Notes: a model not told the origin generated them from the letters alone. A stretch of DNA of 64,000 nucleotides from an uncultured Candidatus Saccharibacteria bacterium (GCA_964594755.1 CAZQMO010000002.1:9889-73888); one strand, 5' to 3'; shown: positions 1 through 64,000, counted from the first letter of the stretch. Made by a program: numbers and translations.

Positions 1-1222
1 CTTGGGCAGTCTTAATGCCTAACAAGGCATGGGCAAATTGCTCTAACTTAGAAGGACCCCGATCACTCACAATTGGTGGTTCTAAAGGTGGTCCATCACC
101 ATCACCGCCACCACCGTTTCCTGGTTCATCAGGTATTTCTACACAGATTTCTAGGTACACTGGGGCACTTACATATTGACTAACTACGGTACGTTGATAA
201 GTAAGATCTCCACCGGTTGTCTGCACAGCTGAGGTATGCGAATCAATTCGGCGTAGTTTAAACTTGGTCGAAGAGTAGACTGTGGTTTGGGTACAAGTTT
301 GACCCACACCTGTTGGCTCCCAATCACTACAATAATTTGTACCTTGATTAGTAGTACTACTTACGATCTGATCAGAAATCCAAGGTCGCGCACTCGAAGC
401 ACCAACGTCGGGGATATTTTCCATTACAATATTGGCATCTACGCCCACATTCGGTGACAAAGCACTTGGAGTTTGCGGAATTGTAGTGGAAGTATAATCA
501 GCATTATATGAAAGGTTCAGCTGAGGTTCCAAAGCGATTCTAGCTGAAGTAAATCCACCACTCGAGGCCGTAGAAAATCCTGAAGCGCCACCACCAGCAG
601 AAGCCCATGATGTATACTGCATTGGACCCCATCCAGCTGCCACGCCTACTCGCAAATCTGTAATTCTTACACCAGGCTCCGGATTAGTACGGGTTTGGTA
701 ATAAATCCAAACACAATCCGCGTCATTAATATTTGCCTGAGCAAAACCAGTAGCAACCCCACCGCCTTCTGTAGCCCAAGGTGTCCAGGCAATACTGCCT
801 TGATCACGAGTACAACCAGACTCACTTTCTGCCAATCGGACTCCCAAACGGAAGTCATTGGTGTACATTGAACCACCAGACAAAGTGGTATTACCAGCAT
901 CCATCAAAATTTGGATACAATCTGGATCTTTGGCATTAGAGTCAGTTGCATAGGCTTGACTTAAACCGCTTGGCGGAGTGTAACTTGCTGGAGCCGAATA
1001 AGCCTGTTGTGCACTGCAACCCAAGTCTCTCACCGAGAGCTGGAATGCACTCGGACCACCTTGAGCAGCCTCTGCTTCTAATATCGTAAAAGCTTGACTA
1101 ACGCCCTGCTGTAACTGTTCGGGAATTACCGAACTGTTTGATGCCGATGACACCGGTATAAACGAACTGGTGAGTATGAATAGCGAGAAGAGGGTGAATA
1201 AAAATGAAGTTGGTTTTCTCAT
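1..1222 (-). CDS. Large secreted protein, 3'-partial (C-terminus lies beyond the window start). It has an N-terminal signal peptide, is Cys-containing, and carries a Gly/Pro-rich linker.
   Basis: By-eye reverse translation from the ATG at 1222–1220 gives MRKPTSFLFTLFSLFILTSSFIPVSSA... and stays open to position 1 (more than 400 codons). The ORF track does not list it because it runs off the edge. The overlapping track ORF 667..900 is in another frame and is probably spurious. Confidence 0.55.
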   Translation of the reverse strand, partial: MRKPTSFLFTLFSLFILTSSFIPVSSASNSSVIPEQLQQGVSQAFTILEAEAAQGGPSAFQLSVRDLGCSAQQAYSAPASYTPPSGLSQAYATDSNAKDPDCIQILMDAGNTTLSGGSMYTNDFRLGVRLAESESGCTRDQGSIAWTPWATEGGGVATGFAQANINDADCVWIYYQTRTNPEPGVRITDLRVGVAAGWGPMQYTSWASAGGGASGFSTASSGGFTSARIALEPQLNLSYNADYTSTTIPQTPSALSPNVGVDANIVMENIPDVGASSARPWISDQIVSSTTNQGTNYCSDWEPTGVGQTCTQTTVYSSTKFKLRRIDSHTSAVQTTGGDLTYQRTVVSQYVSAPVYLEICVEIPDEPGNGGGGDGDGPPLEPPIVSDRGPSKLEQFAHALLGIKTAQ

Positions 1223-1229
1223 ATAGTTG

Positions 1230-1709
1230 TTATTTTTGTTTTTGTAAACTGGTTAAGGTCACTTCAACGGTCTTTTGATTTGTTTCTGGATTTTGAGAGG
1301 CTACTATCCGCACTCGATCATCACCAAACTTAAGTACTGCCATAGTAGAACTTTCACTTTGGCGTGACAAAGATTCAATTAACAGCCAATTTTTTTTGGT
1401 AAAATAGTCAACATAATCCGCAACGGCTTGGGTAAGAGTTTGCTCAGTTGTAGTCACAATTGTTGCCTGTTGCCCACCTTCACTAGTTTTGGCTTCGTAG
1501 TTTTGCAACAAGGTACTGCCCGACTCAATATACAAGTCTGCAGGAAATAGCGAGCTAAACCCCTCTTCTGGTTCAATCTTTTCTACTTTAAACTCAGTGT
1601 CAGCCTGATTTTTAGTAGATAAGTCGTTTCGGCCTGATTGAAGATACACAGCTACAGCAGCAGCTGCGACAATAAGCACAATCGCTAAGCCTAATAGTTT
1701 TTTATTCAT
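1230..1709 (-). CDS. Membrane-anchored hypothetical protein; paralog of the 3444..3977 ORF
   Basis: N-terminal TM segment (LLGLAIVLIVAAAAVAVYL). The motifs SLFPxD and YxxYxxxxxW are shared with the 3444..3977 product. Confidence 0.6.
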   Translation of the reverse strand: MNKKLLGLAIVLIVAAAAVAVYLQSGRNDLSTKNQADTEFKVEKIEPEEGFSSLFPADLYIESGSTLLQNYEAKTSEGGQQATIVTTTEQTLTQAVADYVDYFTKKNWLLIESLSRQSESSTMAVLKFGDDRVRIVASQNPETNQKTVEVTLTSLQKQK

Positions 1710-1832
1710 TTTTAGTTTTGTTTCTTGGCTAAACTTAAATTGGCTTAGCCGTAAAAGTGATTTGTTATTTTTAGTATAGCATAGATTTATAGTTTTTGCA
1801 ACTAAATAAAAAACAGTAGGCTGGGCCTACTG

Positions 1833-3287
1833 TCATTGTGTTAAGGTAACCTTGGCTAAAAGGCCACCCGAAGTTGATGTGCCAAAAAAATCAATCCTTA
1901 AGCCATACTGAGGCTCCACCCAGGCTTGACCGGGCTGGCAAGGAGCATCAAAGGGAAAAGGATTGCTCCCACAATCAAGGATTAAAGGCTGACTTTGCCA
2001 GGGAATCATATCCGCATTACCTTTACGCACCACCATGCTTCTACCCCAAAACTGATAATTGGAAGCATAGTCATTGTACGGCGGGCGGTACGGGCTAAAC
2101 TCCAAGAACCTATATTCAGGTGACAAGACACCATTGCTGTCTCGCAACTGAATGAGGACACCTTTAGGAACTTTACCCCAGCTGTCTGCCGGTTGAATCC
2201 GGACCCACTGGCCTTGCGGGCCAGTTGGACCGCTAATGGTGGTCAAACGGCCACTAAACCAACCCATCATCAGGCGCACGTAAATGTTCGGTCCTGCCAA
2301 CTCACCCGAAGCCATAATATCAGCTTGATCGAATGCATCGTAGATTGTGCCATCAGTAGAGAGCACACCCGAATGATTCAAACCTAGATTGTGACCAAGT
2401 TCATGGGCGGCAATAAGTAAAATTTTAGTTGGTACCGTACTACGAAGAGGTAGCCAAATTCTGCCAAAGTAAGATTGGTCACCTTTTGGGCCAACGGTAG
2501 CCGTGCCACCAGTCGTGTCGTTATGGGGAGGAAAAACGAACACCAAAGATTTGCTATCCAAGTTAACTCCAACCGTGGTCGTGAGATAATTAATCACCCA
2601 GTTGGAACATTCATTGTAAATGCGGCTTTGCTCGGCGCAGTGTGCTTTGGTGAATGGGATGGTTAGCACCTGGGGATAGACTTCGCCCTGAATACCAAAC
2701 ACACCTACCTTTTTTTCCCAAAACTTTTTTAATGACACACTGTCCCAGCTACTGCCAAAGAAGTTTTCCGCTAATTCAACAGGCTGTTTTTCGGTCACGT
2801 CAAAGTCTGAGAACCGAAACCGCACAACATACAACCCTCTAATGTAGTGGGTTGGAGGTGGCGTGGTAAGAAAATTTTGACCAGACAGCCAAAATTTTTG
2901 TGGTTCGATGTCCCACTCATGCACTCCTGGTGGCAAAGTTGGTTGAGGATTATCCCACAACTGCTTAGCTTCAGGAAGCGGATCTAAAGCGGTGACGCTG
3001 CTAGGGACCAACGCTGAATTTTGCAGGACCCCAGTTATTTGCACTTTGCGATGCAGCCACGGCTGCCAATCCTTGCTGTTTCCAGCTAGGTTCACCCCAG
3101 TAAAATCGGGTAATCGCAAATTGAAACTTTCCTTTGAACTTTGATCTTCTTGATTATGGGTGACCACGAGGTCCACCACACCAATCCAAGACTGTTCAAC
3201 CATCCGAGACTGTTGGCCTTTTTGGGCTACAGCTAACTCTGGCACTGCCATAAGCAATGCTACCATTAAGAAAATTATTCGGCACAT
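1833..3287 (-). CDS. Secreted zinc metalloprotease, metzincin/matrixin-like (HExxHxxGxxH)
   Basis: Signal peptide MCRIIFLMVALLMAVPELAVAQ. The motif AAHELGHNLGLNHSG matches the matrixin zinc-binding consensus HE[LF]GHxLGLxHS, and a downstream ADIMAS sequence is a candidate Met-turn. Confidence 0.75.
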   Translation of the reverse strand: MCRIIFLMVALLMAVPELAVAQKGQQSRMVEQSWIGVVDLVVTHNQEDQSSKESFNLRLPDFTGVNLAGNSKDWQPWLHRKVQITGVLQNSALVPSSVTALDPLPEAKQLWDNPQPTLPPGVHEWDIEPQKFWLSGQNFLTTPPPTHYIRGLYVVRFRFSDFDVTEKQPVELAENFFGSSWDSVSLKKFWEKKVGVFGIQGEVYPQVLTIPFTKAHCAEQSRIYNECSNWVINYLTTTVGVNLDSKSLVFVFPPHNDTTGGTATVGPKGDQSYFGRIWLPLRSTVPTKILLIAAHELGHNLGLNHSGVLSTDGTIYDAFDQADIMASGELAGPNIYVRLMMGWFSGRLTTISGPTGPQGQWVRIQPADSWGKVPKGVLIQLRDSNGVLSPEYRFLEFSPYRPPYNDYASNYQFWGRSMVVRKGNADMIPWQSQPLILDCGSNPFPFDAPCQPGQAWVEPQYGLRIDFFGTSTSGGLLAKVTLTQ

Positions 3288-3443
3288 AAGCCCTCCTACT
3301 GTTTTGTAAAGTTCTTGACAAGTTCTTGCACTCTTGTCCTTGCGGTTACATTATAACCCATTTTCTACCAAATATCAGGGATTTTGTCAATACTAAATCC
3401 GCCTTTCAGCGGATTGTAGTAATGTGATTAATTTAAAGAATCA

Positions 3444-3977
3444 CTATGGCCGAGTTTCTGAGAAAACCAGCGAGACTGTAGTTGTCTGATTTATGGGGTT
3501 AGGTTCAATGCGCACCATTAAGGCCTGATAGCCTTTGCTGGCACGGAGCAATTTTTGACTAGAACCATTATTCTGAACACTAATATCCCAATCATTAGCC
3601 TGTAAGTATTCTAAGTATTTACTGTAATTTTGAGCTGGAGTAAGACGGGACTCAAAACGACGATTGGCTTGTAAATCACCGTCATCCGCTGTTAAACTTG
3701 AGTTTTCGACGATTTCTACGTCAGCTTCTAAAGGAATATCCTCTGGAAAAAGTGAAGGTAATCGGTCATCTGCGACCATCACCTTTTGGTATGGTAAATC
3801 AGACTGAGATTGCTGTTCACCAGACTTACTACCAGTTCGTTGCTTGGATTCATTAGACAAAAACAAAGCAACATACAACAATGCGAACAATGCTGCTATC
3901 AATACCAGCAGCTTAAAAGCCTGATCCATTGTGACACCAGTGTCCACTGGGTTAGTTTGATTTTTTAGTGGTGGCAT
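3444..3977 (-). CDS. Membrane-anchored hypothetical protein; paralog of the 1230..1709 ORF
   Basis: N-terminal TM segment (LLVLIAALFALLYVALFL). It shares the PSLFPEDIP and YLEYLQANDW motifs with the 1230..1709 product. Confidence 0.6.
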   Translation of the reverse strand: MPPLKNQTNPVDTGVTMDQAFKLLVLIAALFALLYVALFLSNESKQRTGSKSGEQQSQSDLPYQKVMVADDRLPSLFPEDIPLEADVEIVENSSLTADDGDLQANRRFESRLTPAQNYSKYLEYLQANDWDISVQNNGSSQKLLRASKGYQALMVRIEPNPINQTTTVSLVFSETRP

Positions 3978-4075
3978 ATTTTATTTTAATTTCTTCCGCC
4001 AAGCGGATTAGGTAAACTTTACTTCATTATACACTAAAAACAAAAGAATTGCCTATTGGCAATTCTTTGTAATAA

Positions 4076-4543
4076 TTAAGCTTTGACTTCTTCTGCAGGC
4101 GCTTCTGTGTCAGGAGCCTGTGGAATTTCTTCGGTAGGTACAGATTCCTCTGCCGCTGCTTCTGCTACAGTTTCAGTTTCTGCTGAAGCTTCAGCAGATT
4201 CTGCAGGAGCTTCCCCTTCGGTCGCCTCAGCTGGTGCTGTCTCTGAAGCTTCTTCAGCTACAACTTCTTTCTTAGGAATAGCAAAGGCGCGCTTTTTATC
4301 GGCCTTTAACAATTCTTTAGTGACTAACAAGTTGTGAACTGTGTTAGACAACTCTACGTGCTGATCGTTCATCCAATAGTTGAGACGTTCTTGATCGCGA
4401 ATTGTCAGCTCTTTGTTGTGTGGGTTGTAAGCACCAAGAATTTCTATGAATTGCTTTTGGTTAGCTGCAGTCTTGTTTGCTAGAACAAGTTTGTACTGAG
4501 CTGTATTACGCTTACCGCCACGTTGTAATCGGATAGTTAACAT
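4076..4543 (-). CDS. rpsP: 30S ribosomal protein S16 with an Ala/Glu-rich C-terminal extension
   Basis: N-terminus MLTIRLQRGGKRNTAQYKLVLA is typical of S16. The tail is a low-complexity acidic/Ala stretch. Confidence 0.85.
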   Translation of the reverse strand: MLTIRLQRGGKRNTAQYKLVLANKTAANQKQFIEILGAYNPHNKELTIRDQERLNYWMNDQHVELSNTVHNLLVTKELLKADKKRAFAIPKKEVVAEEASETAPAEATEGEAPAESAEASAETETVAEAAAEESVPTEEIPQAPDTEAPAEEVKA

Positions 4544-4655
4544 TAAATAAGTCTATAAATTATGCTTCTGGCCTACAGAGTTGACGGACTCGCGACCTGA
4601 AAAGTAAACCCTCTTTCGCCAAAGCTTTAGAGGGTTATTTGTCTAAGAATTTCCA

Positions 4656-4695
4656 AAGACAAATAAAAAGGACTTCCATAGTTTACCACTAGAAG
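4656..4695 (-). terminator. Rho-independent terminator downstream of smc
   Basis: Hairpin ggacttc...gaagtcc followed by a U-run on the minus strand. Confidence 0.5.
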
Positions 4696-4790
4696 TCCGT
4701 TTGGTCAAGGTGAGTTCCCAGCTGGCCTGTGCTCGCTTCTCGCTCGCTTCTGACTGCGGGTGACAAAAAATTTAAGCTATAAATTTCTTG

Positions 4791-7406
4791 TTACTTGGCG
4801 TAAGCCGTTGCTTGGTCCATCTTAATTGAAAGCAGTTGCGAGACGCCATCATCACCCATCGTCACACCGTATAAAATATTGGCTTGGGCCATAGTTTCGC
4901 GGTTATGGGTAATAGTTATGAATTGAGTTGTGTCTGCTAAGCGACCTAAAATTTGTCCGAAGCGAATTGTGTTAGCTTCGTCCAAAGCTGCGTCAACTTC
5001 ATCAAGCACCACGAATGGTGAAGGGAAACAAGTTAACAAGCTACACAACAAAGCAATAGAAGTTAACGAGCGTTCTCCCCCAGACAAAGACTGAATCGAA
5101 GAAAGCTTTTTGCCGGGTGGAGTAGCTTTGATATCTACACCTGATACTGCCAAAGAATCTTTTTCGTACTTGGCAACAATTTTTTCTTCTGGTCGAACAG
5201 CCTGTTCTGCGTCTTCTGCAGCTTCCTTATCTAGTTCTGCTTCGGCTTCCGTGCGATTATCAGCAGCTTTAACTAAAGACAAGTAAGCGCGCCCTCCATT
5301 GAATAAGACTCTAAAATATTGTTCAAACTGAGTATTTACTTTTTGGAACGCAGAATTAAATTTAGTCTTAATGTGCTCATCTAGTTCATCCATCACGGCG
5401 CGTAAATCATTCATACTCTTATGCAAATCTGTGACTTGATGTTCTAAATTAGTAAACCGACTTTCGGTTTCATGATACTCTTGAATGGTTAACTCATCGA
5501 CACCACCGACTAATTCGAGCTGGTGCTTAAGTTTAGAAATTTTACTTTCCAGATTATCAGTCTCAACCTTAATGGGTTGGACTTGAATCTTGTCGAGCAT
5601 CTCACTGCCCAAGTTAGCCACGATTTCGGAGACAATCATTTGCGATTGGGTTTCTAGTTTGGCTTTTTCGACTTCTACTTTAGTAACTTGATCGCGAATT
5701 CTACTTAACTCGTCTTGCTGCTTACGGAACATTTTATCTTCTTCGGCAATGGCTGCTTTCCAAGAGTTCTCTGCCGCATAAAACGACTGAAGTTTATCAT
5801 CAAGTACGGCAATATCTTTACTTAATTGGGAAATCTTTTCTTGAATTTTATTTTCTTCGCTAGCTAATTCCGCAACGTAGTTATCATTACTACCTGCAGT
5901 GGCTTTCTTGAGCTCTAAATCAATTTGTAATTTTTCATTCTGCAAACTTGTTAACTGGCCCTGAAGAAAATCTAAACTCAACTCTGATTTGGAAACGGCC
6001 ATCGCGAGATTAGTTTGCTCTGCCAACAAGCGATCTTTTTGCTCAGTTAACTCAGATAATTGTAATTGAAGCTTTCGATTATAATCTGGATGTTTAGCAG
6101 CTTCGGTGGTAGTCTGTTTAAACTTTTGCCAAGCCGACAGGACAGCGCTGGTTGCATTTCGAATCTGACCAACATCAGCAGTTTCTTCGATAATGCGTTC
6201 AAACTGGGAAAAAGTATTATCGAGAACAGTCATCTGCTCCTCGATTAAATTCCAATCACTCCCTGCTGGGTTACTAATCGCAGCATATAGCTCGGTAAGT
6301 TGAGCATTGACTGTGCTTAAAGTTTTATCAGCGCTACTTTTTTGCTGACTGGCTTCCGCTAATTTCTTTTGAGATAATTTGATCTGGGATTCAATATCGA
6401 CAATTTTTTGATTTAAAGCATGACTATCTACCTGCAGACTGGCGCTATCGCCACTTCCAGACTTCTGGCTTTGCATTTTCCCACGAACCATACTAGCTTG
6501 TTCCACTAGTGCATTCTTTTCGGTCTGCTTACTCTGAACCTGTTCTTGAATCCGTTTGTACTCTGCCAGTTGTTGCTCGTTATCTTTTTCGTGTTGCTCA
6601 ATCTTAGAAAGATGGGCGTTCATGGTCGCTTCAATTTGTTCTTTCTGATCCTGATAAATAGTTAACTCTTTTTTGAGATCACTAATTGCACGATTAAAGT
6701 TCCACCACTGACTCCCAAAAAATTCTTTTTGATAAGCTTTTAAGTCTACTTCAATCTCGGCACGTGCCTCCATGCGCTTGGCTTGACGACGTAAACTCTT
6801 CACGCGTGGCTCTAACTCACGAAGTAAATCTTCGGCGCGCATTAAGTTCTGCGCCGTTTGCTCCAATCTCCGCAACGTTCGTTCACGTTTCAAGTAATAA
6901 GTTTTAACACCACTAGCTTCGTCGATTAAATTCTTAATTTCCGATGGACCAGTTAGAATCATTTGATCAATAGTACCCTGGCCAATAACGGTATAACGAG
7001 AAGTACCGATGTTACTCTTTAAGACCAAATCAATAATATCGAGTAAGCGAACTTTACTGCCGTTCAATAAATACTCGCTCTCTCCGCTTCGGGTGATTCG
7101 ACGACCAATCGCCACTTCGGCAGCATCAACAGGAATTTTATGATCACGGTTATCAAAAGTGGCAATGACTTCAGCTACCCCGGCACGCCCGCGTTTATCA
7201 CTGCCAGCGAAAATCACGTCTTCACTCTTTTTCCCACGCATTAACTTGGCGCTTTGCTCACCTAAAACCCAACGCAAGCAATCCGCTGCGTTGGATTTAC
7301 CGCTACCGTTCGGGCCAACGATAGCAGTAATGCCAGGTCCGAACTCCATAATGGTTTTTTTTGCGAAAGATTTAAATCCCTGTATTTCTAGTCGTTTGAG
7401 GTACAT
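4791..7406 (-). CDS. smc: Chromosome segregation protein SMC (compact form)
   Basis: N-terminal Walker A (GPNGSGKSN), a long coiled-coil region, and a C-terminal signature LSGGERSLTSIALL ... VLDEVDAALD. Confidence 0.85.
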   Translation of the reverse strand: MYLKRLEIQGFKSFAKKTIMEFGPGITAIVGPNGSGKSNAADCLRWVLGEQSAKLMRGKKSEDVIFAGSDKRGRAGVAEVIATFDNRDHKIPVDAAEVAIGRRITRSGESEYLLNGSKVRLLDIIDLVLKSNIGTSRYTVIGQGTIDQMILTGPSEIKNLIDEASGVKTYYLKRERTLRRLEQTAQNLMRAEDLLRELEPRVKSLRRQAKRMEARAEIEVDLKAYQKEFFGSQWWNFNRAISDLKKELTIYQDQKEQIEATMNAHLSKIEQHEKDNEQQLAEYKRIQEQVQSKQTEKNALVEQASMVRGKMQSQKSGSGDSASLQVDSHALNQKIVDIESQIKLSQKKLAEASQQKSSADKTLSTVNAQLTELYAAISNPAGSDWNLIEEQMTVLDNTFSQFERIIEETADVGQIRNATSAVLSAWQKFKQTTTEAAKHPDYNRKLQLQLSELTEQKDRLLAEQTNLAMAVSKSELSLDFLQGQLTSLQNEKLQIDLELKKATAGSNDNYVAELASEENKIQEKISQLSKDIAVLDDKLQSFYAAENSWKAAIAEEDKMFRKQQDELSRIRDQVTKVEVEKAKLETQSQMIVSEIVANLGSEMLDKIQVQPIKVETDNLESKISKLKHQLELVGGVDELTIQEYHETESRFTNLEHQVTDLHKSMNDLRAVMDELDEHIKTKFNSAFQKVNTQFEQYFRVLFNGGRAYLSLVKAADNRTEAEAELDKEAAEDAEQAVRPEEKIVAKYEKDSLAVSGVDIKATPPGKKLSSIQSLSGGERSLTSIALLCSLLTCFPSPFVVLDEVDAALDEANTIRFGQILGRLADTTQFITITHNRETMAQANILYGVTMGDDGVSQLLSIKMDQATAYAK

Positions 7407-7504
7407 AACTTCTGTAATTATACCATGTTAAAGAGGCTGTTTAACTATGTGTAAAGTTCTAGCTTGCTTTTGCTTTGAGGTCGCGAAACTTCATGGCTTC
7501 TCAG

Positions 7505-7537
7505 ATAACAAAACCACTTCTTTTGAAGTGGCTTTGT
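7505..7537 (-). terminator. Rho-independent terminator downstream of rnc
   Basis: ccacttc-ttttg-aagtgg hairpin with a U-run on the minus strand. Confidence 0.5.
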
Positions 7538-7668
7538 TAATTTGCTTTTTGTTTGGTTACTCGGAGATCGATCTTGTATTTACCTTATCAGGGCTAGTAT
7601 ACCTGGTCAACAAGACTTATCCCCACTTCTCCGCCAAGGCTACGCCGTGCAAGCACCTTAACTAAATT

Positions 7669-8355
7669 TTATACTTTCAGATTATGCAAAGCATTCTCTG
7701 CTGCTGCAATTTCACCTTCTTGCTTTGATGGGCCTTGTCCACGACCTAATTCTTTTTCTCCCATGAAACAAGCAACAACGAAAACTTTATCATGATCAGG
7801 TCCACTTTCGGAAATCACACCATAAGTTGGGGTGATTCCCCACTTCTCTTGAACGATTTCCTGAAGTTTACTCTTAGGATCCATATAAGAACCACCAGTA
7901 ATGATTTGCGGGAGCTCGACTAAGATTTCTTTCTCAACGAACAGCCTGGTTGGTTCATAGCCAAGATCAAGATACACCGCTCCAATCAGAGCTTCTATGG
8001 TGTTAGCTAAAATTACTTGTCTGGCGCGACCAATATCTTTTGCTTCCCCACGAGACATTAACAAATGTTTTTCTAAACCAATCCGTTTAGCAATAGTAGA
8101 GAGAATTTTATAATTTACCAGAGCACTACGAAAGTTGGTTAGCTCACCTTCTGGGTGATCATAATTCCGATAAAGGTAATCCGTGGCAATCAGTTCCAAA
8201 ACTGCATCCCCTAAAAACTCTAGTCTTTCGTTGTGAGGCAATTCAAAACCTCGATGTTCGTTTAAATACGAACGATGAGTAAACGCTGAAACGTACAGTG
8301 ACACATCTTTCGGCTCAGCGCCGATAATGGCCGTGATTTCTTTCGCTGAAATCAT
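7669..8355 (-). CDS. rnc: Ribonuclease III
   Basis: RNase III signature ERLEFLGDAVLEL, plus a C-terminal dsRBD-like region. Confidence 0.9.
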   Translation of the reverse strand: MISAKEITAIIGAEPKDVSLYVSAFTHRSYLNEHRGFELPHNERLEFLGDAVLELIATDYLYRNYDHPEGELTNFRSALVNYKILSTIAKRIGLEKHLLMSRGEAKDIGRARQVILANTIEALIGAVYLDLGYEPTRLFVEKEILVELPQIITGGSYMDPKSKLQEIVQEKWGITPTYGVISESGPDHDKVFVVACFMGEKELGRGQGPSKQEGEIAAAENALHNLKV

Positions 8356-8664
8356 TTTGATTCCTTTACACTATCTCAGCGAAATAATTTTTAGGTGGAA
8401 TTAAATAGTATACAAAATAGTTGGGTGAAAAAATTGTGACCTTTAGCATTTGCTAAGCAGAAAATTTTTTCCCACAAATAGTCGTAATGTATATATTTCG
8501 ACTTAAATTATTTCGCTGATGCTGTGTGATTACTCAAGAATCATGAATTGCGAATCACTAGGATAAACTTGTCCTGTGATTCCCACTTCTCGATGCTTGA
8601 TAATTAATTAATTTCGAGGCCACCGCAACGCTTGGGCTGAGGCGGCTGAGGGCCAGATGGGCCG

Positions 8665-8739
8665 TGGTGGACGATAGAGGATTCGAACCTCTGACCCTTC
8701 CCACGTCAAGGGAATGCTCTACCACTGAGCTAATCGTCC
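8665..8739 (-). tRNA. tRNA-Val (anticodon GAC)
   Basis: Cloverleaf recognised by eye: GGACGATTAGCTCAGTGGTAGAGC...TTGACGT loop...GGTTCGAATCC...CCA. Confidence 0.85.
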
Positions 8740-8756
8740 TTTGAATCTGCATCATT

Positions 8757-9725
8757 CTATAATATTTCTTGACTTTTGTCTATGGAATGATGCAAATGAA
8801 CACTCAAATTTGGCTGGGCCAGCTTCACCCCAGGGGTTGATTGAGGAACTTTTTTAGCTTTAATTAGTTGGTCGAACCATAAAATCATAACAACATTAAA
8901 CCAAATATTATTTAAGAGTAACCAAAATAAAAACAAGGTACTAGCGACGATAGCTACTACCACTCGCCAAGCCGCTAATGCAGTAACTGGTAAAAAATAT
9001 TCTGGTGGCGTACTCAACAGTGCTGGCAACTGCCATAACACTGTACCCGCAGCTGCTACAGAAACTAAAAATACCGCTGTAGCCAAAATTGTAATACTTG
9101 CGATTGATCGAAACTTCAAGGCTATAGTATCTGCTGCCATGATTGCCGCTTTCGTCAAAGATTGTTGGTACCAAAAAATAAACAATACTGTAAATAAATT
9201 CCACCAAGAAATTAACACTAAAGCTACTAATACTGATAAAATCATCAGCATGGTTTTTAGCAGGCTATACTCACTGTGCAAAGAATAAATATGAAAACTG
9301 CCCAACACCATCGCCGTAGTCAAAGCAGTAAGAAAACTTGCACCGACTGTATGCCAAACAATATATTTTGCTTGCCAAAGATATTTGAAGATAGAGGTTT
9401 GCTTTAATTCAATACAAAGGGGGCACATGTCCTTGGTCACGTCATGTAAACCATTATGGACTAGCCCTAAAAACATCAGTTTACAGAAATTTACTACAAC
9501 AAAAGCAAAAGTGATTATTACCACTCCCAACAGAATTATCTGCACCGATGTAGTTGCAAAAAATTGGTCGCTGACCAGAATGAATAAATTGGTTTCTGAT
9601 AACCACTGCGCTGCGTACCAGGTATGCAAATTAAAGGCTGATGCTAAGAATATCCCAAACAGCCATAAACTTTTACGGTTTACGGTAATTTTGGTAGCTT
9701 GCAGAAAAATCTGTAATTTTGTCAT
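8757..9725 (-). CDS. Polytopic integral membrane protein, function unknown
   Basis: About 8 hydrophobic helices with no recognisable catalytic motif. The start lies directly downstream of tRNA-Val. Confidence 0.5.
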   Translation of the reverse strand: MTKLQIFLQATKITVNRKSLWLFGIFLASAFNLHTWYAAQWLSETNLFILVSDQFFATTSVQIILLGVVIITFAFVVVNFCKLMFLGLVHNGLHDVTKDMCPLCIELKQTSIFKYLWQAKYIVWHTVGASFLTALTTAMVLGSFHIYSLHSEYSLLKTMLMILSVLVALVLISWWNLFTVLFIFWYQQSLTKAAIMAADTIALKFRSIASITILATAVFLVSVAAAGTVLWQLPALLSTPPEYFLPVTALAAWRVVVAIVASTLFLFWLLLNNIWFNVVMILWFDQLIKAKKVPQSTPGVKLAQPNLSVHLHHSIDKSQEIL

Positions 9726-9761
9726 CGATAATAAAGCCAGCCCGAAAGGGCTGGCATAATC

Positions 9762-11636
9762 TTAAGCGATTGCAGCGTCGGCTGCATCTGGAAATTCAGG
9801 TTCAGTCTTCTTTTGACTAGGAATAATGTCTGCCACAATGGCATCAAACTGATCTTTTTCTAAAGTTTCTTCGGTAATTAACCGTTCCGCAATCGTGTCT
9901 AAGTAGCTACGGTATTTTGTCATCACTTCGGTAGCACGAGCCTCGGCTTCTTGCATAATTCGACGAACCTCATTATCAATCTGTTGGGCTGTTGATTCAC
10001 TGTAATTGCGTTGTTCACCAATATCCCGACCTAAGAACACATTCTCATGACTCTCACCAAGCACTACTGGACCAACCGCATCGCTCATACCAAACTGTGT
10101 TACCAGTTTGCGAGCCCAAGCGGTCGCTTTTTTTAAGTCATTACTAGCACCTGTTGTTAATTCATTGAAAACTAACTTTTCAGCAGCATAACCACCAAGG
10201 GAAGTGGCAATTTGGTCAAGATAACTCTGTTTGGTATGAAGATGTCTATCTTCTGTCGGCAAAGATAAAGTATAACCGCCAGCCCGACCACGAGACAATA
10301 TCGTAACTTTATGAACTGGGTCTGCTTCCACCAAAACAGTACCTACTAAGGCATGACCACCTTCATGGTAAGCAGTAATCTTCTTCTCTTTTGCGGAAAG
10401 AATGTGACTCTTACGTGCTGGACCAAGCAATACTTTTTCGATGGCTTCTTTTAACTCATCAGTAGAGATTTCCTTTTTATTGAGACGAGCTGCAAGGATT
10501 GCACCTTCATTAATGACATTGGCTAAATCAGCACCAGACAAACCTGGAGTGCGTTCAGCAACGGTACGCAAATCTACACCTTTGGCCAATGGTTTGTTTT
10601 TTGCATGAACTTGCAAAATAGCTTCGCGATCATCGATGTCTGGAAGATCTAAAATGACTTGCCTATCAAAACGTCCCGGACGAAGCAAAGCTGGATCTAA
10701 CACATCAGGGCGGTTAGTGGCAGCGATCACGATTACGTTGGTCTCGGTTTCAAAACCATCCATCTCCACCAAAATTTGGTTAAGAGTTTGTTCGCGTTCA
10801 TCATGACCGCCCCCAAGACCTGCGCCGCGCTGGCGACCAACCGCATCAATTTCATCAATAAACACAATACAAGGAGCGTTGCGCTTAGCTTTCTTAAACA
10901 AATCGCGCACACGGCTAGCACCAACCCCTACAAACATTTCAACGAATTCAGAACCACTGATGTGAAAGAAAGGTACGTTCGCTTCTCCAGCTACGGCACG
11001 GGCGAGTAAGGTCTTACCAACACCCGGACTACCGAGCAACAATACGCCTTTAGGAATCTTCGCACCGAGGGCTAAAAACTTTTGTGGGAACTTTAAGAAT
11101 TCAACAATTTCTTGTAATTCTTCCTTGGCTTCCTTAGCTCCAGCAACATCAGCGAAACGAACTTTGTTCTTCATTTCATCGTTTAACTTTACGCTGCTTT
11201 GACCAAAAGTTAACGCGCGGTTATTTGAACCTTGCACTTGGCGCATCAAGAAATAAATAAATAACGCGATTAATAAGAAGGGAATTAAGAACGGCAGAAT
11301 TGTGCCAGCTAAAACTGTAGCAAAACTTGTGTTCTTGAATTCAACCTTAACTTTAGAAATCTGATCGCTGTTAACACCGCTATCAATAAAGTATTGTGGA
11401 ATCTCGGTGTTACCACCTACGGTAGCTTTCAGCTTAGTCTCACTGTCTTTAACTTCTGCTGTTAAACTTCCTGGTGCAACCAAAATGCTGGTAATCTTTT
11501 CTTCTTTAAGTAGAGTTGTAACTTCGGACAAAGGTACTTCACGAACATCATCTTCTTTAATAAAGGAGGCGATCAATACTGAAATAACCAAAAATCCGAT
11601 TAAAACCAAAATGATATTTTTGATAATTTTTCCCAT
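9762..11636 (-). CDS. ftsH: ATP-dependent zinc metalloprotease FtsH
   Basis: N-terminal TM segments, an AAA Walker A motif ([17 protein letters not shown]), the SRH region and the zinc site HEGGHALV. Confidence 0.95.
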
Positions 11637-11842
11637 AAAAATCTTTAATTACTTAGCTAATATAGCACAATTTCTATTCTTAACGTGAATTTACTCAGGA
11701 TAATAAATAGCCATTTAGCTACCCGTTTGTCCGGGAGCGCTCTCAACCGCCTTTCGCCAGCCTAACAGCTGGCTATGGCGGTCTGGCGCTAGCTTACTCC
11801 CTCCAAACAGGTAGCAGAATAGAAATTCAAATTTTATTAAAT

Positions 11843-11927
11843 TGGTGGGCAAGGAGGGACTCGAACCCTCAATCCATTCGGAACTAGTTCCTAAGACTAG
11901 CGCGTATACCAATTCCGCCACTTGCCC
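11843..11927 (-). tRNA. tRNA-Leu (anticodon TAG), type II with a long variable arm
   Basis: Acceptor GGGCAAG/CTTGCCC, anticodon loop CTTAGGA, T-loop GGTTCGAGTCC, and an encoded CCA. Confidence 0.85.
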
Positions 11928-11990
11928 AGAAAAATAAAAGTAACCACTACTGGTTACTTATTATAATGAAATTTTAAATAAATTTCAAAC

Positions 11991-12779
11991 CTAAGTTCCT
12001 GACCCTTGAACCAGGAAATTAGTAACAATTTGGACTATCAAGAAGGACAGAATAACAATACCTAAACCAATCAAAGCATTTACCAAAGTCTTGCGACCAC
12101 TCAAAGCCCGAGCATCATTTCCAGCAGCAGTCATATAGTAATAACCGCCAATGATAATGAAGATAACTGCGATAATTCCAGCCAAATACAGGAGAATAGA
12201 AATAATGGCGACTGCTAATTGTCCAAGCGATCCTGAGCCAGCAATCCCTTGGTTGCCAGAGAAAGGGTTGTTAGGAATACACAGCGGTCCTTTTTGAACA
12301 CATCCTATAGTCCCGGATGTCGGAGGTTGCTGGGTTGGAGGAGTTTGGGTTGGTGGTTGTTGTGTGGGCGGAGTTTGAGTCGGTGGAGTTTGTGTTGGGG
12401 GTGTCTGGGTTGGAGGAGTTTGTGTAGGTGGAGGAGTGGTTCCATTTTGAGCTGGGCGAATAGTCTGCGGTGTAGTTCCGTTCTCACAAGTAAAGGTGCT
12501 ACTGGTGCCGCCAGAAGCTATTGGAGCTGCAATGTTGAATGAACCAGCAGTACCCACAACGCACATCACTGAGAATGTGCCTTGAACCGAACGCAATGTT
12601 GCTCCGGGTTGGCAAAAACCAGATGCTGGTACAAAATACACAGCGCCAGTTAAGTCATCCTGACAAACTGGCGTAGTTGTGCGACTACTACCTAACTGAG
12701 CATACACAGTACTCTTCACGTCTGCTGCCAAACTCAATGCAAGGGCCGCCAGGACTAAAAATAAGAATAATCGCTTCAT
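11991..12779 (-). CDS. Secreted/membrane protein with a Cys-containing ectodomain, a (PTQTP)n linker and a C-terminal TrbC/VirB2-like (T4SS-pilin-like) two-helix domain; paralog 1 of 7
   Basis: Signal peptide (LVLAALALSLAADV), a PTQTPPTQ linker, and the C-terminal motif IIGGYYYMTAAGNDARALSGRKTLVNALIGLGIVILSFLIV. Confidence 0.6.
   Translation of the reverse strand: MKRLFLFLVLAALALSLAADVKSTVYAQLGSSRTTTPVCQDDLTGAVYFVPASGFCQPGATLRSVQGTFSVMCVVGTAGSFNIAAPIASGGTSSTFTCENGTTPQTIRPAQNGTTPPPTQTPPTQTPPTQTPPTQTPPTQQPPTQTPPTQQPPTSGTIGCVQKGPLCIPNNPFSGNQGIAGSGSLGQLAVAIISILLYLAGIIAVIFIIIGGYYYMTAAGNDARALSGRKTLVNALIGLGIVILSFLIVQIVTNFLVQGSGT
12300..12430. repeat. Imperfect tandem repeat of about 15 bp that encodes the PTQTPP linker
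   Basis: ggtggagtttgggtt-like units are repeated about 8 times inside the 11991..12779 CDS. Confidence 0.7.
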
Positions 12780-12781
12780 AA

Positions 12782-13249
12782 TTAAGTGACAATAAACCTA
12801 TAAACAACTTGGACGATCATATATGAGAATACCACTATGACCAAGCCTATCAAGGCATTCACTAAAGTTTTCCGACCACTAGCAGCACGGGTATCATTAC
12901 CAGCAGCTGTTATATAATAATAACCACCTATAATAATAAAGATGATTGCAATAATCCCTGCGAGATACAATGCCCATTCTAGAACAGTCTTAACCAAAGA
13001 CTTCAAATCCTGCACTCCATCACCCTGTGCTCTTCCAGAAGGGTAAGCACCTTTAATATCTTCTAATCCACTCTGGATGCTATCTCCTCCAGAAGTTGGA
13101 GACTGAGCGGCCACAGATAAAGGCACAACCAAACTCATTGCTGCTATAGCAACCGCAACTAAAGATTTCGATAGAAGTTTATTCATATGGTCTTTAAGAT
13201 AATTCCGGAGAGAAAATAATAAAATTTTACCCCCGGAATTATCCCGCAT
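12782..13249 (-). CDS. TrbC/VirB2-like pilin-family protein; paralog 2 of 7
   Basis: Signal peptide, then the C-terminal motif IIGGYYYITAAGNDTRAASGRKTLVNALIGLVIVVFS. Confidence 0.6.
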   Translation of the reverse strand: MRDNSGGKILLFSLRNYLKDHMNKLLSKSLVAVAIAAMSLVVPLSVAAQSPTSGGDSIQSGLEDIKGAYPSGRAQGDGVQDLKSLVKTVLEWALYLAGIIAIIFIIIGGYYYITAAGNDTRAASGRKTLVNALIGLVIVVFSYMIVQVVYRFIVT

Positions 13250-13268
13250 CGATTAATGCGGGATAGAA

Positions 13269-13700
13269 CTAGCTTCCAAAAATACCACCACTGCCGCCGC
13301 CAGCCACAAAGTTGTAAACAATTTGTACAACTATGAATGACAACACAATAATGACGATACCTATCAAAGCGTTGAAGATCGCGGTACGACCTGCTTTAGC
13401 AGATTCCTCGTTACCGCCAGCAAGAATGTAGCGGAAACCACCATAGATCAAGAAGATAACCGCCAAGATGAAAGCAATACCTAATGCCCATTCTGCAACC
13501 GTTTTAAATAGGTCAGCAATATTGGTTTCACCACAACGAAAACCTTCTGGACACTCTATTTCATCCACTTGTTGTGGCTGAGCACCAACATAATTAGGAA
13601 CTACAACAACTAACGGCATCAAGGCAACCCCTAAAGCGGCTACTGCCAAAGCAATTGTTTTCCAAGAGAGTGTTAATGTTTGTTTCAAAATTCTCACCAC
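13269..13700 (-). CDS. TrbC/VirB2-like pilin-family protein; paralog 3 of 7
   Basis: C-terminal motif IYGGFRYILAGGNEESAKAGRTAIFNALIGIVIIVLSF. Confidence 0.55.
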   Translation of the reverse strand: MVRILKQTLTLSWKTIALAVAALGVALMPLVVVVPNYVGAQPQQVDEIECPEGFRCGETNIADLFKTVAEWALGIAFILAVIFLIYGGFRYILAGGNEESAKAGRTAIFNALIGIVIIVLSFIVVQIVYNFVAGGGSGGIFGS

Positions 13701-13807
13701 CTTTCTGCTTGCGCTGGAAAGCGCTGTCGCAAATGTGCGAGTTAGTTTAGAAAATCCACAAAATGTGGGAGATTCAATAAATTAATTATACTACACAAAC
13801 CGTAATT

Positions 13808-14254
13808 CTAGAAAACTTTGTTGTCAACAATAAGATTGATCACTGCACCTACGATCAAGGTAGCTAAGACTGCCACAACTATCCCAACTATCGTCCAGAT
13901 CAGTGTAAACTTCGCTTTTTTGAGTTGAGCTTCGTTATCGCGAGCGGTCATATACAGGTAGCCAGCATAGATTAGTGAAATCACTGCGACAATACCAATG
14001 ATGTAATACATAAAGCCAACAATTTTCGAATAAATGCTGACTGGGTCGCAATAGGCTGGCAACGCGGCTGCACTACCGCCACCATTACTGTTTATCAAAG
14101 CCCTAAGCCTTTCGCACTCTGCAGACTGGCTAGAGGTCTGCGCGCCTGCTGGCATAGGCACAGACAACAAACTGGAAAATAATAATGTGGCAAACAAAAA
14201 TTTTAAAGTGAAATTTTTCATATTAACTAATAATGGACTGAATAATTGCGACAA
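13808..14254 (-). CDS. TrbC/VirB2-like pilin-family protein; paralog 4 of 7
   Basis: C-terminal motif IYAGYLYMTARDNEAQLKKAKFTLIWTIVGIVVAVLATLIV. Confidence 0.55.
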   Translation of the reverse strand: MSQLFSPLLVNMKNFTLKFLFATLLFSSLLSVPMPAGAQTSSQSAECERLRALINSNGGGSAAALPAYCDPVSIYSKIVGFMYYIIGIVAVISLIYAGYLYMTARDNEAQLKKAKFTLIWTIVGIVVAVLATLIVGAVINLIVDNKVF

Positions 14255-15020
14255 TAGTAAGCGATAACAAGGTTACAATCAAACCAGCCACGGCATAGAT
14301 CAGAGTTTTCTTCCCTTGCTTCACCCGATCTTCATTCCCTGCTGACGTCACCATCATAAAACCACCAAGGATAATAAAGAGAACGGCTATGCTGGCTGCC
14401 AAAAACAAAAGGATGTTGATTATTCTTACTACGATGGCCTCGGGGCGAGTTACATCATCAAATAACGGATTAAAGAGTAGTGCCAAAGGGTTGTCAAAGT
14501 CAGTTTTATTCACATAACCAACACTCGCGGTTGAAGTAGAGGTTTTGTCAGTTGGTGGTGCAATGATTGGGGGTGTCTGTCCAGTTGGCTGACTACCTGT
14601 CCTTCCAGTAGTTCCATAATTGATTGTCACTACATCTTCAAATGCTATGCTCCTAAAATCATCAAAGGTTGTCTGTAGTTTCACTGTGTTCACACCTTGC
14701 TTCAGAACTGTTGAAGAAAAAGAAGTTCGATGTTCAATGTTACCAAACGAACTAGTCAAAGAAAAATTATCTGATTGGTTATTCCAAGAAAACAACATTC
14801 GAGCACTATTTCCACAAATAGTACTGGATCCAGGGGAAAACCTCGCAAACATTTCGATGGCCGCTGAAGAATATTTTATATTTAAAGTTTTACTACCGGA
14901 TGGAGCAGTCGGATGATACCCAAAAAAGGTTGGGGTACAGTTATTTGGAATAATTTGAGCTGTGGCAAAGTTTGGAACAAACAGGACCACTAGTACAAAA
15001 GCTAGTGTGTAGTTCTTCAT
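14223..15020 (-). CDS. TrbC/VirB2-like pilin-family protein with a larger ectodomain; paralog 5 of 7
   Basis: Signal peptide, then the C-terminal motif ILGGFMMVTSAGNEDRVKQGKKTLIYAVAGLIVTLLSL. Confidence 0.55.
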   Translation of the reverse strand: MKNYTLAFVLVVLFVPNFATAQIIPNNCTPTFFGYHPTAPSGSKTLNIKYSSAAIEMFARFSPGSSTICGNSARMLFSWNNQSDNFSLTSSFGNIEHRTSFSSTVLKQGVNTVKLQTTFDDFRSIAFEDVVTINYGTTGRTGSQPTGQTPPIIAPPTDKTSTSTASVGYVNKTDFDNPLALLFNPLFDDVTRPEAIVVRIINILLFLAASIAVLFIILGGFMMVTSAGNEDRVKQGKKTLIYAVAGLIVTLLSLTIVAIIQSIIS

Positions 15021-15421
15021 CCTAATACTCCGAAGACAATATTAACCAAGGCAAAAGCTCCTATCGAAACCACCAAACCAATGATTGCCCAGATTAATGT
15101 ATTCTTTGCTTGGGTGACACGTTTTTCGTTACCTGCATTAAAGACAAACATAACCCCAGCATACACAATCATAATAGTCGCTACCAGTGCAATTATTCCT
15201 AACAACCATAAAATTAATTTACCAATTACATCAGCAATATCATTTTTACCCGTGTTGTTTGTGATGGAAATTTTTCCATCCCAATCAAACTGGGTAGTTG
15301 GAGATGCTGTAGCTGTTGCTGTTGGAGATGGTTGTAGTTGTGCAGAAACTAAATGTGGGGCTATAACCGAACCAACAAACAATAAAGTCAGTATTTTTAT
15401 TTTAAATAGAGATTTTTTCAC
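15017..15421 (-). CDS. TrbC/VirB2-like pilin-family protein; paralog 6 of 7
   Basis: C-terminal motif VYAGVMFVFNAGNEKRVTQAKNTLIWAIIGLVVSIGAFALV. Confidence 0.55.
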   Translation of the reverse strand: MKKSLFKIKILTLLFVGSVIAPHLVSAQLQPSPTATATASPTTQFDWDGKISITNNTGKNDIADVIGKLILWLLGIIALVATIMIVYAGVMFVFNAGNEKRVTQAKNTLIWAIIGLVVSIGAFALVNIVFGVLG

Positions 15422-15423
15422 TT

Positions 15424-15966
15424 TTATTTGCCGTTATTAGTGGTATTTTCAATATAAGCTCTTGGATTGGTAAGAATGAGTCCGCCGTTTTTAAGGCCAA
15501 GGCTTAACGAACCAGCAATCAATGAATTTACTAGCACGAAAGCTAAACCGACTAAAGCCAGGCCAATGATAGCTCCGATTAATCTTTTCTTTGCCGCTGT
15601 GTACCACTCTTCCCCGCGAGACATAGTCATCTGAACACCGGCAATAACAATGAACAATAAGGCAACCAACCCAGCAACAGAAATTAAATAATTAATAATC
15701 ATGACCAGCACAATGAAGAGGTGGTCAATGGTGCAAGGTTCGCTAACTCTGTCACCACAGATTACAAATCCGCCTTGGCCTTGATTGTCTCTTACCTCTT
15801 GAGTGGTTGCCGGTGGCTTTAGAGTGGAAGACGGTTGAGCTTGGGCCAACACCTCTAAGGAATAAGTAGAAGATGCAACAAAACCACCGATCAAGATTAC
15901 TACAGCAGCAATTCCCAATAATAAGGGAGTAAATTTAGTTTTAAGGTTTTTACCGAAAATATCCAT
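15424..15966 (-). CDS. TrbC/VirB2-like pilin-family protein; paralog 7 of 7
   Basis: C-terminal motif VIAGVQMTMSRGEEWYTAAKKRLIGAIIGLALVGLAFVLV. Confidence 0.5.
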   Translation of the reverse strand: MDIFGKNLKTKFTPLLLGIAAVVILIGGFVASSTYSLEVLAQAQPSSTLKPPATTQEVRDNQGQGGFVICGDRVSEPCTIDHLFIVLVMIINYLISVAGLVALLFIVIAGVQMTMSRGEEWYTAAKKRLIGAIIGLALVGLAFVLVNSLIAGSLSLGLKNGGLILTNPRAYIENTTNNGK

Positions 15967-15967
15967 T

Positions 15968-17281
15968 TTAGAAAATTTGCTGTCTTACAATTGCGCCAGC
16001 CTGAGTCTGTGCTCTAGATAAAGCTTGTTGAACAGTTTGTCCGCCTCGCAATATGCCATTTACTACTTCAGTGAATAAATTATCATACTTCGCTTCGTCA
16101 TACTTAGGGAAAGATTTTGCAGTTAGGTTCGCATGAGCGAACACACCAATTTCCAAATCAGAAGTTTGTAACGAAATTAAATCACGACGACTGGATGGTT
16201 GTTTGTCTTTTGCATAGTAAGCATCTAGAGCTTGTTTACTAGTAGCAAACTTCAAGAAATCCCAAGCTGCTGCTTGTTCTGCCTTTGAAGACTGCTTACT
16301 CACAACTTCGGCAAAGTAGTTTGCATAATTCACACTTGGTCGACTTAGATCGTATTGTGGCACATTAGCTACATCGTAATTCAAGTTGGGGGCTTTAGCA
16401 TTAATCTGTGCGCGGGTGTAGCTATAGCCATAAAGATAAGCTGCTCGGCCATTGGCAAACGCATCAACAGAATAGTCGCTATTAGCGTTCCAGTTATAAT
16501 TTTCTTTAATCGGGTTAGCAAACGAGGTATAAAAATCTACACCAAGCACACCTGGATTAACACTCTGCCCATTTACTTGAACACTATTGGCAAATTGAGG
16601 ACTTCTGCCATCTGGGCTCCATGGGACTGCTCCAGCTTGAAGCATTAGTAGGTACATAATATCTTGGGCGCGATTAACATTGGAAACATCCCCCATAGCC
16701 ACACCGCTGCGTGTAAAATATCCTGATGAATCCTGGGTAGTAATCCTGCGAACATCACGAGCTAATTGATCCCAAGTTTTTGGTGGGGTCGCGATACCTG
16801 CCGTACCCATTATGTCCTTGTTATAATAGAGCGCCAAAGAATCTACCCACATTGCGGTACCATAAATTTTATTGTCACGAATTAAATCGTTTGAGACAAC
16901 ATCCACAAATTGTTCACGATAATCGCGGATAGTGTAGAGGGATTCTGGGGCTTCAGTAATTTTATCTAGGTATTGAGGAAGCCAGGTATTATTGATCGAA
17001 AAGATATCTGGACCACTACCTGCTGCTAACGCATTTAACAAATCACTTTCGTAATTTTCTATATTCTTTTTGGTGTACTCGATTGTGACATTAGGGTTAA
17101 CCTTCTTGTAAGCAGAAATAATGACATTCATCTTGTCGCTATCAACAAAAGGTTTCCACATTTCAATAGTCACTTTTTCTTTAGGGGGTTCCGGATTACA
17201 CGCCGCTCCAGTCATACTCAGAGCTAAAATTACAAATCCTAAAGTAATTTTTCGAAACATTGTTTTTTTATTTTTTGACAT
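15968..17281 (-). CDS. ABC transporter substrate-binding protein (family-1 extracellular solute-binding protein, sugar type); probable lipoprotein
   Basis: Signal peptide with a Cys (…SMTGAACNPEP). Its length and composition are typical of a carbohydrate substrate-binding protein. No permease or ATPase gene is adjacent. Confidence 0.65.
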   Translation of the reverse strand: MSKNKKTMFRKITLGFVILALSMTGAACNPEPPKEKVTIEMWKPFVDSDKMNVIISAYKKVNPNVTIEYTKKNIENYESDLLNALAAGSGPDIFSINNTWLPQYLDKITEAPESLYTIRDYREQFVDVVSNDLIRDNKIYGTAMWVDSLALYYNKDIMGTAGIATPPKTWDQLARDVRRITTQDSSGYFTRSGVAMGDVSNVNRAQDIMYLLMLQAGAVPWSPDGRSPQFANSVQVNGQSVNPGVLGVDFYTSFANPIKENYNWNANSDYSVDAFANGRAAYLYGYSYTRAQINAKAPNLNYDVANVPQYDLSRPSVNYANYFAEVVSKQSSKAEQAAAWDFLKFATSKQALDAYYAKDKQPSSRRDLISLQTSDLEIGVFAHANLTAKSFPKYDEAKYDNLFTEVVNGILRGGQTVQQALSRAQTQAGAIVRQQIF

Positions 17282-17291
17282 TTTTATATCT

Positions 17292-18188
17292 TTAAACTTT
17301 TAAATCTTTTAGGTACGATGCGAATTCATCGTGTAAATCATCATGTTTTAAGCCAAATTCTACTACTGCTTTTAAATATTCTAGCTTATTACCACAATCG
17401 TAGTACTTACCATTGTTGATTTCTACAGCAAAGCAGTCTTTATTCTGCTCTAAGAGAATATTAATAGCGTCCACATATACCAATTCCCCGGGGGTATTTT
17501 TTTGTTCGTGACGCTTCATCGCTTCTTCAAGTGCCGGGAAGAAATCTGGTGAGAGTAATAACCCAGAAACTACTGCGCAGTGCTCAGTCAGAAGTGGTTG
17601 CCCAGGTTTCTCAATCAGCTGTTCAATTTTTAGAGCTCCTTCACCTACGTTAGAACCTGATGCGTAACCGTAACGCTTGTAATCTTCGTCTGCAGTCGCA
17701 CTAATCCCTGCTAATATCGCACTACCACCTAACTGTTCATAACGCTCTACTAATTGTTGACTACGAGTTGGGCTTGCTTCAAAAACATCATCACCCCAAA
17801 GAACTAAAAACGGTTCACCACCAATAATCTGTCGAGCATTCCAAATCGGAGTCGCATTGCCAAGTGGACCTTTTTGGCGCACATAATAAAAATTGGCCAA
17901 GTTAGCAATTTTACGAATTTCCTCTAAAAGTTCATATTTTTGGGCTTCTTCCAAGCGCTTTTCTAATTCAAAGGGATAATCAAAGTGGTCTTCGATGTTA
18001 CGCTTATGCCAACCGGTAACTAAGATTATGTCTTCGATTCCTGCGGAAACGGCATCCTCAACCACATATTGAATGATTGGCTTATCAACCAAAGGAAGCA
18101 TCTCCTTGGGTTGGGCTTTTGTAGCAGGAAGGAATCTTGTCCCAAAACCTGCGACAGGAATAACCGCTTTACGAACTTTCTTGCTCAT
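17292..18188 (-). CDS. galU: UTP--glucose-1-phosphate uridylyltransferase
   Basis: N-terminal motif VIPVAGFGTRFLPATKAQPKEMLPLVDKPIIQYVVEDA. Confidence 0.9.
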   Translation of the reverse strand: MSKKVRKAVIPVAGFGTRFLPATKAQPKEMLPLVDKPIIQYVVEDAVSAGIEDIILVTGWHKRNIEDHFDYPFELEKRLEEAQKYELLEEIRKIANLANFYYVRQKGPLGNATPIWNARQIIGGEPFLVLWGDDVFEASPTRSQQLVERYEQLGGSAILAGISATADEDYKRYGYASGSNVGEGALKIEQLIEKPGQPLLTEHCAVVSGLLLSPDFFPALEEAMKRHEQKNTPGELVYVDAINILLEQNKDCFAVEINNGKYYDCGNKLEYLKAVVEFGLKHDDLHDEFASYLKDLKV

Positions 18189-18216
18189 ATAGCGGTATTA
18201 TATCACATTTATTACA

Positions 18217-19728
18217 CTAATTATTGACTCGATATTGCAAACTTTCTGCTAAGTGTGTTAATTGAATTTTTTCTGAATCTTCAAGGTCTGCAATAGTACG
18301 AGCAACTTTTAAAAGTTTGTTAATTGCCCTACCAGACAATTGATATTTATCACTAGCTTGCTGTAAAAATTTCTGAGTAGTTAAGTCGAGCTGACAGTAA
18401 TCTTTAATTTCCTTACTCGACAACTCGCTATTAGTTTTTTGAGAACCATACCTTTGACGCTGGAGTGTTCTGACTTGCTCAACCACTTGCCGGAGTTCTA
18501 GCGAAGTCTGGTTATCTTTAGTTTCTGCAAACTCAGAGTACTTTAACCTTGGCACTTGAACATGCAAATCAATCCGATCTAATAAAGGTCCGGAGATTTT
18601 TTTGTTATACTTTGCGACTTCAGCTGGGTGACAGTTGCAATGCAGTAATGGGTCACCAAAGTTTCCGCAATGGCAAGGATTCTGAGCTGCCACAAACATA
18701 AACTTGGCAGGAAACTTTAAGGACTGTGTAGCACGGGCAATCATCACGCTACGTTCTTCGAGTGGTTGCCTAAGAACTTCTAAAACTTGTCTGGGAAACT
18801 CTGGCAGTTCATCCATAAACAACACGCCGTTATGAGCCAAACTTACCTCTCCTGGTTTAGGTTTGGCACCACCGCCAATTAACGCCACGCTGGAAGTAGT
18901 ATGATGAGGTGCTCGGAATGGTCTGCTAGTGATGTAGGCATTGCGTAATTGTCCAGCCAAACTATGCAAGTTGGTCGTTTCTAAAATTTCTTGATCAGAC
19001 AGCTTTGGTAAAATTCCGTTCAAAGCTTTGGCTAACATGGTCTTACCACTGCCTGGGCTCCCAACCATCCTTAAATTATGAAAACCTGCTGCCGCGATTA
19101 AAAGAGCTCGCTTAGCCACAGACTGCCCAGCGATATCAGCCATATCAACTTCAACAGGATAATCTTTGTTATGCCTAACTTCCTGTTTAAACGGATATAT
19201 CAATTGCTGGCCCATAAAATGATTAAGCAGTGCTCTTAAACTGGTGACAGGTATGATCGCGATGTTCTTTACCAAAGCCGCCTCGGCGGCATTTTCTGCT
19301 GGAACAAAAACTTCCTTAAGACCAACTCGTTTAGCTGCAAGTACCATGGATAAAACGCCATTACACGCTCTTACTCGGCCGTCTAGAGCCAATTCCCCAA
19401 TAAACATACGGTCTTTCGGATCAAAGGCTATCAGTTTTGAAGCTAATAAAATTGATAAGCCAATTGCCAAATCAAAATGGCTACCAACTTTAGGTAAATC
19501 TCCTGGAGCAAGATTAATGGAAATTCGCGCCACAGGGTAGGCAAAGCTAGTGTTTTTGATAGCTGCTCTAACTCGCTCACGACTTTCTTGAACAATCGTA
19601 TCTGGTAAACCAACAATTACAGTAGCTGGTAAACTGTTCGCTGAAACATCAGTTTCCACTTCAACGATTGCAGCATTATAACCATTCGGTGTGGCGGTTA
19701 AAATTTTAGGTAACACTACAGATGACAT
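18217..19728 (-). CDS. YifB/ComM-family Mg-chelatase-like AAA+ ATPase
   Basis: N-terminal Lon-like domain, a Walker A motif (GSPGSGKTMLAKAL), and a C-terminal zinc-ribbon-like Cys cluster. Confidence 0.9.
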   Translation of the reverse strand: MSSVVLPKILTATPNGYNAAIVEVETDVSANSLPATVIVGLPDTIVQESRERVRAAIKNTSFAYPVARISINLAPGDLPKVGSHFDLAIGLSILLASKLIAFDPKDRMFIGELALDGRVRACNGVLSMVLAAKRVGLKEVFVPAENAAEAALVKNIAIIPVTSLRALLNHFMGQQLIYPFKQEVRHNKDYPVEVDMADIAGQSVAKRALLIAAAGFHNLRMVGSPGSGKTMLAKALNGILPKLSDQEILETTNLHSLAGQLRNAYITSRPFRAPHHTTSSVALIGGGAKPKPGEVSLAHNGVLFMDELPEFPRQVLEVLRQPLEERSVMIARATQSLKFPAKFMFVAAQNPCHCGNFGDPLLHCNCHPAEVAKYNKKISGPLLDRIDLHVQVPRLKYSEFAETKDNQTSLELRQVVEQVRTLQRQRYGSQKTNSELSSKEIKDYCQLDLTTQKFLQQASDKYQLSGRAINKLLKVARTIADLEDSEKIQLTHLAESLQYRVNN

Positions 19729-19780
19729 AAAACCAGCTTACTAGCTGGTAATAAAATTCAGATAAATAATTTCTCAACAG

Positions 19781-20236
19781 TTAAGTTCCGGGTTTGTAAT
19801 TACGTTGAATAAAAATCAGAACTATTCCTAAGAAAATATAAAAGTCGGCAAGATTTAACACCCCGGTTAAAATATAAAAATAATCTACAACGTGTCCAAA
19901 AATGATCCGTTCAAGAAAATTACTCAACCCTCCGGCAATGATCAACACGAACCCTAGCCGACTAACCGCATACAATCGATTCCAGTTGTGATACAAATGG
20001 TGGCTGATAAACAATATCGCGACAAGATACAGCACCACCATCAATGGTAAAGGTAGGTCTAGACTGAACGCAAAGTTTTCGTTTTTAAAAATTGGGAAGT
20101 CCTGCCACAAAACAATGGCTCGAACCACTTGAGTCAGTATTAATAAAATTCCTCCGACGAAAAACCAAAAACCGAAAGTAGAGTTAATATTACTTTCGGT
20201 TTGAGTAGTTGGGTTGAGAGATTCTAATTCGGTCAT
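19781..20236 (-). CDS. lspA: Lipoprotein signal peptidase (signal peptidase II)
   Basis: Four TM helices and the motifs GGLSNFLER, VVDYF and NLADFYI. Confidence 0.85.
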   Translation of the reverse strand: MTELESLNPTTQTESNINSTFGFWFFVGGILLILTQVVRAIVLWQDFPIFKNENFAFSLDLPLPLMVVLYLVAILFISHHLYHNWNRLYAVSRLGFVLIIAGGLSNFLERIIFGHVVDYFYILTGVLNLADFYIFLGIVLIFIQRNYKPGT

Positions 20237-20242
20237 TAAAAA

Positions 20243-20548
20243 TTACAAAGCTTGGTCAGCCCAAGGAATTGCTCGCAAGCGATCTTCGCTGATTTGATTG
20301 CCTTCGTTGTCAGTTCCATAGGAACCGTTTTCAATCTTCAACAATGCATTGTTGATTTTTGTGAGATCTTGACTCATGCGTTCGGATAAATTTTGATTAA
20401 CTTCATCCAACTGTATCTCAGTGGCATTCTCATCTGAATCATCACCAACTTCGGTATGCTCTGAAAGACCAGCTAAATCAATTTCGAGACGAGACTTCTC
20501 TGTTAAGAGCTTAGCCTTCATTTCTTCAATAAATTCTTGTGATAACAT
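20243..20548 (-). CDS. DksA/TraR-family protein that lacks the C4 zinc finger
   Basis: Coiled-coil acidic N-terminus; the C-terminus reads ...ENGSYGTDNEGNQISEDRLRAIPWA, with no Cys residues. Confidence 0.55.
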   Translation of the reverse strand: MLSQEFIEEMKAKLLTEKSRLEIDLAGLSEHTEVGDDSDENATEIQLDEVNQNLSERMSQDLTKINNALLKIENGSYGTDNEGNQISEDRLRAIPWADQAL

Positions 20549-21252
20549 ATATTAATTAGTTACTTACTTTCAGTATAGTAAAATTTAGACAAATAAAAAA
20601 GCGTCTTATCTTGCAGCCCTTGATTTATAAATGAACAGCTGAGATAGGACGCTGTACCCTAATGTCTTGGGCTATTCAGCGTCTTACCTGTAGGACCCCA
20701 ACTGTTGAGATCCTAAAGGTAAGACACTAGATAACACTCTGTAGACTTTAGAGCTTTTCTACAACCGTAGTTGTAGATGTCTATCATTCCAATCGATGAC
20801 AAACTGCACTCGAAACTTCCCTTGTGGTCCGAAGACCTTAAAACTTTTGTTCTTTTTGTTTTGTTTTTGTTTTTGAAAAATTTTTGTTGCTGATTTGAGG
20901 CCAGCAAAGAACCTACATTGATTTTTGTTTTACATACAGCCAAGATTGGATCTGGCTATGACGGAAAGTTAAGAGGGAGGCTACGCTCCAGCCGAGTAAG
21001 TCTAGAAGCGGCAGATTCCCTCAGTTCAGTTTGGGACCAACTAGTCTAGACACATCTAGGTTTCGTTGGTTCACCGATTATATTTTGATTTCAAGGTGCG
21101 GAATTGATTGACTAAACTAATGATAGCAAATTTTTAAGCTATTGTCAATCTGACAACAGCAAAAGCTGTTAACAAAATAAAAACAAGCCAGAAGTTTTGA
21201 TATTAAACTTTCTGGCCTAAATTAAAATATAGTTTGTCCACAATTTTTCCGA

Positions 21253-23421
21253 CTAAGAGTACTTCAATCTGATGATTTTAGGTGGTTCGGCTCCATGCAA
21301 CTGCTTTAAGTTGAGGAGTAGATCATTTTCGCTTATGATTTTCTCAAGCTCAGGGTATTTTTTGGAGTACTCTTTGTATAGAGCTTGGAAATACGGCTGC
21401 TCAGCATCGACTTGAGGTAACTTGGTATAAATCAATGTGCCTGCTGGAGCTGAATACTTCTGTTTATTTACGAAATTACTAGTTGCTAGCAATAGACTCT
21501 TTGGTGAAATCCTAAAATTTCTAAAGATTTTGTTTCCACTGCCAGAATACTCCTGACTATATAGTTTAAACCTATCTTTCAAACTTTGGTAATGCTGCTT
21601 ATAAAAGTCCTTTGCTGCGGCTGGGCTAGGGAATAAAATCACTATCGGGTAATCTAAGTTGTCTAAATGTTCACTGGTAGCTAAATCATGAATATCATTT
21701 ACAAATAGATCAATTAAATCAAGACTAGCTGAATCATTAGTGTTTTTTGCTATCTCTGGATTAAACCCCAAACGTTCGACAAGAAATAAAAGTATTTCTG
21801 GTTTTGAAACAGTGTTGGTCAGTTTCACACTGTGGTACTTATCAAACAGATTCTTTGCCAACTGCTCAATCCGAATTGGCTGGGAATGAAGGATAACGTT
21901 TTCATCGCTGAGTTCAACCCATTTCACTTGATTTGGAACTAGTTCAAAGAAGGCGGTCAGATCATCCCCTAGTTGAATTAGACGCTCGTGCTCAGCGTTA
22001 TCCCCAAGTGCTTTTAACTTTTCGGAGAGGTTGGCAGCGGCCCCAACTAACCTATGGTAGTAGACAGGCTGAAGAACTTCTAAATCACTAAGTGAAATAT
22101 AATCGGTCCGTTTGGTATTTTGACGAAGCATAATCTGAACTAATCCGAAGAACAGATCCACTGCTGCCAAAGTATCAACTACTTGAGTACTGAGCTGTTC
22201 GTTACCGTAAGAGGTCTCCGGATTATAAATTGACTTCACTACAAACGTAAAATAATTCCAGCTCAATCTTTCCTTACTTCCAAAAGTGAGGTAGCGTTCA
22301 AATCTTTGCAAGTCACAAATTACTAATTGGCGGTTGGTTTCCAAATCTTGTTCTGCAAGATCGGTAAATGTTTCATAATCACAAGCTGCAATTTTACCAG
22401 TTGCTGGTTGGAAAGATTCGTTGACAATAAAAGTTCTGAATTGACCTCCAAAGAATGACAAGTTTAAATCCAACACTGTTTTGGTTTGCCAGTTACTATG
22501 TTGCCACACCAACACTTTCAAACAGAATCTTAACTCTTCTTGGGTACTGGCAGTCTTCATAAACGCCGCAAAACTTTTGGCGCTAAACAAATCTGCGGAT
22601 TGAAAAATACCTTCGACTAATCCTGCTCGCCACAAGCGTAACACTTCTGTTTTATCTGGCAAGACTAATAAGCTCGGTTGATCTGAACTGTGTAAGCTAT
22701 TGGCAACTCGAGACTCATGCAAAAAATGTTTTGGGTCAATTACAATCTGTTGATCAAAATTAGCAATGGTGTCAGTAGCAAGCTCTGTTTGGGCTAAAGA
22801 GTCAGCTCCATCTGCAGTGCTAGTAGGAAACGGATGTGTTAACAATTTACTCCACTCAAATTCCGCCTGCTCATAAATTTTTCTCAGCTGCAATTTTAAC
22901 TTGTCTGGCAAACCTGAATGAATTTGCATCAATTTTTCCAGCAATAAAATTGTAGAAATACTATCCCCTAAAGCTCTGTGACTGTCTTGGTGCTTGAGGT
23001 TAAAATAGTGCATTAAATTTTCTAAGTTGTAACTGTGATGAGTTGGTAGTAAAAATTGAACTAACTCTAAAGTATCAATAACCTTGCCAGACAATTTAAT
23101 ACCCGCTTGTTCCAAAAACTTCACATCCAAAACCGGATTATGAGCAACCAATACAGCCTTACCTAACTTTTCATTTAAAAACTCCTTAAACTCACTAACA
23201 TCAGGAGCTCCATCGATTTCTTTTTGACTGATACCGGTCAAACCAAGAATCTTAGGATGTACATCTATCGTCGGTTTAAAAACCTGTGACCACTTTTCAC
23301 CAATTACCAGACCATCCTTGGTAACATCAAAAAATGCAAATCCGATTTCTAGGATTTGCTCGGTCTCTGGATCAAAACCAGTGAACTCTAAGTCGATACT
23401 GCAATACTGAAGCTTTGGCAT
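21253..23421 (-). CDS. DnaQ-like DEDDh 3'-5' exonuclease domain fused to a roughly 550-aa C-terminal domain of unknown function (DinG-like architecture, but no Walker A/B motifs were seen)
   Basis: Exo motifs DLEFTGFD, VLVAHNPVLD and HRALGDS. The start is proposed at the ATG at 23421 (MPKLQYC...). The track's longer ORF to 23523 would overlap the recA terminator and stop codon. Confidence 0.7.
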   Translation of the reverse strand: MPKLQYCSIDLEFTGFDPETEQILEIGFAFFDVTKDGLVIGEKWSQVFKPTIDVHPKILGLTGISQKEIDGAPDVSEFKEFLNEKLGKAVLVAHNPVLDVKFLEQAGIKLSGKVIDTLELVQFLLPTHHSYNLENLMHYFNLKHQDSHRALGDSISTILLLEKLMQIHSGLPDKLKLQLRKIYEQAEFEWSKLLTHPFPTSTADGADSLAQTELATDTIANFDQQIVIDPKHFLHESRVANSLHSSDQPSLLVLPDKTEVLRLWRAGLVEGIFQSADLFSAKSFAAFMKTASTQEELRFCLKVLVWQHSNWQTKTVLDLNLSFFGGQFRTFIVNESFQPATGKIAACDYETFTDLAEQDLETNRQLVICDLQRFERYLTFGSKERLSWNYFTFVVKSIYNPETSYGNEQLSTQVVDTLAAVDLFFGLVQIMLRQNTKRTDYISLSDLEVLQPVYYHRLVGAAANLSEKLKALGDNAEHERLIQLGDDLTAFFELVPNQVKWVELSDENVILHSQPIRIEQLAKNLFDKYHSVKLTNTVSKPEILLFLVERLGFNPEIAKNTNDSASLDLIDLFVNDIHDLATSEHLDNLDYPIVILFPSPAAAKDFYKQHYQSLKDRFKLYSQEYSGSGNKIFRNFRISPKSLLLATSNFVNKQKYSAPAGTLIYTKLPQVDAEQPYFQALYKEYSKKYPELEKIISENDLLLNLKQLHGAEPPKIIRLKYS

Positions 23422-23460
23422 GTCTATATTATAGAGTAAATATCTAGCTGGGGAAACTAA

Positions 23461-23481
23461 AAAAGCCCGTAGGGCTTTTTT
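23461..23481 (-). terminator. Rho-independent terminator of recA
   Basis: Hairpin aaaaGCCCgtaGGGCtttttt, immediately after the recA stop codon. Confidence 0.7.
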
Positions 23482-24541
23482 ATTCTTCGTCATCATCAGC
23501 TGGTTTATTGGGTAAGGCGTCACCTTCCTGAAGCTTTTTTCTTAAAGCTGCATCAACTTGTTCAAAGACTTCTGGATTTTCTTTTAAGAAAGTCTTGGCC
23601 GTCTCGCGACCAACCCCAAGTTTGATATCACCAAATGAGTACGAGTTACCACTCTTCGAAATAACTTCCATCAACAAGCCTGTATCAAGGACGTCACCGG
23701 ATGCGGAAATGCCTTCGTTATACATAATGTCGAACTCCGCGACTTTGAATGGCGGGGCAACTTTATTTTTTACTACCTTAGCTTTAGTACGATTGCCGAT
23801 AATTTTATCGCCATTCTTAATTTGAGCACTACGACGAACTTCCACCCGGACGGAAGCATAAAATTTGAGAGCATTTCCACCAGTAGTAGTCTCTGGATTA
23901 CCGAACATTACACCAATCTTCATGCGAATTTGGTTGATAAAAATTACAGTAGTATGAGTCTTAGAAATTATTCCAGTTAATTTACGCAAAGCTTGAGACA
24001 TCAGCCGTGCCTGTAACCCCATATGAGAAGCACCCATCTCGCCTTCAATCTCTGCGCGAGGAGTTAGTGCAGCAACCGAGTCAATCACAATTAAATCTAA
24101 AGCATTACTCCGCACTAACGTTTCGGCGATATCTAAAGCTTGTTCACCACTATCTGGCTGGGAGACCAATAAATCATCCAACTTAACGCCGATACGCTTG
24201 GCGTAATCAGGATCAAGCGCGTGCTCTGCGTCTATAAAAGCGGCCAGTCCACCTTTCTTTTGAACTTCGGCAATCATATGTAAAGTTAAAGTTGTTTTAC
24301 CTGAGCTTTCTGGCCCATAAATTTCAACGATTCGTCCTTTTGGAATCCCTCCTACCCCAAGGGCCATATCCAAACTAATACTCCCTGTCGGAATTGCCTC
24401 AACGTTTAATTTCTGATTGTCGGCAATCTTCATAATACTCCCGTCACCGAACTTGTCACGAATTTGATCAATAGCACTTTCGATTGCACCAGCACGGCCG
24501 GCGTCCATGGTAACCTTTTTAGGTTTAGTAGCTTTTGGCAT
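23480..24541 (-). CDS. recA: Recombinase RecA
   Basis: RecA motifs [16 protein letters not shown] and [10 protein letters not shown], with an acidic C-terminal tail. Confidence 0.97.
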
Positions 24542-24551
24542 ATAGATTTAC

Positions 24552-25523
24552 TTAATTGATTTCCAAAATTTCTTGGGCTTCTTGGGTAAATGGTACTGTG
24601 ATTTTCTCACCTGGCTTACCTAGCGCACCCAGCTTTTGTCCGTTATAACTAACTTGAGTATTGCCTGCATCACTGGTGGTTAATTCAACTATCTCTCGAG
24701 CAGTCACCTTCTTGGTTGCCCCAGCTGGGATTATTTCTTCTGGGAGCTCTACCCCATCCTTGACTAAATTAATGGTTGTACTTTTGGTGAATTGTAACTC
24801 TAAGACGATTTCGCTAGGCTGTTCGGTAACTTCACCAGCCACCTGGGGTTCATCGACACGAAGTGAAAACACTTCTGTTTTTTCTTTTCCAAATTTATTA
24901 GTTGCAACTACCTGAAAATCTTTCTGCCCTGGAGCTGCCCCGAGAGTAGTTTCAAAACTCCCATCTGGTTTCACCATCACGTTTTGCCCGTTCACACTAA
25001 CGCTAACCCCTGGTTCTGTTTTTCCTTTGAAGGCAATAGAACTACCTGATAAAACTGTGTTTGGGATTGGTTCGAGAATAGTTAACTCTGGAGTGCGATT
25101 AACGGAGAACACCTGGATTAAGACGTAGGCAAAGGCACCGACGCCTAGTAATAAGCCCGCAGAAATTGAAATAAGTTTTGGGGTCACCGAAAATTCTGCA
25201 AAAAGAGCTTTCAACCCTTTAGGGACATTAACCTTCTCGCGGTCAGTCTGCAAGAATAGATCCTTCTCTTTTTTGAACTGCTCCAGTAAATCCTCGCAAG
25301 AGATTGAATACGCCCCTGCCAGCTTCTTTAAGAAGCCAATGGTATAGGCATCCGGCGGCAAGATTTGGTATTGCCCATGCTCTATAGCCACAATAAACTT
25401 TTCTAAAATGCCAGTTTTTTGGGCTACTTCTGGTAGGGTTAACTGCAACTGCTCGCGAATCGCTTTAAGATATTCCCCCAGAGTTTCTTGAGAGATTTTT
25501 TTTATTTCAAATCCTTCTGACAT
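24552..25523 (-). CDS. RodZ-like cytoskeleton protein (N-terminal HTH, one TM helix, extracytoplasmic C-terminal domain)
   Basis: RodZ-type HTH region (LGEYLKAIREQLQLTLPEVAQKTGI...IEHGQY), one TM helix, then a beta-rich C-terminal domain. Confidence 0.65.
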   Translation of the reverse strand: MSEGFEIKKISQETLGEYLKAIREQLQLTLPEVAQKTGILEKFIVAIEHGQYQILPPDAYTIGFLKKLAGAYSISCEDLLEQFKKEKDLFLQTDREKVNVPKGLKALFAEFSVTPKLISISAGLLLGVGAFAYVLIQVFSVNRTPELTILEPIPNTVLSGSSIAFKGKTEPGVSVSVNGQNVMVKPDGSFETTLGAAPGQKDFQVVATNKFGKEKTEVFSLRVDEPQVAGEVTEQPSEIVLELQFTKSTTINLVKDGVELPEEIIPAGATKKVTAREIVELTTSDAGNTQVSYNGQKLGALGKPGEKITVPFTQEAQEILEIN

Positions 25524-25631
25524 ACTTATTATATTACCACACCCATAAAATCCTGTTTAATAAATTCTCAAGTATGGGTCATCCAATAAAAAAACCTCAG
25601 AATCTCTGAGGTTTTTCTCTAAAACCTATTA

Positions 25632-27863
25632 CTAAGCTTGTTCATCGGAGCCATATTCTGCTCTTTCTGCATCAGAAACACCGTAAACCTCTCGAGGCTT
25701 GGCGCCTTCCGCGGGACCAACCACACCGTGCTCTTCTAAAATATCAAGTAATCTGGCCGCCCGAGCATACCCCACACGAAGACGACGTTGCAATAATGAA
25801 GCGGATGCTTTTCCTGCGCGCATCACCTCGGCCTTAGCTTCCTCAAACAGTTCGTCACCTGCGTCATCGTCACCGCCTCCCAAACCAGGAACCGAACTTG
25901 AACGCTTTTGCTTCTCTACGATCTCTTCGTTATAAATCACTGCACCGGTCTGTTGTTTAAAGAAGTCTACTACCTTATGTACTTCCTTCTCGGTGATTAA
26001 TGCGCCTTGAATACGTCGTGGTTTAGTGCTTTCTGCGGAAGTATACAACATATCTCCTCGGCCCAAAAGTTTTTCTGCGCCACTGGAATCTAAAATAGTT
26101 CGACTATCAATCTGACTTGGAACCTTAAAGGCCACGCGAGCGGTGATGTTGGCTTTAATCAATCCTGTAATAACTTCAGTACTTGGCCGCTGCGTTGCCA
26201 AAGTTAAGTGGATACCTACAGCGCGCGCCATTTGTGCGAGTCGAACAATAGCAGCTTCAACATCCTGTTTGGCGACGGCCATAAGATCTGCCAATTCATC
26301 TACAACTATTACGATATAAGGCAATGCTAATTCATTTTTTTCGTTGTACTCAGCAATGTTGCGCTTACCCGCTTCGGCGACAAGTTTGTAACGGCGCTCC
26401 ATTTCTGAAACTGCCCACTTAAGAGCATTGATGGCTTTGTCAGTATCTACGATTGGCGAGGTTAGCAGGTGAGGAATCCCATTATAAGGCGTGAGCTCAA
26501 CGCGTTTAGGGTCCACCATGATGAACTTAACATCCTGCGGAGTGTTTCTATATAGTAGAGAAACGATGAAACTGTTAATAGCAACACTCTTACCGGTATT
26601 AGTAGCACCTGCGATCAGCAAGTGAGGCATTTTTGCTAAATCCGCGATTTGCGGACGGCCAGCCACATCACGTCCCAGGGCCAAGACCAACTTGCCGCTA
26701 TTATTTACAAAGTCTGAAGTTTGCATAACTTCGCGGATATTTACCGTAGCTGTAGTTTTATTTGGGACTTCAATACCTACCAATGATTTACCTGGAATCG
26801 GCAGTTCCATACGCAGAGATTGAGGTGCGGCCAAGGCCAAAGCTAAATTGCTTTGCAAAGCAGTAATTTGGTTTAATCTCACGCCAGCTGCCGGCGCAAA
26901 AGTATACTGTGTTACAGTCGGACCAACATTAACTTCGCCCATTTCAACTTTGATGCCGAAGTCGGCAAGAGTTTTTTGAATCAGCGCTACATTGGCTTCA
27001 ATGTCGCCACTATCAACCTTGGATTTATTTTCGTCCAACAAATCAAATGGTGGTAATTTCCAATCACGGCGATCTTCTAAAATAATTGACTCCATCGTAG
27101 AGATTGCCTCATCAGCTTTATTATTTTTGCCTGGCATAACATTGATGGTTTGCTCAACTTGCTGCTCCTCTTCTTCCTCTTCTTCTGTCTCTTCATCACT
27201 AGAGATTGGTTCATTCATGGCATTGATTTTTAGCTCTGTGACCTTAGCTTCGATCTCCTGATCTTTTTTCTTTTGCCAGAATTTTAAAGGTGCTAAGTTG
27301 AATGCAATCAAAATTCCTATAACTAGTAATCCAACTATAATTAATCCGCCAGCCCAAAATCCTAAGTAACCAATCAGTGGCCCAGAGACAATTGCTCCCA
27401 AGTATCCGCCGGCCATTCCTTCTGAAGCCAAACTAAAAGCCGTTTCACCTTCGTCTAAATATAGCGCATGAATAAACCCTGCTGCACCAGCAGTAATAAG
27501 AATCATCCCAATATATGTTCGGGCATAAGGGTGGGATACTTCTTCGCTTTCTTCATCTTCTGCTTGATCTACATCAGCTTGCGGCTTTGATTGAAATAAA
27601 ATTAACGCCACTAGCACCAGCAGAACCGGTACCGTATAAGACATTAGACCAAACAGCATGGAAAGCAGTTTGGAAAGATACCCTCCTAGTGGTCCAGCTG
27701 TATTGACGAGGGCTAGAGCCACCACTGCGGCTAAAATTAAAAATACCACCACAGCAATGCTGCGCTTGGTATCACTGGCTAAGTTTAATTGGGGAACTTT
27801 GATTAATTTTCGCTCTTCCTCTTCATCTTTGCGGCGGGTGTATTTTCGCTTTGTGCGAGCCAT
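25632..27863 (-). CDS. ftsK: DNA translocase FtsK/SpoIIIE
   Basis: N-terminal TM segments, an acidic linker, a Walker A motif (GATNTGKSVAINSFI), and a C-terminal gamma/winged-helix domain. Confidence 0.95.
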   Translation of the reverse strand: MARTKRKYTRRKDEEEERKLIKVPQLNLASDTKRSIAVVVFLILAAVVALALVNTAGPLGGYLSKLLSMLFGLMSYTVPVLLVLVALILFQSKPQADVDQAEDEESEEVSHPYARTYIGMILITAGAAGFIHALYLDEGETAFSLASEGMAGGYLGAIVSGPLIGYLGFWAGGLIIVGLLVIGILIAFNLAPLKFWQKKKDQEIEAKVTELKINAMNEPISSDEETEEEEEEEQQVEQTINVMPGKNNKADEAISTMESIILEDRRDWKLPPFDLLDENKSKVDSGDIEANVALIQKTLADFGIKVEMGEVNVGPTVTQYTFAPAAGVRLNQITALQSNLALALAAPQSLRMELPIPGKSLVGIEVPNKTTATVNIREVMQTSDFVNNSGKLVLALGRDVAGRPQIADLAKMPHLLIAGATNTGKSVAINSFIVSLLYRNTPQDVKFIMVDPKRVELTPYNGIPHLLTSPIVDTDKAINALKWAVSEMERRYKLVAEAGKRNIAEYNEKNELALPYIVIVVDELADLMAVAKQDVEAAIVRLAQMARAVGIHLTLATQRPSTEVITGLIKANITARVAFKVPSQIDSRTILDSSGAEKLLGRGDMLYTSAESTKPRRIQGALITEKEVHKVVDFFKQQTGAVIYNEEIVEKQKRSSSVPGLGGGDDDAGDELFEEAKAEVMRAGKASASLLQRRLRVGYARAARLLDILEEHGVVGPAEGAKPREVYGVSDAERAEYGSDEQA

Positions 27864-27969
27864 ATTTGTTTCTGGGTTACTAAAATCAGTCTATATTATA
27901 GCACTTTATCCATATCTATTTGAGCACTTATGTTATTCTGCTACACTTTTTCTAAGAAATGGAGGATTT

Positions 27970-28314
27970 ATGGAAAGAGAGTACTATAATAAGCTGGTTC
28001 GGGATAAAATTCCTAAAATCATCAAGAAAAATGGGGGTGAATGTAAATATCACGTACTCTCGTGGCAAGGGCATATTGAGAGTCTCCACCATAAGATCCA
28101 CGAGGAGGTGCAAGAATTTATCGCGGCAACCTTGCCAGACACCCGGCTCTCTGAAGCTGCTGACATAGCGACAGCTATCATGACACTATGGCGGATGCGA
28201 GACATCCCCGTGGTTCAACAGGACCTTGCACGAAGAGAATATCGGATTGCATATCAAAGTGGTAAATTTGATTTGCTTCACGAAATTAATCAGCATGCTT
28301 TGAAACTAAAATAA
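27970..28314 (+). CDS. MazG-like / PRA-PH-like nucleoside triphosphate pyrophosphohydrolase
   Basis: A GGAGG Shine-Dalgarno sequence sits 5 nt upstream of the ATG. The N-terminus reads MEREYYNKLVRDKIPKIIKKNGGE. The 5' extension to 27658 in the track overlaps ftsK and is rejected. Confidence 0.75.
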   Translation: MEREYYNKLVRDKIPKIIKKNGGECKYHVLSWQGHIESLHHKIHEEVQEFIAATLPDTRLSEAADIATAIMTLWRMRDIPVVQQDLARREYRIAYQSGKFDLLHEINQHALKLK

Positions 28315-28495
28315 GTCTGCGATAAAGTTGCGGCTGCCCTATCAACAGCGGGCATCATAGAAGGCTGCTTGTAGTGCTAGGCCGAGATGGATACCAACTC
28401 GAACAGCTCAATGCTCGGATAACAGAAATCCGAGATAAGCGCGGAGTATTTGATAAAGGCTACTTCCTTGTTTGGGCAACCAAAAAATAATTTAA

Positions 28496-28525
28496 AGACC
28501 CCACTTACCAGTGGGGTCTAATTTT
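28496..28525. terminator. Bidirectional rho-independent terminator (serves the mazG-like and hsp20 genes)
   Basis: agaccccac-ttacca-gtggggtct hairpin with A/T runs on both sides. Confidence 0.65.
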
Positions 28526-29153
28526 ATAATCCTTTAACTTTAACTTTCTTAGTTTTTGCCTTGGCGGCTTTTGGAATTACTACGGTAAGAATTCCGTCTT
28601 TAAGATCAGCCTCTATCTGTTCGCTATCAATATCTACTGGAACAATCACTGAACGGGAAAACCCTCCCCAATAACATTCTTGATAAAAGTAATCATCATC
28701 AGAAATTTTTTCTTCGCGCTTACGTGAACCATTGATGGTGACCATGTCGTTAGCCACAGTGATATCAATATCATCAGGGCGAACACCAGCGATAGTTGAT
28801 TTAATTATCACGTTATCTTTGGTTTGATACATATCGATGTTCAGTGCACCTTCGTAGTCAGTCATCCAGTCTTCATCTTGTTTGGAGATTGGTGTAGAAA
28901 CTGCAGCAGGTTTTGCCACTGGTTCTGGTTCAGACTCTTCCTCTTCTTCTTCACTCTCATCATCTTCGTATTCAAGTTCTTCTTCCTCTTCATCGGCTAG
29001 GTACTGATCATCATCTTCAAGTTCTTCTTCAGCCAGCTCTTCTTGATAAACTGCCTGTTCTTGAGGAACCTCTTCTTGATAGTATTCTTCTTGGGCTTCG
29101 GCAACCTCGCCACCCATAATCTTGCCAAAGAAGGATTGTTTTTGTCGGGCCAT
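28524..29153 (-). CDS. Hsp20/alpha-crystallin small heat-shock protein with a polyacidic N-terminal extension
   Basis: C-terminal alpha-crystallin domain (…ITVANDMVTINGSRKREEKISDDDYFYQE…GILTVVIPK); the N-terminal ~90 residues are E/D-rich. Confidence 0.85.
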   Translation of the reverse strand: MARQKQSFFGKIMGGEVAEAQEEYYQEEVPQEQAVYQEELAEEELEDDDQYLADEEEEELEYEDDESEEEEEESEPEPVAKPAAVSTPISKQDEDWMTDYEGALNIDMYQTKDNVIIKSTIAGVRPDDIDITVANDMVTINGSRKREEKISDDDYFYQECYWGGFSRSVIVPVDIDSEQIEADLKDGILTVVIPKAAKAKTKKVKVKGL

Positions 29154-29264
29154 GATTTTGTCTCTTGCTCCTAATATATAGACGAAAGGCTAAATCAGGA
29201 AGCATTGTTAAGATTTAGTAACTTATAGTAGCTGTTTTAATAATATCGGATGAAAAATAGTCCG

Positions 29265-30392
29265 TCAAACATTATGAAACAAATTTTCTATTGATTCTAT
29301 GAGGACTTTTCCTTCTTGGCCAAATTGGGTAATTTTCTCACTTTCTAGAGTATTACTTTTCTGAATTGCCGAAAGTTTCTCCATGGCAGTATTAAACAGG
29401 TTCTCCGCTGTGAGTGGTTGAGGTTTTGGGTATATCAGCTCCCGTTCTAGGAGGTAGTCATAGTTTGGCTCTTCTTGGCCAGGAAGCGTGTGAGTAATTA
29501 AAATTGGACAGCCAGCCTGAAGAGCTTCAGCCACAGTCAATCCTCCAGGTTTAGAAACTAATAGGTCAGCGATCTGATACAACTCTGATGGATTATCATA
29601 AAAACCTAGCGGCAAGATATGGTTAAAGTTTAAAGAGATCAACCTTTTAAGCAGCTCTGTATTTTTTCCGCAAAGAACCACAGTAGTTAGATTTGGAACC
29701 ACGTTAGCCTTCATTAAAAATTGTTTTAGTAAATTGTAATCAAAGCCGATACCCAAAGAGCCACTCCCAAAAATCATAATCTTATTTGAAGGTGGAATGT
29801 TTAGTTTGAATCTTAGATCCGATTGTGAAACTACGGTTAAAGGTTTCAAGGTAATCCCACACACCGCAATTTTATTTTCCTGGATCCCCAGCTGAATCAT
29901 TTCTAGTTTTTGATCTGTAGTATTAGCCAGATAAAAATCTGCTTCTTCGTACAACCAAAATTTATGAAGATGATAATCACTGAAGGCGATTACAAATGTG
30001 CCACTGAATTTTTTTTGATTAATCAAAGCCGCAGTAGCTGCTGAGCCAGTGGTTTGAGTACTCAAGATCATATCAGGTTTAAACTCCTCAACAATCTTAT
30101 ATAAATTCTCTGAATTAGCTCTGGCAGTTGGTACTCGCAAAGGTCTTCCTACAAAGTTAACTAATTCACTAAAATACAGCCAGCGCCATACGAAAGGAAG
30201 TCTTCGATTTACAAAACTGTGTAACCAAATTCCGAACTTTGACAATAGTCCTTCTTGTACTTTCAGAATATCGTGAAGTAGAACATTGTACCCGGCTTGC
30301 GTGAGATGATAACCAATATTTTCCGCAATAAACTTATGCCCTAAACCTACTGAAGTATAGAGTATTAATATCTTTTTATTTTGATTATTCAT
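29265..30392 (-). CDS. GT28 glycosyltransferase (MGDG synthase / UgtP-like diacylglycerol glycosyltransferase)
   Basis: N-terminal motif KILILYTSVGLGHKFIAENI, typical of the MGDG_synth family. Confidence 0.65.
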   Translation of the reverse strand: MNNQNKKILILYTSVGLGHKFIAENIGYHLTQAGYNVLLHDILKVQEGLLSKFGIWLHSFVNRRLPFVWRWLYFSELVNFVGRPLRVPTARANSENLYKIVEEFKPDMILSTQTTGSAATAALINQKKFSGTFVIAFSDYHLHKFWLYEEADFYLANTTDQKLEMIQLGIQENKIAVCGITLKPLTVVSQSDLRFKLNIPPSNKIMIFGSGSLGIGFDYNLLKQFLMKANVVPNLTTVVLCGKNTELLKRLISLNFNHILPLGFYDNPSELYQIADLLVSKPGGLTVAEALQAGCPILITHTLPGQEEPNYDYLLERELIYPKPQPLTAENLFNTAMEKLSAIQKSNTLESEKITQFGQEGKVLIESIENLFHNV

Positions 30393-30600
30393 GCCTCAAT
30401 TCTATTACAAATATTTACTTAGCACCAGAACATTTGCCCATATCTAAAAACGCCCACCACCAAATATACCTTGCTTGATAATTTTGCTCGGGAAACTATC
30501 TCCCAGTTTCACATTACTAAACCTTAATAAAACCCCAATAAAAAATATCGCAAGCTGCGATAAAGATTTTCTCAAGTTTCTAGTTGCACATGTAACCTAA

Positions 30601-30626
30601 TTGACGGAGAGGCAGGGATTTCCGCC
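30601..30626 (-). repeat. Imperfect copy of the tRNA-Ser 3' end (T-arm/acceptor), about 185 nt downstream of the tRNA
   Basis: cggagaggcagggatt (16/16 identity) matches the tRNA-Ser 3' end at 30807–30822, but with no CCA. Confidence 0.8.
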
Positions 30627-30804
30627 TCGACCGCCTGCTGTCGGCCTCCCTGCCCGGGGTTACTGCAAACAGCTCCCAGCTGTTTGCAGATCATTCGCTA
30701 TCAATTTTCTTTGCAGAAAAAGCCTCAGCTCACTTCAACCCGTTCGAACCTCTCACTATATCTTCACAAGAAGTTTGATATGCACTTTGTGGAAATCAAA
30801 CTTC

Positions 30805-30894
<90 letters not shown>

Positions 30895-30949
30895 AAAATC
30901 TTGATCATGAATCAGACAAGCCGACCCAAACAAAAATTTGTAAATCAAA

Positions 30950-31567
30950 TCAAACTATATTACCACAAAAGCTGACACGATGGACAGGTGATAAACCATA
31001 TTGTTTTATGGACTCAATATGTGCTTTGGTGCCATAACCTTTATGTCTCGCAAAATCATACTGTGGGTACAGCTCTGATAAATCTGTCATAAGGGCGTCG
31101 CGATTAACTTTTGCGAGGATTGAAGCTGCAGCGATTGAGTGCACCAAACTATCCCCTTTTACCACCGCCCTCTGCTCTTTGCAAAATAATTCTGGAATTA
31201 AAAATTTACCATCAACCAAAATTACACTTCTTGATAGATCTACCTCCAAGGCTTCGATGGCTCTACTCATGGCCAAAAAACTTGCTCGTAAAATATTTAG
31301 TGATTCTATTTCAGCTACGGTTGCTAAACCAAACCCGAAGATCGCATTTTGAAGGATAGCTTCGGATATCCTTGTTCGTTTTTGTTGTGAAAGTTTTTTA
31401 CTGTCTGTTATTTCACTCCACCAAGGTTCATTGTGTTCATTTTTAAAAACTACCGCTGAAGCTACCACTGGCCCAGCCAGTGGACCCCGGCCTACTTCAT
31501 CAACCCCAACCACATAGTCAAATCCTTTATGATATAGAGCAATTTCATCAGCAAATCGATTATTCAT
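30950..31567 (-). CDS. rnhB: Ribonuclease HII
   Basis: GVDEVGRGPLAGPVVASAVV and other RNase HII motifs. Confidence 0.9.
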   Translation of the reverse strand: MNNRFADEIALYHKGFDYVVGVDEVGRGPLAGPVVASAVVFKNEHNEPWWSEITDSKKLSQQKRTRISEAILQNAIFGFGLATVAEIESLNILRASFLAMSRAIEALEVDLSRSVILVDGKFLIPELFCKEQRAVVKGDSLVHSIAAASILAKVNRDALMTDLSELYPQYDFARHKGYGTKAHIESIKQYGLSPVHRVSFCGNIV

Positions 31568-31994
31568 AGCTTTCAGATACTCTCATACGTGGATAAAATT
31601 TTAAACTGACGATTTTATATAAATCATCTTCTTTGACTAAAGATACATCAATATTTCCAGTGGCCGATAATATTCCCTCTTGGTACTCTTCGTACAATCC
31701 AGTCAACAAAAATAAAAAATTATTAGAAGTTAGTTTAAGCTTAGGAAATACAATGTAGTTATGTTTCCGTCCAAAAAACTTTTTGTAGAACATTTCAACG
31801 ATTTGTGGTTGTTGCATCGGAAATTCTGAAAAGCCTTGAGCAGTCGCTCTCTCATCAACAAACAGAGAAAGGTCGGCCTTTGCTCCCCCATTAACTGTGT
31901 CAGAAAAATTACCAATAAACTTTCTGATGGCAAACCGATCCTCAGTTCCTACAGTTCGATCAAAATCGAAGATTGTTTCTTGTAAAACAGCCAT
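31560..31994 (-). CDS. Hypothetical protein (overlaps the rnhB start by 8 nt, so probably co-transcribed)
   Basis: Clean ORF with a 4-codon overlap onto rnhB; no motif recognised. Confidence 0.45.
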   Translation of the reverse strand: MAVLQETIFDFDRTVGTEDRFAIRKFIGNFSDTVNGGAKADLSLFVDERATAQGFSEFPMQQPQIVEMFYKKFFGRKHNYIVFPKLKLTSNNFLFLLTGLYEEYQEGILSATGNIDVSLVKEDDLYKIVSLKFYPRMRVSESYE

Positions 31995-32058
31995 AGCTCA
32001 TTATAGGCACAGAAAATAAATTTGCAAAAGTAAATATCTCTGATCAAAGAGATGCTTC

Positions 32059-32071
32059 TGGTGGACCATAC
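32059..32071 (-). repeat. Copy of the tRNA-Ala 3' end (gtatggtccacca), 175 nt downstream of the tRNA
   Basis: 13/13 identity to the 3' end of tRNA-Ala, including the CCA. Confidence 0.6.
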
Positions 32072-32233
32072 TGTAATGAAGCGGCAAGCTCTTCCCTGTT
32101 ATAAAAGCGCGGCTACTGATTGATCGCGGACAAACTTTGCGGTCCGCTCTCATTCGGCTTGGGAAACCCAAGCCTGATTTACTAAAATAAGCTGTTGCGC
32201 TTCTAAAAATAAAACAACCCTGACGGGTTGTTT

Positions 32234-32309
32234 TGGTGGACCATACCGGAATCGAACCGGTCACCTCTTCCATGCCATGGAAGCGCTCTACCAAATGAGC
32301 TAATGGCCC
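32234..32309 (-). tRNA. tRNA-Ala (anticodon GGC)
   Basis: The G3:U70 wobble pair is present. Anticodon loop ATGGCAT, T-loop GGTTCGATTCC, and an encoded CCA. Followed by the hairpin/U-run aacaacccgtcagggttgtttt. Confidence 0.85.
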
Positions 32310-32339
32310 AAATGGAATTATTAAGAGTGTATAAATTAC

Positions 32340-32630
32340 TTACTCCGTAACTCCTGTAGAACCAGAAGGACTGATAATGCTGGCCGCGTCACGGGTCTGC
32401 TCAAAAGCTTCTCGCCACTGATTTGCTTGTTCTCGAAATGCCGGAATCACACCAATTACATTCAAGAACCAACCAATCAGAATAATAGCAATCCCAGCTC
32501 CAAGTACTGACCCTAATCCGCCAAGTAATCCCTTGCCAAAGGAAAGCCATGCACTAGACATTGTCTGGTTTAACCTTTTCATGTTTTCAGTTAACTCTTT
32601 GATTTCGCGATCTGGGTTTGTGTTGTTCAT
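32340..32630 (-). CDS. Small membrane protein (one TM helix), hypothetical
   Basis: 96-aa ORF between tRNA-Ala and tRNA-Arg, with a hydrophobic core (LLGGLGSVLGAGIAIILIGWFLNVIGV). Confidence 0.45.
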   Translation of the reverse strand: MNNTNPDREIKELTENMKRLNQTMSSAWLSFGKGLLGGLGSVLGAGIAIILIGWFLNVIGVIPAFREQANQWREAFEQTRDAASIISPSGSTGVTE

Positions 32631-32671
32631 ATTTGTTAGTCCCCTGATAAGAATCTTTACCTTGTTACTCC

Positions 32672-32746
32672 TGGTGGCCTCGGTAGGAATCGAACCTACA
32701 TCAACGGCTTAGGACGCCGCGGTTCTATCCATTGAACTACGAGACC
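32672..32746 (-). tRNA. tRNA-Arg (anticodon CCT)
   Basis: GGTCTCGTAGTTCAATGGATAGAAC...anticodon loop GTCCTAA...GGTTCGATTCC...CCA. Confidence 0.8.
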
Positions 32747-32903
32747 AGAAAAAGCGACAGGGCAAGCCATCCTTTAGCTACATAGTGTGGAGCTGCTCTC
32801 TGTATTGAACTCAAGAGTTTGGGGGTGATTAATAATTTTTAGTTTGGTGATAAGATTATACCATATTTATAGATAGTTGCAATTACGCCACAGATAGTAT
32901 TCA

Positions 32904-34286
32904 TTGTCAAATATTATGATGATTTCTGCTGAATTTGTCAATTTTAATGATTCACGGGAAACAATTTTCGCCAAACTACAAAAATATTGCCTGTTTGGGA
33001 TGATTGTCTTTATTTTTTTGCCTTTTCCCTACTTTATAGACACATATGGTTCAACCATTCTGGAATATGCCAATGATTTTACATCAATCGTCATATTCCC
33101 AAGCTTAGCAATGGTAATGGGACTGTTGATCATAGAATTATATCAATCGCTCAAAAATTCACGATATTTCTATAACTTCTACATTTTTTGGCTTATTTAC
33201 AGTGCTTTTTGGTTATCCTACCACGTGGCAGTTAATAGTCCAGAAAGTGCAATCATTACTTATTATGCTATAAAAATTCTCTGTGCATTAACTGTGGGTT
33301 ACTATGTTTATAAATCCAACTTTTGGCTTAAATATAGGGATTATTTGTTGTGGGTAATTATTGTCCTTGGATCTGTTAATGCTCTTTTGGCTGGCTTCCA
33401 TTTTCTACTAGGTAATTCAATTGGTCTACATCTTGTTGGTGAGTCTCCTCTATCAATCGAGGGGAACAATATTGCCAAACTGGTTGCACATGGAACTTTA
33501 TACCTCAGAGGTTATGGTCTTATGCCACATCCGAATATCTTAGCTGGTATCCTCATTACCATTACTTCACTTAACTTATATTTACTTAACAAATACCAAA
33601 AATCCGTATTGGAGATATTACTCTATACTACCTTATTTATCATAATCTCTGGCGTATTCTTTAGTTTTTCACGTGCTGGAATTTTAGCGCTAATTATAGT
33701 CCTTACCACGTGGGGAGTTTACTCTCTAAAAATCTGGTCTAAGGCTGTAGGCTTCAGCATTATCTCTGCACTGATTTGGATTATAGTGCTAAGTTCAGTG
33801 CTTTGGCCTTGGCTGTCTGGCCGAGCAACGTTAGCTGATCCAGCTGTCGAAGAACGGGTCATCTTAAACGAAGCAACTGTTGAAGTCCTGACGGAAAATT
33901 GGCTTACAGGTACCGGACCAGGGACTAACATTATTGTGCTTCACGAGAAACTTTCAGGGCAAGTTGAAGACTGGGTCATCCAACCGGTTCACAATTATAT
34001 TTTGATCACACTATCTGATTTAGGAATTTTTGGTTATCTCTTATTAATTCCGATCCTGGCTATTGCTATGATGGCTATAATAAAATTTATTGATTCAGAA
34101 TCACCGTCACTTTGGCTCACCGCCTTATTAGCTTCAGTCGTGGGGATGGTATTTCTGTTTTGGTTCGATCACTATTTCTATACTTACTGGCCTGCGCAAC
34201 TCTGGCTGTGGCTAATCCTGGGGATGACAGCCAAAGAAGTCTGGGAAAGAATTTACATAGCTAAACTGTTTCATGGGAAACAATAG
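32904..34286 (+). CDS. O-antigen ligase/polymerase-like (Wzy_C family) polytopic membrane protein
   Basis: About 11 TM helices, a FSFSRAG motif within a large loop, and a GTGPGT sequence. Confidence 0.65.
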   Translation: MSNIMMISAEFVNFNDSRETIFAKLQKYCLFGMIVFIFLPFPYFIDTYGSTILEYANDFTSIVIFPSLAMVMGLLIIELYQSLKNSRYFYNFYIFWLIYSAFWLSYHVAVNSPESAIITYYAIKILCALTVGYYVYKSNFWLKYRDYLLWVIIVLGSVNALLAGFHFLLGNSIGLHLVGESPLSIEGNNIAKLVAHGTLYLRGYGLMPHPNILAGILITITSLNLYLLNKYQKSVLEILLYTTLFIIISGVFFSFSRAGILALIIVLTTWGVYSLKIWSKAVGFSIISALIWIIVLSSVLWPWLSGRATLADPAVEERVILNEATVEVLTENWLTGTGPGTNIIVLHEKLSGQVEDWVIQPVHNYILITLSDLGIFGYLLLIPILAIAMMAIIKFIDSESPSLWLTALLASVVGMVFLFWFDHYFYTYWPAQLWLWLILGMTAKEVWERIYIAKLFHGKQ

Positions 34287-34325
34287 AGGTCCACGGCTAA
34301 GCCAAAAAATTTATTCGTATAAAAT

Positions 34326-34347
34326 AAAACGATCATCTGATCGTTTT
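34326..34347. terminator. Bidirectional terminator hairpin
   Basis: aaaacgatca-tct-gatcgtttt. Confidence 0.6.
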
Positions 34348-34816
34348 ATTTATGATATTCTTTTTTATTTATTATCGTTGCTGCTCTATATATCTGTTCT
34401 AATAAAAGAACTCTGGCCATATTATGGGGGAATGTAAGTTTGCTAAGTGAAAAAGTATAATTGGAAACATCTTTAAGTGAATTATGCAGACCAATCCCGC
34501 TGCCAATGACAAAGATTAATTCTTGACCTAAAGAGCTTAAACGCTCTAAATTCTTAGCAAATTCAACAGAATCACGCAGAATGCCTTTTTCTTCCATAAG
34601 AATCACAATGGCTTGATTCGATAGATGCTTGCGAATAGTTTCAGCTTCTTGTAATTTTATTTGCTCACGATCAGAATTATTTTTATATGAAATTTCTGGT
34701 AGCTCAACGACAGAAATCTTGCCAAAAGGGGAGAGGCGCTTTAGAAACTCTTTCTCTAATTCTTTATAAGCTTTCTCTTTGAGTTTGCCTAAGCAAATTA
34801 TTTTTATCTTAAACAT
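34346..34816 (-). CDS. rlmH: 23S rRNA (pseudouridine1915-N3)-methyltransferase RlmH
   Basis: SPOUT family: IKIICLGKLKE...VIGSGIGL...LPHNMARVLLLEQIYRA. Confidence 0.9.
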   Translation of the reverse strand: MFKIKIICLGKLKEKAYKELEKEFLKRLSPFGKISVVELPEISYKNNSDREQIKLQEAETIRKHLSNQAIVILMEEKGILRDSVEFAKNLERLSSLGQELIFVIGSGIGLHNSLKDVSNYTFSLSKLTFPHNMARVLLLEQIYRAATIINKKEYHK

Positions 34817-34895
34817 ACCTGTAGAATAAACGACCTGAAATTATTGAGCAACTAGATCCTCCCAGCTAAAGCCTAGGGTTCTCTTAAAAATAATA

Positions 34896-34919
34896 AAAAC
34901 GCCCCGAAGGGCGTTTTTT
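34896..34919 (-). terminator. Rho-independent terminator downstream of the RRM-protein gene
   Basis: aaaacgccccgaagggcgtttttt. Confidence 0.7.
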
Positions 34920-34928
34920 ATTGTTTTA

Positions 34929-35198
34929 TTAGAAACGGTTTTCGCGGGGTTGCATAGGGCGAGCTTCGCTCACGCTGATATTGCGACCACCGAAATCTTG
35001 ACCGTTGAACATCTGAATAGCAGCGTTTGCTTCGTCTTCAGTAGACATTTCTACGAAGCCAAAACCCTTGCTGCGACCAGACATTTTGTCAAAGATTACG
35101 TTAGCAGATACTACGTTACCAGCTTTAGCAAAGCCAGCTTCCAACTCTTCATTAGTAGTAGAGTAGGGTAGACCGCCGACATACAATTTTGTAGCCAT
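34929..35198 (-). CDS. RRM-type RNA-binding protein
   Basis: RNP2 motif LYVGGL and RNP1 motif KGFGFVEM. Confidence 0.9.
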   Translation of the reverse strand: MATKLYVGGLPYSTTNEELEAGFAKAGNVVSANVIFDKMSGRSKGFGFVEMSTEDEANAAIQMFNGQDFGGRNISVSEARPMQPRENRF

Positions 35199-35336
35199 TT
35201 GAGTCCTTATGTTAATTAGCCGTTAGGCGTAAGGCGACCTCTTTTACTTCACCTTACTTCAGAAAAACCTAACATAAGGGGAAAATACAAGAAACTTACT
35301 TCCTAATTGTACCTTATTCTAGCCAAAAAGTAAAGG

Positions 35337-35651
35337 TTAAAAGAATCTCGCATAGAGATTATCTAAAAACCCATTAGATTGATTCACGAAATATGCTGTG
35401 ATTGTTACAAGAAACAAAGCGCCGTTGACAATCAATACCTTAATTAAATCTGTTTGAACTTGATGGTATTCGTCAGAATGTGCAGCATAAGCAGCATTAG
35501 TTGCCTCATTTAGCTTGGCGATTTCCGCTTTGCGCTCTAAAGATTCGACTTGTCCAGCAGCTTCACGGACTGATTCTTGCAAGGTTGTGGCTCGCAGTTC
35601 ATCCTGAGGCTGCTGTAATTTATACTTCTTTTTTCGATTTCGTTTACCCAT
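35337..35651 (-). CDS. Hypothetical protein with a basic N-terminus and a C-terminal TM helix
   Basis: ORF only; no motif recognised. Confidence 0.4.
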   Translation of the reverse strand: MGKRNRKKKYKLQQPQDELRATTLQESVREAAGQVESLERKAEIAKLNEATNAAYAAHSDEYHQVQTDLIKVLIVNGALFLVTITAYFVNQSNGFLDNLYARFF

Positions 35652-35763
35652 AATTGATGATTAATTAGCTCTCTATAATATAGAGAAAATCGCCGTCCTA
35701 GGCAAGAAAGGTTGAGTTGAACTTCTTTTGAAATCAGTGCTAGAATAGCCATACTGCTCAACT

Positions 35764-36279
35764 ATGAATGAGTTAAATTTTACAATTGCAGCTTTGGTTA
35801 TTGCGGTGTTAGCCTTTGCGGCTAGCTTAGTAGCCTTGGTGCTCACCGGGAAGCTTCGACGTCTTAAAAAAATCTTTGGGGCTGATGAACAACCTGATAA
35901 TTTAGAAGAGGTCATTACTTCTATCACCGAGGCGTTAAAAAAAATCAAAGCTGATCATAATCAACTTGTCGATCTAGTAAGCCAGCAAGGAGAGACCTTA
36001 CAAACAGCTTTTCAGTACTCCCATGTCGTTCGGTTTGATTCGGGTGGGAGCGATGGAGGGAACTTAAGTTTTGCTATGGCACTCTTAGATGGACAACAGT
36101 CGGGATTGATTATCACCAGCTTACACGGTCGGGAACACAACCGCATATACTGCAAAGCAATTGTAGATGGCGCAAGCGTAAATCAATTAAGTGAGGAAGA
36201 GCAAGAGGCATTGATTGCGGCACTAACCAGAAATAGTGATGCGCAAGATTCAAAATCAAAAAACAAGACAAGCAAATAA
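35764..36279 (+). CDS. DUF4446-like protein (N-terminal TM helix)
   Basis: The motifs GGNLSFAMALLD and LHGREHNRIYCK resemble the DUF4446 family; assigned from memory. Confidence 0.5.
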   Translation: MNELNFTIAALVIAVLAFAASLVALVLTGKLRRLKKIFGADEQPDNLEEVITSITEALKKIKADHNQLVDLVSQQGETLQTAFQYSHVVRFDSGGSDGGNLSFAMALLDGQQSGLIITSLHGREHNRIYCKAIVDGASVNQLSEEEQEALIAALTRNSDAQDSKSKNKTSK

Positions 36280-36298
36280 GTAATTAAGTAATACAAGT

Positions 36299-36682
36299 AT
36301 GGCAAATGATAGTTCTGCCGCCGAAACAGTCGTCGGCCCGTCAGTCAAAATCCAAGGTGATCTAAATTCCGAAGGCAACATCCGCATCGAAGGGAGCGTG
36401 ATGGGTAAGGTTGCAACCACTCAAAGCGTGCACGTGGGCGAAGCTGCAGTTATTCAAGCAGACATGCAAGCTGGGAATGCAATCATCGCTGGCCAAATCC
36501 AGGGCAATATTAAAGTTGTCGGTAATCTCATCTTGCAAGCAACTGCCAAAGTCCATGGAGACATCGCCTGTTCAGTTCTCCGCGTAGAAGATGGGGCAAT
36601 GTTTACAGGCAAATGTAACATGAAAGGTGCTGCTGGTGATAAGAAATCTACTGCAAGCACAGAGCCTGAATTAGAGAAATAA
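36299..36682 (+). CDS. Bactofilin (polymer-forming cytoskeletal protein)
   Basis: Repetitive beta-helix pattern IxGxxxGxV (IQGDLNSEGNIRIEGSVMGKV...). Confidence 0.8.
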   Translation: MANDSSAAETVVGPSVKIQGDLNSEGNIRIEGSVMGKVATTQSVHVGEAAVIQADMQAGNAIIAGQIQGNIKVVGNLILQATAKVHGDIACSVLRVEDGAMFTGKCNMKGAAGDKKSTASTEPELEK

Positions 36683-36739
36683 TTTTTACTGGGAGGCTAC
36701 TTGGCCGTGACTTAAGTCACGGTTCGTAACATTGGAAAA

Positions 36740-37582
36740 ATGTATTTTTATATTTTAGACGGTACCAAAATTTCACCGGCGCAATTTGAAAAAGCCCAAG
36801 TTACTCTTCAGGGTCTTTTAGCTCAATTTAGAATTTCTGGAGAAATGGTACGCGTCACTTCTATTCGCGGCATTCCTGAGTTAGTCGAACTTGCTGCAGA
36901 GCGTGGCGTAAAAACTTTAATCGCCTGTGGCACTGATGATACTTTCAATATAATGTTAGCTTACTTGGCCGGAAGAGATTTCGCATTAGGATTTATTCCG
37001 TTAGTTGAAGATACGGCACTGGGACAAATTTTAGGAATTAACACTTTAGAAAACGCTGTTAAAACTGTAGCAGCAAGACGTTTAGAAAGAATCGATTTAG
37101 CAGTAATCGGTGACAATTACTTCATTAGCCAAGTTGAATTTGGCATTGCTTCAACCAAAGTTAAAAACATGGGTTGGTTTTCCAGTCTAACTTCCCTGAC
37201 CAAAGATTATTACAACCTCAAGCTTCGTATTGATAATTCCTACATCATGGAAATAACTTGCTTGGGTGGAACAGTGACCAATAGTCGCACTACATCTAGC
37301 TCCAATAGTTCGATTGCTAATCCAACCGATGGCTTACTAGATTTGATGGTCTTAGAAAGACTTTCAAAAATTGATGTACTTAAATACAAACCTGATATCG
37401 CCAAAGGGGTGATGGAAAACATTCCTGGTACCTCAGTAATCAAATGCCGACAAGTTGAATTTTTGGAGCCGCGTGGGTTTCCACTAAATATTGCAGGGCG
37501 AACATTTGCTAAAGTTCCGGCAGTGGTATCAATCATCCCGAGACAACTGCGAATGATCGTAGGCAAAGGTCGTACCTTCTAA
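36740..37582 (+). CDS. Diacylglycerol/lipid-kinase-family (DAGK_cat-like) protein, possibly degenerate
   Basis: The N-terminus (YILDGTK...IACGTDDTFN) resembles the GGDGT motif region; weak. Confidence 0.45.
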   Translation: MYFYILDGTKISPAQFEKAQVTLQGLLAQFRISGEMVRVTSIRGIPELVELAAERGVKTLIACGTDDTFNIMLAYLAGRDFALGFIPLVEDTALGQILGINTLENAVKTVAARRLERIDLAVIGDNYFISQVEFGIASTKVKNMGWFSSLTSLTKDYYNLKLRIDNSYIMEITCLGGTVTNSRTTSSSNSSIANPTDGLLDLMVLERLSKIDVLKYKPDIAKGVMENIPGTSVIKCRQVEFLEPRGFPLNIAGRTFAKVPAVVSIIPRQLRMIVGKGRTF

Positions 37583-37640
37583 ACCTCGCCACTTCTAAAA
37601 CCTTGCTTTTTACAAGGTTTTTTAGTATAGTTAACGGGTT

Positions 37641-45218: not shown

Positions 45219-46436
45219 TTATTCTGCTTTTACTTCTTCTACAGGAGCTTCTTCTGATTTTTCTTCTTTCTTTTCAGCTTTTACTGGAGCTTCAGTTAAT
45301 TGCTTAATTGAAAGCCCTAGGCGATGTTCTGCAGGTTCAATAGAAATTACTTTGAACTCGCGTTCCTCACCTTCTTTGACAATATCATTAGCATCCTTAA
45401 CTTCTTCCCAGGCCAATTCACCTAGGTGAGCCAAGCCTTGAATATCTTCGTCCAATTCTACGAATACACCAAAAGGCATGATCTTAGAAACCTTACCCTT
45501 CACTACTTGTTCGAGTTGGTACTTCTTTACAGCTTCCTGCCAAGGGTCAGTTTGCAATTGTTTAATTGAAAGTGACACGCGTCCTTTTTCAATTGCAATA
45601 ATTTTGGCTTTGACTGTGTCGCCAACCTTGAATAAATCTTTTGGATTTTCAATACGCTGCCAAGCTAATTCGGAAATGTGGACCAGGCCTTCCATCTCAC
45701 CAAACTTAACGAACACACCGAAGTCTACAATACCAGTAATCTGGCCAGTCACAACCTCACCGATCTTAAGTGAGGAGAGGTTCTTTTGCAATTCTTCCTC
45801 GTGAACAGCTTTTTCGGAAACAATCAGTTTTTCTTCTTCGGCGTCAGCAGTGATAACTTGGACGCTAAAGTTTTCGCCAACATAACTGTTTAAAATTCCC
45901 AAGATGCGATTTTTGTCGCCCTCTTCTACACGAGGGTAGTGTTCGATGGAAAGTTGAGATACTGGCAAGAATCCAGGAACGTTATTTACCTCAACCATTA
46001 AACCACCTTTGTTGGCAGAAACAATTTTGGTAGAAATAACTTCTTTACTTTCGAGCAAGTCGCGCAGCTTTTGCCAAACACGTTCGTGTCCAGCTTGGCG
46101 AAGAGATAACTCTACATTACCTTCACGATTTTCTGTTTCAACAACAGATGCTTCAATTGCATCGCCAGGCTTTAGAGAATTTAGTGTTGCTTGGTCATCA
46201 TAAAGTTCACGACCGCGAACCACACCAACACCGTAACCAGCTAAGTTTAAGTAAACTTCATTCTTGGTTACAGAAATGATAGTTCCTTCAACCATATCGC
46301 CAGGTTTAAGCACGCGAATTTCCGCGCCACTGGTAAGCAAGTCGGTCATGGTTTGAGCACTGCTGTCTCCAGCGGTGGAAGGAGTGATCATTTCACCTTG
46401 GGGCGCAGTAGCTTCTGCAATATTGTCTTCTGACAT
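45219..46436 (-). CDS. rpsA: 30S ribosomal protein S1 (four S1 domains)
   Basis: Repeated S1 motifs (GxV…GLVHISE…), an acidic C-terminus, and a 405-aa length. Confidence 0.9.
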   Translation of the reverse strand: MSEDNIAEATAPQGEMITPSTAGDSSAQTMTDLLTSGAEIRVLKPGDMVEGTIISVTKNEVYLNLAGYGVGVVRGRELYDDQATLNSLKPGDAIEASVVETENREGNVELSLRQAGHERVWQKLRDLLESKEVISTKIVSANKGGLMVEVNNVPGFLPVSQLSIEHYPRVEEGDKNRILGILNSYVGENFSVQVITADAEEEKLIVSEKAVHEEELQKNLSSLKIGEVVTGQITGIVDFGVFVKFGEMEGLVHISELAWQRIENPKDLFKVGDTVKAKIIAIEKGRVSLSIKQLQTDPWQEAVKKYQLEQVVKGKVSKIMPFGVFVELDEDIQGLAHLGELAWEEVKDANDIVKEGEEREFKVISIEPAEHRLGLSIKQLTEAPVKAEKKEEKSEEAPVEEVKAE

Positions 46437-46816
46437 ATTTATTACTTTCTATAATATACAAAGAATTCCTTGGATGGACAAACCCGGAAGGGGCTTTTCT
46501 CTTCCAACGGTCGCTTCGCGACCTGCCTCCCTTTTCCAAGGTTGCTCAAGCACTGGCAAAGCCAGATACCTTCGCGACTATAAATAAAAAACAACGCATT
46601 AGACGTTGAATGAATATCTAAAAACGATTTATGTATATTAATTATTAAACGTGCCCATTACTTAGACTTACTGGGGGTTAAAATTTAGATTTGGCTTCTT
46701 TTCAGAGCCAAGGGCGACGTGCGCCAGCAAGTAACTCAATTATAGGGCAAAATTGGGCAACTGTCTAGTCAAAAAGTCTCTTAAATAAAAGAGAAAAAAC
46801 TGCATTTTTAAGCACT

Positions 46817-46851
46817 ATTTTCGTTGTCTGAGGGTAAAAAAACTGCTATAA
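46817..46851 (+). promoter_or_regulatory. Sigma70-like promoter with an extended -10 (TTGTCT, 17-nt spacer, TGcTATAAT). The ATG lies 8 nt downstream, so the mRNA is leaderless or nearly so.
   Basis: Sequence match to the promoter consensus, immediately upstream of the 46859 ORF. Confidence 0.5.
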
Positions 46852-46858
46852 TTTTTGT

Positions 46859-47488
46859 ATGCAAATTCACTATTTTGGGCTGTCTAGCTTTAAAATTGTT
46901 ACCAAAGACGCCACCATAATTACTGACCCTTTTGATAAGGAATCTGGCCTAGTCCCTCCAAGGGGAGCAGCTGATATAGTCATTCTAGCCGAGAAAAACA
47001 ACCAACTTTATAACGCCATCTCTGGTATCCAAGGAGAGCCTTTTTTAATTACAGACCCTGGGGAATACGATCTCAAGGGCGTCACAGTCACTGGGATTCC
47101 ACTCCTTCAAGATGAAGGTCGTTACGTTACTGTGTTCTTAATCGAGAGTGAAGACATCGCCATTCTTAATCTTGCCCATAACCGTGAATGGAATATCAAA
47201 CAAGATGATTTAGATGATCTTGGAGAGATCGATATTTTGATTTTGCCAGTTGGAAGTAATAGTGTGCTTACCCCAAAGTTAGCTTCACAAATTGCGCACG
47301 ACATTGAACCAAAAATTGTAATTCCTTCCCATTACGAAACAGCTGGACTCAAACTGCCAAACGAAAAAGTAGATGTGTTCATTAAAACGTTCGGTGGTAA
47401 ATCTGAGAACATGGAAAAACTGTTAATAAAGAAAAAAGATTTAGTAGAAGACAAAACTCAAATCATAACTTTAGACCCATTACGATAA
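46859..47488 (+). CDS. MBL-fold (Lactamase_B_3-like) hydrolase-family protein that appears to lack the HxHxDH metal motif
   Basis: N-terminus MQIHYFGLSSFKIV…IITDPF and C-terminus ILILPVG…KIVIPSHYE fit the MBL fold, but the His cluster is absent. Confidence 0.5.
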   Translation: MQIHYFGLSSFKIVTKDATIITDPFDKESGLVPPRGAADIVILAEKNNQLYNAISGIQGEPFLITDPGEYDLKGVTVTGIPLLQDEGRYVTVFLIESEDIAILNLAHNREWNIKQDDLDDLGEIDILILPVGSNSVLTPKLASQIAHDIEPKIVIPSHYETAGLKLPNEKVDVFIKTFGGKSENMEKLLIKKKDLVEDKTQIITLDPLR

Positions 47489-47492
47489 ATTT

Positions 47493-47711
47493 ATGAAACA
47501 ACTCATTGCTAACATCAGAAACAAACCTCAACATCATAAGCATCGCATTGTCATGATTGCCGTAATCGGCATGGCCGCGTTCCTGTTATTGCTTTGGGTA
47601 ATTGTAGGAATGCCGCCAAGACAAACTGATGGTGGTGATGTAATCAATGAGATTAGCACTGACATTAACGAAAACCAAAACACCTTACCTGATTTATTCC
47701 CTAAGCAATAA
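47493..47711 (+). CDS. Small membrane protein (one TM helix), hypothetical
   Basis: 72-aa ORF with a TM helix (IVMIAVIGMAAFLLLLWVIVGM), tightly packed between the MBL-like gene and gyrA. Confidence 0.4.
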   Translation: MKQLIANIRNKPQHHKHRIVMIAVIGMAAFLLLLWVIVGMPPRQTDGGDVINEISTDINENQNTLPDLFPKQ

Positions 47712-47716
47712 CCCTT

Positions 47717-50185
47717 ATGGCCAAAGAAGAAACACGTCCAGCACAATCTAATATCGGAGTAGTAAAACAGCGTTTCCTGGAACAGGAGATGCAAGAGTCT
47801 TACCTTGATTACGCCATGAGCGTAATTGTTACCCGTGCACTGCCTGACGTGCGCGATGGACTTAAACCAGTTCACCGTCGCATATTGTATGCTATGCACG
47901 CCATGGGTTTGCGTAGTGGGGGCAAAACCACCAAGAGCGCAAAGGTAGTCGGTGAAGTGCTTGGTAAATTTCACCCTCATGGTGACACAGCTGTGTATGA
48001 TTCCATGGTTCACATGGCGCAAGAGTTTGCCATGCGTTATCCATTAGTTATCGGGCAGGGTAACTTTGGATCTATGGACGGGGATAATCCTGCAGCCATG
48101 CGTTATACCGAAGCTAAAATGAGCCAAATCGCTGAAGTAATCTTAGAAGATATTGATAAAGACACTGTGGATTGGCGTGATAACTATGACTCGACCGAAA
48201 AAGAGCCAGTTGTTTTACCTGGAAAACTGCCAAATCTATTACTCAATGGAACCCTGGGGATTGCCGTAGGCATGGCTACTGATATCCCTCCACACAACCT
48301 TACCGAAGTTTCAGACGCAATTATCGCGGTAATTGAAAACGAAGATATCAGTATCGATGAGCTAACCGACATTGTCCAAGGACCAGATTTCCCAACTGGA
48401 GGTATTATTTATGATCGCAAGGCCATCAAAGAAGCTTACTCAACCGGTAAGGGCGGCATTGTTACTCGGGCCAAAACCGAAATTGATGAAATGAAGAATG
48501 GCCAAATGCGCATCGTGATTAGCGAGATTCCTTACCGAGTTAATAAAGCAACTTTGTTAGAAAAAATTGCTTTGTTGGTTCAAGAGAAAAAAGTTGAAGG
48601 CATCAAGGATGTTCGTGATGAAAGTGATAAAGATGGTGTCCGCGTAGTTATCGAGCTTAAGAAAGGTGCGCTAGCTAATAAAATCTTAAACCAATTATTC
48701 AAGTACACTCAACTTCAAGATACTTTCCACATGAACACCTTGGCGTTAGTTGATGGCATCGAACCTCACGTGCTCAATCTCAAAACTATATTAGAAAAGT
48801 TTATTGAGCACCGCCAAATTGTAGTTCGTCGTCGCACTGAATTTGAATTACGCAAAGCCAAAGACCGTGCACATGTTTTGGAAGGTTTAAAAATTGCCCT
48901 AGATAATATTGACGCTGTTATTAAAACTATCAGAGCCAGCAAAGATCGCACTGAAGCTCACGCTAACTTAGTTAAGAAATTTAAACTCACTGATATTCAA
49001 ACTAGTGCCATCTTGGACATGCGCTTACAAACCTTGGCTGGTTTGGAACGTAAAAAAATTGAGGATGAGCTTAAAGAAAAGCTCAAACTCATCGCTGAAC
49101 TGGAAGCAATCCTTAAGTCTCCTAAGAAAATTTTGGGAATCATCAAAGACGAAGTTATCGAGCTCAAAGATAAATTTGGTGACGAACGTCGTACCCAAAT
49201 TGTTCCTCAAGGAATCGGCGAATTCAAGGCAGAAGATTTGATTCCAGAAGATAACGTAATCATCTCTACAACCAAATCAGGTTATATCAAGAGACAGTCA
49301 CCTGACACTTACCGCCAGCAAAGTCGGGGTGGTAAGGGTGTAATCGGCCAAACTCTCAAAGAAGAAGATGTAATTGACTCGGTCCTTTCTGCTTCAACTC
49401 ATGACGATATTCTGTTCTTTACTAATAAAGGACGCTTATTAGTAACCAAGGCCTACGAATTACCTGAAAGCTCTCGAACCAGTAAGGGTCAGGCACTGGT
49501 AAATTTCCTCCAGTTAGCGCCAGAAGAATTTGCTACTGCAGTACTAGCAGTTCCAAAAGCTAGCAGCGCTCAATACCTAGTCATGGCCACTAGAAACGGT
49601 TTAATTAAGAAAGTGAAGCGTGACGAATTTACCAAAGTTCGCAAATCAGGGATTATTGCTTTGAATCTAAAAGGTGATGATGAATTGCGCTGGGTTAATG
49701 TTTCAAGTGGTGAAGATGAAATCATGCTTTCCACAGAAGATGGTCAAGCTATTCGCTTTAAGGAAACAGATGTTCGCCCAATGGGTCGCTTAGCAGCTGG
49801 TGTAACTGGTGTGCGTTTGAAGAAGGGTGATCACGTAATTTCCATGGATATTATCACTAAAGATATGAGTGGTGGCGGTAGGGAAGTACTCGTCATTACC
49901 CAAAATGGTTTAGGGAAAAAGACTCCACTTAAAGATTATAAAATTCAAAAACGCGCAGGGAGTGGAATCAAAACTGTAAAGATCACAGCAAAAACGGGAA
50001 AAATTGTATCGATGTGCATTCTTGGTTCAGAAGATGAAACCAAAGATTTATTGTTGATCTCGAAACAAGGACAAACTATTCGCACTCCTCTCAAAACAAT
50101 TTCCACTTTAGGCAGAGCTACTCAAGGCGTCAGAGTGATGAAATTAAATGATGATGATACTGTGGCTAGCGCTACAGTAGTCTAA
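47717..50185 (+). CDS. gyrA: DNA gyrase subunit A
   Basis: RALPDVRDGLKPVHRRILYAM, the catalytic Tyr region, and a C-terminal beta-pinwheel domain. Confidence 0.97.
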   Translation: MAKEETRPAQSNIGVVKQRFLEQEMQESYLDYAMSVIVTRALPDVRDGLKPVHRRILYAMHAMGLRSGGKTTKSAKVVGEVLGKFHPHGDTAVYDSMVHMAQEFAMRYPLVIGQGNFGSMDGDNPAAMRYTEAKMSQIAEVILEDIDKDTVDWRDNYDSTEKEPVVLPGKLPNLLLNGTLGIAVGMATDIPPHNLTEVSDAIIAVIENEDISIDELTDIVQGPDFPTGGIIYDRKAIKEAYSTGKGGIVTRAKTEIDEMKNGQMRIVISEIPYRVNKATLLEKIALLVQEKKVEGIKDVRDESDKDGVRVVIELKKGALANKILNQLFKYTQLQDTFHMNTLALVDGIEPHVLNLKTILEKFIEHRQIVVRRRTEFELRKAKDRAHVLEGLKIALDNIDAVIKTIRASKDRTEAHANLVKKFKLTDIQTSAILDMRLQTLAGLERKKIEDELKEKLKLIAELEAILKSPKKILGIIKDEVIELKDKFGDERRTQIVPQGIGEFKAEDLIPEDNVIISTTKSGYIKRQSPDTYRQQSRGGKGVIGQTLKEEDVIDSVLSASTHDDILFFTNKGRLLVTKAYELPESSRTSKGQALVNFLQLAPEEFATAVLAVPKASSAQYLVMATRNGLIKKVKRDEFTKVRKSGIIALNLKGDDELRWVNVSSGEDEIMLSTEDGQAIRFKETDVRPMGRLAAGVTGVRLKKGDHVISMDIITKDMSGGGREVLVITQNGLGKKTPLKDYKIQKRAGSGIKTVKITAKTGKIVSMCILGSEDETKDLLLISKQGQTIRTPLKTISTLGRATQGVRVMKLNDDDTVASATVV

Positions 50186-50230
50186 GCTGAAACCGCCCTT
50201 TAGTAAAAACTAAAGGCGGTTTTTAATAGT

Positions 50231-50259
50231 TGCCCACCGCGTTTGGGTTATCTATAATA
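50231..50259 (+). promoter_or_regulatory. Sigma70-like promoter (TTGCCC, 17-nt spacer, TATAAT) that drives the structured leader and tRNA-Ile
   Basis: Consensus-like -35 and -10 hexamers just downstream of gyrA. Confidence 0.5.
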
Positions 50260-50274
50260 TAGGAGCCCTCTACC

Positions 50275-50337
50275 CGCATTCACACTGGGGGACCAAGCAA
50301 GCATAGCGAGCCGAAGGGTTAAGTGTGAATGCGAAAT
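50275..50337 (+). repeat. Hairpin-A family repeat, copy 3
   Basis: cgcattcacacTGGGGGACCaagcaagcatagcgaGCCGAAGGGTTAAGtgtgaatgcg. Confidence 0.6.
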
Positions 50338-50493
50338 GTCTAGCTCCAGCCGTCGCTGAAGATTTGGCGGATAGGCAGTTGGCAAGAAGCGAAAGCTTAT
50401 TTCCATGCCATCCGTTCAGCGGGGGCATCTGAAAAGTTCGCCGGCGGGCGAATCCTTTTGAAAAAGAGTTGCCCGGTATCAAAATCTTTTGGG

Positions 50494-50570
50494 GGGCGTG
50501 TAGCTCAGTTGGTTAGAGCACCAAGCTTATACCTTGGCGGTCCTTGGTTCAACTCCAAGCACGCCCACCA
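50494..50570 (+). tRNA. tRNA-Ile (anticodon TAT/UAU)
   Basis: GGGCGTGTAGCTCAGTTGGTTAGAGC, anticodon stem CCAAG/CTTGG with loop CTTATAC, T-loop GGTTCAACTCC, and CCA. It is flanked by the perfect inverted repeat atcaaaatctttt / aaaagattttgat. Confidence 0.8.
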
Positions 50571-50703
50571 AAAGATTTTGATCAACTCTATACCTTTGTG
50601 GTCCGCTACCTGCCCTGTTAAATGCCACGAAGTGCAAGCATTTACCTCTTGCGAAGAAGTACTCTGCGGAGCTTTAGCGAAACAGGGCATAAACAATAAT
50701 TAT

Positions 50704-50973
50704 ATGAGTCCCGACAAACAACAAGAAATCTTCGAAGAGAAGTACGAACGGAAACTCGGTATGTCATACAATGACTGGCTGGAAACTGCTCCAGAAACCG
50801 AGGATCAGGCTTACGAAAAATTGGCCGAAATCGACGCAGAATTAAAGAATATCGCGGATATCTTACCCGAAACATCCGGCGAAGAACGAGAAGAGATGGA
50901 AGATGAACGTGATCAGCTCAAATTAGAATACGACCTGATTGAAGAAATGTTTGGTCTAGAACTAGATGACTAA
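50704..50973 (+). CDS. Small acidic hypothetical protein; its stop overlaps the rsmI start (TAATG)
   Basis: 89-aa Glu/Asp-rich ORF, translationally coupled to rsmI. The track's longer ORF from 50458 would overlap tRNA-Ile. Confidence 0.4.
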   Translation: MSPDKQQEIFEEKYERKLGMSYNDWLETAPETEDQAYEKLAEIDAELKNIADILPETSGEEREEMEDERDQLKLEYDLIEEMFGLELDD

Positions 50974-51638
50974 TGTTATATATAGTACCCACACCACTAG
51001 GCAATCTTGATGACATCACCGCGCGCGCAAAACAAACTCTTAGCGCGTGCGATTTTATGATTGCCGAGAACCCTGCCCAAACCCATAAATTATTACAACT
51101 ACTCAATCTTCCCAAAAAAGAAGTGAAACAGTTTGCAGATCATAATGAACGTCAGGTCCTAGATGGTTTGGTTGAAAGGTTGCAAAACGAAACAGGTTGT
51201 TTAGTTAGCGATGCGGGTATGCCAGGAATTTCTGATCCTGGATTTCGTATAGTTCGTGCTTGTCGTGAACAAACAATCGAAGTTGTTGCCTTACCAGGTC
51301 CCAGCGCAGCCATCACTGCTTTAGCTGGTTCAGGACTACCAACTGATAAATTTCTATTCTCAGGATTTCTGCCAAAGACTGAACCAAAGTTAAATAAAAT
51401 TATAGAGGAAGCAAAAAACATTGAAGCTACTTTGATTAGCTATGAATCACCACAACGACTCCTAAAAACCATAGAATTAATCGATAAGAGTTTCCCTGAA
51501 GCAAATATAGTGGTAGCTAGAGAATTAACCAAACTACACGAAGAATATTTATCTGGCACGGCCCAACAGGTTTTGGCTATACTAAAACAGAAGCCGAGTA
51601 TCAAAGGCGAGGTTACTATTTTAATCTCTTTTAAATAA
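50973..51638 (+). CDS. rsmI: 16S rRNA (cytidine1402-2'-O)-methyltransferase RsmI
   Basis: YIVPTPLGNLDDIT…ALPGPSAAITAL, a tetrapyrrole-methylase fold typical of RsmI. Confidence 0.85.
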   Translation: MLYIVPTPLGNLDDITARAKQTLSACDFMIAENPAQTHKLLQLLNLPKKEVKQFADHNERQVLDGLVERLQNETGCLVSDAGMPGISDPGFRIVRACREQTIEVVALPGPSAAITALAGSGLPTDKFLFSGFLPKTEPKLNKIIEEAKNIEATLISYESPQRLLKTIELIDKSFPEANIVVARELTKLHEEYLSGTAQQVLAILKQKPSIKGEVTILISFK

Positions 51639-51815
51639 ATAATAGTAATAGGCTTCAAAGGTTGAGCTAAGTTCGACACGAGCTTGGTCGGGCTAAGCCC
51701 GACCATCGCAAGCTCGAAGCTGACGAGCAGTGAGTGAGGCGTAATGAAAGTTACGACGAACGAATAGCGCAGCCAGCGACAAAGAAATTAGCCAATATAT
51801 GAAGCCGTAATCAAT

Positions 51816-52358
51816 ATGAGTGGACATAGTAAATGGTCAACAATAAAACGAGCTAAAGGTGTGGCTGATGCTAAACGCGGCGCCTTGTTTGGCAAACTTT
51901 CAAAAAAAATCACACTCGCCACTAAAGATGGGAAGAGTGGTGATCCAAACTTCAATCCCCGGTTACGACTAGAAATTGATAAGGCCAAACAAGTCGGTAT
52001 GCCTAACGATAATATCGAACGGGCCATTAAAAAAGGATTGGGGAATGACGGCTCTAATGCCTATGAAGAGGTTATTTATGAGGGATATGGCCCAGGCGGT
52101 TCAGCTTTTTTAATAGAGGCCATCACTGATAATAAGAATCGAACGGTGCAAAGCATCAAAACCATCTTCACCAAAAACAGTGGTAATCTGGGGGCTCAGG
52201 GAAGCGTGGCTTGGCAGTTCAAGAAGACCGAAACCGGAGAAATGGAGAGCGCTATACCCCTCGAACTCAGTGATGAAGATTTAACCAAAGCCGAACGGCT
52301 TTATAACGCGCTTGATGATGACGATGACGTCACTGCTGTTTATACTAACATTCAATAA
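51816..52358 (+). CDS. yebC: YebC/PmpR-family transcriptional regulator (compact)
   Basis: [28 protein letters not shown]… is typical of YebC. Confidence 0.85.
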
Positions 52359-52359
52359 C

Positions 52360-52833
52360 ATGATAATTTTAGGAATTGACCCAGGGACAGCCACGACTGG
52401 TTTTGGATTAATACAATCAGGTAAAACCAAAACAGAATTTGAAGTTTTGGACTTTGGGGTAATCGAAACCAAAAAAACTGATAGCGATGCCAAACGTTTA
52501 GAAATCTTATTCGATGATCTTTCACAGTTAATAAAAAAATATGGGCCAAGTAAGGTTGGAGTAGAAAAATTATTTTTCTCTAGTAACCAAACAACGGCCA
52601 TGACAGTTTCGCAGGCAAGAGGAGTAGTTCTGCTGGCCTGCAATAAGGCCAAACTACATATTATTGAGTTCACCCCATTACAAGTAAAAAATACTTTATG
52701 TGGTAATGGTCGAGCAGAAAAAAGTCAGGTCCAAAAAATGGTACAACAAACTTTTGGATTAAAAAATATTCCTAAACCAGACGATGCCGCTGACGCTTTA
52801 GCAATCGCGTTATGCGCAGCTTGGCAAAAATAA
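52360..52833 (+). CDS. ruvC: Crossover junction endodeoxyribonuclease RuvC
   Basis: IILGIDPGTATTGFGL…DAADALAIALCAA. Start taken at the ATG at 52360, which overlaps the yebC stop. Confidence 0.85.
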   Translation: MIILGIDPGTATTGFGLIQSGKTKTEFEVLDFGVIETKKTDSDAKRLEILFDDLSQLIKKYGPSKVGVEKLFFSSNQTTAMTVSQARGVVLLACNKAKLHIIEFTPLQVKNTLCGNGRAEKSQVQKMVQQTFGLKNIPKPDDAADALAIALCAAWQK

Positions 52834-52971
52834 TTCTGAGCAAATTTTCCTGTTTTTGCCCTAGACAAATTATTTTTCTAATGCTACACTGCTTATACAG
52901 TTCAGCAATTTGGACTGCGTCTTTTTATCAGTAAGGCTTTGTGCATTTGTACAAAGTAAGGAGAACGAAAT

Positions 52972-53109
52972 ATGTTCTTTGATGACGAAATGGACAACAC
53001 TGGTTCTGATGCTGGTGCTTCTACCGAAGACACTGGTGCTGAATCTACTGGCGAAGAAACCCCTGCTGCAGAAGAAAATGCAGAAGGCGGCGAAGAAGCT
53101 GGAATGTAA
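52972..53109 (+). CDS. Small acidic protein of 45 aa (MFFDDEMDNTGSDAGASTEDTGAESTGEETPAAEENAEGGEEAGM)
   Basis: Strong ribosome-binding site (AAGGAG) 7 nt upstream of the ATG, and a clean terminator directly after the stop. Not in the ORF track because it is shorter than 60 aa. Confidence 0.5.
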   Translation: MFFDDEMDNTGSDAGASTEDTGAESTGEETPAAEENAEGGEEAGM

Positions 53110-53112
53110 TTT

Positions 53113-53139
53113 AAAACCCTCTATTATTTAGAGGGTTTT
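53113..53139 (+). terminator. Rho-independent terminator
   Basis: aaaaccctc-tattattta-gagggtttt. Confidence 0.75.
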
Positions 53140-53235
53140 AAATTATGTTTCTGGGGTTTGTAAATTTGGACTATTTGTATATTACACAAATCTGAAAACA
53201 CCAACACTTTCTGCAAACCTGCGAACGATCGGATA

Positions 53236-54411
53236 TTATCTTATTTTGAGAAACTTTCTTTTACCAACTTGAACGACTAAGTCGTTTTTTTGTTTAATCT
53301 CAATTTCCGCTTGATTGTAAGTCTTTTGGTTAATCTTCAGGCCATTTTGTAACTGCAAACGACGAGCCTCATTTTTACTGCCTACTAGTTTCAATTGTAA
53401 AAGCAAGTCTGAAATTTGATATTTACCTGGCTTCACAGTAACTGTTTTGATATCTAATGGTAATTCTTTTTTGCTAAACTGACTCACGAATTGTTGTTTT
53501 GCTTCACTTGCTAGCCTAGCATTGTGATACATTGCGGTTACAGTCTCTGCCAAAATCATCTTCTGGTCACGAGGATGGCTGTTGTCTGTTAAGATTTTTT
53601 GAATCTCTGATTGGGTTAAATTAGTGGCAAACAAAAAATATTTTTGGATTAATTTGTCATCGATGCTCATCAACTTCCCAAACATATCAGTTGGCTTATC
53701 GGTTAAGTTAATACTGTTGCCCCAAGAGCTGGACATCTTACGTCCATCTGTTCCTTCAAGTAGTTCAACCATCAATACATCTTGTGGGGTTTGCCCATAA
53801 GCTTCTTGAATGGTTCGACCTGCCAACATGTTAAACTTTTGATCAGTTCCGCCTAACTCCACATCAGCTTTAACCATCACGCTGTCGTAGCCTTGCATTA
53901 ATGGATACATAAGTTCACGCAAGCTTACGCGCTTCCCAGCATCAAGACGCTTCTTAATATTTTCTCGTGAAGAAAATTCATGCAAACCAAACAGGTTTGC
54001 CAGCTTACCAATTTCAGTAAATCCTAACTTCTTTAACCACTTAGAATTATAGTGAAACTCAGTTTTGTTTTTATCCAAAATCTTATAAGCCTGATCCAAG
54101 TAAGACTTTAAATTACTTTTAATTTCTTTCTCGGTCAGCATCGGACGTTCTGCATCTTTGTCAGAAGTATCACCAATTTGTCCTGTGAAGTCACCAATAA
54201 TAAATACAACTTTGTGGCCCAAATCTTGGAATGCACGGAGTTTCCACAGTACCACAGCCCGACCAATATGAATGTTGGCACTAGTCGGATCAATGCCTAG
54301 CTTAATGCGAAGCTTCTTTGAGCCCTTTAATTTTTTCTCTAAACTACTGGCTTGGATAACTTCAGCAACAGATCGTTTTAAAATACTCTTAATTTGTTCG
54401 TCTTTTTTCAT
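53236..54411 (-). CDS. tyrS: Tyrosine--tRNA ligase
   Basis: HIGH-type motif (ANIHIGRAV), a KMSKS variant (RKMSSSWGN), and a C-terminal S4 domain. Confidence 0.9.
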   Translation of the reverse strand: MKKDEQIKSILKRSVAEVIQASSLEKKLKGSKKLRIKLGIDPTSANIHIGRAVVLWKLRAFQDLGHKVVFIIGDFTGQIGDTSDKDAERPMLTEKEIKSNLKSYLDQAYKILDKNKTEFHYNSKWLKKLGFTEIGKLANLFGLHEFSSRENIKKRLDAGKRVSLRELMYPLMQGYDSVMVKADVELGGTDQKFNMLAGRTIQEAYGQTPQDVLMVELLEGTDGRKMSSSWGNSINLTDKPTDMFGKLMSIDDKLIQKYFLFATNLTQSEIQKILTDNSHPRDQKMILAETVTAMYHNARLASEAKQQFVSQFSKKELPLDIKTVTVKPGKYQISDLLLQLKLVGSKNEARRLQLQNGLKINQKTYNQAEIEIKQKNDLVVQVGKRKFLKIR

Positions 54412-54643
54412 GTTACAAAACCTTAGAAATTGTCGTTATATTACCTGAATTATACCATTATTTATAATGTTTGGCTTTGTTGAGCAAACAATGCCAATTT
54501 AGTTCTACTTTTAATGAAAAATCAGTATAATAATAGTAATTCACCCTGTTGTGTCATTAGCTTGTTAAGCAGGGTGAGATTGTAGCTATGTATTAATAAG
54601 TAACTATCTCTATTATTAATTTTGCCAAGGAAAATCTAACAGG

Positions 54644-57481
54644 GTGAAGATCTATAATTTCCAATCTAAATCAAACGGTGCTAGTCCGACCAAATCAGTA
54701 CCAAAAAGTCGCATCCAAAAATTACTCTCTAAAGGATTCCTAAAAAATCTGCCATGGCCTACAATTGGTACTTGGGCTTTTCGGATTGGAGCAGCTGGGG
54801 TGCTAGTGATTGCCTTTATGTTTATCTATTACAGTCGACACCTACCTGATCCTAACCGATTACTTGGTCGTGATGTACCAGAAAGTACCAAAATTTACGC
54901 CCGTGATGAATCTTTGATTTATGAGGTGCATGGGGAGATAAAGCGGACTTTAATTAATCTAGACCAGATTAGCCCAGATTTAATCAATGCGACACTAGCT
55001 GCGGAAGATAAAAACTTTTACCAGCATTCTGGTATTTCGGTAACAGGGTTAATGCGTGCCATTGTCGTGGACATTATCCATTTAGAAAAAAAGCAAGGCG
55101 GTAGTACAATCACACAGCAGTTTGTCAAAAATGCCATCTTAACCAGAGACAAATCATTTCTACGCAAGCTTAAAGAAATTATCATTGCCATAGAGTTGGA
55201 AGCACGCTTTAGTAAAGATGAGATCCTAAAAATGTATCTCAATGAAATTCCTTATGGACGCAATGCTTACGGAATTGAAGCTGCAAGTTTAACTTACTTC
55301 AATAAAAAAGCTAGTGAGTTAACACTAGCAGAAAGCACTTACCTGGCCGCGTTACCGCAAGCACCATCCTACTACAATCCTAGCGGTCCGAATTTCGATG
55401 ACCTCCAAGCACGCCAAAAATACATCTTGAACGAGATGGAAGATATTGGTTATATTACACCGGAACAAAAAGAAGCTGCTTTAAATGAACAAGTAGTTTT
55501 CCAAACCGTAAAAACAGCGATCGTAGCTCCTCACTTTGTACAATTTGTTGAAAACTACCTTGCGGAAAAATATGGCGAAACCACCCTTCAAGAAGGAGGA
55601 CTTAAGGTTTACACTACTCTCGACCCTAACCTACAAAAGTTAGCCGAAGAGGCGGTTACTGCAGGAGCAGCCAAAAACATCTCTGCTAATGGGTATAACG
55701 CTGCTCTAGTGGCTATGGACCCTAAAACTGGGCAAATCTTAGCTATGGTAGGGAGTAAAGATTACTTCGGTGAAAGTCAGCCGGAAGGTTGCATCCCTGG
55801 AAAAACCTGTCTCTTTGAGCCAAACGTGAATGTTGCTACTTCGCTACAGCAACCAGGGAGTAGTTTTAAACCATACGCTTACGTAACTGCTTTTGGTCCA
55901 GATTTTAAGTACGCACCGGCGACAATGTTGATGGATGTTGTCACTAATTTTGGTAACTATACTCCTCGTAATTTCAACCTGGCTGAAAACGGTCCTGTCT
56001 CCATGCGTAAAGCCTTAGCAGGCAGTTTAAATATTCCTGCTGTTAAAACCATCGCTCTTGTTGGTGAAGAAAATGTAACCCAAACCGCAAAAGATTTGGG
56101 CATCGATGCTCCTTTTCGAGATTGTGGTTTATCTTTAGTGCTTGGTGGTTGTGATGTGAAGCTGATCGACCACACGGCCGCATACGGAGTACTGGCAAAT
56201 GGTGGGAAGCGTGTAGAAAAGACAGCTATCCTAAAAGTAGTTAGCCAAGAAGGTGAGGTCTTAGAAGAGTATGATGAAAAAAGTTCGCAAGTAATCGACC
56301 CTCGGGCAGTGTATCAATTAGTAAATGTAATGAGTGATAACTCGGCTAGGGCTTGGGTTTTCGGTGGCAACTCACCGCTGCAATTAGGAAATCGTCCAGT
56401 GGCAGCTAAAACCGGTACGACTCAAGAATTTCGTGATGGCTGGACTCTAGGATTTACCCCATCACTGGTTACTGGTGTATGGGTAGGGAACAATAATAAC
56501 ACTCCGATGCGAAGAGATGCGGTGGTAACTGCTGGGCCCATTTGGAATCAATTCATGAAAAATGCCTTAGCCAACACTCCAATTGAGGAATTCCAACGCC
56601 CTGATGGAATAAAAAATGTTACTGTTGATGCTGTCTCGGGTTTACTACCAACTCAATACACTCCAGAGACTCGATCAGAAATTTTCGCTGACTATAATAC
56701 TCCAACTAAGTATGATGATGTTCATATCCCAGTAGAGATTGACTCACTAACCGGGTTGCCTGCTACTGACTCAACTCCAGCAAACCAACGCATCACAGAG
56801 GTGTATGTTGTTCTACACAGCGAAAGGCCCAATGTGGCTTCTTGGGAAGACCCGGTGATTGCCTGGGCCCTTGCTAATGGCTATAAGTATCCTCCAGGTA
56901 GCGGAATTGATAATCCCGACACTGGCATAAGTGATAAAATTACTTTCTTAACCCCAGGAAATAACTCTGCTATTACAAGACTCCCATTTAATCTCAGCAT
57001 TCAGGTTGATGGACAAGTTCGAAAAGTAGATTTCTTACTTGACGGGAGTATTGTTGAATCTGTGACTACAGAGTCTTCGAGCATACAAACATCAATAAAT
57101 AAAAACTTGTCCGACGGTACCCACACCCTGGCTGCTCGAGTGACGTTCACCAATGGTTCAACTGCAACTAATAGCATTAAAGTAAGATATGCCCTTGATG
57201 GGGACCTGATTATGAGTTCACCTAGTTCAGGGGATACTGTTATAAAAGGAGAGAATTTAGTTGCTGAAAGTAGCGAAGAATTTGATTCTGTAAATTTTTA
57301 CTACTCAACAGGTAATTCAGGCTCTGGTACCCTAATCAGTGAAGCTGAAAAAATCAAACAAGGGGACAGTTGGTTGTATACAGCAGCCTGGTCAAATCTC
57401 CCTTCTTCCGGTAACTATCGAGTGTTTGCAAGAAGTACTAGTGGCGAAACCACCTCCCGCATCCAAGTCGTAGTTGAATAA
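54644..57481 (+). CDS. Class A penicillin-binding protein (bifunctional transglycosylase/transpeptidase, PBP1A-type) with a C-terminal extension
   Basis: GT51 motifs (EDKNFYQH, GGSTITQQFVKN, RKLKEIIIAIE), transpeptidase motifs (SSFKP, KTGTT), and a GTG start. Confidence 0.9.
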   Translation: MKIYNFQSKSNGASPTKSVPKSRIQKLLSKGFLKNLPWPTIGTWAFRIGAAGVLVIAFMFIYYSRHLPDPNRLLGRDVPESTKIYARDESLIYEVHGEIKRTLINLDQISPDLINATLAAEDKNFYQHSGISVTGLMRAIVVDIIHLEKKQGGSTITQQFVKNAILTRDKSFLRKLKEIIIAIELEARFSKDEILKMYLNEIPYGRNAYGIEAASLTYFNKKASELTLAESTYLAALPQAPSYYNPSGPNFDDLQARQKYILNEMEDIGYITPEQKEAALNEQVVFQTVKTAIVAPHFVQFVENYLAEKYGETTLQEGGLKVYTTLDPNLQKLAEEAVTAGAAKNISANGYNAALVAMDPKTGQILAMVGSKDYFGESQPEGCIPGKTCLFEPNVNVATSLQQPGSSFKPYAYVTAFGPDFKYAPATMLMDVVTNFGNYTPRNFNLAENGPVSMRKALAGSLNIPAVKTIALVGEENVTQTAKDLGIDAPFRDCGLSLVLGGCDVKLIDHTAAYGVLANGGKRVEKTAILKVVSQEGEVLEEYDEKSSQVIDPRAVYQLVNVMSDNSARAWVFGGNSPLQLGNRPVAAKTGTTQEFRDGWTLGFTPSLVTGVWVGNNNNTPMRRDAVVTAGPIWNQFMKNALANTPIEEFQRPDGIKNVTVDAVSGLLPTQYTPETRSEIFADYNTPTKYDDVHIPVEIDSLTGLPATDSTPANQRITEVYVVLHSERPNVASWEDPVIAWALANGYKYPPGSGIDNPDTGISDKITFLTPGNNSAITRLPFNLSIQVDGQVRKVDFLLDGSIVESVTTESSSIQTSINKNLSDGTHTLAARVTFTNGSTATNSIKVRYALDGDLIMSSPSSGDTVIKGENLVAESSEEFDSVNFYYSTGNSGSGTLISEAEKIKQGDSWLYTAAWSNLPSSGNYRVFARSTSGETTSRIQVVVE

Positions 57482-57482
57482 T

Positions 57483-57507
57483 AAAAAACCCCGATCAGGG
57501 GTTTTTT
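57483..57507. terminator. Bidirectional terminator
   Basis: aaaaaaccccgatcaggggtttttt. Confidence 0.75.
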
Positions 57508-57645
57508 ATTATTTAGTTACTCTCCCAAACAAGAAACTAGACCTAAAGTGTCGACAAAAAAAGCTTAGGTGGCGGAAACTGCCGGGTGATTTTGGTTGGT
57601 ATTCTCTGAATAACCCAGATTGTTAAACCTATCAGTCGCCAATAT

Positions 57646-58116
57646 TTAAATCTTCATAACTATTTTTCTGTTGGGTTCCTCGCCTTCACTTGAGGTTGTA
57701 ATGTGGGGGAATTGTTCCTGAATGTAGGAGTGAACAAATTTACGCTCGTATCTACTCATTGCGGGTAATCTGATTAGTTCATTTGAATACTTTAGCTTTT
57801 GCACTGCGTCTTTAACTTGTTGTTTTAAAAGAAACTCTCTTTGGGAGCGATAGTTATCAATATCAATGGTAAAATGAACCGGCTCTGAGCTACTACTAAA
57901 ATGCCGGTTTACTATAGCAAACACAATGGTTTGCAGTGCTTGCAAATTAGCTCCTTGTTTACCAATAAGTAGCTTAGGTGAGTCAGTTGAAATGTTGAAC
58001 ACTAAGCCTTTGGAAATGCTCTGCTCATATTGAACTCGTGCTTTAAACCCAGCTGTTGTTAGAAGCTTGGTAATAACCTCCTGAATATATTCAATTGCTT
58101 GATAATCAGTTTCCAT
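57646..58116 (-). CDS. jag: RNA-binding protein Jag/KhpB (KH plus R3H domains)
   Basis: KH-like segment GKQGANLQALQ, a C-terminal R3H segment (ELIRLPAMSRYERKFVH), and its position after yidC. Confidence 0.8.
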   Translation of the reverse strand: METDYQAIEYIQEVITKLLTTAGFKARVQYEQSISKGLVFNISTDSPKLLIGKQGANLQALQTIVFAIVNRHFSSSSEPVHFTIDIDNYRSQREFLLKQQVKDAVQKLKYSNELIRLPAMSRYERKFVHSYIQEQFPHITTSSEGEEPNRKIVMKI

Positions 58117-58849
58117 GTTCTATCGATTCTAAAGCTTCTTTGGGTTTATAGGTTTTTTGGATATAAAATTGTTGACCAACTGCGAATAAGGTAGTCACAA
58201 TCCAATATAAAGGTAGTCCGGCAGGTAAGGTCCACGCAATTACCACAGAAATAATTGGTAAGATATAAGTCATCTGCAAGTTCATCATTTTGGTAGTAGC
58301 ATCATTATTACTATTATTACCCTGCCATTTAATAATCATGTGAGATTGCCAATATTGCGCTAGGCCGGCCAAGATAGCAAAAATAAAGTTTGGCTCAGAA
58401 AGATTGATCATTCCTAAGAAATTTGGATCGATTGTTCCTGGGTTAGGTACAAAACTATACAAACCCTCTAAACTATTTCCTAATGCTTTCCGAAATACAT
58501 GGAAAAGCGCTAGTAAAATTGGGAGTTGTAGCAACACCGGCAAACAAGAAGACAAGGGGTTTACGTTATGCTCTTTATACAAATCAAGCATTGCTTTAGC
58601 CTGAGCCTCACGATCATCCTTATACTTTTCGCGGAGTTCATTCATTTTTGGCTGAAGTGCACTCAAAGCTCTTTGACCTTTAAGTGATTTGTTCATTAAA
58701 GGTGCTAAAATTATTCGGATAATAATTGTTACCACAATAATGACTAACCCAATATCTGGAATTGGGGAAATATCATACAACCAAACCAAAAGGTTTAAGA
58801 TTGGTCGGTAAATTGCTTCATTGTATGCTGAGAAAATAAAATCAAACAT
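58106..58849 (-). CDS. yidC: Membrane protein insertase YidC (short form)
   Basis: YidC/Oxa1 core helices, 247 aa, in the rnpA–yidD–yidC–jag operon context. Confidence 0.9.
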   Translation of the reverse strand: MFDFIFSAYNEAIYRPILNLLVWLYDISPIPDIGLVIIVVTIIIRIILAPLMNKSLKGQRALSALQPKMNELREKYKDDREAQAKAMLDLYKEHNVNPLSSCLPVLLQLPILLALFHVFRKALGNSLEGLYSFVPNPGTIDPNFLGMINLSEPNFIFAILAGLAQYWQSHMIIKWQGNNSNNDATTKMMNLQMTYILPIISVVIAWTLPAGLPLYWIVTTLFAVGQQFYIQKTYKPKEALESIEHGN

Positions 58850-58852
58850 AAT

Positions 58853-59083
58853 TTAAGGTTTATCTATTTGTGGCTGCACAAAAGGATTGCATTTAATAAT
58901 TCTTTTTAATGAGAGGATGGAACCCTTTAGGATTCCATGATTTCTGAGCGATTGAATAGCATACTCACTACAGGTAGGGTAGAAACGGCAAAATCCATAG
59001 GGATAACGGTATTTTAACCAACTGTGATCAGGGGATAAAGTTTTTTGATAAAGCTTTATTAAGTTTATCAGAAGGAATTTCAT
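58853..59083 (-). CDS. yidD: Membrane protein insertion efficiency factor YidD
   Basis: YPYGFCRFYPTCSEYA signature. Confidence 0.9.
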   Translation of the reverse strand: MKFLLINLIKLYQKTLSPDHSWLKYRYPYGFCRFYPTCSEYAIQSLRNHGILKGSILSLKRIIKCNPFVQPQIDKP

Positions 59084-59421
59084 AATAAAATCTTACTTTT
59101 TATTAGAGAAGTTTTTACTTCTGCGCTCAAATCTTTGCTTGTAACTAAAATCGCTGATCGCTTTACTATTATGGCATATTTGCCGGGTTTCATCTTGTCT
59201 AAGTAATGTCTCACTGCTTCTCGAATTACTCTCTTTATACGATTTCTTACTACTGCACTTTTTGAAATCTTGTTTGATACTACTACGGTAAATTTAGCTT
59301 TCTCTGCCTTTGGGTCAATAATGGTCTTCAAAATAAAAGAACTACTAAAAAAACCCCGCCCCCGTGCTGTGGTTGAAACAACTTCAGCTTGTTTAGAGAG
59401 ACGGTGTTTTTTTGGAATCAT
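59080..59421 (-). CDS. rnpA: Ribonuclease P protein component
   Basis: Basic RnpA motifs (KRLSKQAEV…RNRIKRVIREAVR); overlaps the yidD start. Confidence 0.9.
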   Translation of the reverse strand: MIPKKHRLSKQAEVVSTTARGRGFFSSSFILKTIIDPKAEKAKFTVVVSNKISKSAVVRNRIKRVIREAVRHYLDKMKPGKYAIIVKRSAILVTSKDLSAEVKTSLIKSKILL

Positions 59422-59433
59422 AATCTAAATTGT

Positions 59434-59568
59434 TTAAACAGTTAGTTTTTTGCGGCCTTTTTGGCGGCGGCGAGCTAGAGTAGCGCGCCCTGTCCTGGTT
59501 TGCATCTTTTTACGAAATCCGTGGACTCTGGCTCTTTTCTTAGTTTTTGGCTGATAAGTTCTTTTCAT
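59434..59568 (-). CDS. rpmH: 50S ribosomal protein L34
   Basis: By-eye translation gives [44 protein letters not shown]. The ORF is only 44 aa, so it is not in the track. Confidence 0.9.
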
Positions 59569-59803
59569 ATAGATTCAATATTTCTGATTACCATGGAATT
59601 ATAGGGAAATTTTTTAAATAAGTCAATGACATGGCTTGTTAAAATTATCTGTGATAAAACTTATTCATAAACCACAGGTTGTCCACAAGATATACACAAC
59701 AGTTGATAAATTTGGCTTATTTAAGGTTATTTTATATTAGTTTTACATGTTGATAAAGTGGTTGGTAGAATAGAACTATTGTATTTTAACTTTTCGCTAA
59801 TCT
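59569..59803. promoter_or_regulatory. Candidate oriC part 1 (rpmH–dnaA intergenic region): AT-rich with DnaA-box-like 9-mers
   Basis: ttgtccaca, tgtgataaa (complement of tttatcaca), ttgataaat and ttgataaag, set in AT-rich sequence. Confidence 0.55.
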
Positions 59804-61168
59804 ATGGATAATCAAAAATTATGGCAGGCCATGCTTGGATCTTTGGAGATTAATCTAAGTAAGGGTAATTTTATTACCTGGTTTAAAAATACGGGGATTA
59901 TCGAAAAAAATAATGATTATATTGTCGTTGGTGTGCCAAGCAATTTTGCCCACGAATGGATCAAAAATAAATTTCATAACCACCTCTTAAAGTCTTTAAA
60001 AACTATTGCTCCCGAAGTTAGAGAAATTAAATACCATATTGGCAGCCTAAAGACTGCTGCTGAAAAGCAAGGCTCCCTACTTCAGGAATCAGAAACTAAT
60101 GAAAAAAATACGGTTGTATATAAAACCGTTGGTACCAACCCTAGCAACTCTCTAAACAAGCAATACACATTTGAGACTTTTATTATTGGACAAAACAATG
60201 AATTAGCTCATGCCGCCAGTATTGCTGTAAGTAAAAATCCTGGAGCACAATATAATCCATTGTTTATCTATGGTGGTGTTGGTCTTGGAAAAACCCATTT
60301 AATCCATGCTGTGGGTAATAAGTTGCTAGCAAATAACCCCAGAGCGCGAGTATTGTATGCCACTAGTGAAAAATTCACTAATGATTTCATTAACGCTATC
60401 CAACAGAAAAAGTTGGATGATTTTAAAAAACAATACCGTCAAGTTGATATGCTACTCATTGATGATGTTCAATTTATTGCCGGTAAAGAACAAACCCAAG
60501 AAGAATTTTTTCACACCTTCAACGAGTTAAGAGATAAGGGTAAACAAATAATTCTAACTTCTGACCGATTACCAAAAGATATTCCTGCGATTGAACAAAG
60601 ATTAATATCGAGGTTTGAGTGGGGAATGATTGCTGATGTCGGAGCTCCTAGTTTAGAAACCAGAATTGCTATTCTAAAAACTAAGTTAGCAAAAATGGGT
60701 TCTAATTTTGATGATGAAATTATTAATTATATCGCTGAAAATGTCGTTAATAATATCAGAGAATTAGAAGGTGCTCTAAATAAGATTGTAGTATTCCAAG
60801 ATATGGGTAGAGAACCTTTAACTTTAGTAAAAGTTCAGGAATTATTGCAAAGTATCACAAATAATAATAAACGAAAGAATGTCTCTATTAAAAAAATTGC
60901 TGAAAATGTAGCAGGTTTCTATAGTGTGACTTTAGACGATTTAATTAAACAGTCTCGAAAGAAAGAATATGTAAAACCGCGTCAGGCTGCCATGTATCTT
61001 GTTAGAAAAGAGTTAAATAGTTCTTTCCCTACAATTGGTGAATTTTTTGGGGGTAGAGACCATACAACAGTTATGCATGGAGTAGAGAAAGTTGAGAGAG
61101 CTGTAAATTCTGAAGATCAAATTAAGAAAGAATTAGAGTTAATTATTGAGCGAATCTATAACACTTAA
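59804..61168 (+). CDS. dnaA: Chromosomal replication initiator protein DnaA
   Basis: AAA+ motif (GGVGLGKTHLIHAVG) and the DnaA box-binding domain IV (…GGRDHTTVMHGVEKVE). Confidence 0.97.
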   Translation: MDNQKLWQAMLGSLEINLSKGNFITWFKNTGIIEKNNDYIVVGVPSNFAHEWIKNKFHNHLLKSLKTIAPEVREIKYHIGSLKTAAEKQGSLLQESETNEKNTVVYKTVGTNPSNSLNKQYTFETFIIGQNNELAHAASIAVSKNPGAQYNPLFIYGGVGLGKTHLIHAVGNKLLANNPRARVLYATSEKFTNDFINAIQQKKLDDFKKQYRQVDMLLIDDVQFIAGKEQTQEEFFHTFNELRDKGKQIILTSDRLPKDIPAIEQRLISRFEWGMIADVGAPSLETRIAILKTKLAKMGSNFDDEIINYIAENVVNNIRELEGALNKIVVFQDMGREPLTLVKVQELLQSITNNNKRKNVSIKKIAENVAGFYSVTLDDLIKQSRKKEYVKPRQAAMYLVRKELNSSFPTIGEFFGGRDHTTVMHGVEKVERAVNSEDQIKKELELIIERIYNT

Positions 61169-61376
61169 CATGTTTATAAACTTGTTGATATAGTTGGGAT
61201 AAGATTGGGATAAAAATTTATATAAAATATTTATCAACAAATCTTACGGACTTATCCAAATTTTTATCAAGAAGTTATTAACACCGCTCTTACAGAATTA
61301 TTAAATGAAATCAGTTGGTTTAGTCACTTACCAACAAATCCACACCCCTTACTACAACTACTAAGTATTTAAATAT
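61169..61376. promoter_or_regulatory. Candidate oriC part 2 (dnaA–dnaN intergenic region): AT-rich with several DnaA-box-like sequences
   Basis: ttatccaaa, gggataaga and gggataaaa (complements of TTATCC cores), aatccacac, and tttatcaac. Confidence 0.6.
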
Positions 61377-62471
61377 ATGAAAATAATAATAACTCAGGAA
61401 AATCTCAAGGCGGGCTTACAGATAGTAAGTAGGGTGGTTGGAAATAGTTCAACCTTACCGATCTTAAACAACGTAATGCTAGAAACAGAAAATGGATTGT
61501 TAAAAATTTCTGGCACTAATTTAGAAACCGGCATCAGTACTTTTGTTCGTTGTAGTGTCGAGAAGGAAGGTGGGATCTGTGTAGGTGTAAAAACAATTAC
61601 AGACTTAATCAATAGCTTACCAAGCACCAATATTACTTTGGAAAGTAATGATACAGAAACTCAATTAACCACTGAGCATTCCAAACTTTCCATTAAACAT
61701 TTACCTACTGATGATTTTCCACTAATCCCTAAGATAGATGATGGTTCAAAAATAAAAATGTCTTCAGAAGAGTTAAAGAACTCTCTTGATCAAGTAATGT
61801 TTGCAGCAAGTTCAAGTGAAACCCAGCCAGAAATCTCAGGAATTCTATTCTGGTTTGCCGAAGAAAAGGTTTTAATAACTGCTACAGACCGATACCGATT
61901 AGCAGAAAAAGGTATGACTTATCAAGGAAAGATTGATTACAAGATAATTATTCCCCACCGCAGTGCTGCAGAGATTTCTAGATTACTTACCGGTCTAAGC
62001 CAAGATGTTGACCTCAGTGTTACAGGTACCCAAATGTCCCTTTCCCTAGAAAATACTTACTTAGTAACTCGGTTAATTGATGGGCAGTATCCAGATTATC
62101 AACAGATAATCCCAGACAGTTCTAATACACAAGTAATTATTGATAGGCAGGAATTATTATCAGCCTTAAAAACCACCAGTGTATTTTCCAGGGGAAGTGG
62201 GAGTATTAACTTGGAATATGATGTTGAATCTAGTATGGTTAAATTATCCTCTGAGGCCCATGATTTAGGGCAAGGGGCTGTAGAAATTCTTTGTAAGATT
62301 ACCGGTGACTCAGGAAAACTTATTATTAATTATCGGTACCTTTTAGACTTCCTTACTAATCTTAGTCACGACACTATCGTAATGAAAATTATCGACAGTA
62401 GTGGTCCAGTAACTTTTGTACCAGAATCAACCGATAAGTATTTATATTTAGTGATGCCAATTAAACAGTAA
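61377..62471 (+). CDS. dnaN: DNA polymerase III subunit beta (sliding clamp)
   Basis: Three-domain clamp in the conserved position after dnaA; the N-terminal helix alone would not support the call. Confidence 0.95.
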   Translation: MKIIITQENLKAGLQIVSRVVGNSSTLPILNNVMLETENGLLKISGTNLETGISTFVRCSVEKEGGICVGVKTITDLINSLPSTNITLESNDTETQLTTEHSKLSIKHLPTDDFPLIPKIDDGSKIKMSSEELKNSLDQVMFAASSSETQPEISGILFWFAEEKVLITATDRYRLAEKGMTYQGKIDYKIIIPHRSAAEISRLLTGLSQDVDLSVTGTQMSLSLENTYLVTRLIDGQYPDYQQIIPDSSNTQVIIDRQELLSALKTTSVFSRGSGSINLEYDVESSMVKLSSEAHDLGQGAVEILCKITGDSGKLIINYRYLLDFLTNLSHDTIVMKIIDSSGPVTFVPESTDKYLYLVMPIKQ

Positions 62472-62473
62472 TT

Positions 62474-63574
62474 ATGTATATAAAAAGAATTATCCTAAAA
62501 AATTTTAGAAACTACCCAGATTTAGATCTAAACATTACCAGTGAAATGGTGGTTTTATCTGGTCCAAACGCAGTAGGGAAAACTAATCTTCTAGAAGCAA
62601 TTTATTTTGGCTCATTATTTAAGTCTTTTCGTGATGACGCAGATTTTATTTTCTTAAAAAGCACAAACGATTCTCAAGTAAAGATTGAGGTAGAACAAGG
62701 TAATGAAACACATTTATTAGAAATATTTTTAGAACGCCGCGATAGAATTTTTGCTAATTTTAAAATTGATGGTGTGAAGAAGAAGCGGAAAGATGCGCAA
62801 GGGTTTCTCAAAGTAGTGATCTTTGAACCAACAGATGTTGAATTATTCACTAAAGCACCAGAAGCCCGTCGAAAATACTTTAATATGGTCTTGTCTCAGA
62901 AATCGACTGATTACCTTGAGCTGTTAATGAACTACAAGAAGACTATGACTCAGAAGAATAAGTTGCTCTCAGAGCTGAAACAAGGCCGTGGAGATGTTTC
63001 AGAGCTTGATGTTTGGAATGAACAATTAGTAAATTATGGCTCAGATATTATTTGGTATCGTAAGCAATATGTTAATTTTTTAAACCAAAATCTTTCTGAA
63101 GTATATACAGGGATTTCTAAATTTCACCGCACCGTAGAGTTGGTCTATGAAACTTTAACAGGGGAGTCAGTGGAAGATATTAACCGTTCTTTCCGCCAAG
63201 AATTAGAAAAGAATCGAGCGCGCGAACTAGCTTCAGGACTCAGTCTTGTAGGCCCTCACCGTGATGACTTCTTTTTACAGAGCGAAGGATTATTTTTGGT
63301 TTCCTTCTCATCTCGTGGAGAACAACGTAGTCAGATACTTGCTATGAAAATTTTGGAACTTGAGTATCTAACCAAAGATGGTGATTCACCGATTTTATTG
63401 CTCGATGATGTATTAAGTGAGTTGGATGATACCCGTAGAACTTTCTTACTAAAATATTTACAAGGTAAGTTTCAAACTTTTATCACAACCACACATCCAT
63501 TAGAAATGGTTGGACAACATGTTACTCTAAGCCCGGCGAATACAGAGTTAGAAGCAGAAGAGATAGAGCAATAA
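62474..63574 (+). CDS. recF: DNA replication and repair protein RecF
   Basis: Walker A (GPNAVGKTNLLEAI), signature LSGGEQRSQ-like segment (SSRGEQRS), and a D-loop LLLDDVLSELD. Confidence 0.93.
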   Translation: MYIKRIILKNFRNYPDLDLNITSEMVVLSGPNAVGKTNLLEAIYFGSLFKSFRDDADFIFLKSTNDSQVKIEVEQGNETHLLEIFLERRDRIFANFKIDGVKKKRKDAQGFLKVVIFEPTDVELFTKAPEARRKYFNMVLSQKSTDYLELLMNYKKTMTQKNKLLSELKQGRGDVSELDVWNEQLVNYGSDIIWYRKQYVNFLNQNLSEVYTGISKFHRTVELVYETLTGESVEDINRSFRQELEKNRARELASGLSLVGPHRDDFFLQSEGLFLVSFSSRGEQRSQILAMKILELEYLTKDGDSPILLLDDVLSELDDTRRTFLLKYLQGKFQTFITTTHPLEMVGQHVTLSPANTELEAEEIEQ

Positions 63575-63602
63575 AAAATCCCCGCCACGCGCGGGATTTT
63601 TT
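63574..63602. terminator. Bidirectional terminator hairpin
   Basis: aaaaaatccccgc-cacg-cgcgggatttttt. Confidence 0.65.
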
Positions 63603-63605
63603 AAT

Positions 63606-64000
63606 TTATAGAAACTTTTTAAGTTTTTTATCCTGCTCCAAAATCTTAATCAAGTCCTTTAACTGTTCAGTATTATCTTTATTGGCGACAAGTAAGGCCT
63701 CTGGGGTATTAATGATTACTAGATTTTCTACATGCAGGGTGGTTACAATTTGTTTTGGGTTATAATTGTAGACTAAACTCCCAGTCGTGTCATAGACTAC
63801 AGTGTTTCCTAAAGATAGATTCTCTTCGGATTTAGATTGAATATCTTTAATCACGGCCCAGCGTCCCACATCAGCCCAACCAAACTCTGCAGACATTACC
63901 ATAAGCTCTTTGGGGTGCTTTCTAAAAATGTCTTCAAAATCAAAACTTTCCAACTTAGTATAATATTTTTTGATTATTTTTGACTGCTTCGCTGTGCCTA
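63606..64000 (-). CDS. C-terminal portion of a sugar-phosphate nucleotidyltransferase/cupin-like protein (mannose-1-phosphate guanylyltransferase-like); 5'-partial, with the N-terminus beyond the window end
   Basis: The track's 'M' at 63953 is a TTG. The frame stays open upstream to the window edge. Confidence 0.4.
   Translation of the reverse strand, partial: GTAKQSKIIKKYYTKLESFDFEDIFRKHPKELMVMSAEFGWADVGRWAVIKDIQSKSEENLSLGNTVVYDTTGSLVYNYNPKQIVTTLHVENLVIINTPEALLVANKDNTEQLKDLIKILEQDKKLKKFL

What the first reader, a model, noticed from the sequence alone, without database searches (positions are those of the whole stretch)
11991..15966. Tandem array of seven divergent paralogs that share a TrbC/VirB2-like two-helix C-terminal domain
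Seven consecutive minus-strand genes each encode a signal peptide, a different ectodomain, and a conserved C-terminal module of about 70 aa. The ectodomains are 134–265 aa long; one is Cys-containing with a (PTQTP)n linker. The C-terminal module is two hydrophobic helices joined by the loop [GA]G..Y.T.AGN[DE].R...G[RK]KTL…IGL.IV. This architecture (long signal peptide, two transmembrane helices, a short basic loop) resembles conjugative/T4SS pilins of the TrbC/VirB2 type. Here, however, the pilin-like module appears to act as a C-terminal anchor for variable, probably surface-exposed, domains. Seven diversified copies in a row, directly next to an orphan sugar-binding lipoprotein and galU, suggests one of two things. 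It could be a variable surface-display or adhesin repertoire, possibly for host-cell attachment, which would fit the CPR-like gene content of the window. Or it could be a multi-subunit pilus with specialised minor pilins. I see no T4SS ATPase or core component in this window, so the module may work independently of a canonical T4SS.
Basis: partly seen in the sequence, partly recalled or inferred. Interest (0 to 1): 0.8.

Follow-up and report, generated by a model that had tools for sequence, protein, structure and literature searches.

The report
Seven tandem VirB2-like pilin genes
Seven neighbouring genes in a Saccharibacteria-like (CPR) genome encode divergent type IV secretion pilins; such arrays are already described in these tiny epibiotic bacteria, but this one sits in a conserved operon with a sugar-binding lipoprotein, not next to the secretion machine.

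Summary
Window 11991-15966 (minus strand) holds seven back-to-back genes. Each encodes an N-terminal signal peptide, a variable region and a C-terminal two-helix hairpin. All seven pass the curated cut-off of Pfam PF18895 (T4SS_pilin), and one also passes TrbC/VirB2.

Arrays of 2-11 divergent VirB2-like pilins are already published for Patescibacteria (McLean 2020; Wang 2023, where the array is essential in Southlakia; Quinonero-Coronel 2025, 441 arrays). The kind is therefore known.

What I add:
1. The seven genes are ancient positional orthologues, not a fast-turnover repertoire.
2. Two short pilins are conserved; the others carry ectodomains that evolve about 4.5 times faster than the hairpin, and one ectodomain is swapped outright in a close relative.
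3. This array is not beside T4SS core genes. It lies in a galU / SBP-lipoprotein / pilin operon that recurs in Saccharibacteria and Magasanikbacteria with different flanks. I found no description of this context in the papers I could search.

Most likely mechanism: a heteromeric T4SS-type filament with core subunits and adhesin-bearing subunits. No step of assembly has been shown.

The parts
17292..18188 (-). galU-like UTP-glucose-1-phosphate uridylyltransferase, the first gene of the conserved module
   Evidence: Pfam NTP_transferase. NCBIfam TIGR01099 galU scores 264 bits, below its cut-off of 326.8. It ends 10 nt before the SBP start. It lies upstream of SBP plus pilins in 4 of 5 pilin-anchored loci with enough sequence.
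15968..17281 (-). Family-1 solute-binding (MalE/trehalose-maltose type) lipoprotein, a conserved partner of the array
   Evidence: Pfam SBP_bac_1 and SBP_bac_8. Best solved relatives are sugar SBPs. A lipobox Cys is present in 17 of 19 orthologues. Its stop codon is 1 nt from the first pilin start. Among galU loci, pilins follow the SBP directly in 15 of the 16 loci with downstream sequence, and in none of the 62 loci without the SBP.
15424..15966 (-). Pilin position 1 (180 aa): Cys pair before helix 1 and a conserved C-terminal tail of about 30 aa
   Evidence: PF18895 39.3 bits. Groups with L007_1, L003_1 and L006_1.
15017..15421 (-). Pilin position 2 (134 aa) with a T/P/S-rich N-terminal linker
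   Evidence: PF18895 44.5 bits. NF045849 43.5 bits, above its cut-off of 40.
14223..15020 (-). Pilin position 3 (265 aa) with an ectodomain of about 166 aa (2 Cys, strand-rich in a low-confidence model) and a T/P-rich linker
   Evidence: PF18895 32.6 bits. The ectodomain is replaced by an FN3-like domain in a relative that is 90% identical over the hairpin. The AF2 model of the ectodomain has pLDDT below 50.
13808..14221 (-). Pilin position 4 (137 aa from ATG 14221; the ORF listing starts at TTG 14254)
   Evidence: PF18895 47.1 bits and TrbC/VirB2 30.2 bits, above its cut-off of 27.9. AF2 gives a helical hairpin at residues 60-92 and 97-133, mean pLDDT 77.
13785..13790 (-). Conserved -10-like box (TATAAT within TAGTATAAT) in the 107-nt gap before position 5; putative internal promoter
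   Evidence: The box is near-invariant in the alignment of the same gap from L086, L003, L006 and L007. A conserved GAAAGGTGGTGA ribosome-binding site lies downstream. Inferred, not tested.
13269..13700 (-). Pilin position 5 (143 aa), the most conserved subunit and a candidate shaft pilin
   Evidence: PF18895 42.0 bits. 88% identical to the L086 orthologue and 55-76% in the hairpin across four genomes.
12782..13249 (-). Pilin position 6 (155 aa as an ORF, 134 aa from ATG 13186), a conserved subunit
   Evidence: PF18895 42.7 bits. 86% identical to the L086 orthologue.
11991..12779 (-). Pilin position 7 (262 aa): a 6-Cys ectodomain, a (PTQTP)n linker and a conserved GPLC[IV]PNNPF neck
   Evidence: PF18895 27.3 bits. 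Repeat DNA at 12331-12433. The neck motif is shared with the last pilin of the arrays in L003, L004, L006 and L007 (L004_5, the others at position 7).
11938..11959 (-). Terminator-like hairpin that closes the operon, just before tRNA-Leu (11843-11927)
   Evidence: Pattern scan only. tRNA.

Best explanation
The seven genes encode VirB2/TrbC-superfamily pilins (Pfam T4SS_pilin) of the type IV secretion-like apparatus of a Saccharibacteria-like patescibacterium.

Proposed pathway (all steps inferred):
1. Each protein is exported by Sec and its signal peptide is removed. All seven have Ala-Gln just after the N-terminal hydrophobic segment.
2. It is parked in the membrane as a helical hairpin, with both termini outside and a short basic loop in the cytoplasm.
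3. A VirB4-containing machine encoded elsewhere in the genome extracts the hairpins and polymerises them into a mixed surface filament or conduit that reaches the host bacterium.

The subunits are specialised. Positions 5 and 6 are short and conserved, and probably build the shaft. Together with position 7, they have their own promoter-like element. Positions 1-4 and 7 carry fast-evolving, disulfide-containing or linker-tethered ectodomains on the exposed terminus, and probably act as adhesive or tip subunits that match host surfaces.

The co-transcribed solute-binding lipoprotein is a dedicated partner, for example a glycan-binding accessory of the fibre. galU may supply UDP-glucose for glycosylation of the S/T/P-rich linkers. 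Both roles are speculation.

Shown here: family membership, predicted topology features, positional orthology, the divergence pattern, and the conserved operon. Inferred: processing, polymerisation, dependence on a T4SS, and the roles of the SBP and GalU.
For: Family membership:
- All 7 pass the PF18895 cut-off; 1 passes TrbC/VirB2 and 3 more are just below it.
- NF045849, a pilin-like conjugal transfer protein family, is the top NCBIfam hit for all 7 and is passed by one.

Topology features:
- Three hydrophobic segments per protein and a basic inter-helix loop.
- AF2 predicts a confident helical hairpin.

Link to a T4SS in relatives:
- Homologous arrays of 6-9 pilins sit directly beside VirB4 (P-loop_TraG/AAA_10) and a sub-threshold PrgI-like match (24.6 vs 27 bits).
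- In Southlakia the same layout occurs, and all six pilin genes are scored essential.

Specialised subunits:
- The NJ tree groups the pilins by array position, not by genome. All seven window pilins have their best L007 match at the same position.
- Against the close relative L086, identities are FtsH 96%, SMC 95% and SBP 89%. The hairpins pooled are 83% identical (dN 0.12) and the ectodomains 46% (dN 0.54). Positions 5 and 6 are 88% and 86% identical overall.
- The ectodomain is swapped at 90% hairpin identity.
- Extra domains occur on either terminus: a Cys-rich C-terminal extension of about 370 aa in L013 and L017. This fits both ends being outside the cell.

Operon:
- Gene gaps of -4 to 19 nt, except one 107-nt gap that holds a conserved -10-like box.
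- The SBP-pilin association is 15 of 16 loci against 0 of 62, across Saccharibacteria and Magasanikbacteria with different flanking genes.
Against: - No VirB4, VirB6, PrgI or coupling protein lies in the 64-kb window or within 10 kb of any galU/SBP-type array I fetched. Dependence on a T4SS is therefore assumed, not seen.
- No pilus has been shown for any patescibacterial or monoderm T4SS.
- Foldseek against the PDB gave nothing significant. The best E-value was 1.5; the Aeropyrum conjugation pilus 8dfu ranked 4th at E 1.8.
- A profile search of PDB sequences found no pilin.
- Pilins of the galU/SBP-type arrays cluster apart from those of T4SS-linked arrays, so they could belong to a separate system.
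- Essentiality of the upstream Southlakia pilin genes could partly reflect polar effects (my caveat).
Confidence: 0.6

Rival explanations
1. T4SS-independent surface display. The pilin-like hairpin is only a two-helix membrane anchor that presents variable ectodomains, together with the SBP lipoprotein, on the cell surface. There is no polymerisation and no link to a secretion machine.
For: - The array is remote from any T4SS gene.
- It is instead locked to a lipoprotein and galU across CPR classes.
- Its pilins form a clade apart from T4SS-linked pilins.
- Large Ig/FN3-like, peptidoglycan-binding and Cys-rich domains are fused to either terminus.
- No pilus is known in monoderm T4SSs.
Against: - The hairpin, including its cytoplasmic loop motif, is the best-conserved part (83% against 46%). 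That is more than a passive anchor needs.
- Five of the seven proteins have only 14-34 exported residues before helix 1, so there is little to display.
- The family as a whole is tied to VirB4 clusters and is essential there.
Confidence: 0.22
2. Interchangeable variant pilins. The paralogues are alternative major subunits that broaden host range or evade recognition, as proposed for the VirB2 paralogues of Anaplasma and Bartonella.
For: - The idea is put forward for CPR arrays in the 2025 survey.
- The ectodomains evolve fast and can be swapped.
- A repeat-encoded linker could vary in length.
Against: - The seven are ancient orthogroups kept in fixed order. Position-specific neck motifs are conserved.
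- The operon is tight, which implies co-expression.
- Each of the six Southlakia pilin genes is scored essential, so they are not redundant.
- I did not search for switching elements such as inverted repeats or silent cassettes.
Confidence: 0.12
3. Sec-exported toxin or effector subunits released through the T4SS, by analogy with pertussis toxin (the 2020 reading of the TM7x array).
For: McLean 2020 drew this analogy from the signal peptides and the position of the array next to T4SS genes.
Against: - Every protein ends in two long hydrophobic helices and matches pilin HMMs.
- None has a lipobox in its signal peptide (read from the sequences).
- No toxin domain was detected.
Confidence: 0.03

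Closest known systems
VirB2-like pilin arrays of Patescibacteria (Southlakia epibionticum SEML1_0014-0019; the TM7x 'Sec-secreted array'; the 441 arrays of Quinonero-Coronel et al. 2025)
   Same: - Same Pfam family (PF18895).
- Tandem sets of 2-11 divergent paralogues. The published mean identity is 25% and the maximum 54%. Here the full-length values are 23-52% to the first sequence, and 19-64% within the hairpin.
- Same layout of signal peptide plus hairpin, and the same host group.
   Different: - The published examples lie inside the T4SS cluster (VirB4, PrgI, a protein of about 1000 aa; then the pilins; then Hsp20), near dnaA.
- This array is about 44 kb from dnaA and has no T4SS gene nearby. 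It is co-operonic with galU and an SBP lipoprotein. The Southlakia annotation table has no PF01547 entry, and its galU is not next to pilins.
- Two members carry ectodomains of about 150-166 aa.
- Its pilins cluster apart from the T4SS-linked ones.
TrbC/VirB2 conjugative pilins of Gram-negative T4SSs (Agrobacterium VirB2, RP4 TrbC, F TraA)
   Same: - A long signal peptide followed by two hydrophobic helices joined by a short basic loop.
- One member passes the PF04956 cut-off and three more score E 2e-5 to 3e-5.
- Ala-Gln at the predicted cleavage site, as at VirB2 Ala47/Gln48 (recalled from memory, not tested).
   Different: - The host is a monoderm with no outer-membrane core complex.
- Seven paralogues instead of one major pilin.
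- Large N-terminal (elsewhere C-terminal) ectodomains.
- Cyclisation or acetylation is unknown.
- The structural match to solved pili is not significant.
Tandem VirB2 paralogues of Anaplasma and Bartonella
   Same: Several divergent virB2 copies in a row, proposed to diversify the exposed surface (cited).
   Different: Those are short pilins in diderm pathogens of animals and are thought to be variants of one role. Here positional orthology and unequal conservation point to distinct roles.
Mbov_0395 / MMCAP2_0565 pilin-like conjugal transfer protein of Mycoplasma ICEs (NCBIfam NF045849)
   Same: It is the best NCBIfam hit for all seven, and one passes the cut-off. It is also a wall-less or monoderm setting with an MPF-FATA-type T4SS.
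   Different: It is a single gene within a mobile element. Six of the seven proteins here are below the cut-off. This locus is chromosomal housekeeping context with no relaxase.
Archaeal Ced/Ted conjugation-like pili (Aeropyrum pernix, PDB 8dfu)
   Same: A helical-hairpin pilin of a VirB2-like fold in an organism without an outer membrane. It ranked 4th in the fold search (TM 0.63 normalised to the target).
   Different: E 1.8, not significant. No sequence-level match.
Sulfolobus bindosome (sugar-binding proteins assembled by a pilus-type system). An analogy recalled from memory, not tested.
   Same: Solute-binding proteins are genetically and physically tied to a pilin-type surface assembly.
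   Different: That system uses type IV pilin-like signal peptides on the SBPs themselves. Here the SBP is a lipoprotein and the pilins are of T4SS type.

Membership tests
Pfam PF18895 T4SS_pilin | Whole-protein score at or above the gathering cut-off (26.6 bits) | tested here: met
   Scores are 27.3, 42.7, 42.0, 47.1, 32.6, 44.5 and 39.3 bits. All 7 pass, the first only narrowly.
Pfam PF04956 TrbC/VirB2 | Score at or above the gathering cut-off (27.9 bits) | tested here: inconclusive
   One of seven passes (30.2 bits). Three score 24.6-25.1 bits, one 10.8, and two have no hit. This indicates a superfamily-level relation, not membership for all seven.
NCBIfam NF045849 Mbov_0395 pilin-like conjugal transfer protein | Score at or above 40 bits | tested here: not met
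   Only position 2 passes (43.5 bits). The others score 17-39 bits.
VirB2-type conjugative pilin (functional class) | Cleavable N-terminal signal peptide followed by two hydrophobic helices joined by a short basic loop | tested here: met
   Three hydrophobic segments in each protein. The loop contains R/K. Ala-Gln lies after the first hydrophobic segment in 7 of 7. AF2 predicts a hairpin. Cleavage itself is only predicted.
VirB2-type conjugative pilin (functional class) | Encoded with, and assembled by, a VirB4-containing T4SS | tested here: not met
   There is no VirB4, VirB6, PrgI or T4CP in the 64-kb window (the FtsK here has alpha, gamma and 4TM domains and is a true FtsK). Homologous arrays elsewhere are adjacent to VirB4.
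VirB2-type conjugative pilin (functional class) | Polymerises into a lipid-containing helical pilus | not testable with these tools
   This needs multimer modelling or cryo-EM. It has not been shown for any patescibacterium.
VirB2-type conjugative pilin (functional class) | Fold similarity to solved T4SS pilins | tested here: inconclusive
   Foldseek against the PDB gave a best E of 1.5, with 8dfu ranked 4th at E 1.8. A bare helical hairpin carries little signal.
Patescibacterial VirB2 array (Quinonero-Coronel 2025) | 2-11 pilin genes in tandem, highly divergent (mean about 25%, maximum 54% identity) | tested here: met
   Seven genes. Full-length identity to the first sequence is 23-52%. Hairpin identity is 19-64%.
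Patescibacterial VirB2 array (Quinonero-Coronel 2025) | Located near virB4 (the survey examined -20 to +20 CDS around virB4) | tested here: inconclusive
   None within 48 kb on one side. On the other side only about 12 kb (about 10 CDS) is visible before the window ends.
ABC-transporter solute-binding protein, family 1 (the neighbouring gene) | SBP_bac_1 domain together with cognate permease and ATPase genes | tested here: not met
   The domain is present, but no BPD_transp or ABC ATPase was found among the window ORFs scanned. In all related loci the SBP is followed by pilins, not permeases.

The most novel reading that the evidence does not exclude
The galU / SBP-lipoprotein / pilin operon is a second, previously undescribed class of patescibacterial pilin system. 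It is evolutionarily separate from the T4SS-cluster arrays and conserved from Saccharibacteria to Magasanikbacteria. It builds a glycan-sensing adhesive fibre or 'bindosome-like' surface organelle. In this organelle, VirB2-fold subunits serve as a scaffold for swappable adhesin domains and a tethered sugar-binding protein, possibly without needing the canonical VirB4 machine.
Probability: 0.2. Interest if true: 0.75.

Novelty: new variant of a known kind. Interest (0 to 1): 0.5.

Why it matters
The T4SS and its pilin array are among the few systems shown to be essential for the epibiotic life of Saccharibacteria. What the array builds, and how it recognises hosts, is still unknown.

This locus gives three concrete handles:
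- A division of labour between conserved 'core' pilins and pilins that carry fast-evolving, swappable ectodomains. No PrgB-type adhesin was found in the 2025 Patescibacteria survey, so these ectodomains could supply that function.
- A conserved sugar-binding lipoprotein partner, which suggests a ligand class to test.
- A clear split between T4SS-linked and SBP-linked arrays, which can be used to ask whether all such pilins depend on VirB4.

If the SBP-linked arrays prove to be a separate organelle, that would add a new surface structure to CPR biology. If not, this is one more instance of a published feature.

Tried and rejected
- Structure of the large ectodomain (position 3): the AF2 model has pLDDT below 50 across residues 15-176, so I ran no fold search on it.
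- Fold search of the small pilin against the PDB: nothing significant.
- Profile search of PDB sequences: only chance antibody hits at E above 0.5.
I report only dN and identity.
- Recovering the source contig (113,804 bp, NCBI) to look for VirB4: exact-match look-ups returned only short Logan contigs, and the cluster look-up gave no accession. One kilobase beyond recF holds a ManC-like gene, not the T4SS cluster that follows recF in Southlakia.
It was repeated with the three closest.
- I considered that genes upstream of galU in the Magasanikbacteria loci might be T4SS core genes. They are type IV pilus-like pseudopilins, TrmB and a sortase.
- I considered the window's FtsK as a coupling protein. 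It has the full FtsK alpha/gamma/4TM architecture.
- I ran no further search on VirB4. The top-120 limit made it unlikely to reach this genome.

Full report
**1. What is there**

Window 11991-15966 holds seven consecutive minus-strand ORFs of 180, 134, 265, 148, 143, 155 and 262 aa, listed in transcription order. I number them positions 1 to 7 in that order.

Each protein has an N-terminal hydrophobic segment and two long C-terminal hydrophobic segments. The C-terminal 80 residues or so align across all seven. The inter-helix loop follows the pattern [GA]G-x4-5-[TLFM]-x-[AGR]-[GD]-N-[DE]-x6-[GA]-[KR]. An HMM built from this module finds these seven ORFs and nothing else in the six-frame ORFs of the window.

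The genes are tightly packed. Gaps are 1, 2, -4, about 1, 107, 19 and 2 nt, starting from the stop of the upstream gene. A terminator-like hairpin lies just before tRNA-Leu.

- '134-265 aa' is the length of the whole proteins. The exported N-terminal regions are 14-34 aa in five proteins and about 150-166 aa in positions 3 and 7.
- Five of the seven, not one, have paired Cys in the exported part.
- The (PTQTP)n linker is real and is encoded by an imperfect 15-nt repeat at 12331-12433.

**2. Family**

[quoted passage not shown] Position 4 also passes TrbC/VirB2 (PF04956), and three others fall just short. The top NCBIfam hit for all seven is the Mycoplasma ICE pilin-like conjugal transfer protein NF045849, and one of them passes it.

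AF2 predicts a confident helical hairpin for position 4, at residues 60-92 and 97-133 with pLDDT around 90 there. The fold search against the PDB was not significant. The best E-value was 1.5, and the Aeropyrum conjugation pilus ranked 4th at E 1.8. A profile search of PDB sequences found no pilin. The family assignment therefore rests on sequence profiles. The structural test is inconclusive, as expected for a bare hairpin.

**3. Organism and surroundings**

The closest galU loci in the species-level genome collection are Saccharibacteria or Patescibacteria MAGs.

The window is ordinary chromosome. It carries SMC, RNase III, FtsH, ComM/YifB, LspA, RecA, RodZ, FtsK, IF-2, GyrA, PBP1, TyrRS, YidC and dnaA-dnaN-recF, with dnaA-recF at 59.8-63.6 kb. 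There is no VirB4, VirB6, PrgI-like protein or coupling protein. The FtsK has the full alpha/gamma/4TM architecture. tblastn with T4SS core proteins from a related locus finds nothing in the window.

I could not reach the rest of the 113.8-kb source contig.

**4. Already known**

- McLean et al. 2020 described an array of 4-6 small Sec-signal proteins in the T4SS region of TM7x and other CPR.
- Wang et al. 2023 showed that the Southlakia T4SS cluster (SEML1_0006-0019) contains six PF18895 pilins, all scored essential.
- Quinonero-Coronel et al. 2025 reported 441 VirB2 arrays of 2-11 genes in 383 assemblies. Mean identity was 25% and the maximum 54%. Arrays were most abundant in Saccharimonadia and Microgenomatia.
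- A 2025 review calls these systems unique among monoderm T4SSs.

The array in this window fits that description.

**5. What the comparison adds**

(a) *Positional orthology.* Related Saccharibacteria-like loci (L003, L006, L007, L086) carry seven pilins in the same place, and L004 carries five. In an NJ tree of the hairpins the proteins group by position, not by genome. All seven window pilins find their best L007 match at the same position. Position-specific neck motifs are conserved, for example GGFV.CG....PC at position 1 and GPLC[IV]PNNPF at position 7. This is a stable set of differentiated subunits, not a rapidly turning-over repertoire.

(b) *Unequal constraint.* The table compares the window with the close relative L086.

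| Protein or region | Identity to L086 |
|---|---|
| FtsH | 96% |
| SMC | 95% |
| RNase III | 92% |
| SBP | 89% |
| Pilin positions 1 to 7 | 67, 52, 46, 66, 88, 86, 61% |
| Hairpins, pooled | 83% (dN 0.12) |
| Ectodomains, pooled | 46% (dN 0.54) |

dS is saturated, so dN/dS is not usable. More distant orthologues show the same pattern, with ectodomain lengths changing from 34 to 178 aa and from 166 to 278 aa.

(c) *Domain swapping.* A protein that is 90% identical to position 3 over the last 98 residues has an FN3-like (PF16656) N-terminus instead of the window's 2-Cys domain. Other relatives carry fn3, both domains together, or a peptidoglycan-binding domain. In Magasanikbacteria, a pilin located a little downstream of the main tandem run carries a Cys-rich extension of about 370 aa on its C-terminus. 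Extra domains on either end fit a topology with both termini outside.

(d) *Internal promoter.* The only sizeable gap (107 nt, before position 5) contains a -10-like TAGTATAAT box that is near-invariant across five genomes, plus a conserved ribosome-binding site. This suggests separate, possibly higher, expression of positions 5-7, which include the two conserved pilins.

**6. The neighbours are partners**

The gene upstream is a family-1 solute-binding protein. Its nearest solved relatives are trehalose/maltose and other sugar binders. A lipobox Cys is present in 17 of 19 orthologues. Its stop codon is 1 nt from the first pilin start. galU precedes it by 10 nt.

Among 79 galU-anchored loci from one genome per species, 17 have this SBP directly after galU. 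Pilins follow the SBP in 15 of the 16 loci that have downstream sequence. The exception, L005, has a split SBP. None of the 62 loci without the SBP has pilins after galU.

The carriers include Saccharibacteria and Magasanikbacteria. Their genes on either side differ: type IV pilus pseudopilins and TrmB, against ComM and FtsH.

In an independent, pilin-anchored metagenome sample, arrays fall into two contexts:
- *SBP-linked.* Eight loci. galU lies further upstream in four of the five with enough sequence.
- *T4SS-linked.* VirB4, a 287-aa protein, a PrgI-like protein and a protein of about 1000 aa are transcribed divergently. Then come 6-9 pilins, then Hsp20. This is the Southlakia layout.

No T4SS core gene lies within 10 kb of any SBP-linked array. 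In an unbootstrapped NJ tree on about 80 residues, SBP-linked pilins cluster apart from the T4SS-linked positional groups. The Southlakia annotation table has no PF01547 protein, and its galU is not next to pilins. I found no paper in the searchable library that links galU or an SBP to these arrays. The 2025 survey looked only at the neighbourhood of virB4.

**7. Mechanism**

The most likely pathway is as follows:
1. The proteins are exported by Sec.
2. The signal peptide is cleaved. Ala-Gln follows the hydrophobic segment in 7 of 7 window pilins, 22 of 32 in close relatives, and only 6 of 52 in T4SS-linked arrays.
3. The proteins are stored in the membrane as hairpins.
4. A VirB4-type machine encoded elsewhere assembles them into a mixed filament.

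In this model positions 5 and 6 form the shaft. The ectodomain-bearing subunits provide contact with the host. This would fill the gap left by the absence of PrgB-type adhesins in Patescibacteria. The SBP lipoprotein would be an accessory, possibly glycan-binding. GalU may supply UDP-glucose for glycosylation of the S/T/P linkers.

Only family membership, topology features, orthology, the divergence pattern and the operon conservation are shown. Everything about assembly is inference, and no patescibacterial pilus has yet been seen.

The main rival is that SBP-linked arrays are a T4SS-independent display system. The alternatives of antigenic-type variants or toxin-like secreted subunits fit the data poorly.

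**8. Verdict**

This is a genuine feature, correctly recognised as VirB2/TrbC-like, and it belongs to a published kind. The SBP/galU-coupled context, the split into core and variable subunits, and the modular ectodomains make it a variant worth a specialist's attention. It is not a categorical novelty.

Noticed in passing
window 15968-18188; loci L003, L004, L006, L007, L013, L015, L017, L018, L022, L034, L046, L067, L076, L086, L094, L098, L099, L109: galU, then an SBP lipoprotein, then a pilin array form a conserved module across Saccharibacteria and Magasanikbacteria, with different flanking genes in each. Among galU loci, pilins follow the SBP in 15 of 16 loci and never occur after galU without it (0 of 62).
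   Followed up: yes
L112, L128, L132, L138, L147-L149, L158, L161, L166 (for example L128:622-10249): A second array context matches Southlakia. VirB4, a 287-aa protein, a PrgI-like protein and a protein of about 1000 aa lie on one strand; 6-9 pilins lie on the other strand; an Hsp20 gene follows. VirB4 is 72-86% identical among these loci. The third pilin is characteristically short (90-103 aa).
   Followed up: partly
L013:17732-19216 and L017:18873-20303: The Magasanikbacteria arrays are followed, after a gap or an intervening gene, by a pilin whose hairpin is N-terminal and is followed by a very Cys-rich extension of about 370 aa. No Pfam match beyond T4SS_pilin.
   Followed up: partly
L005:7770-9081: This is the one galU locus where the SBP is not followed by pilins, and here the SBP is split into two ORFs (184 and 256 aa). 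It could be co-decay of SBP and array, or a frameshift error in a long-read MAG.
   Followed up: no
window 13701-13807: The 107-nt gap between the fourth and fifth pilin genes holds a conserved -10-like box (13785-13790). In the window and L086 only, it also holds a small hairpin, CCACATTTTGTGG, followed by a T-rich run (13756-13768).
   Followed up: partly
window 8757-9725: A 322-aa polytopic membrane protein with no Pfam or NCBIfam match. It always follows FtsH in the related Saccharibacteria loci. It evolves fast: 61% identity to L086, against 96% for FtsH.
   Followed up: no
window 57646-63574: jag, yidC, then dnaA, dnaN and recF, with a low-GC stretch (0.34-0.35) around 58-62 kb. The replication origin is probably near 59-59.8 kb, about 44 kb from the pilin array. 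In Southlakia the T4SS cluster follows recF; here a ManC-like nucleotidyltransferase does (63606 onward; L085).
   Followed up: partly
window 43865-44515: A 216-aa protein with an SLT lytic transglycosylase domain. It could be a VirB1-like wall-opening enzyme or a general cell-wall enzyme.
   Followed up: no
window 28524-29153, 30805-30894 and 32904-34286: Hsp20, tRNA-Ser and a Wzy_C (O-antigen ligase-like) gene occur close together, as do SEML1_0020, 0022 and 0023 next to the Southlakia pilin array. Here there are no pilins beside Hsp20, which hints at a rearrangement between lineages.
   Followed up: no
window 11991-15966 and related arrays: Ala-Gln directly after the signal-peptide hydrophobic segment occurs in 7 of 7 window pilins, 22 of 32 in close relatives, and only 6 of 52 pilins of T4SS-linked arrays. 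A mature N-terminal Gln may be a feature of the SBP-linked class.
   Followed up: partly
L015, L017, L076: These records are titled 'uncultured Gammaproteobacteria', but they carry galU-SBP-pilin arrays and gene content like the Magasanikbacteria loci. The taxonomic labels look wrong.
   Followed up: no
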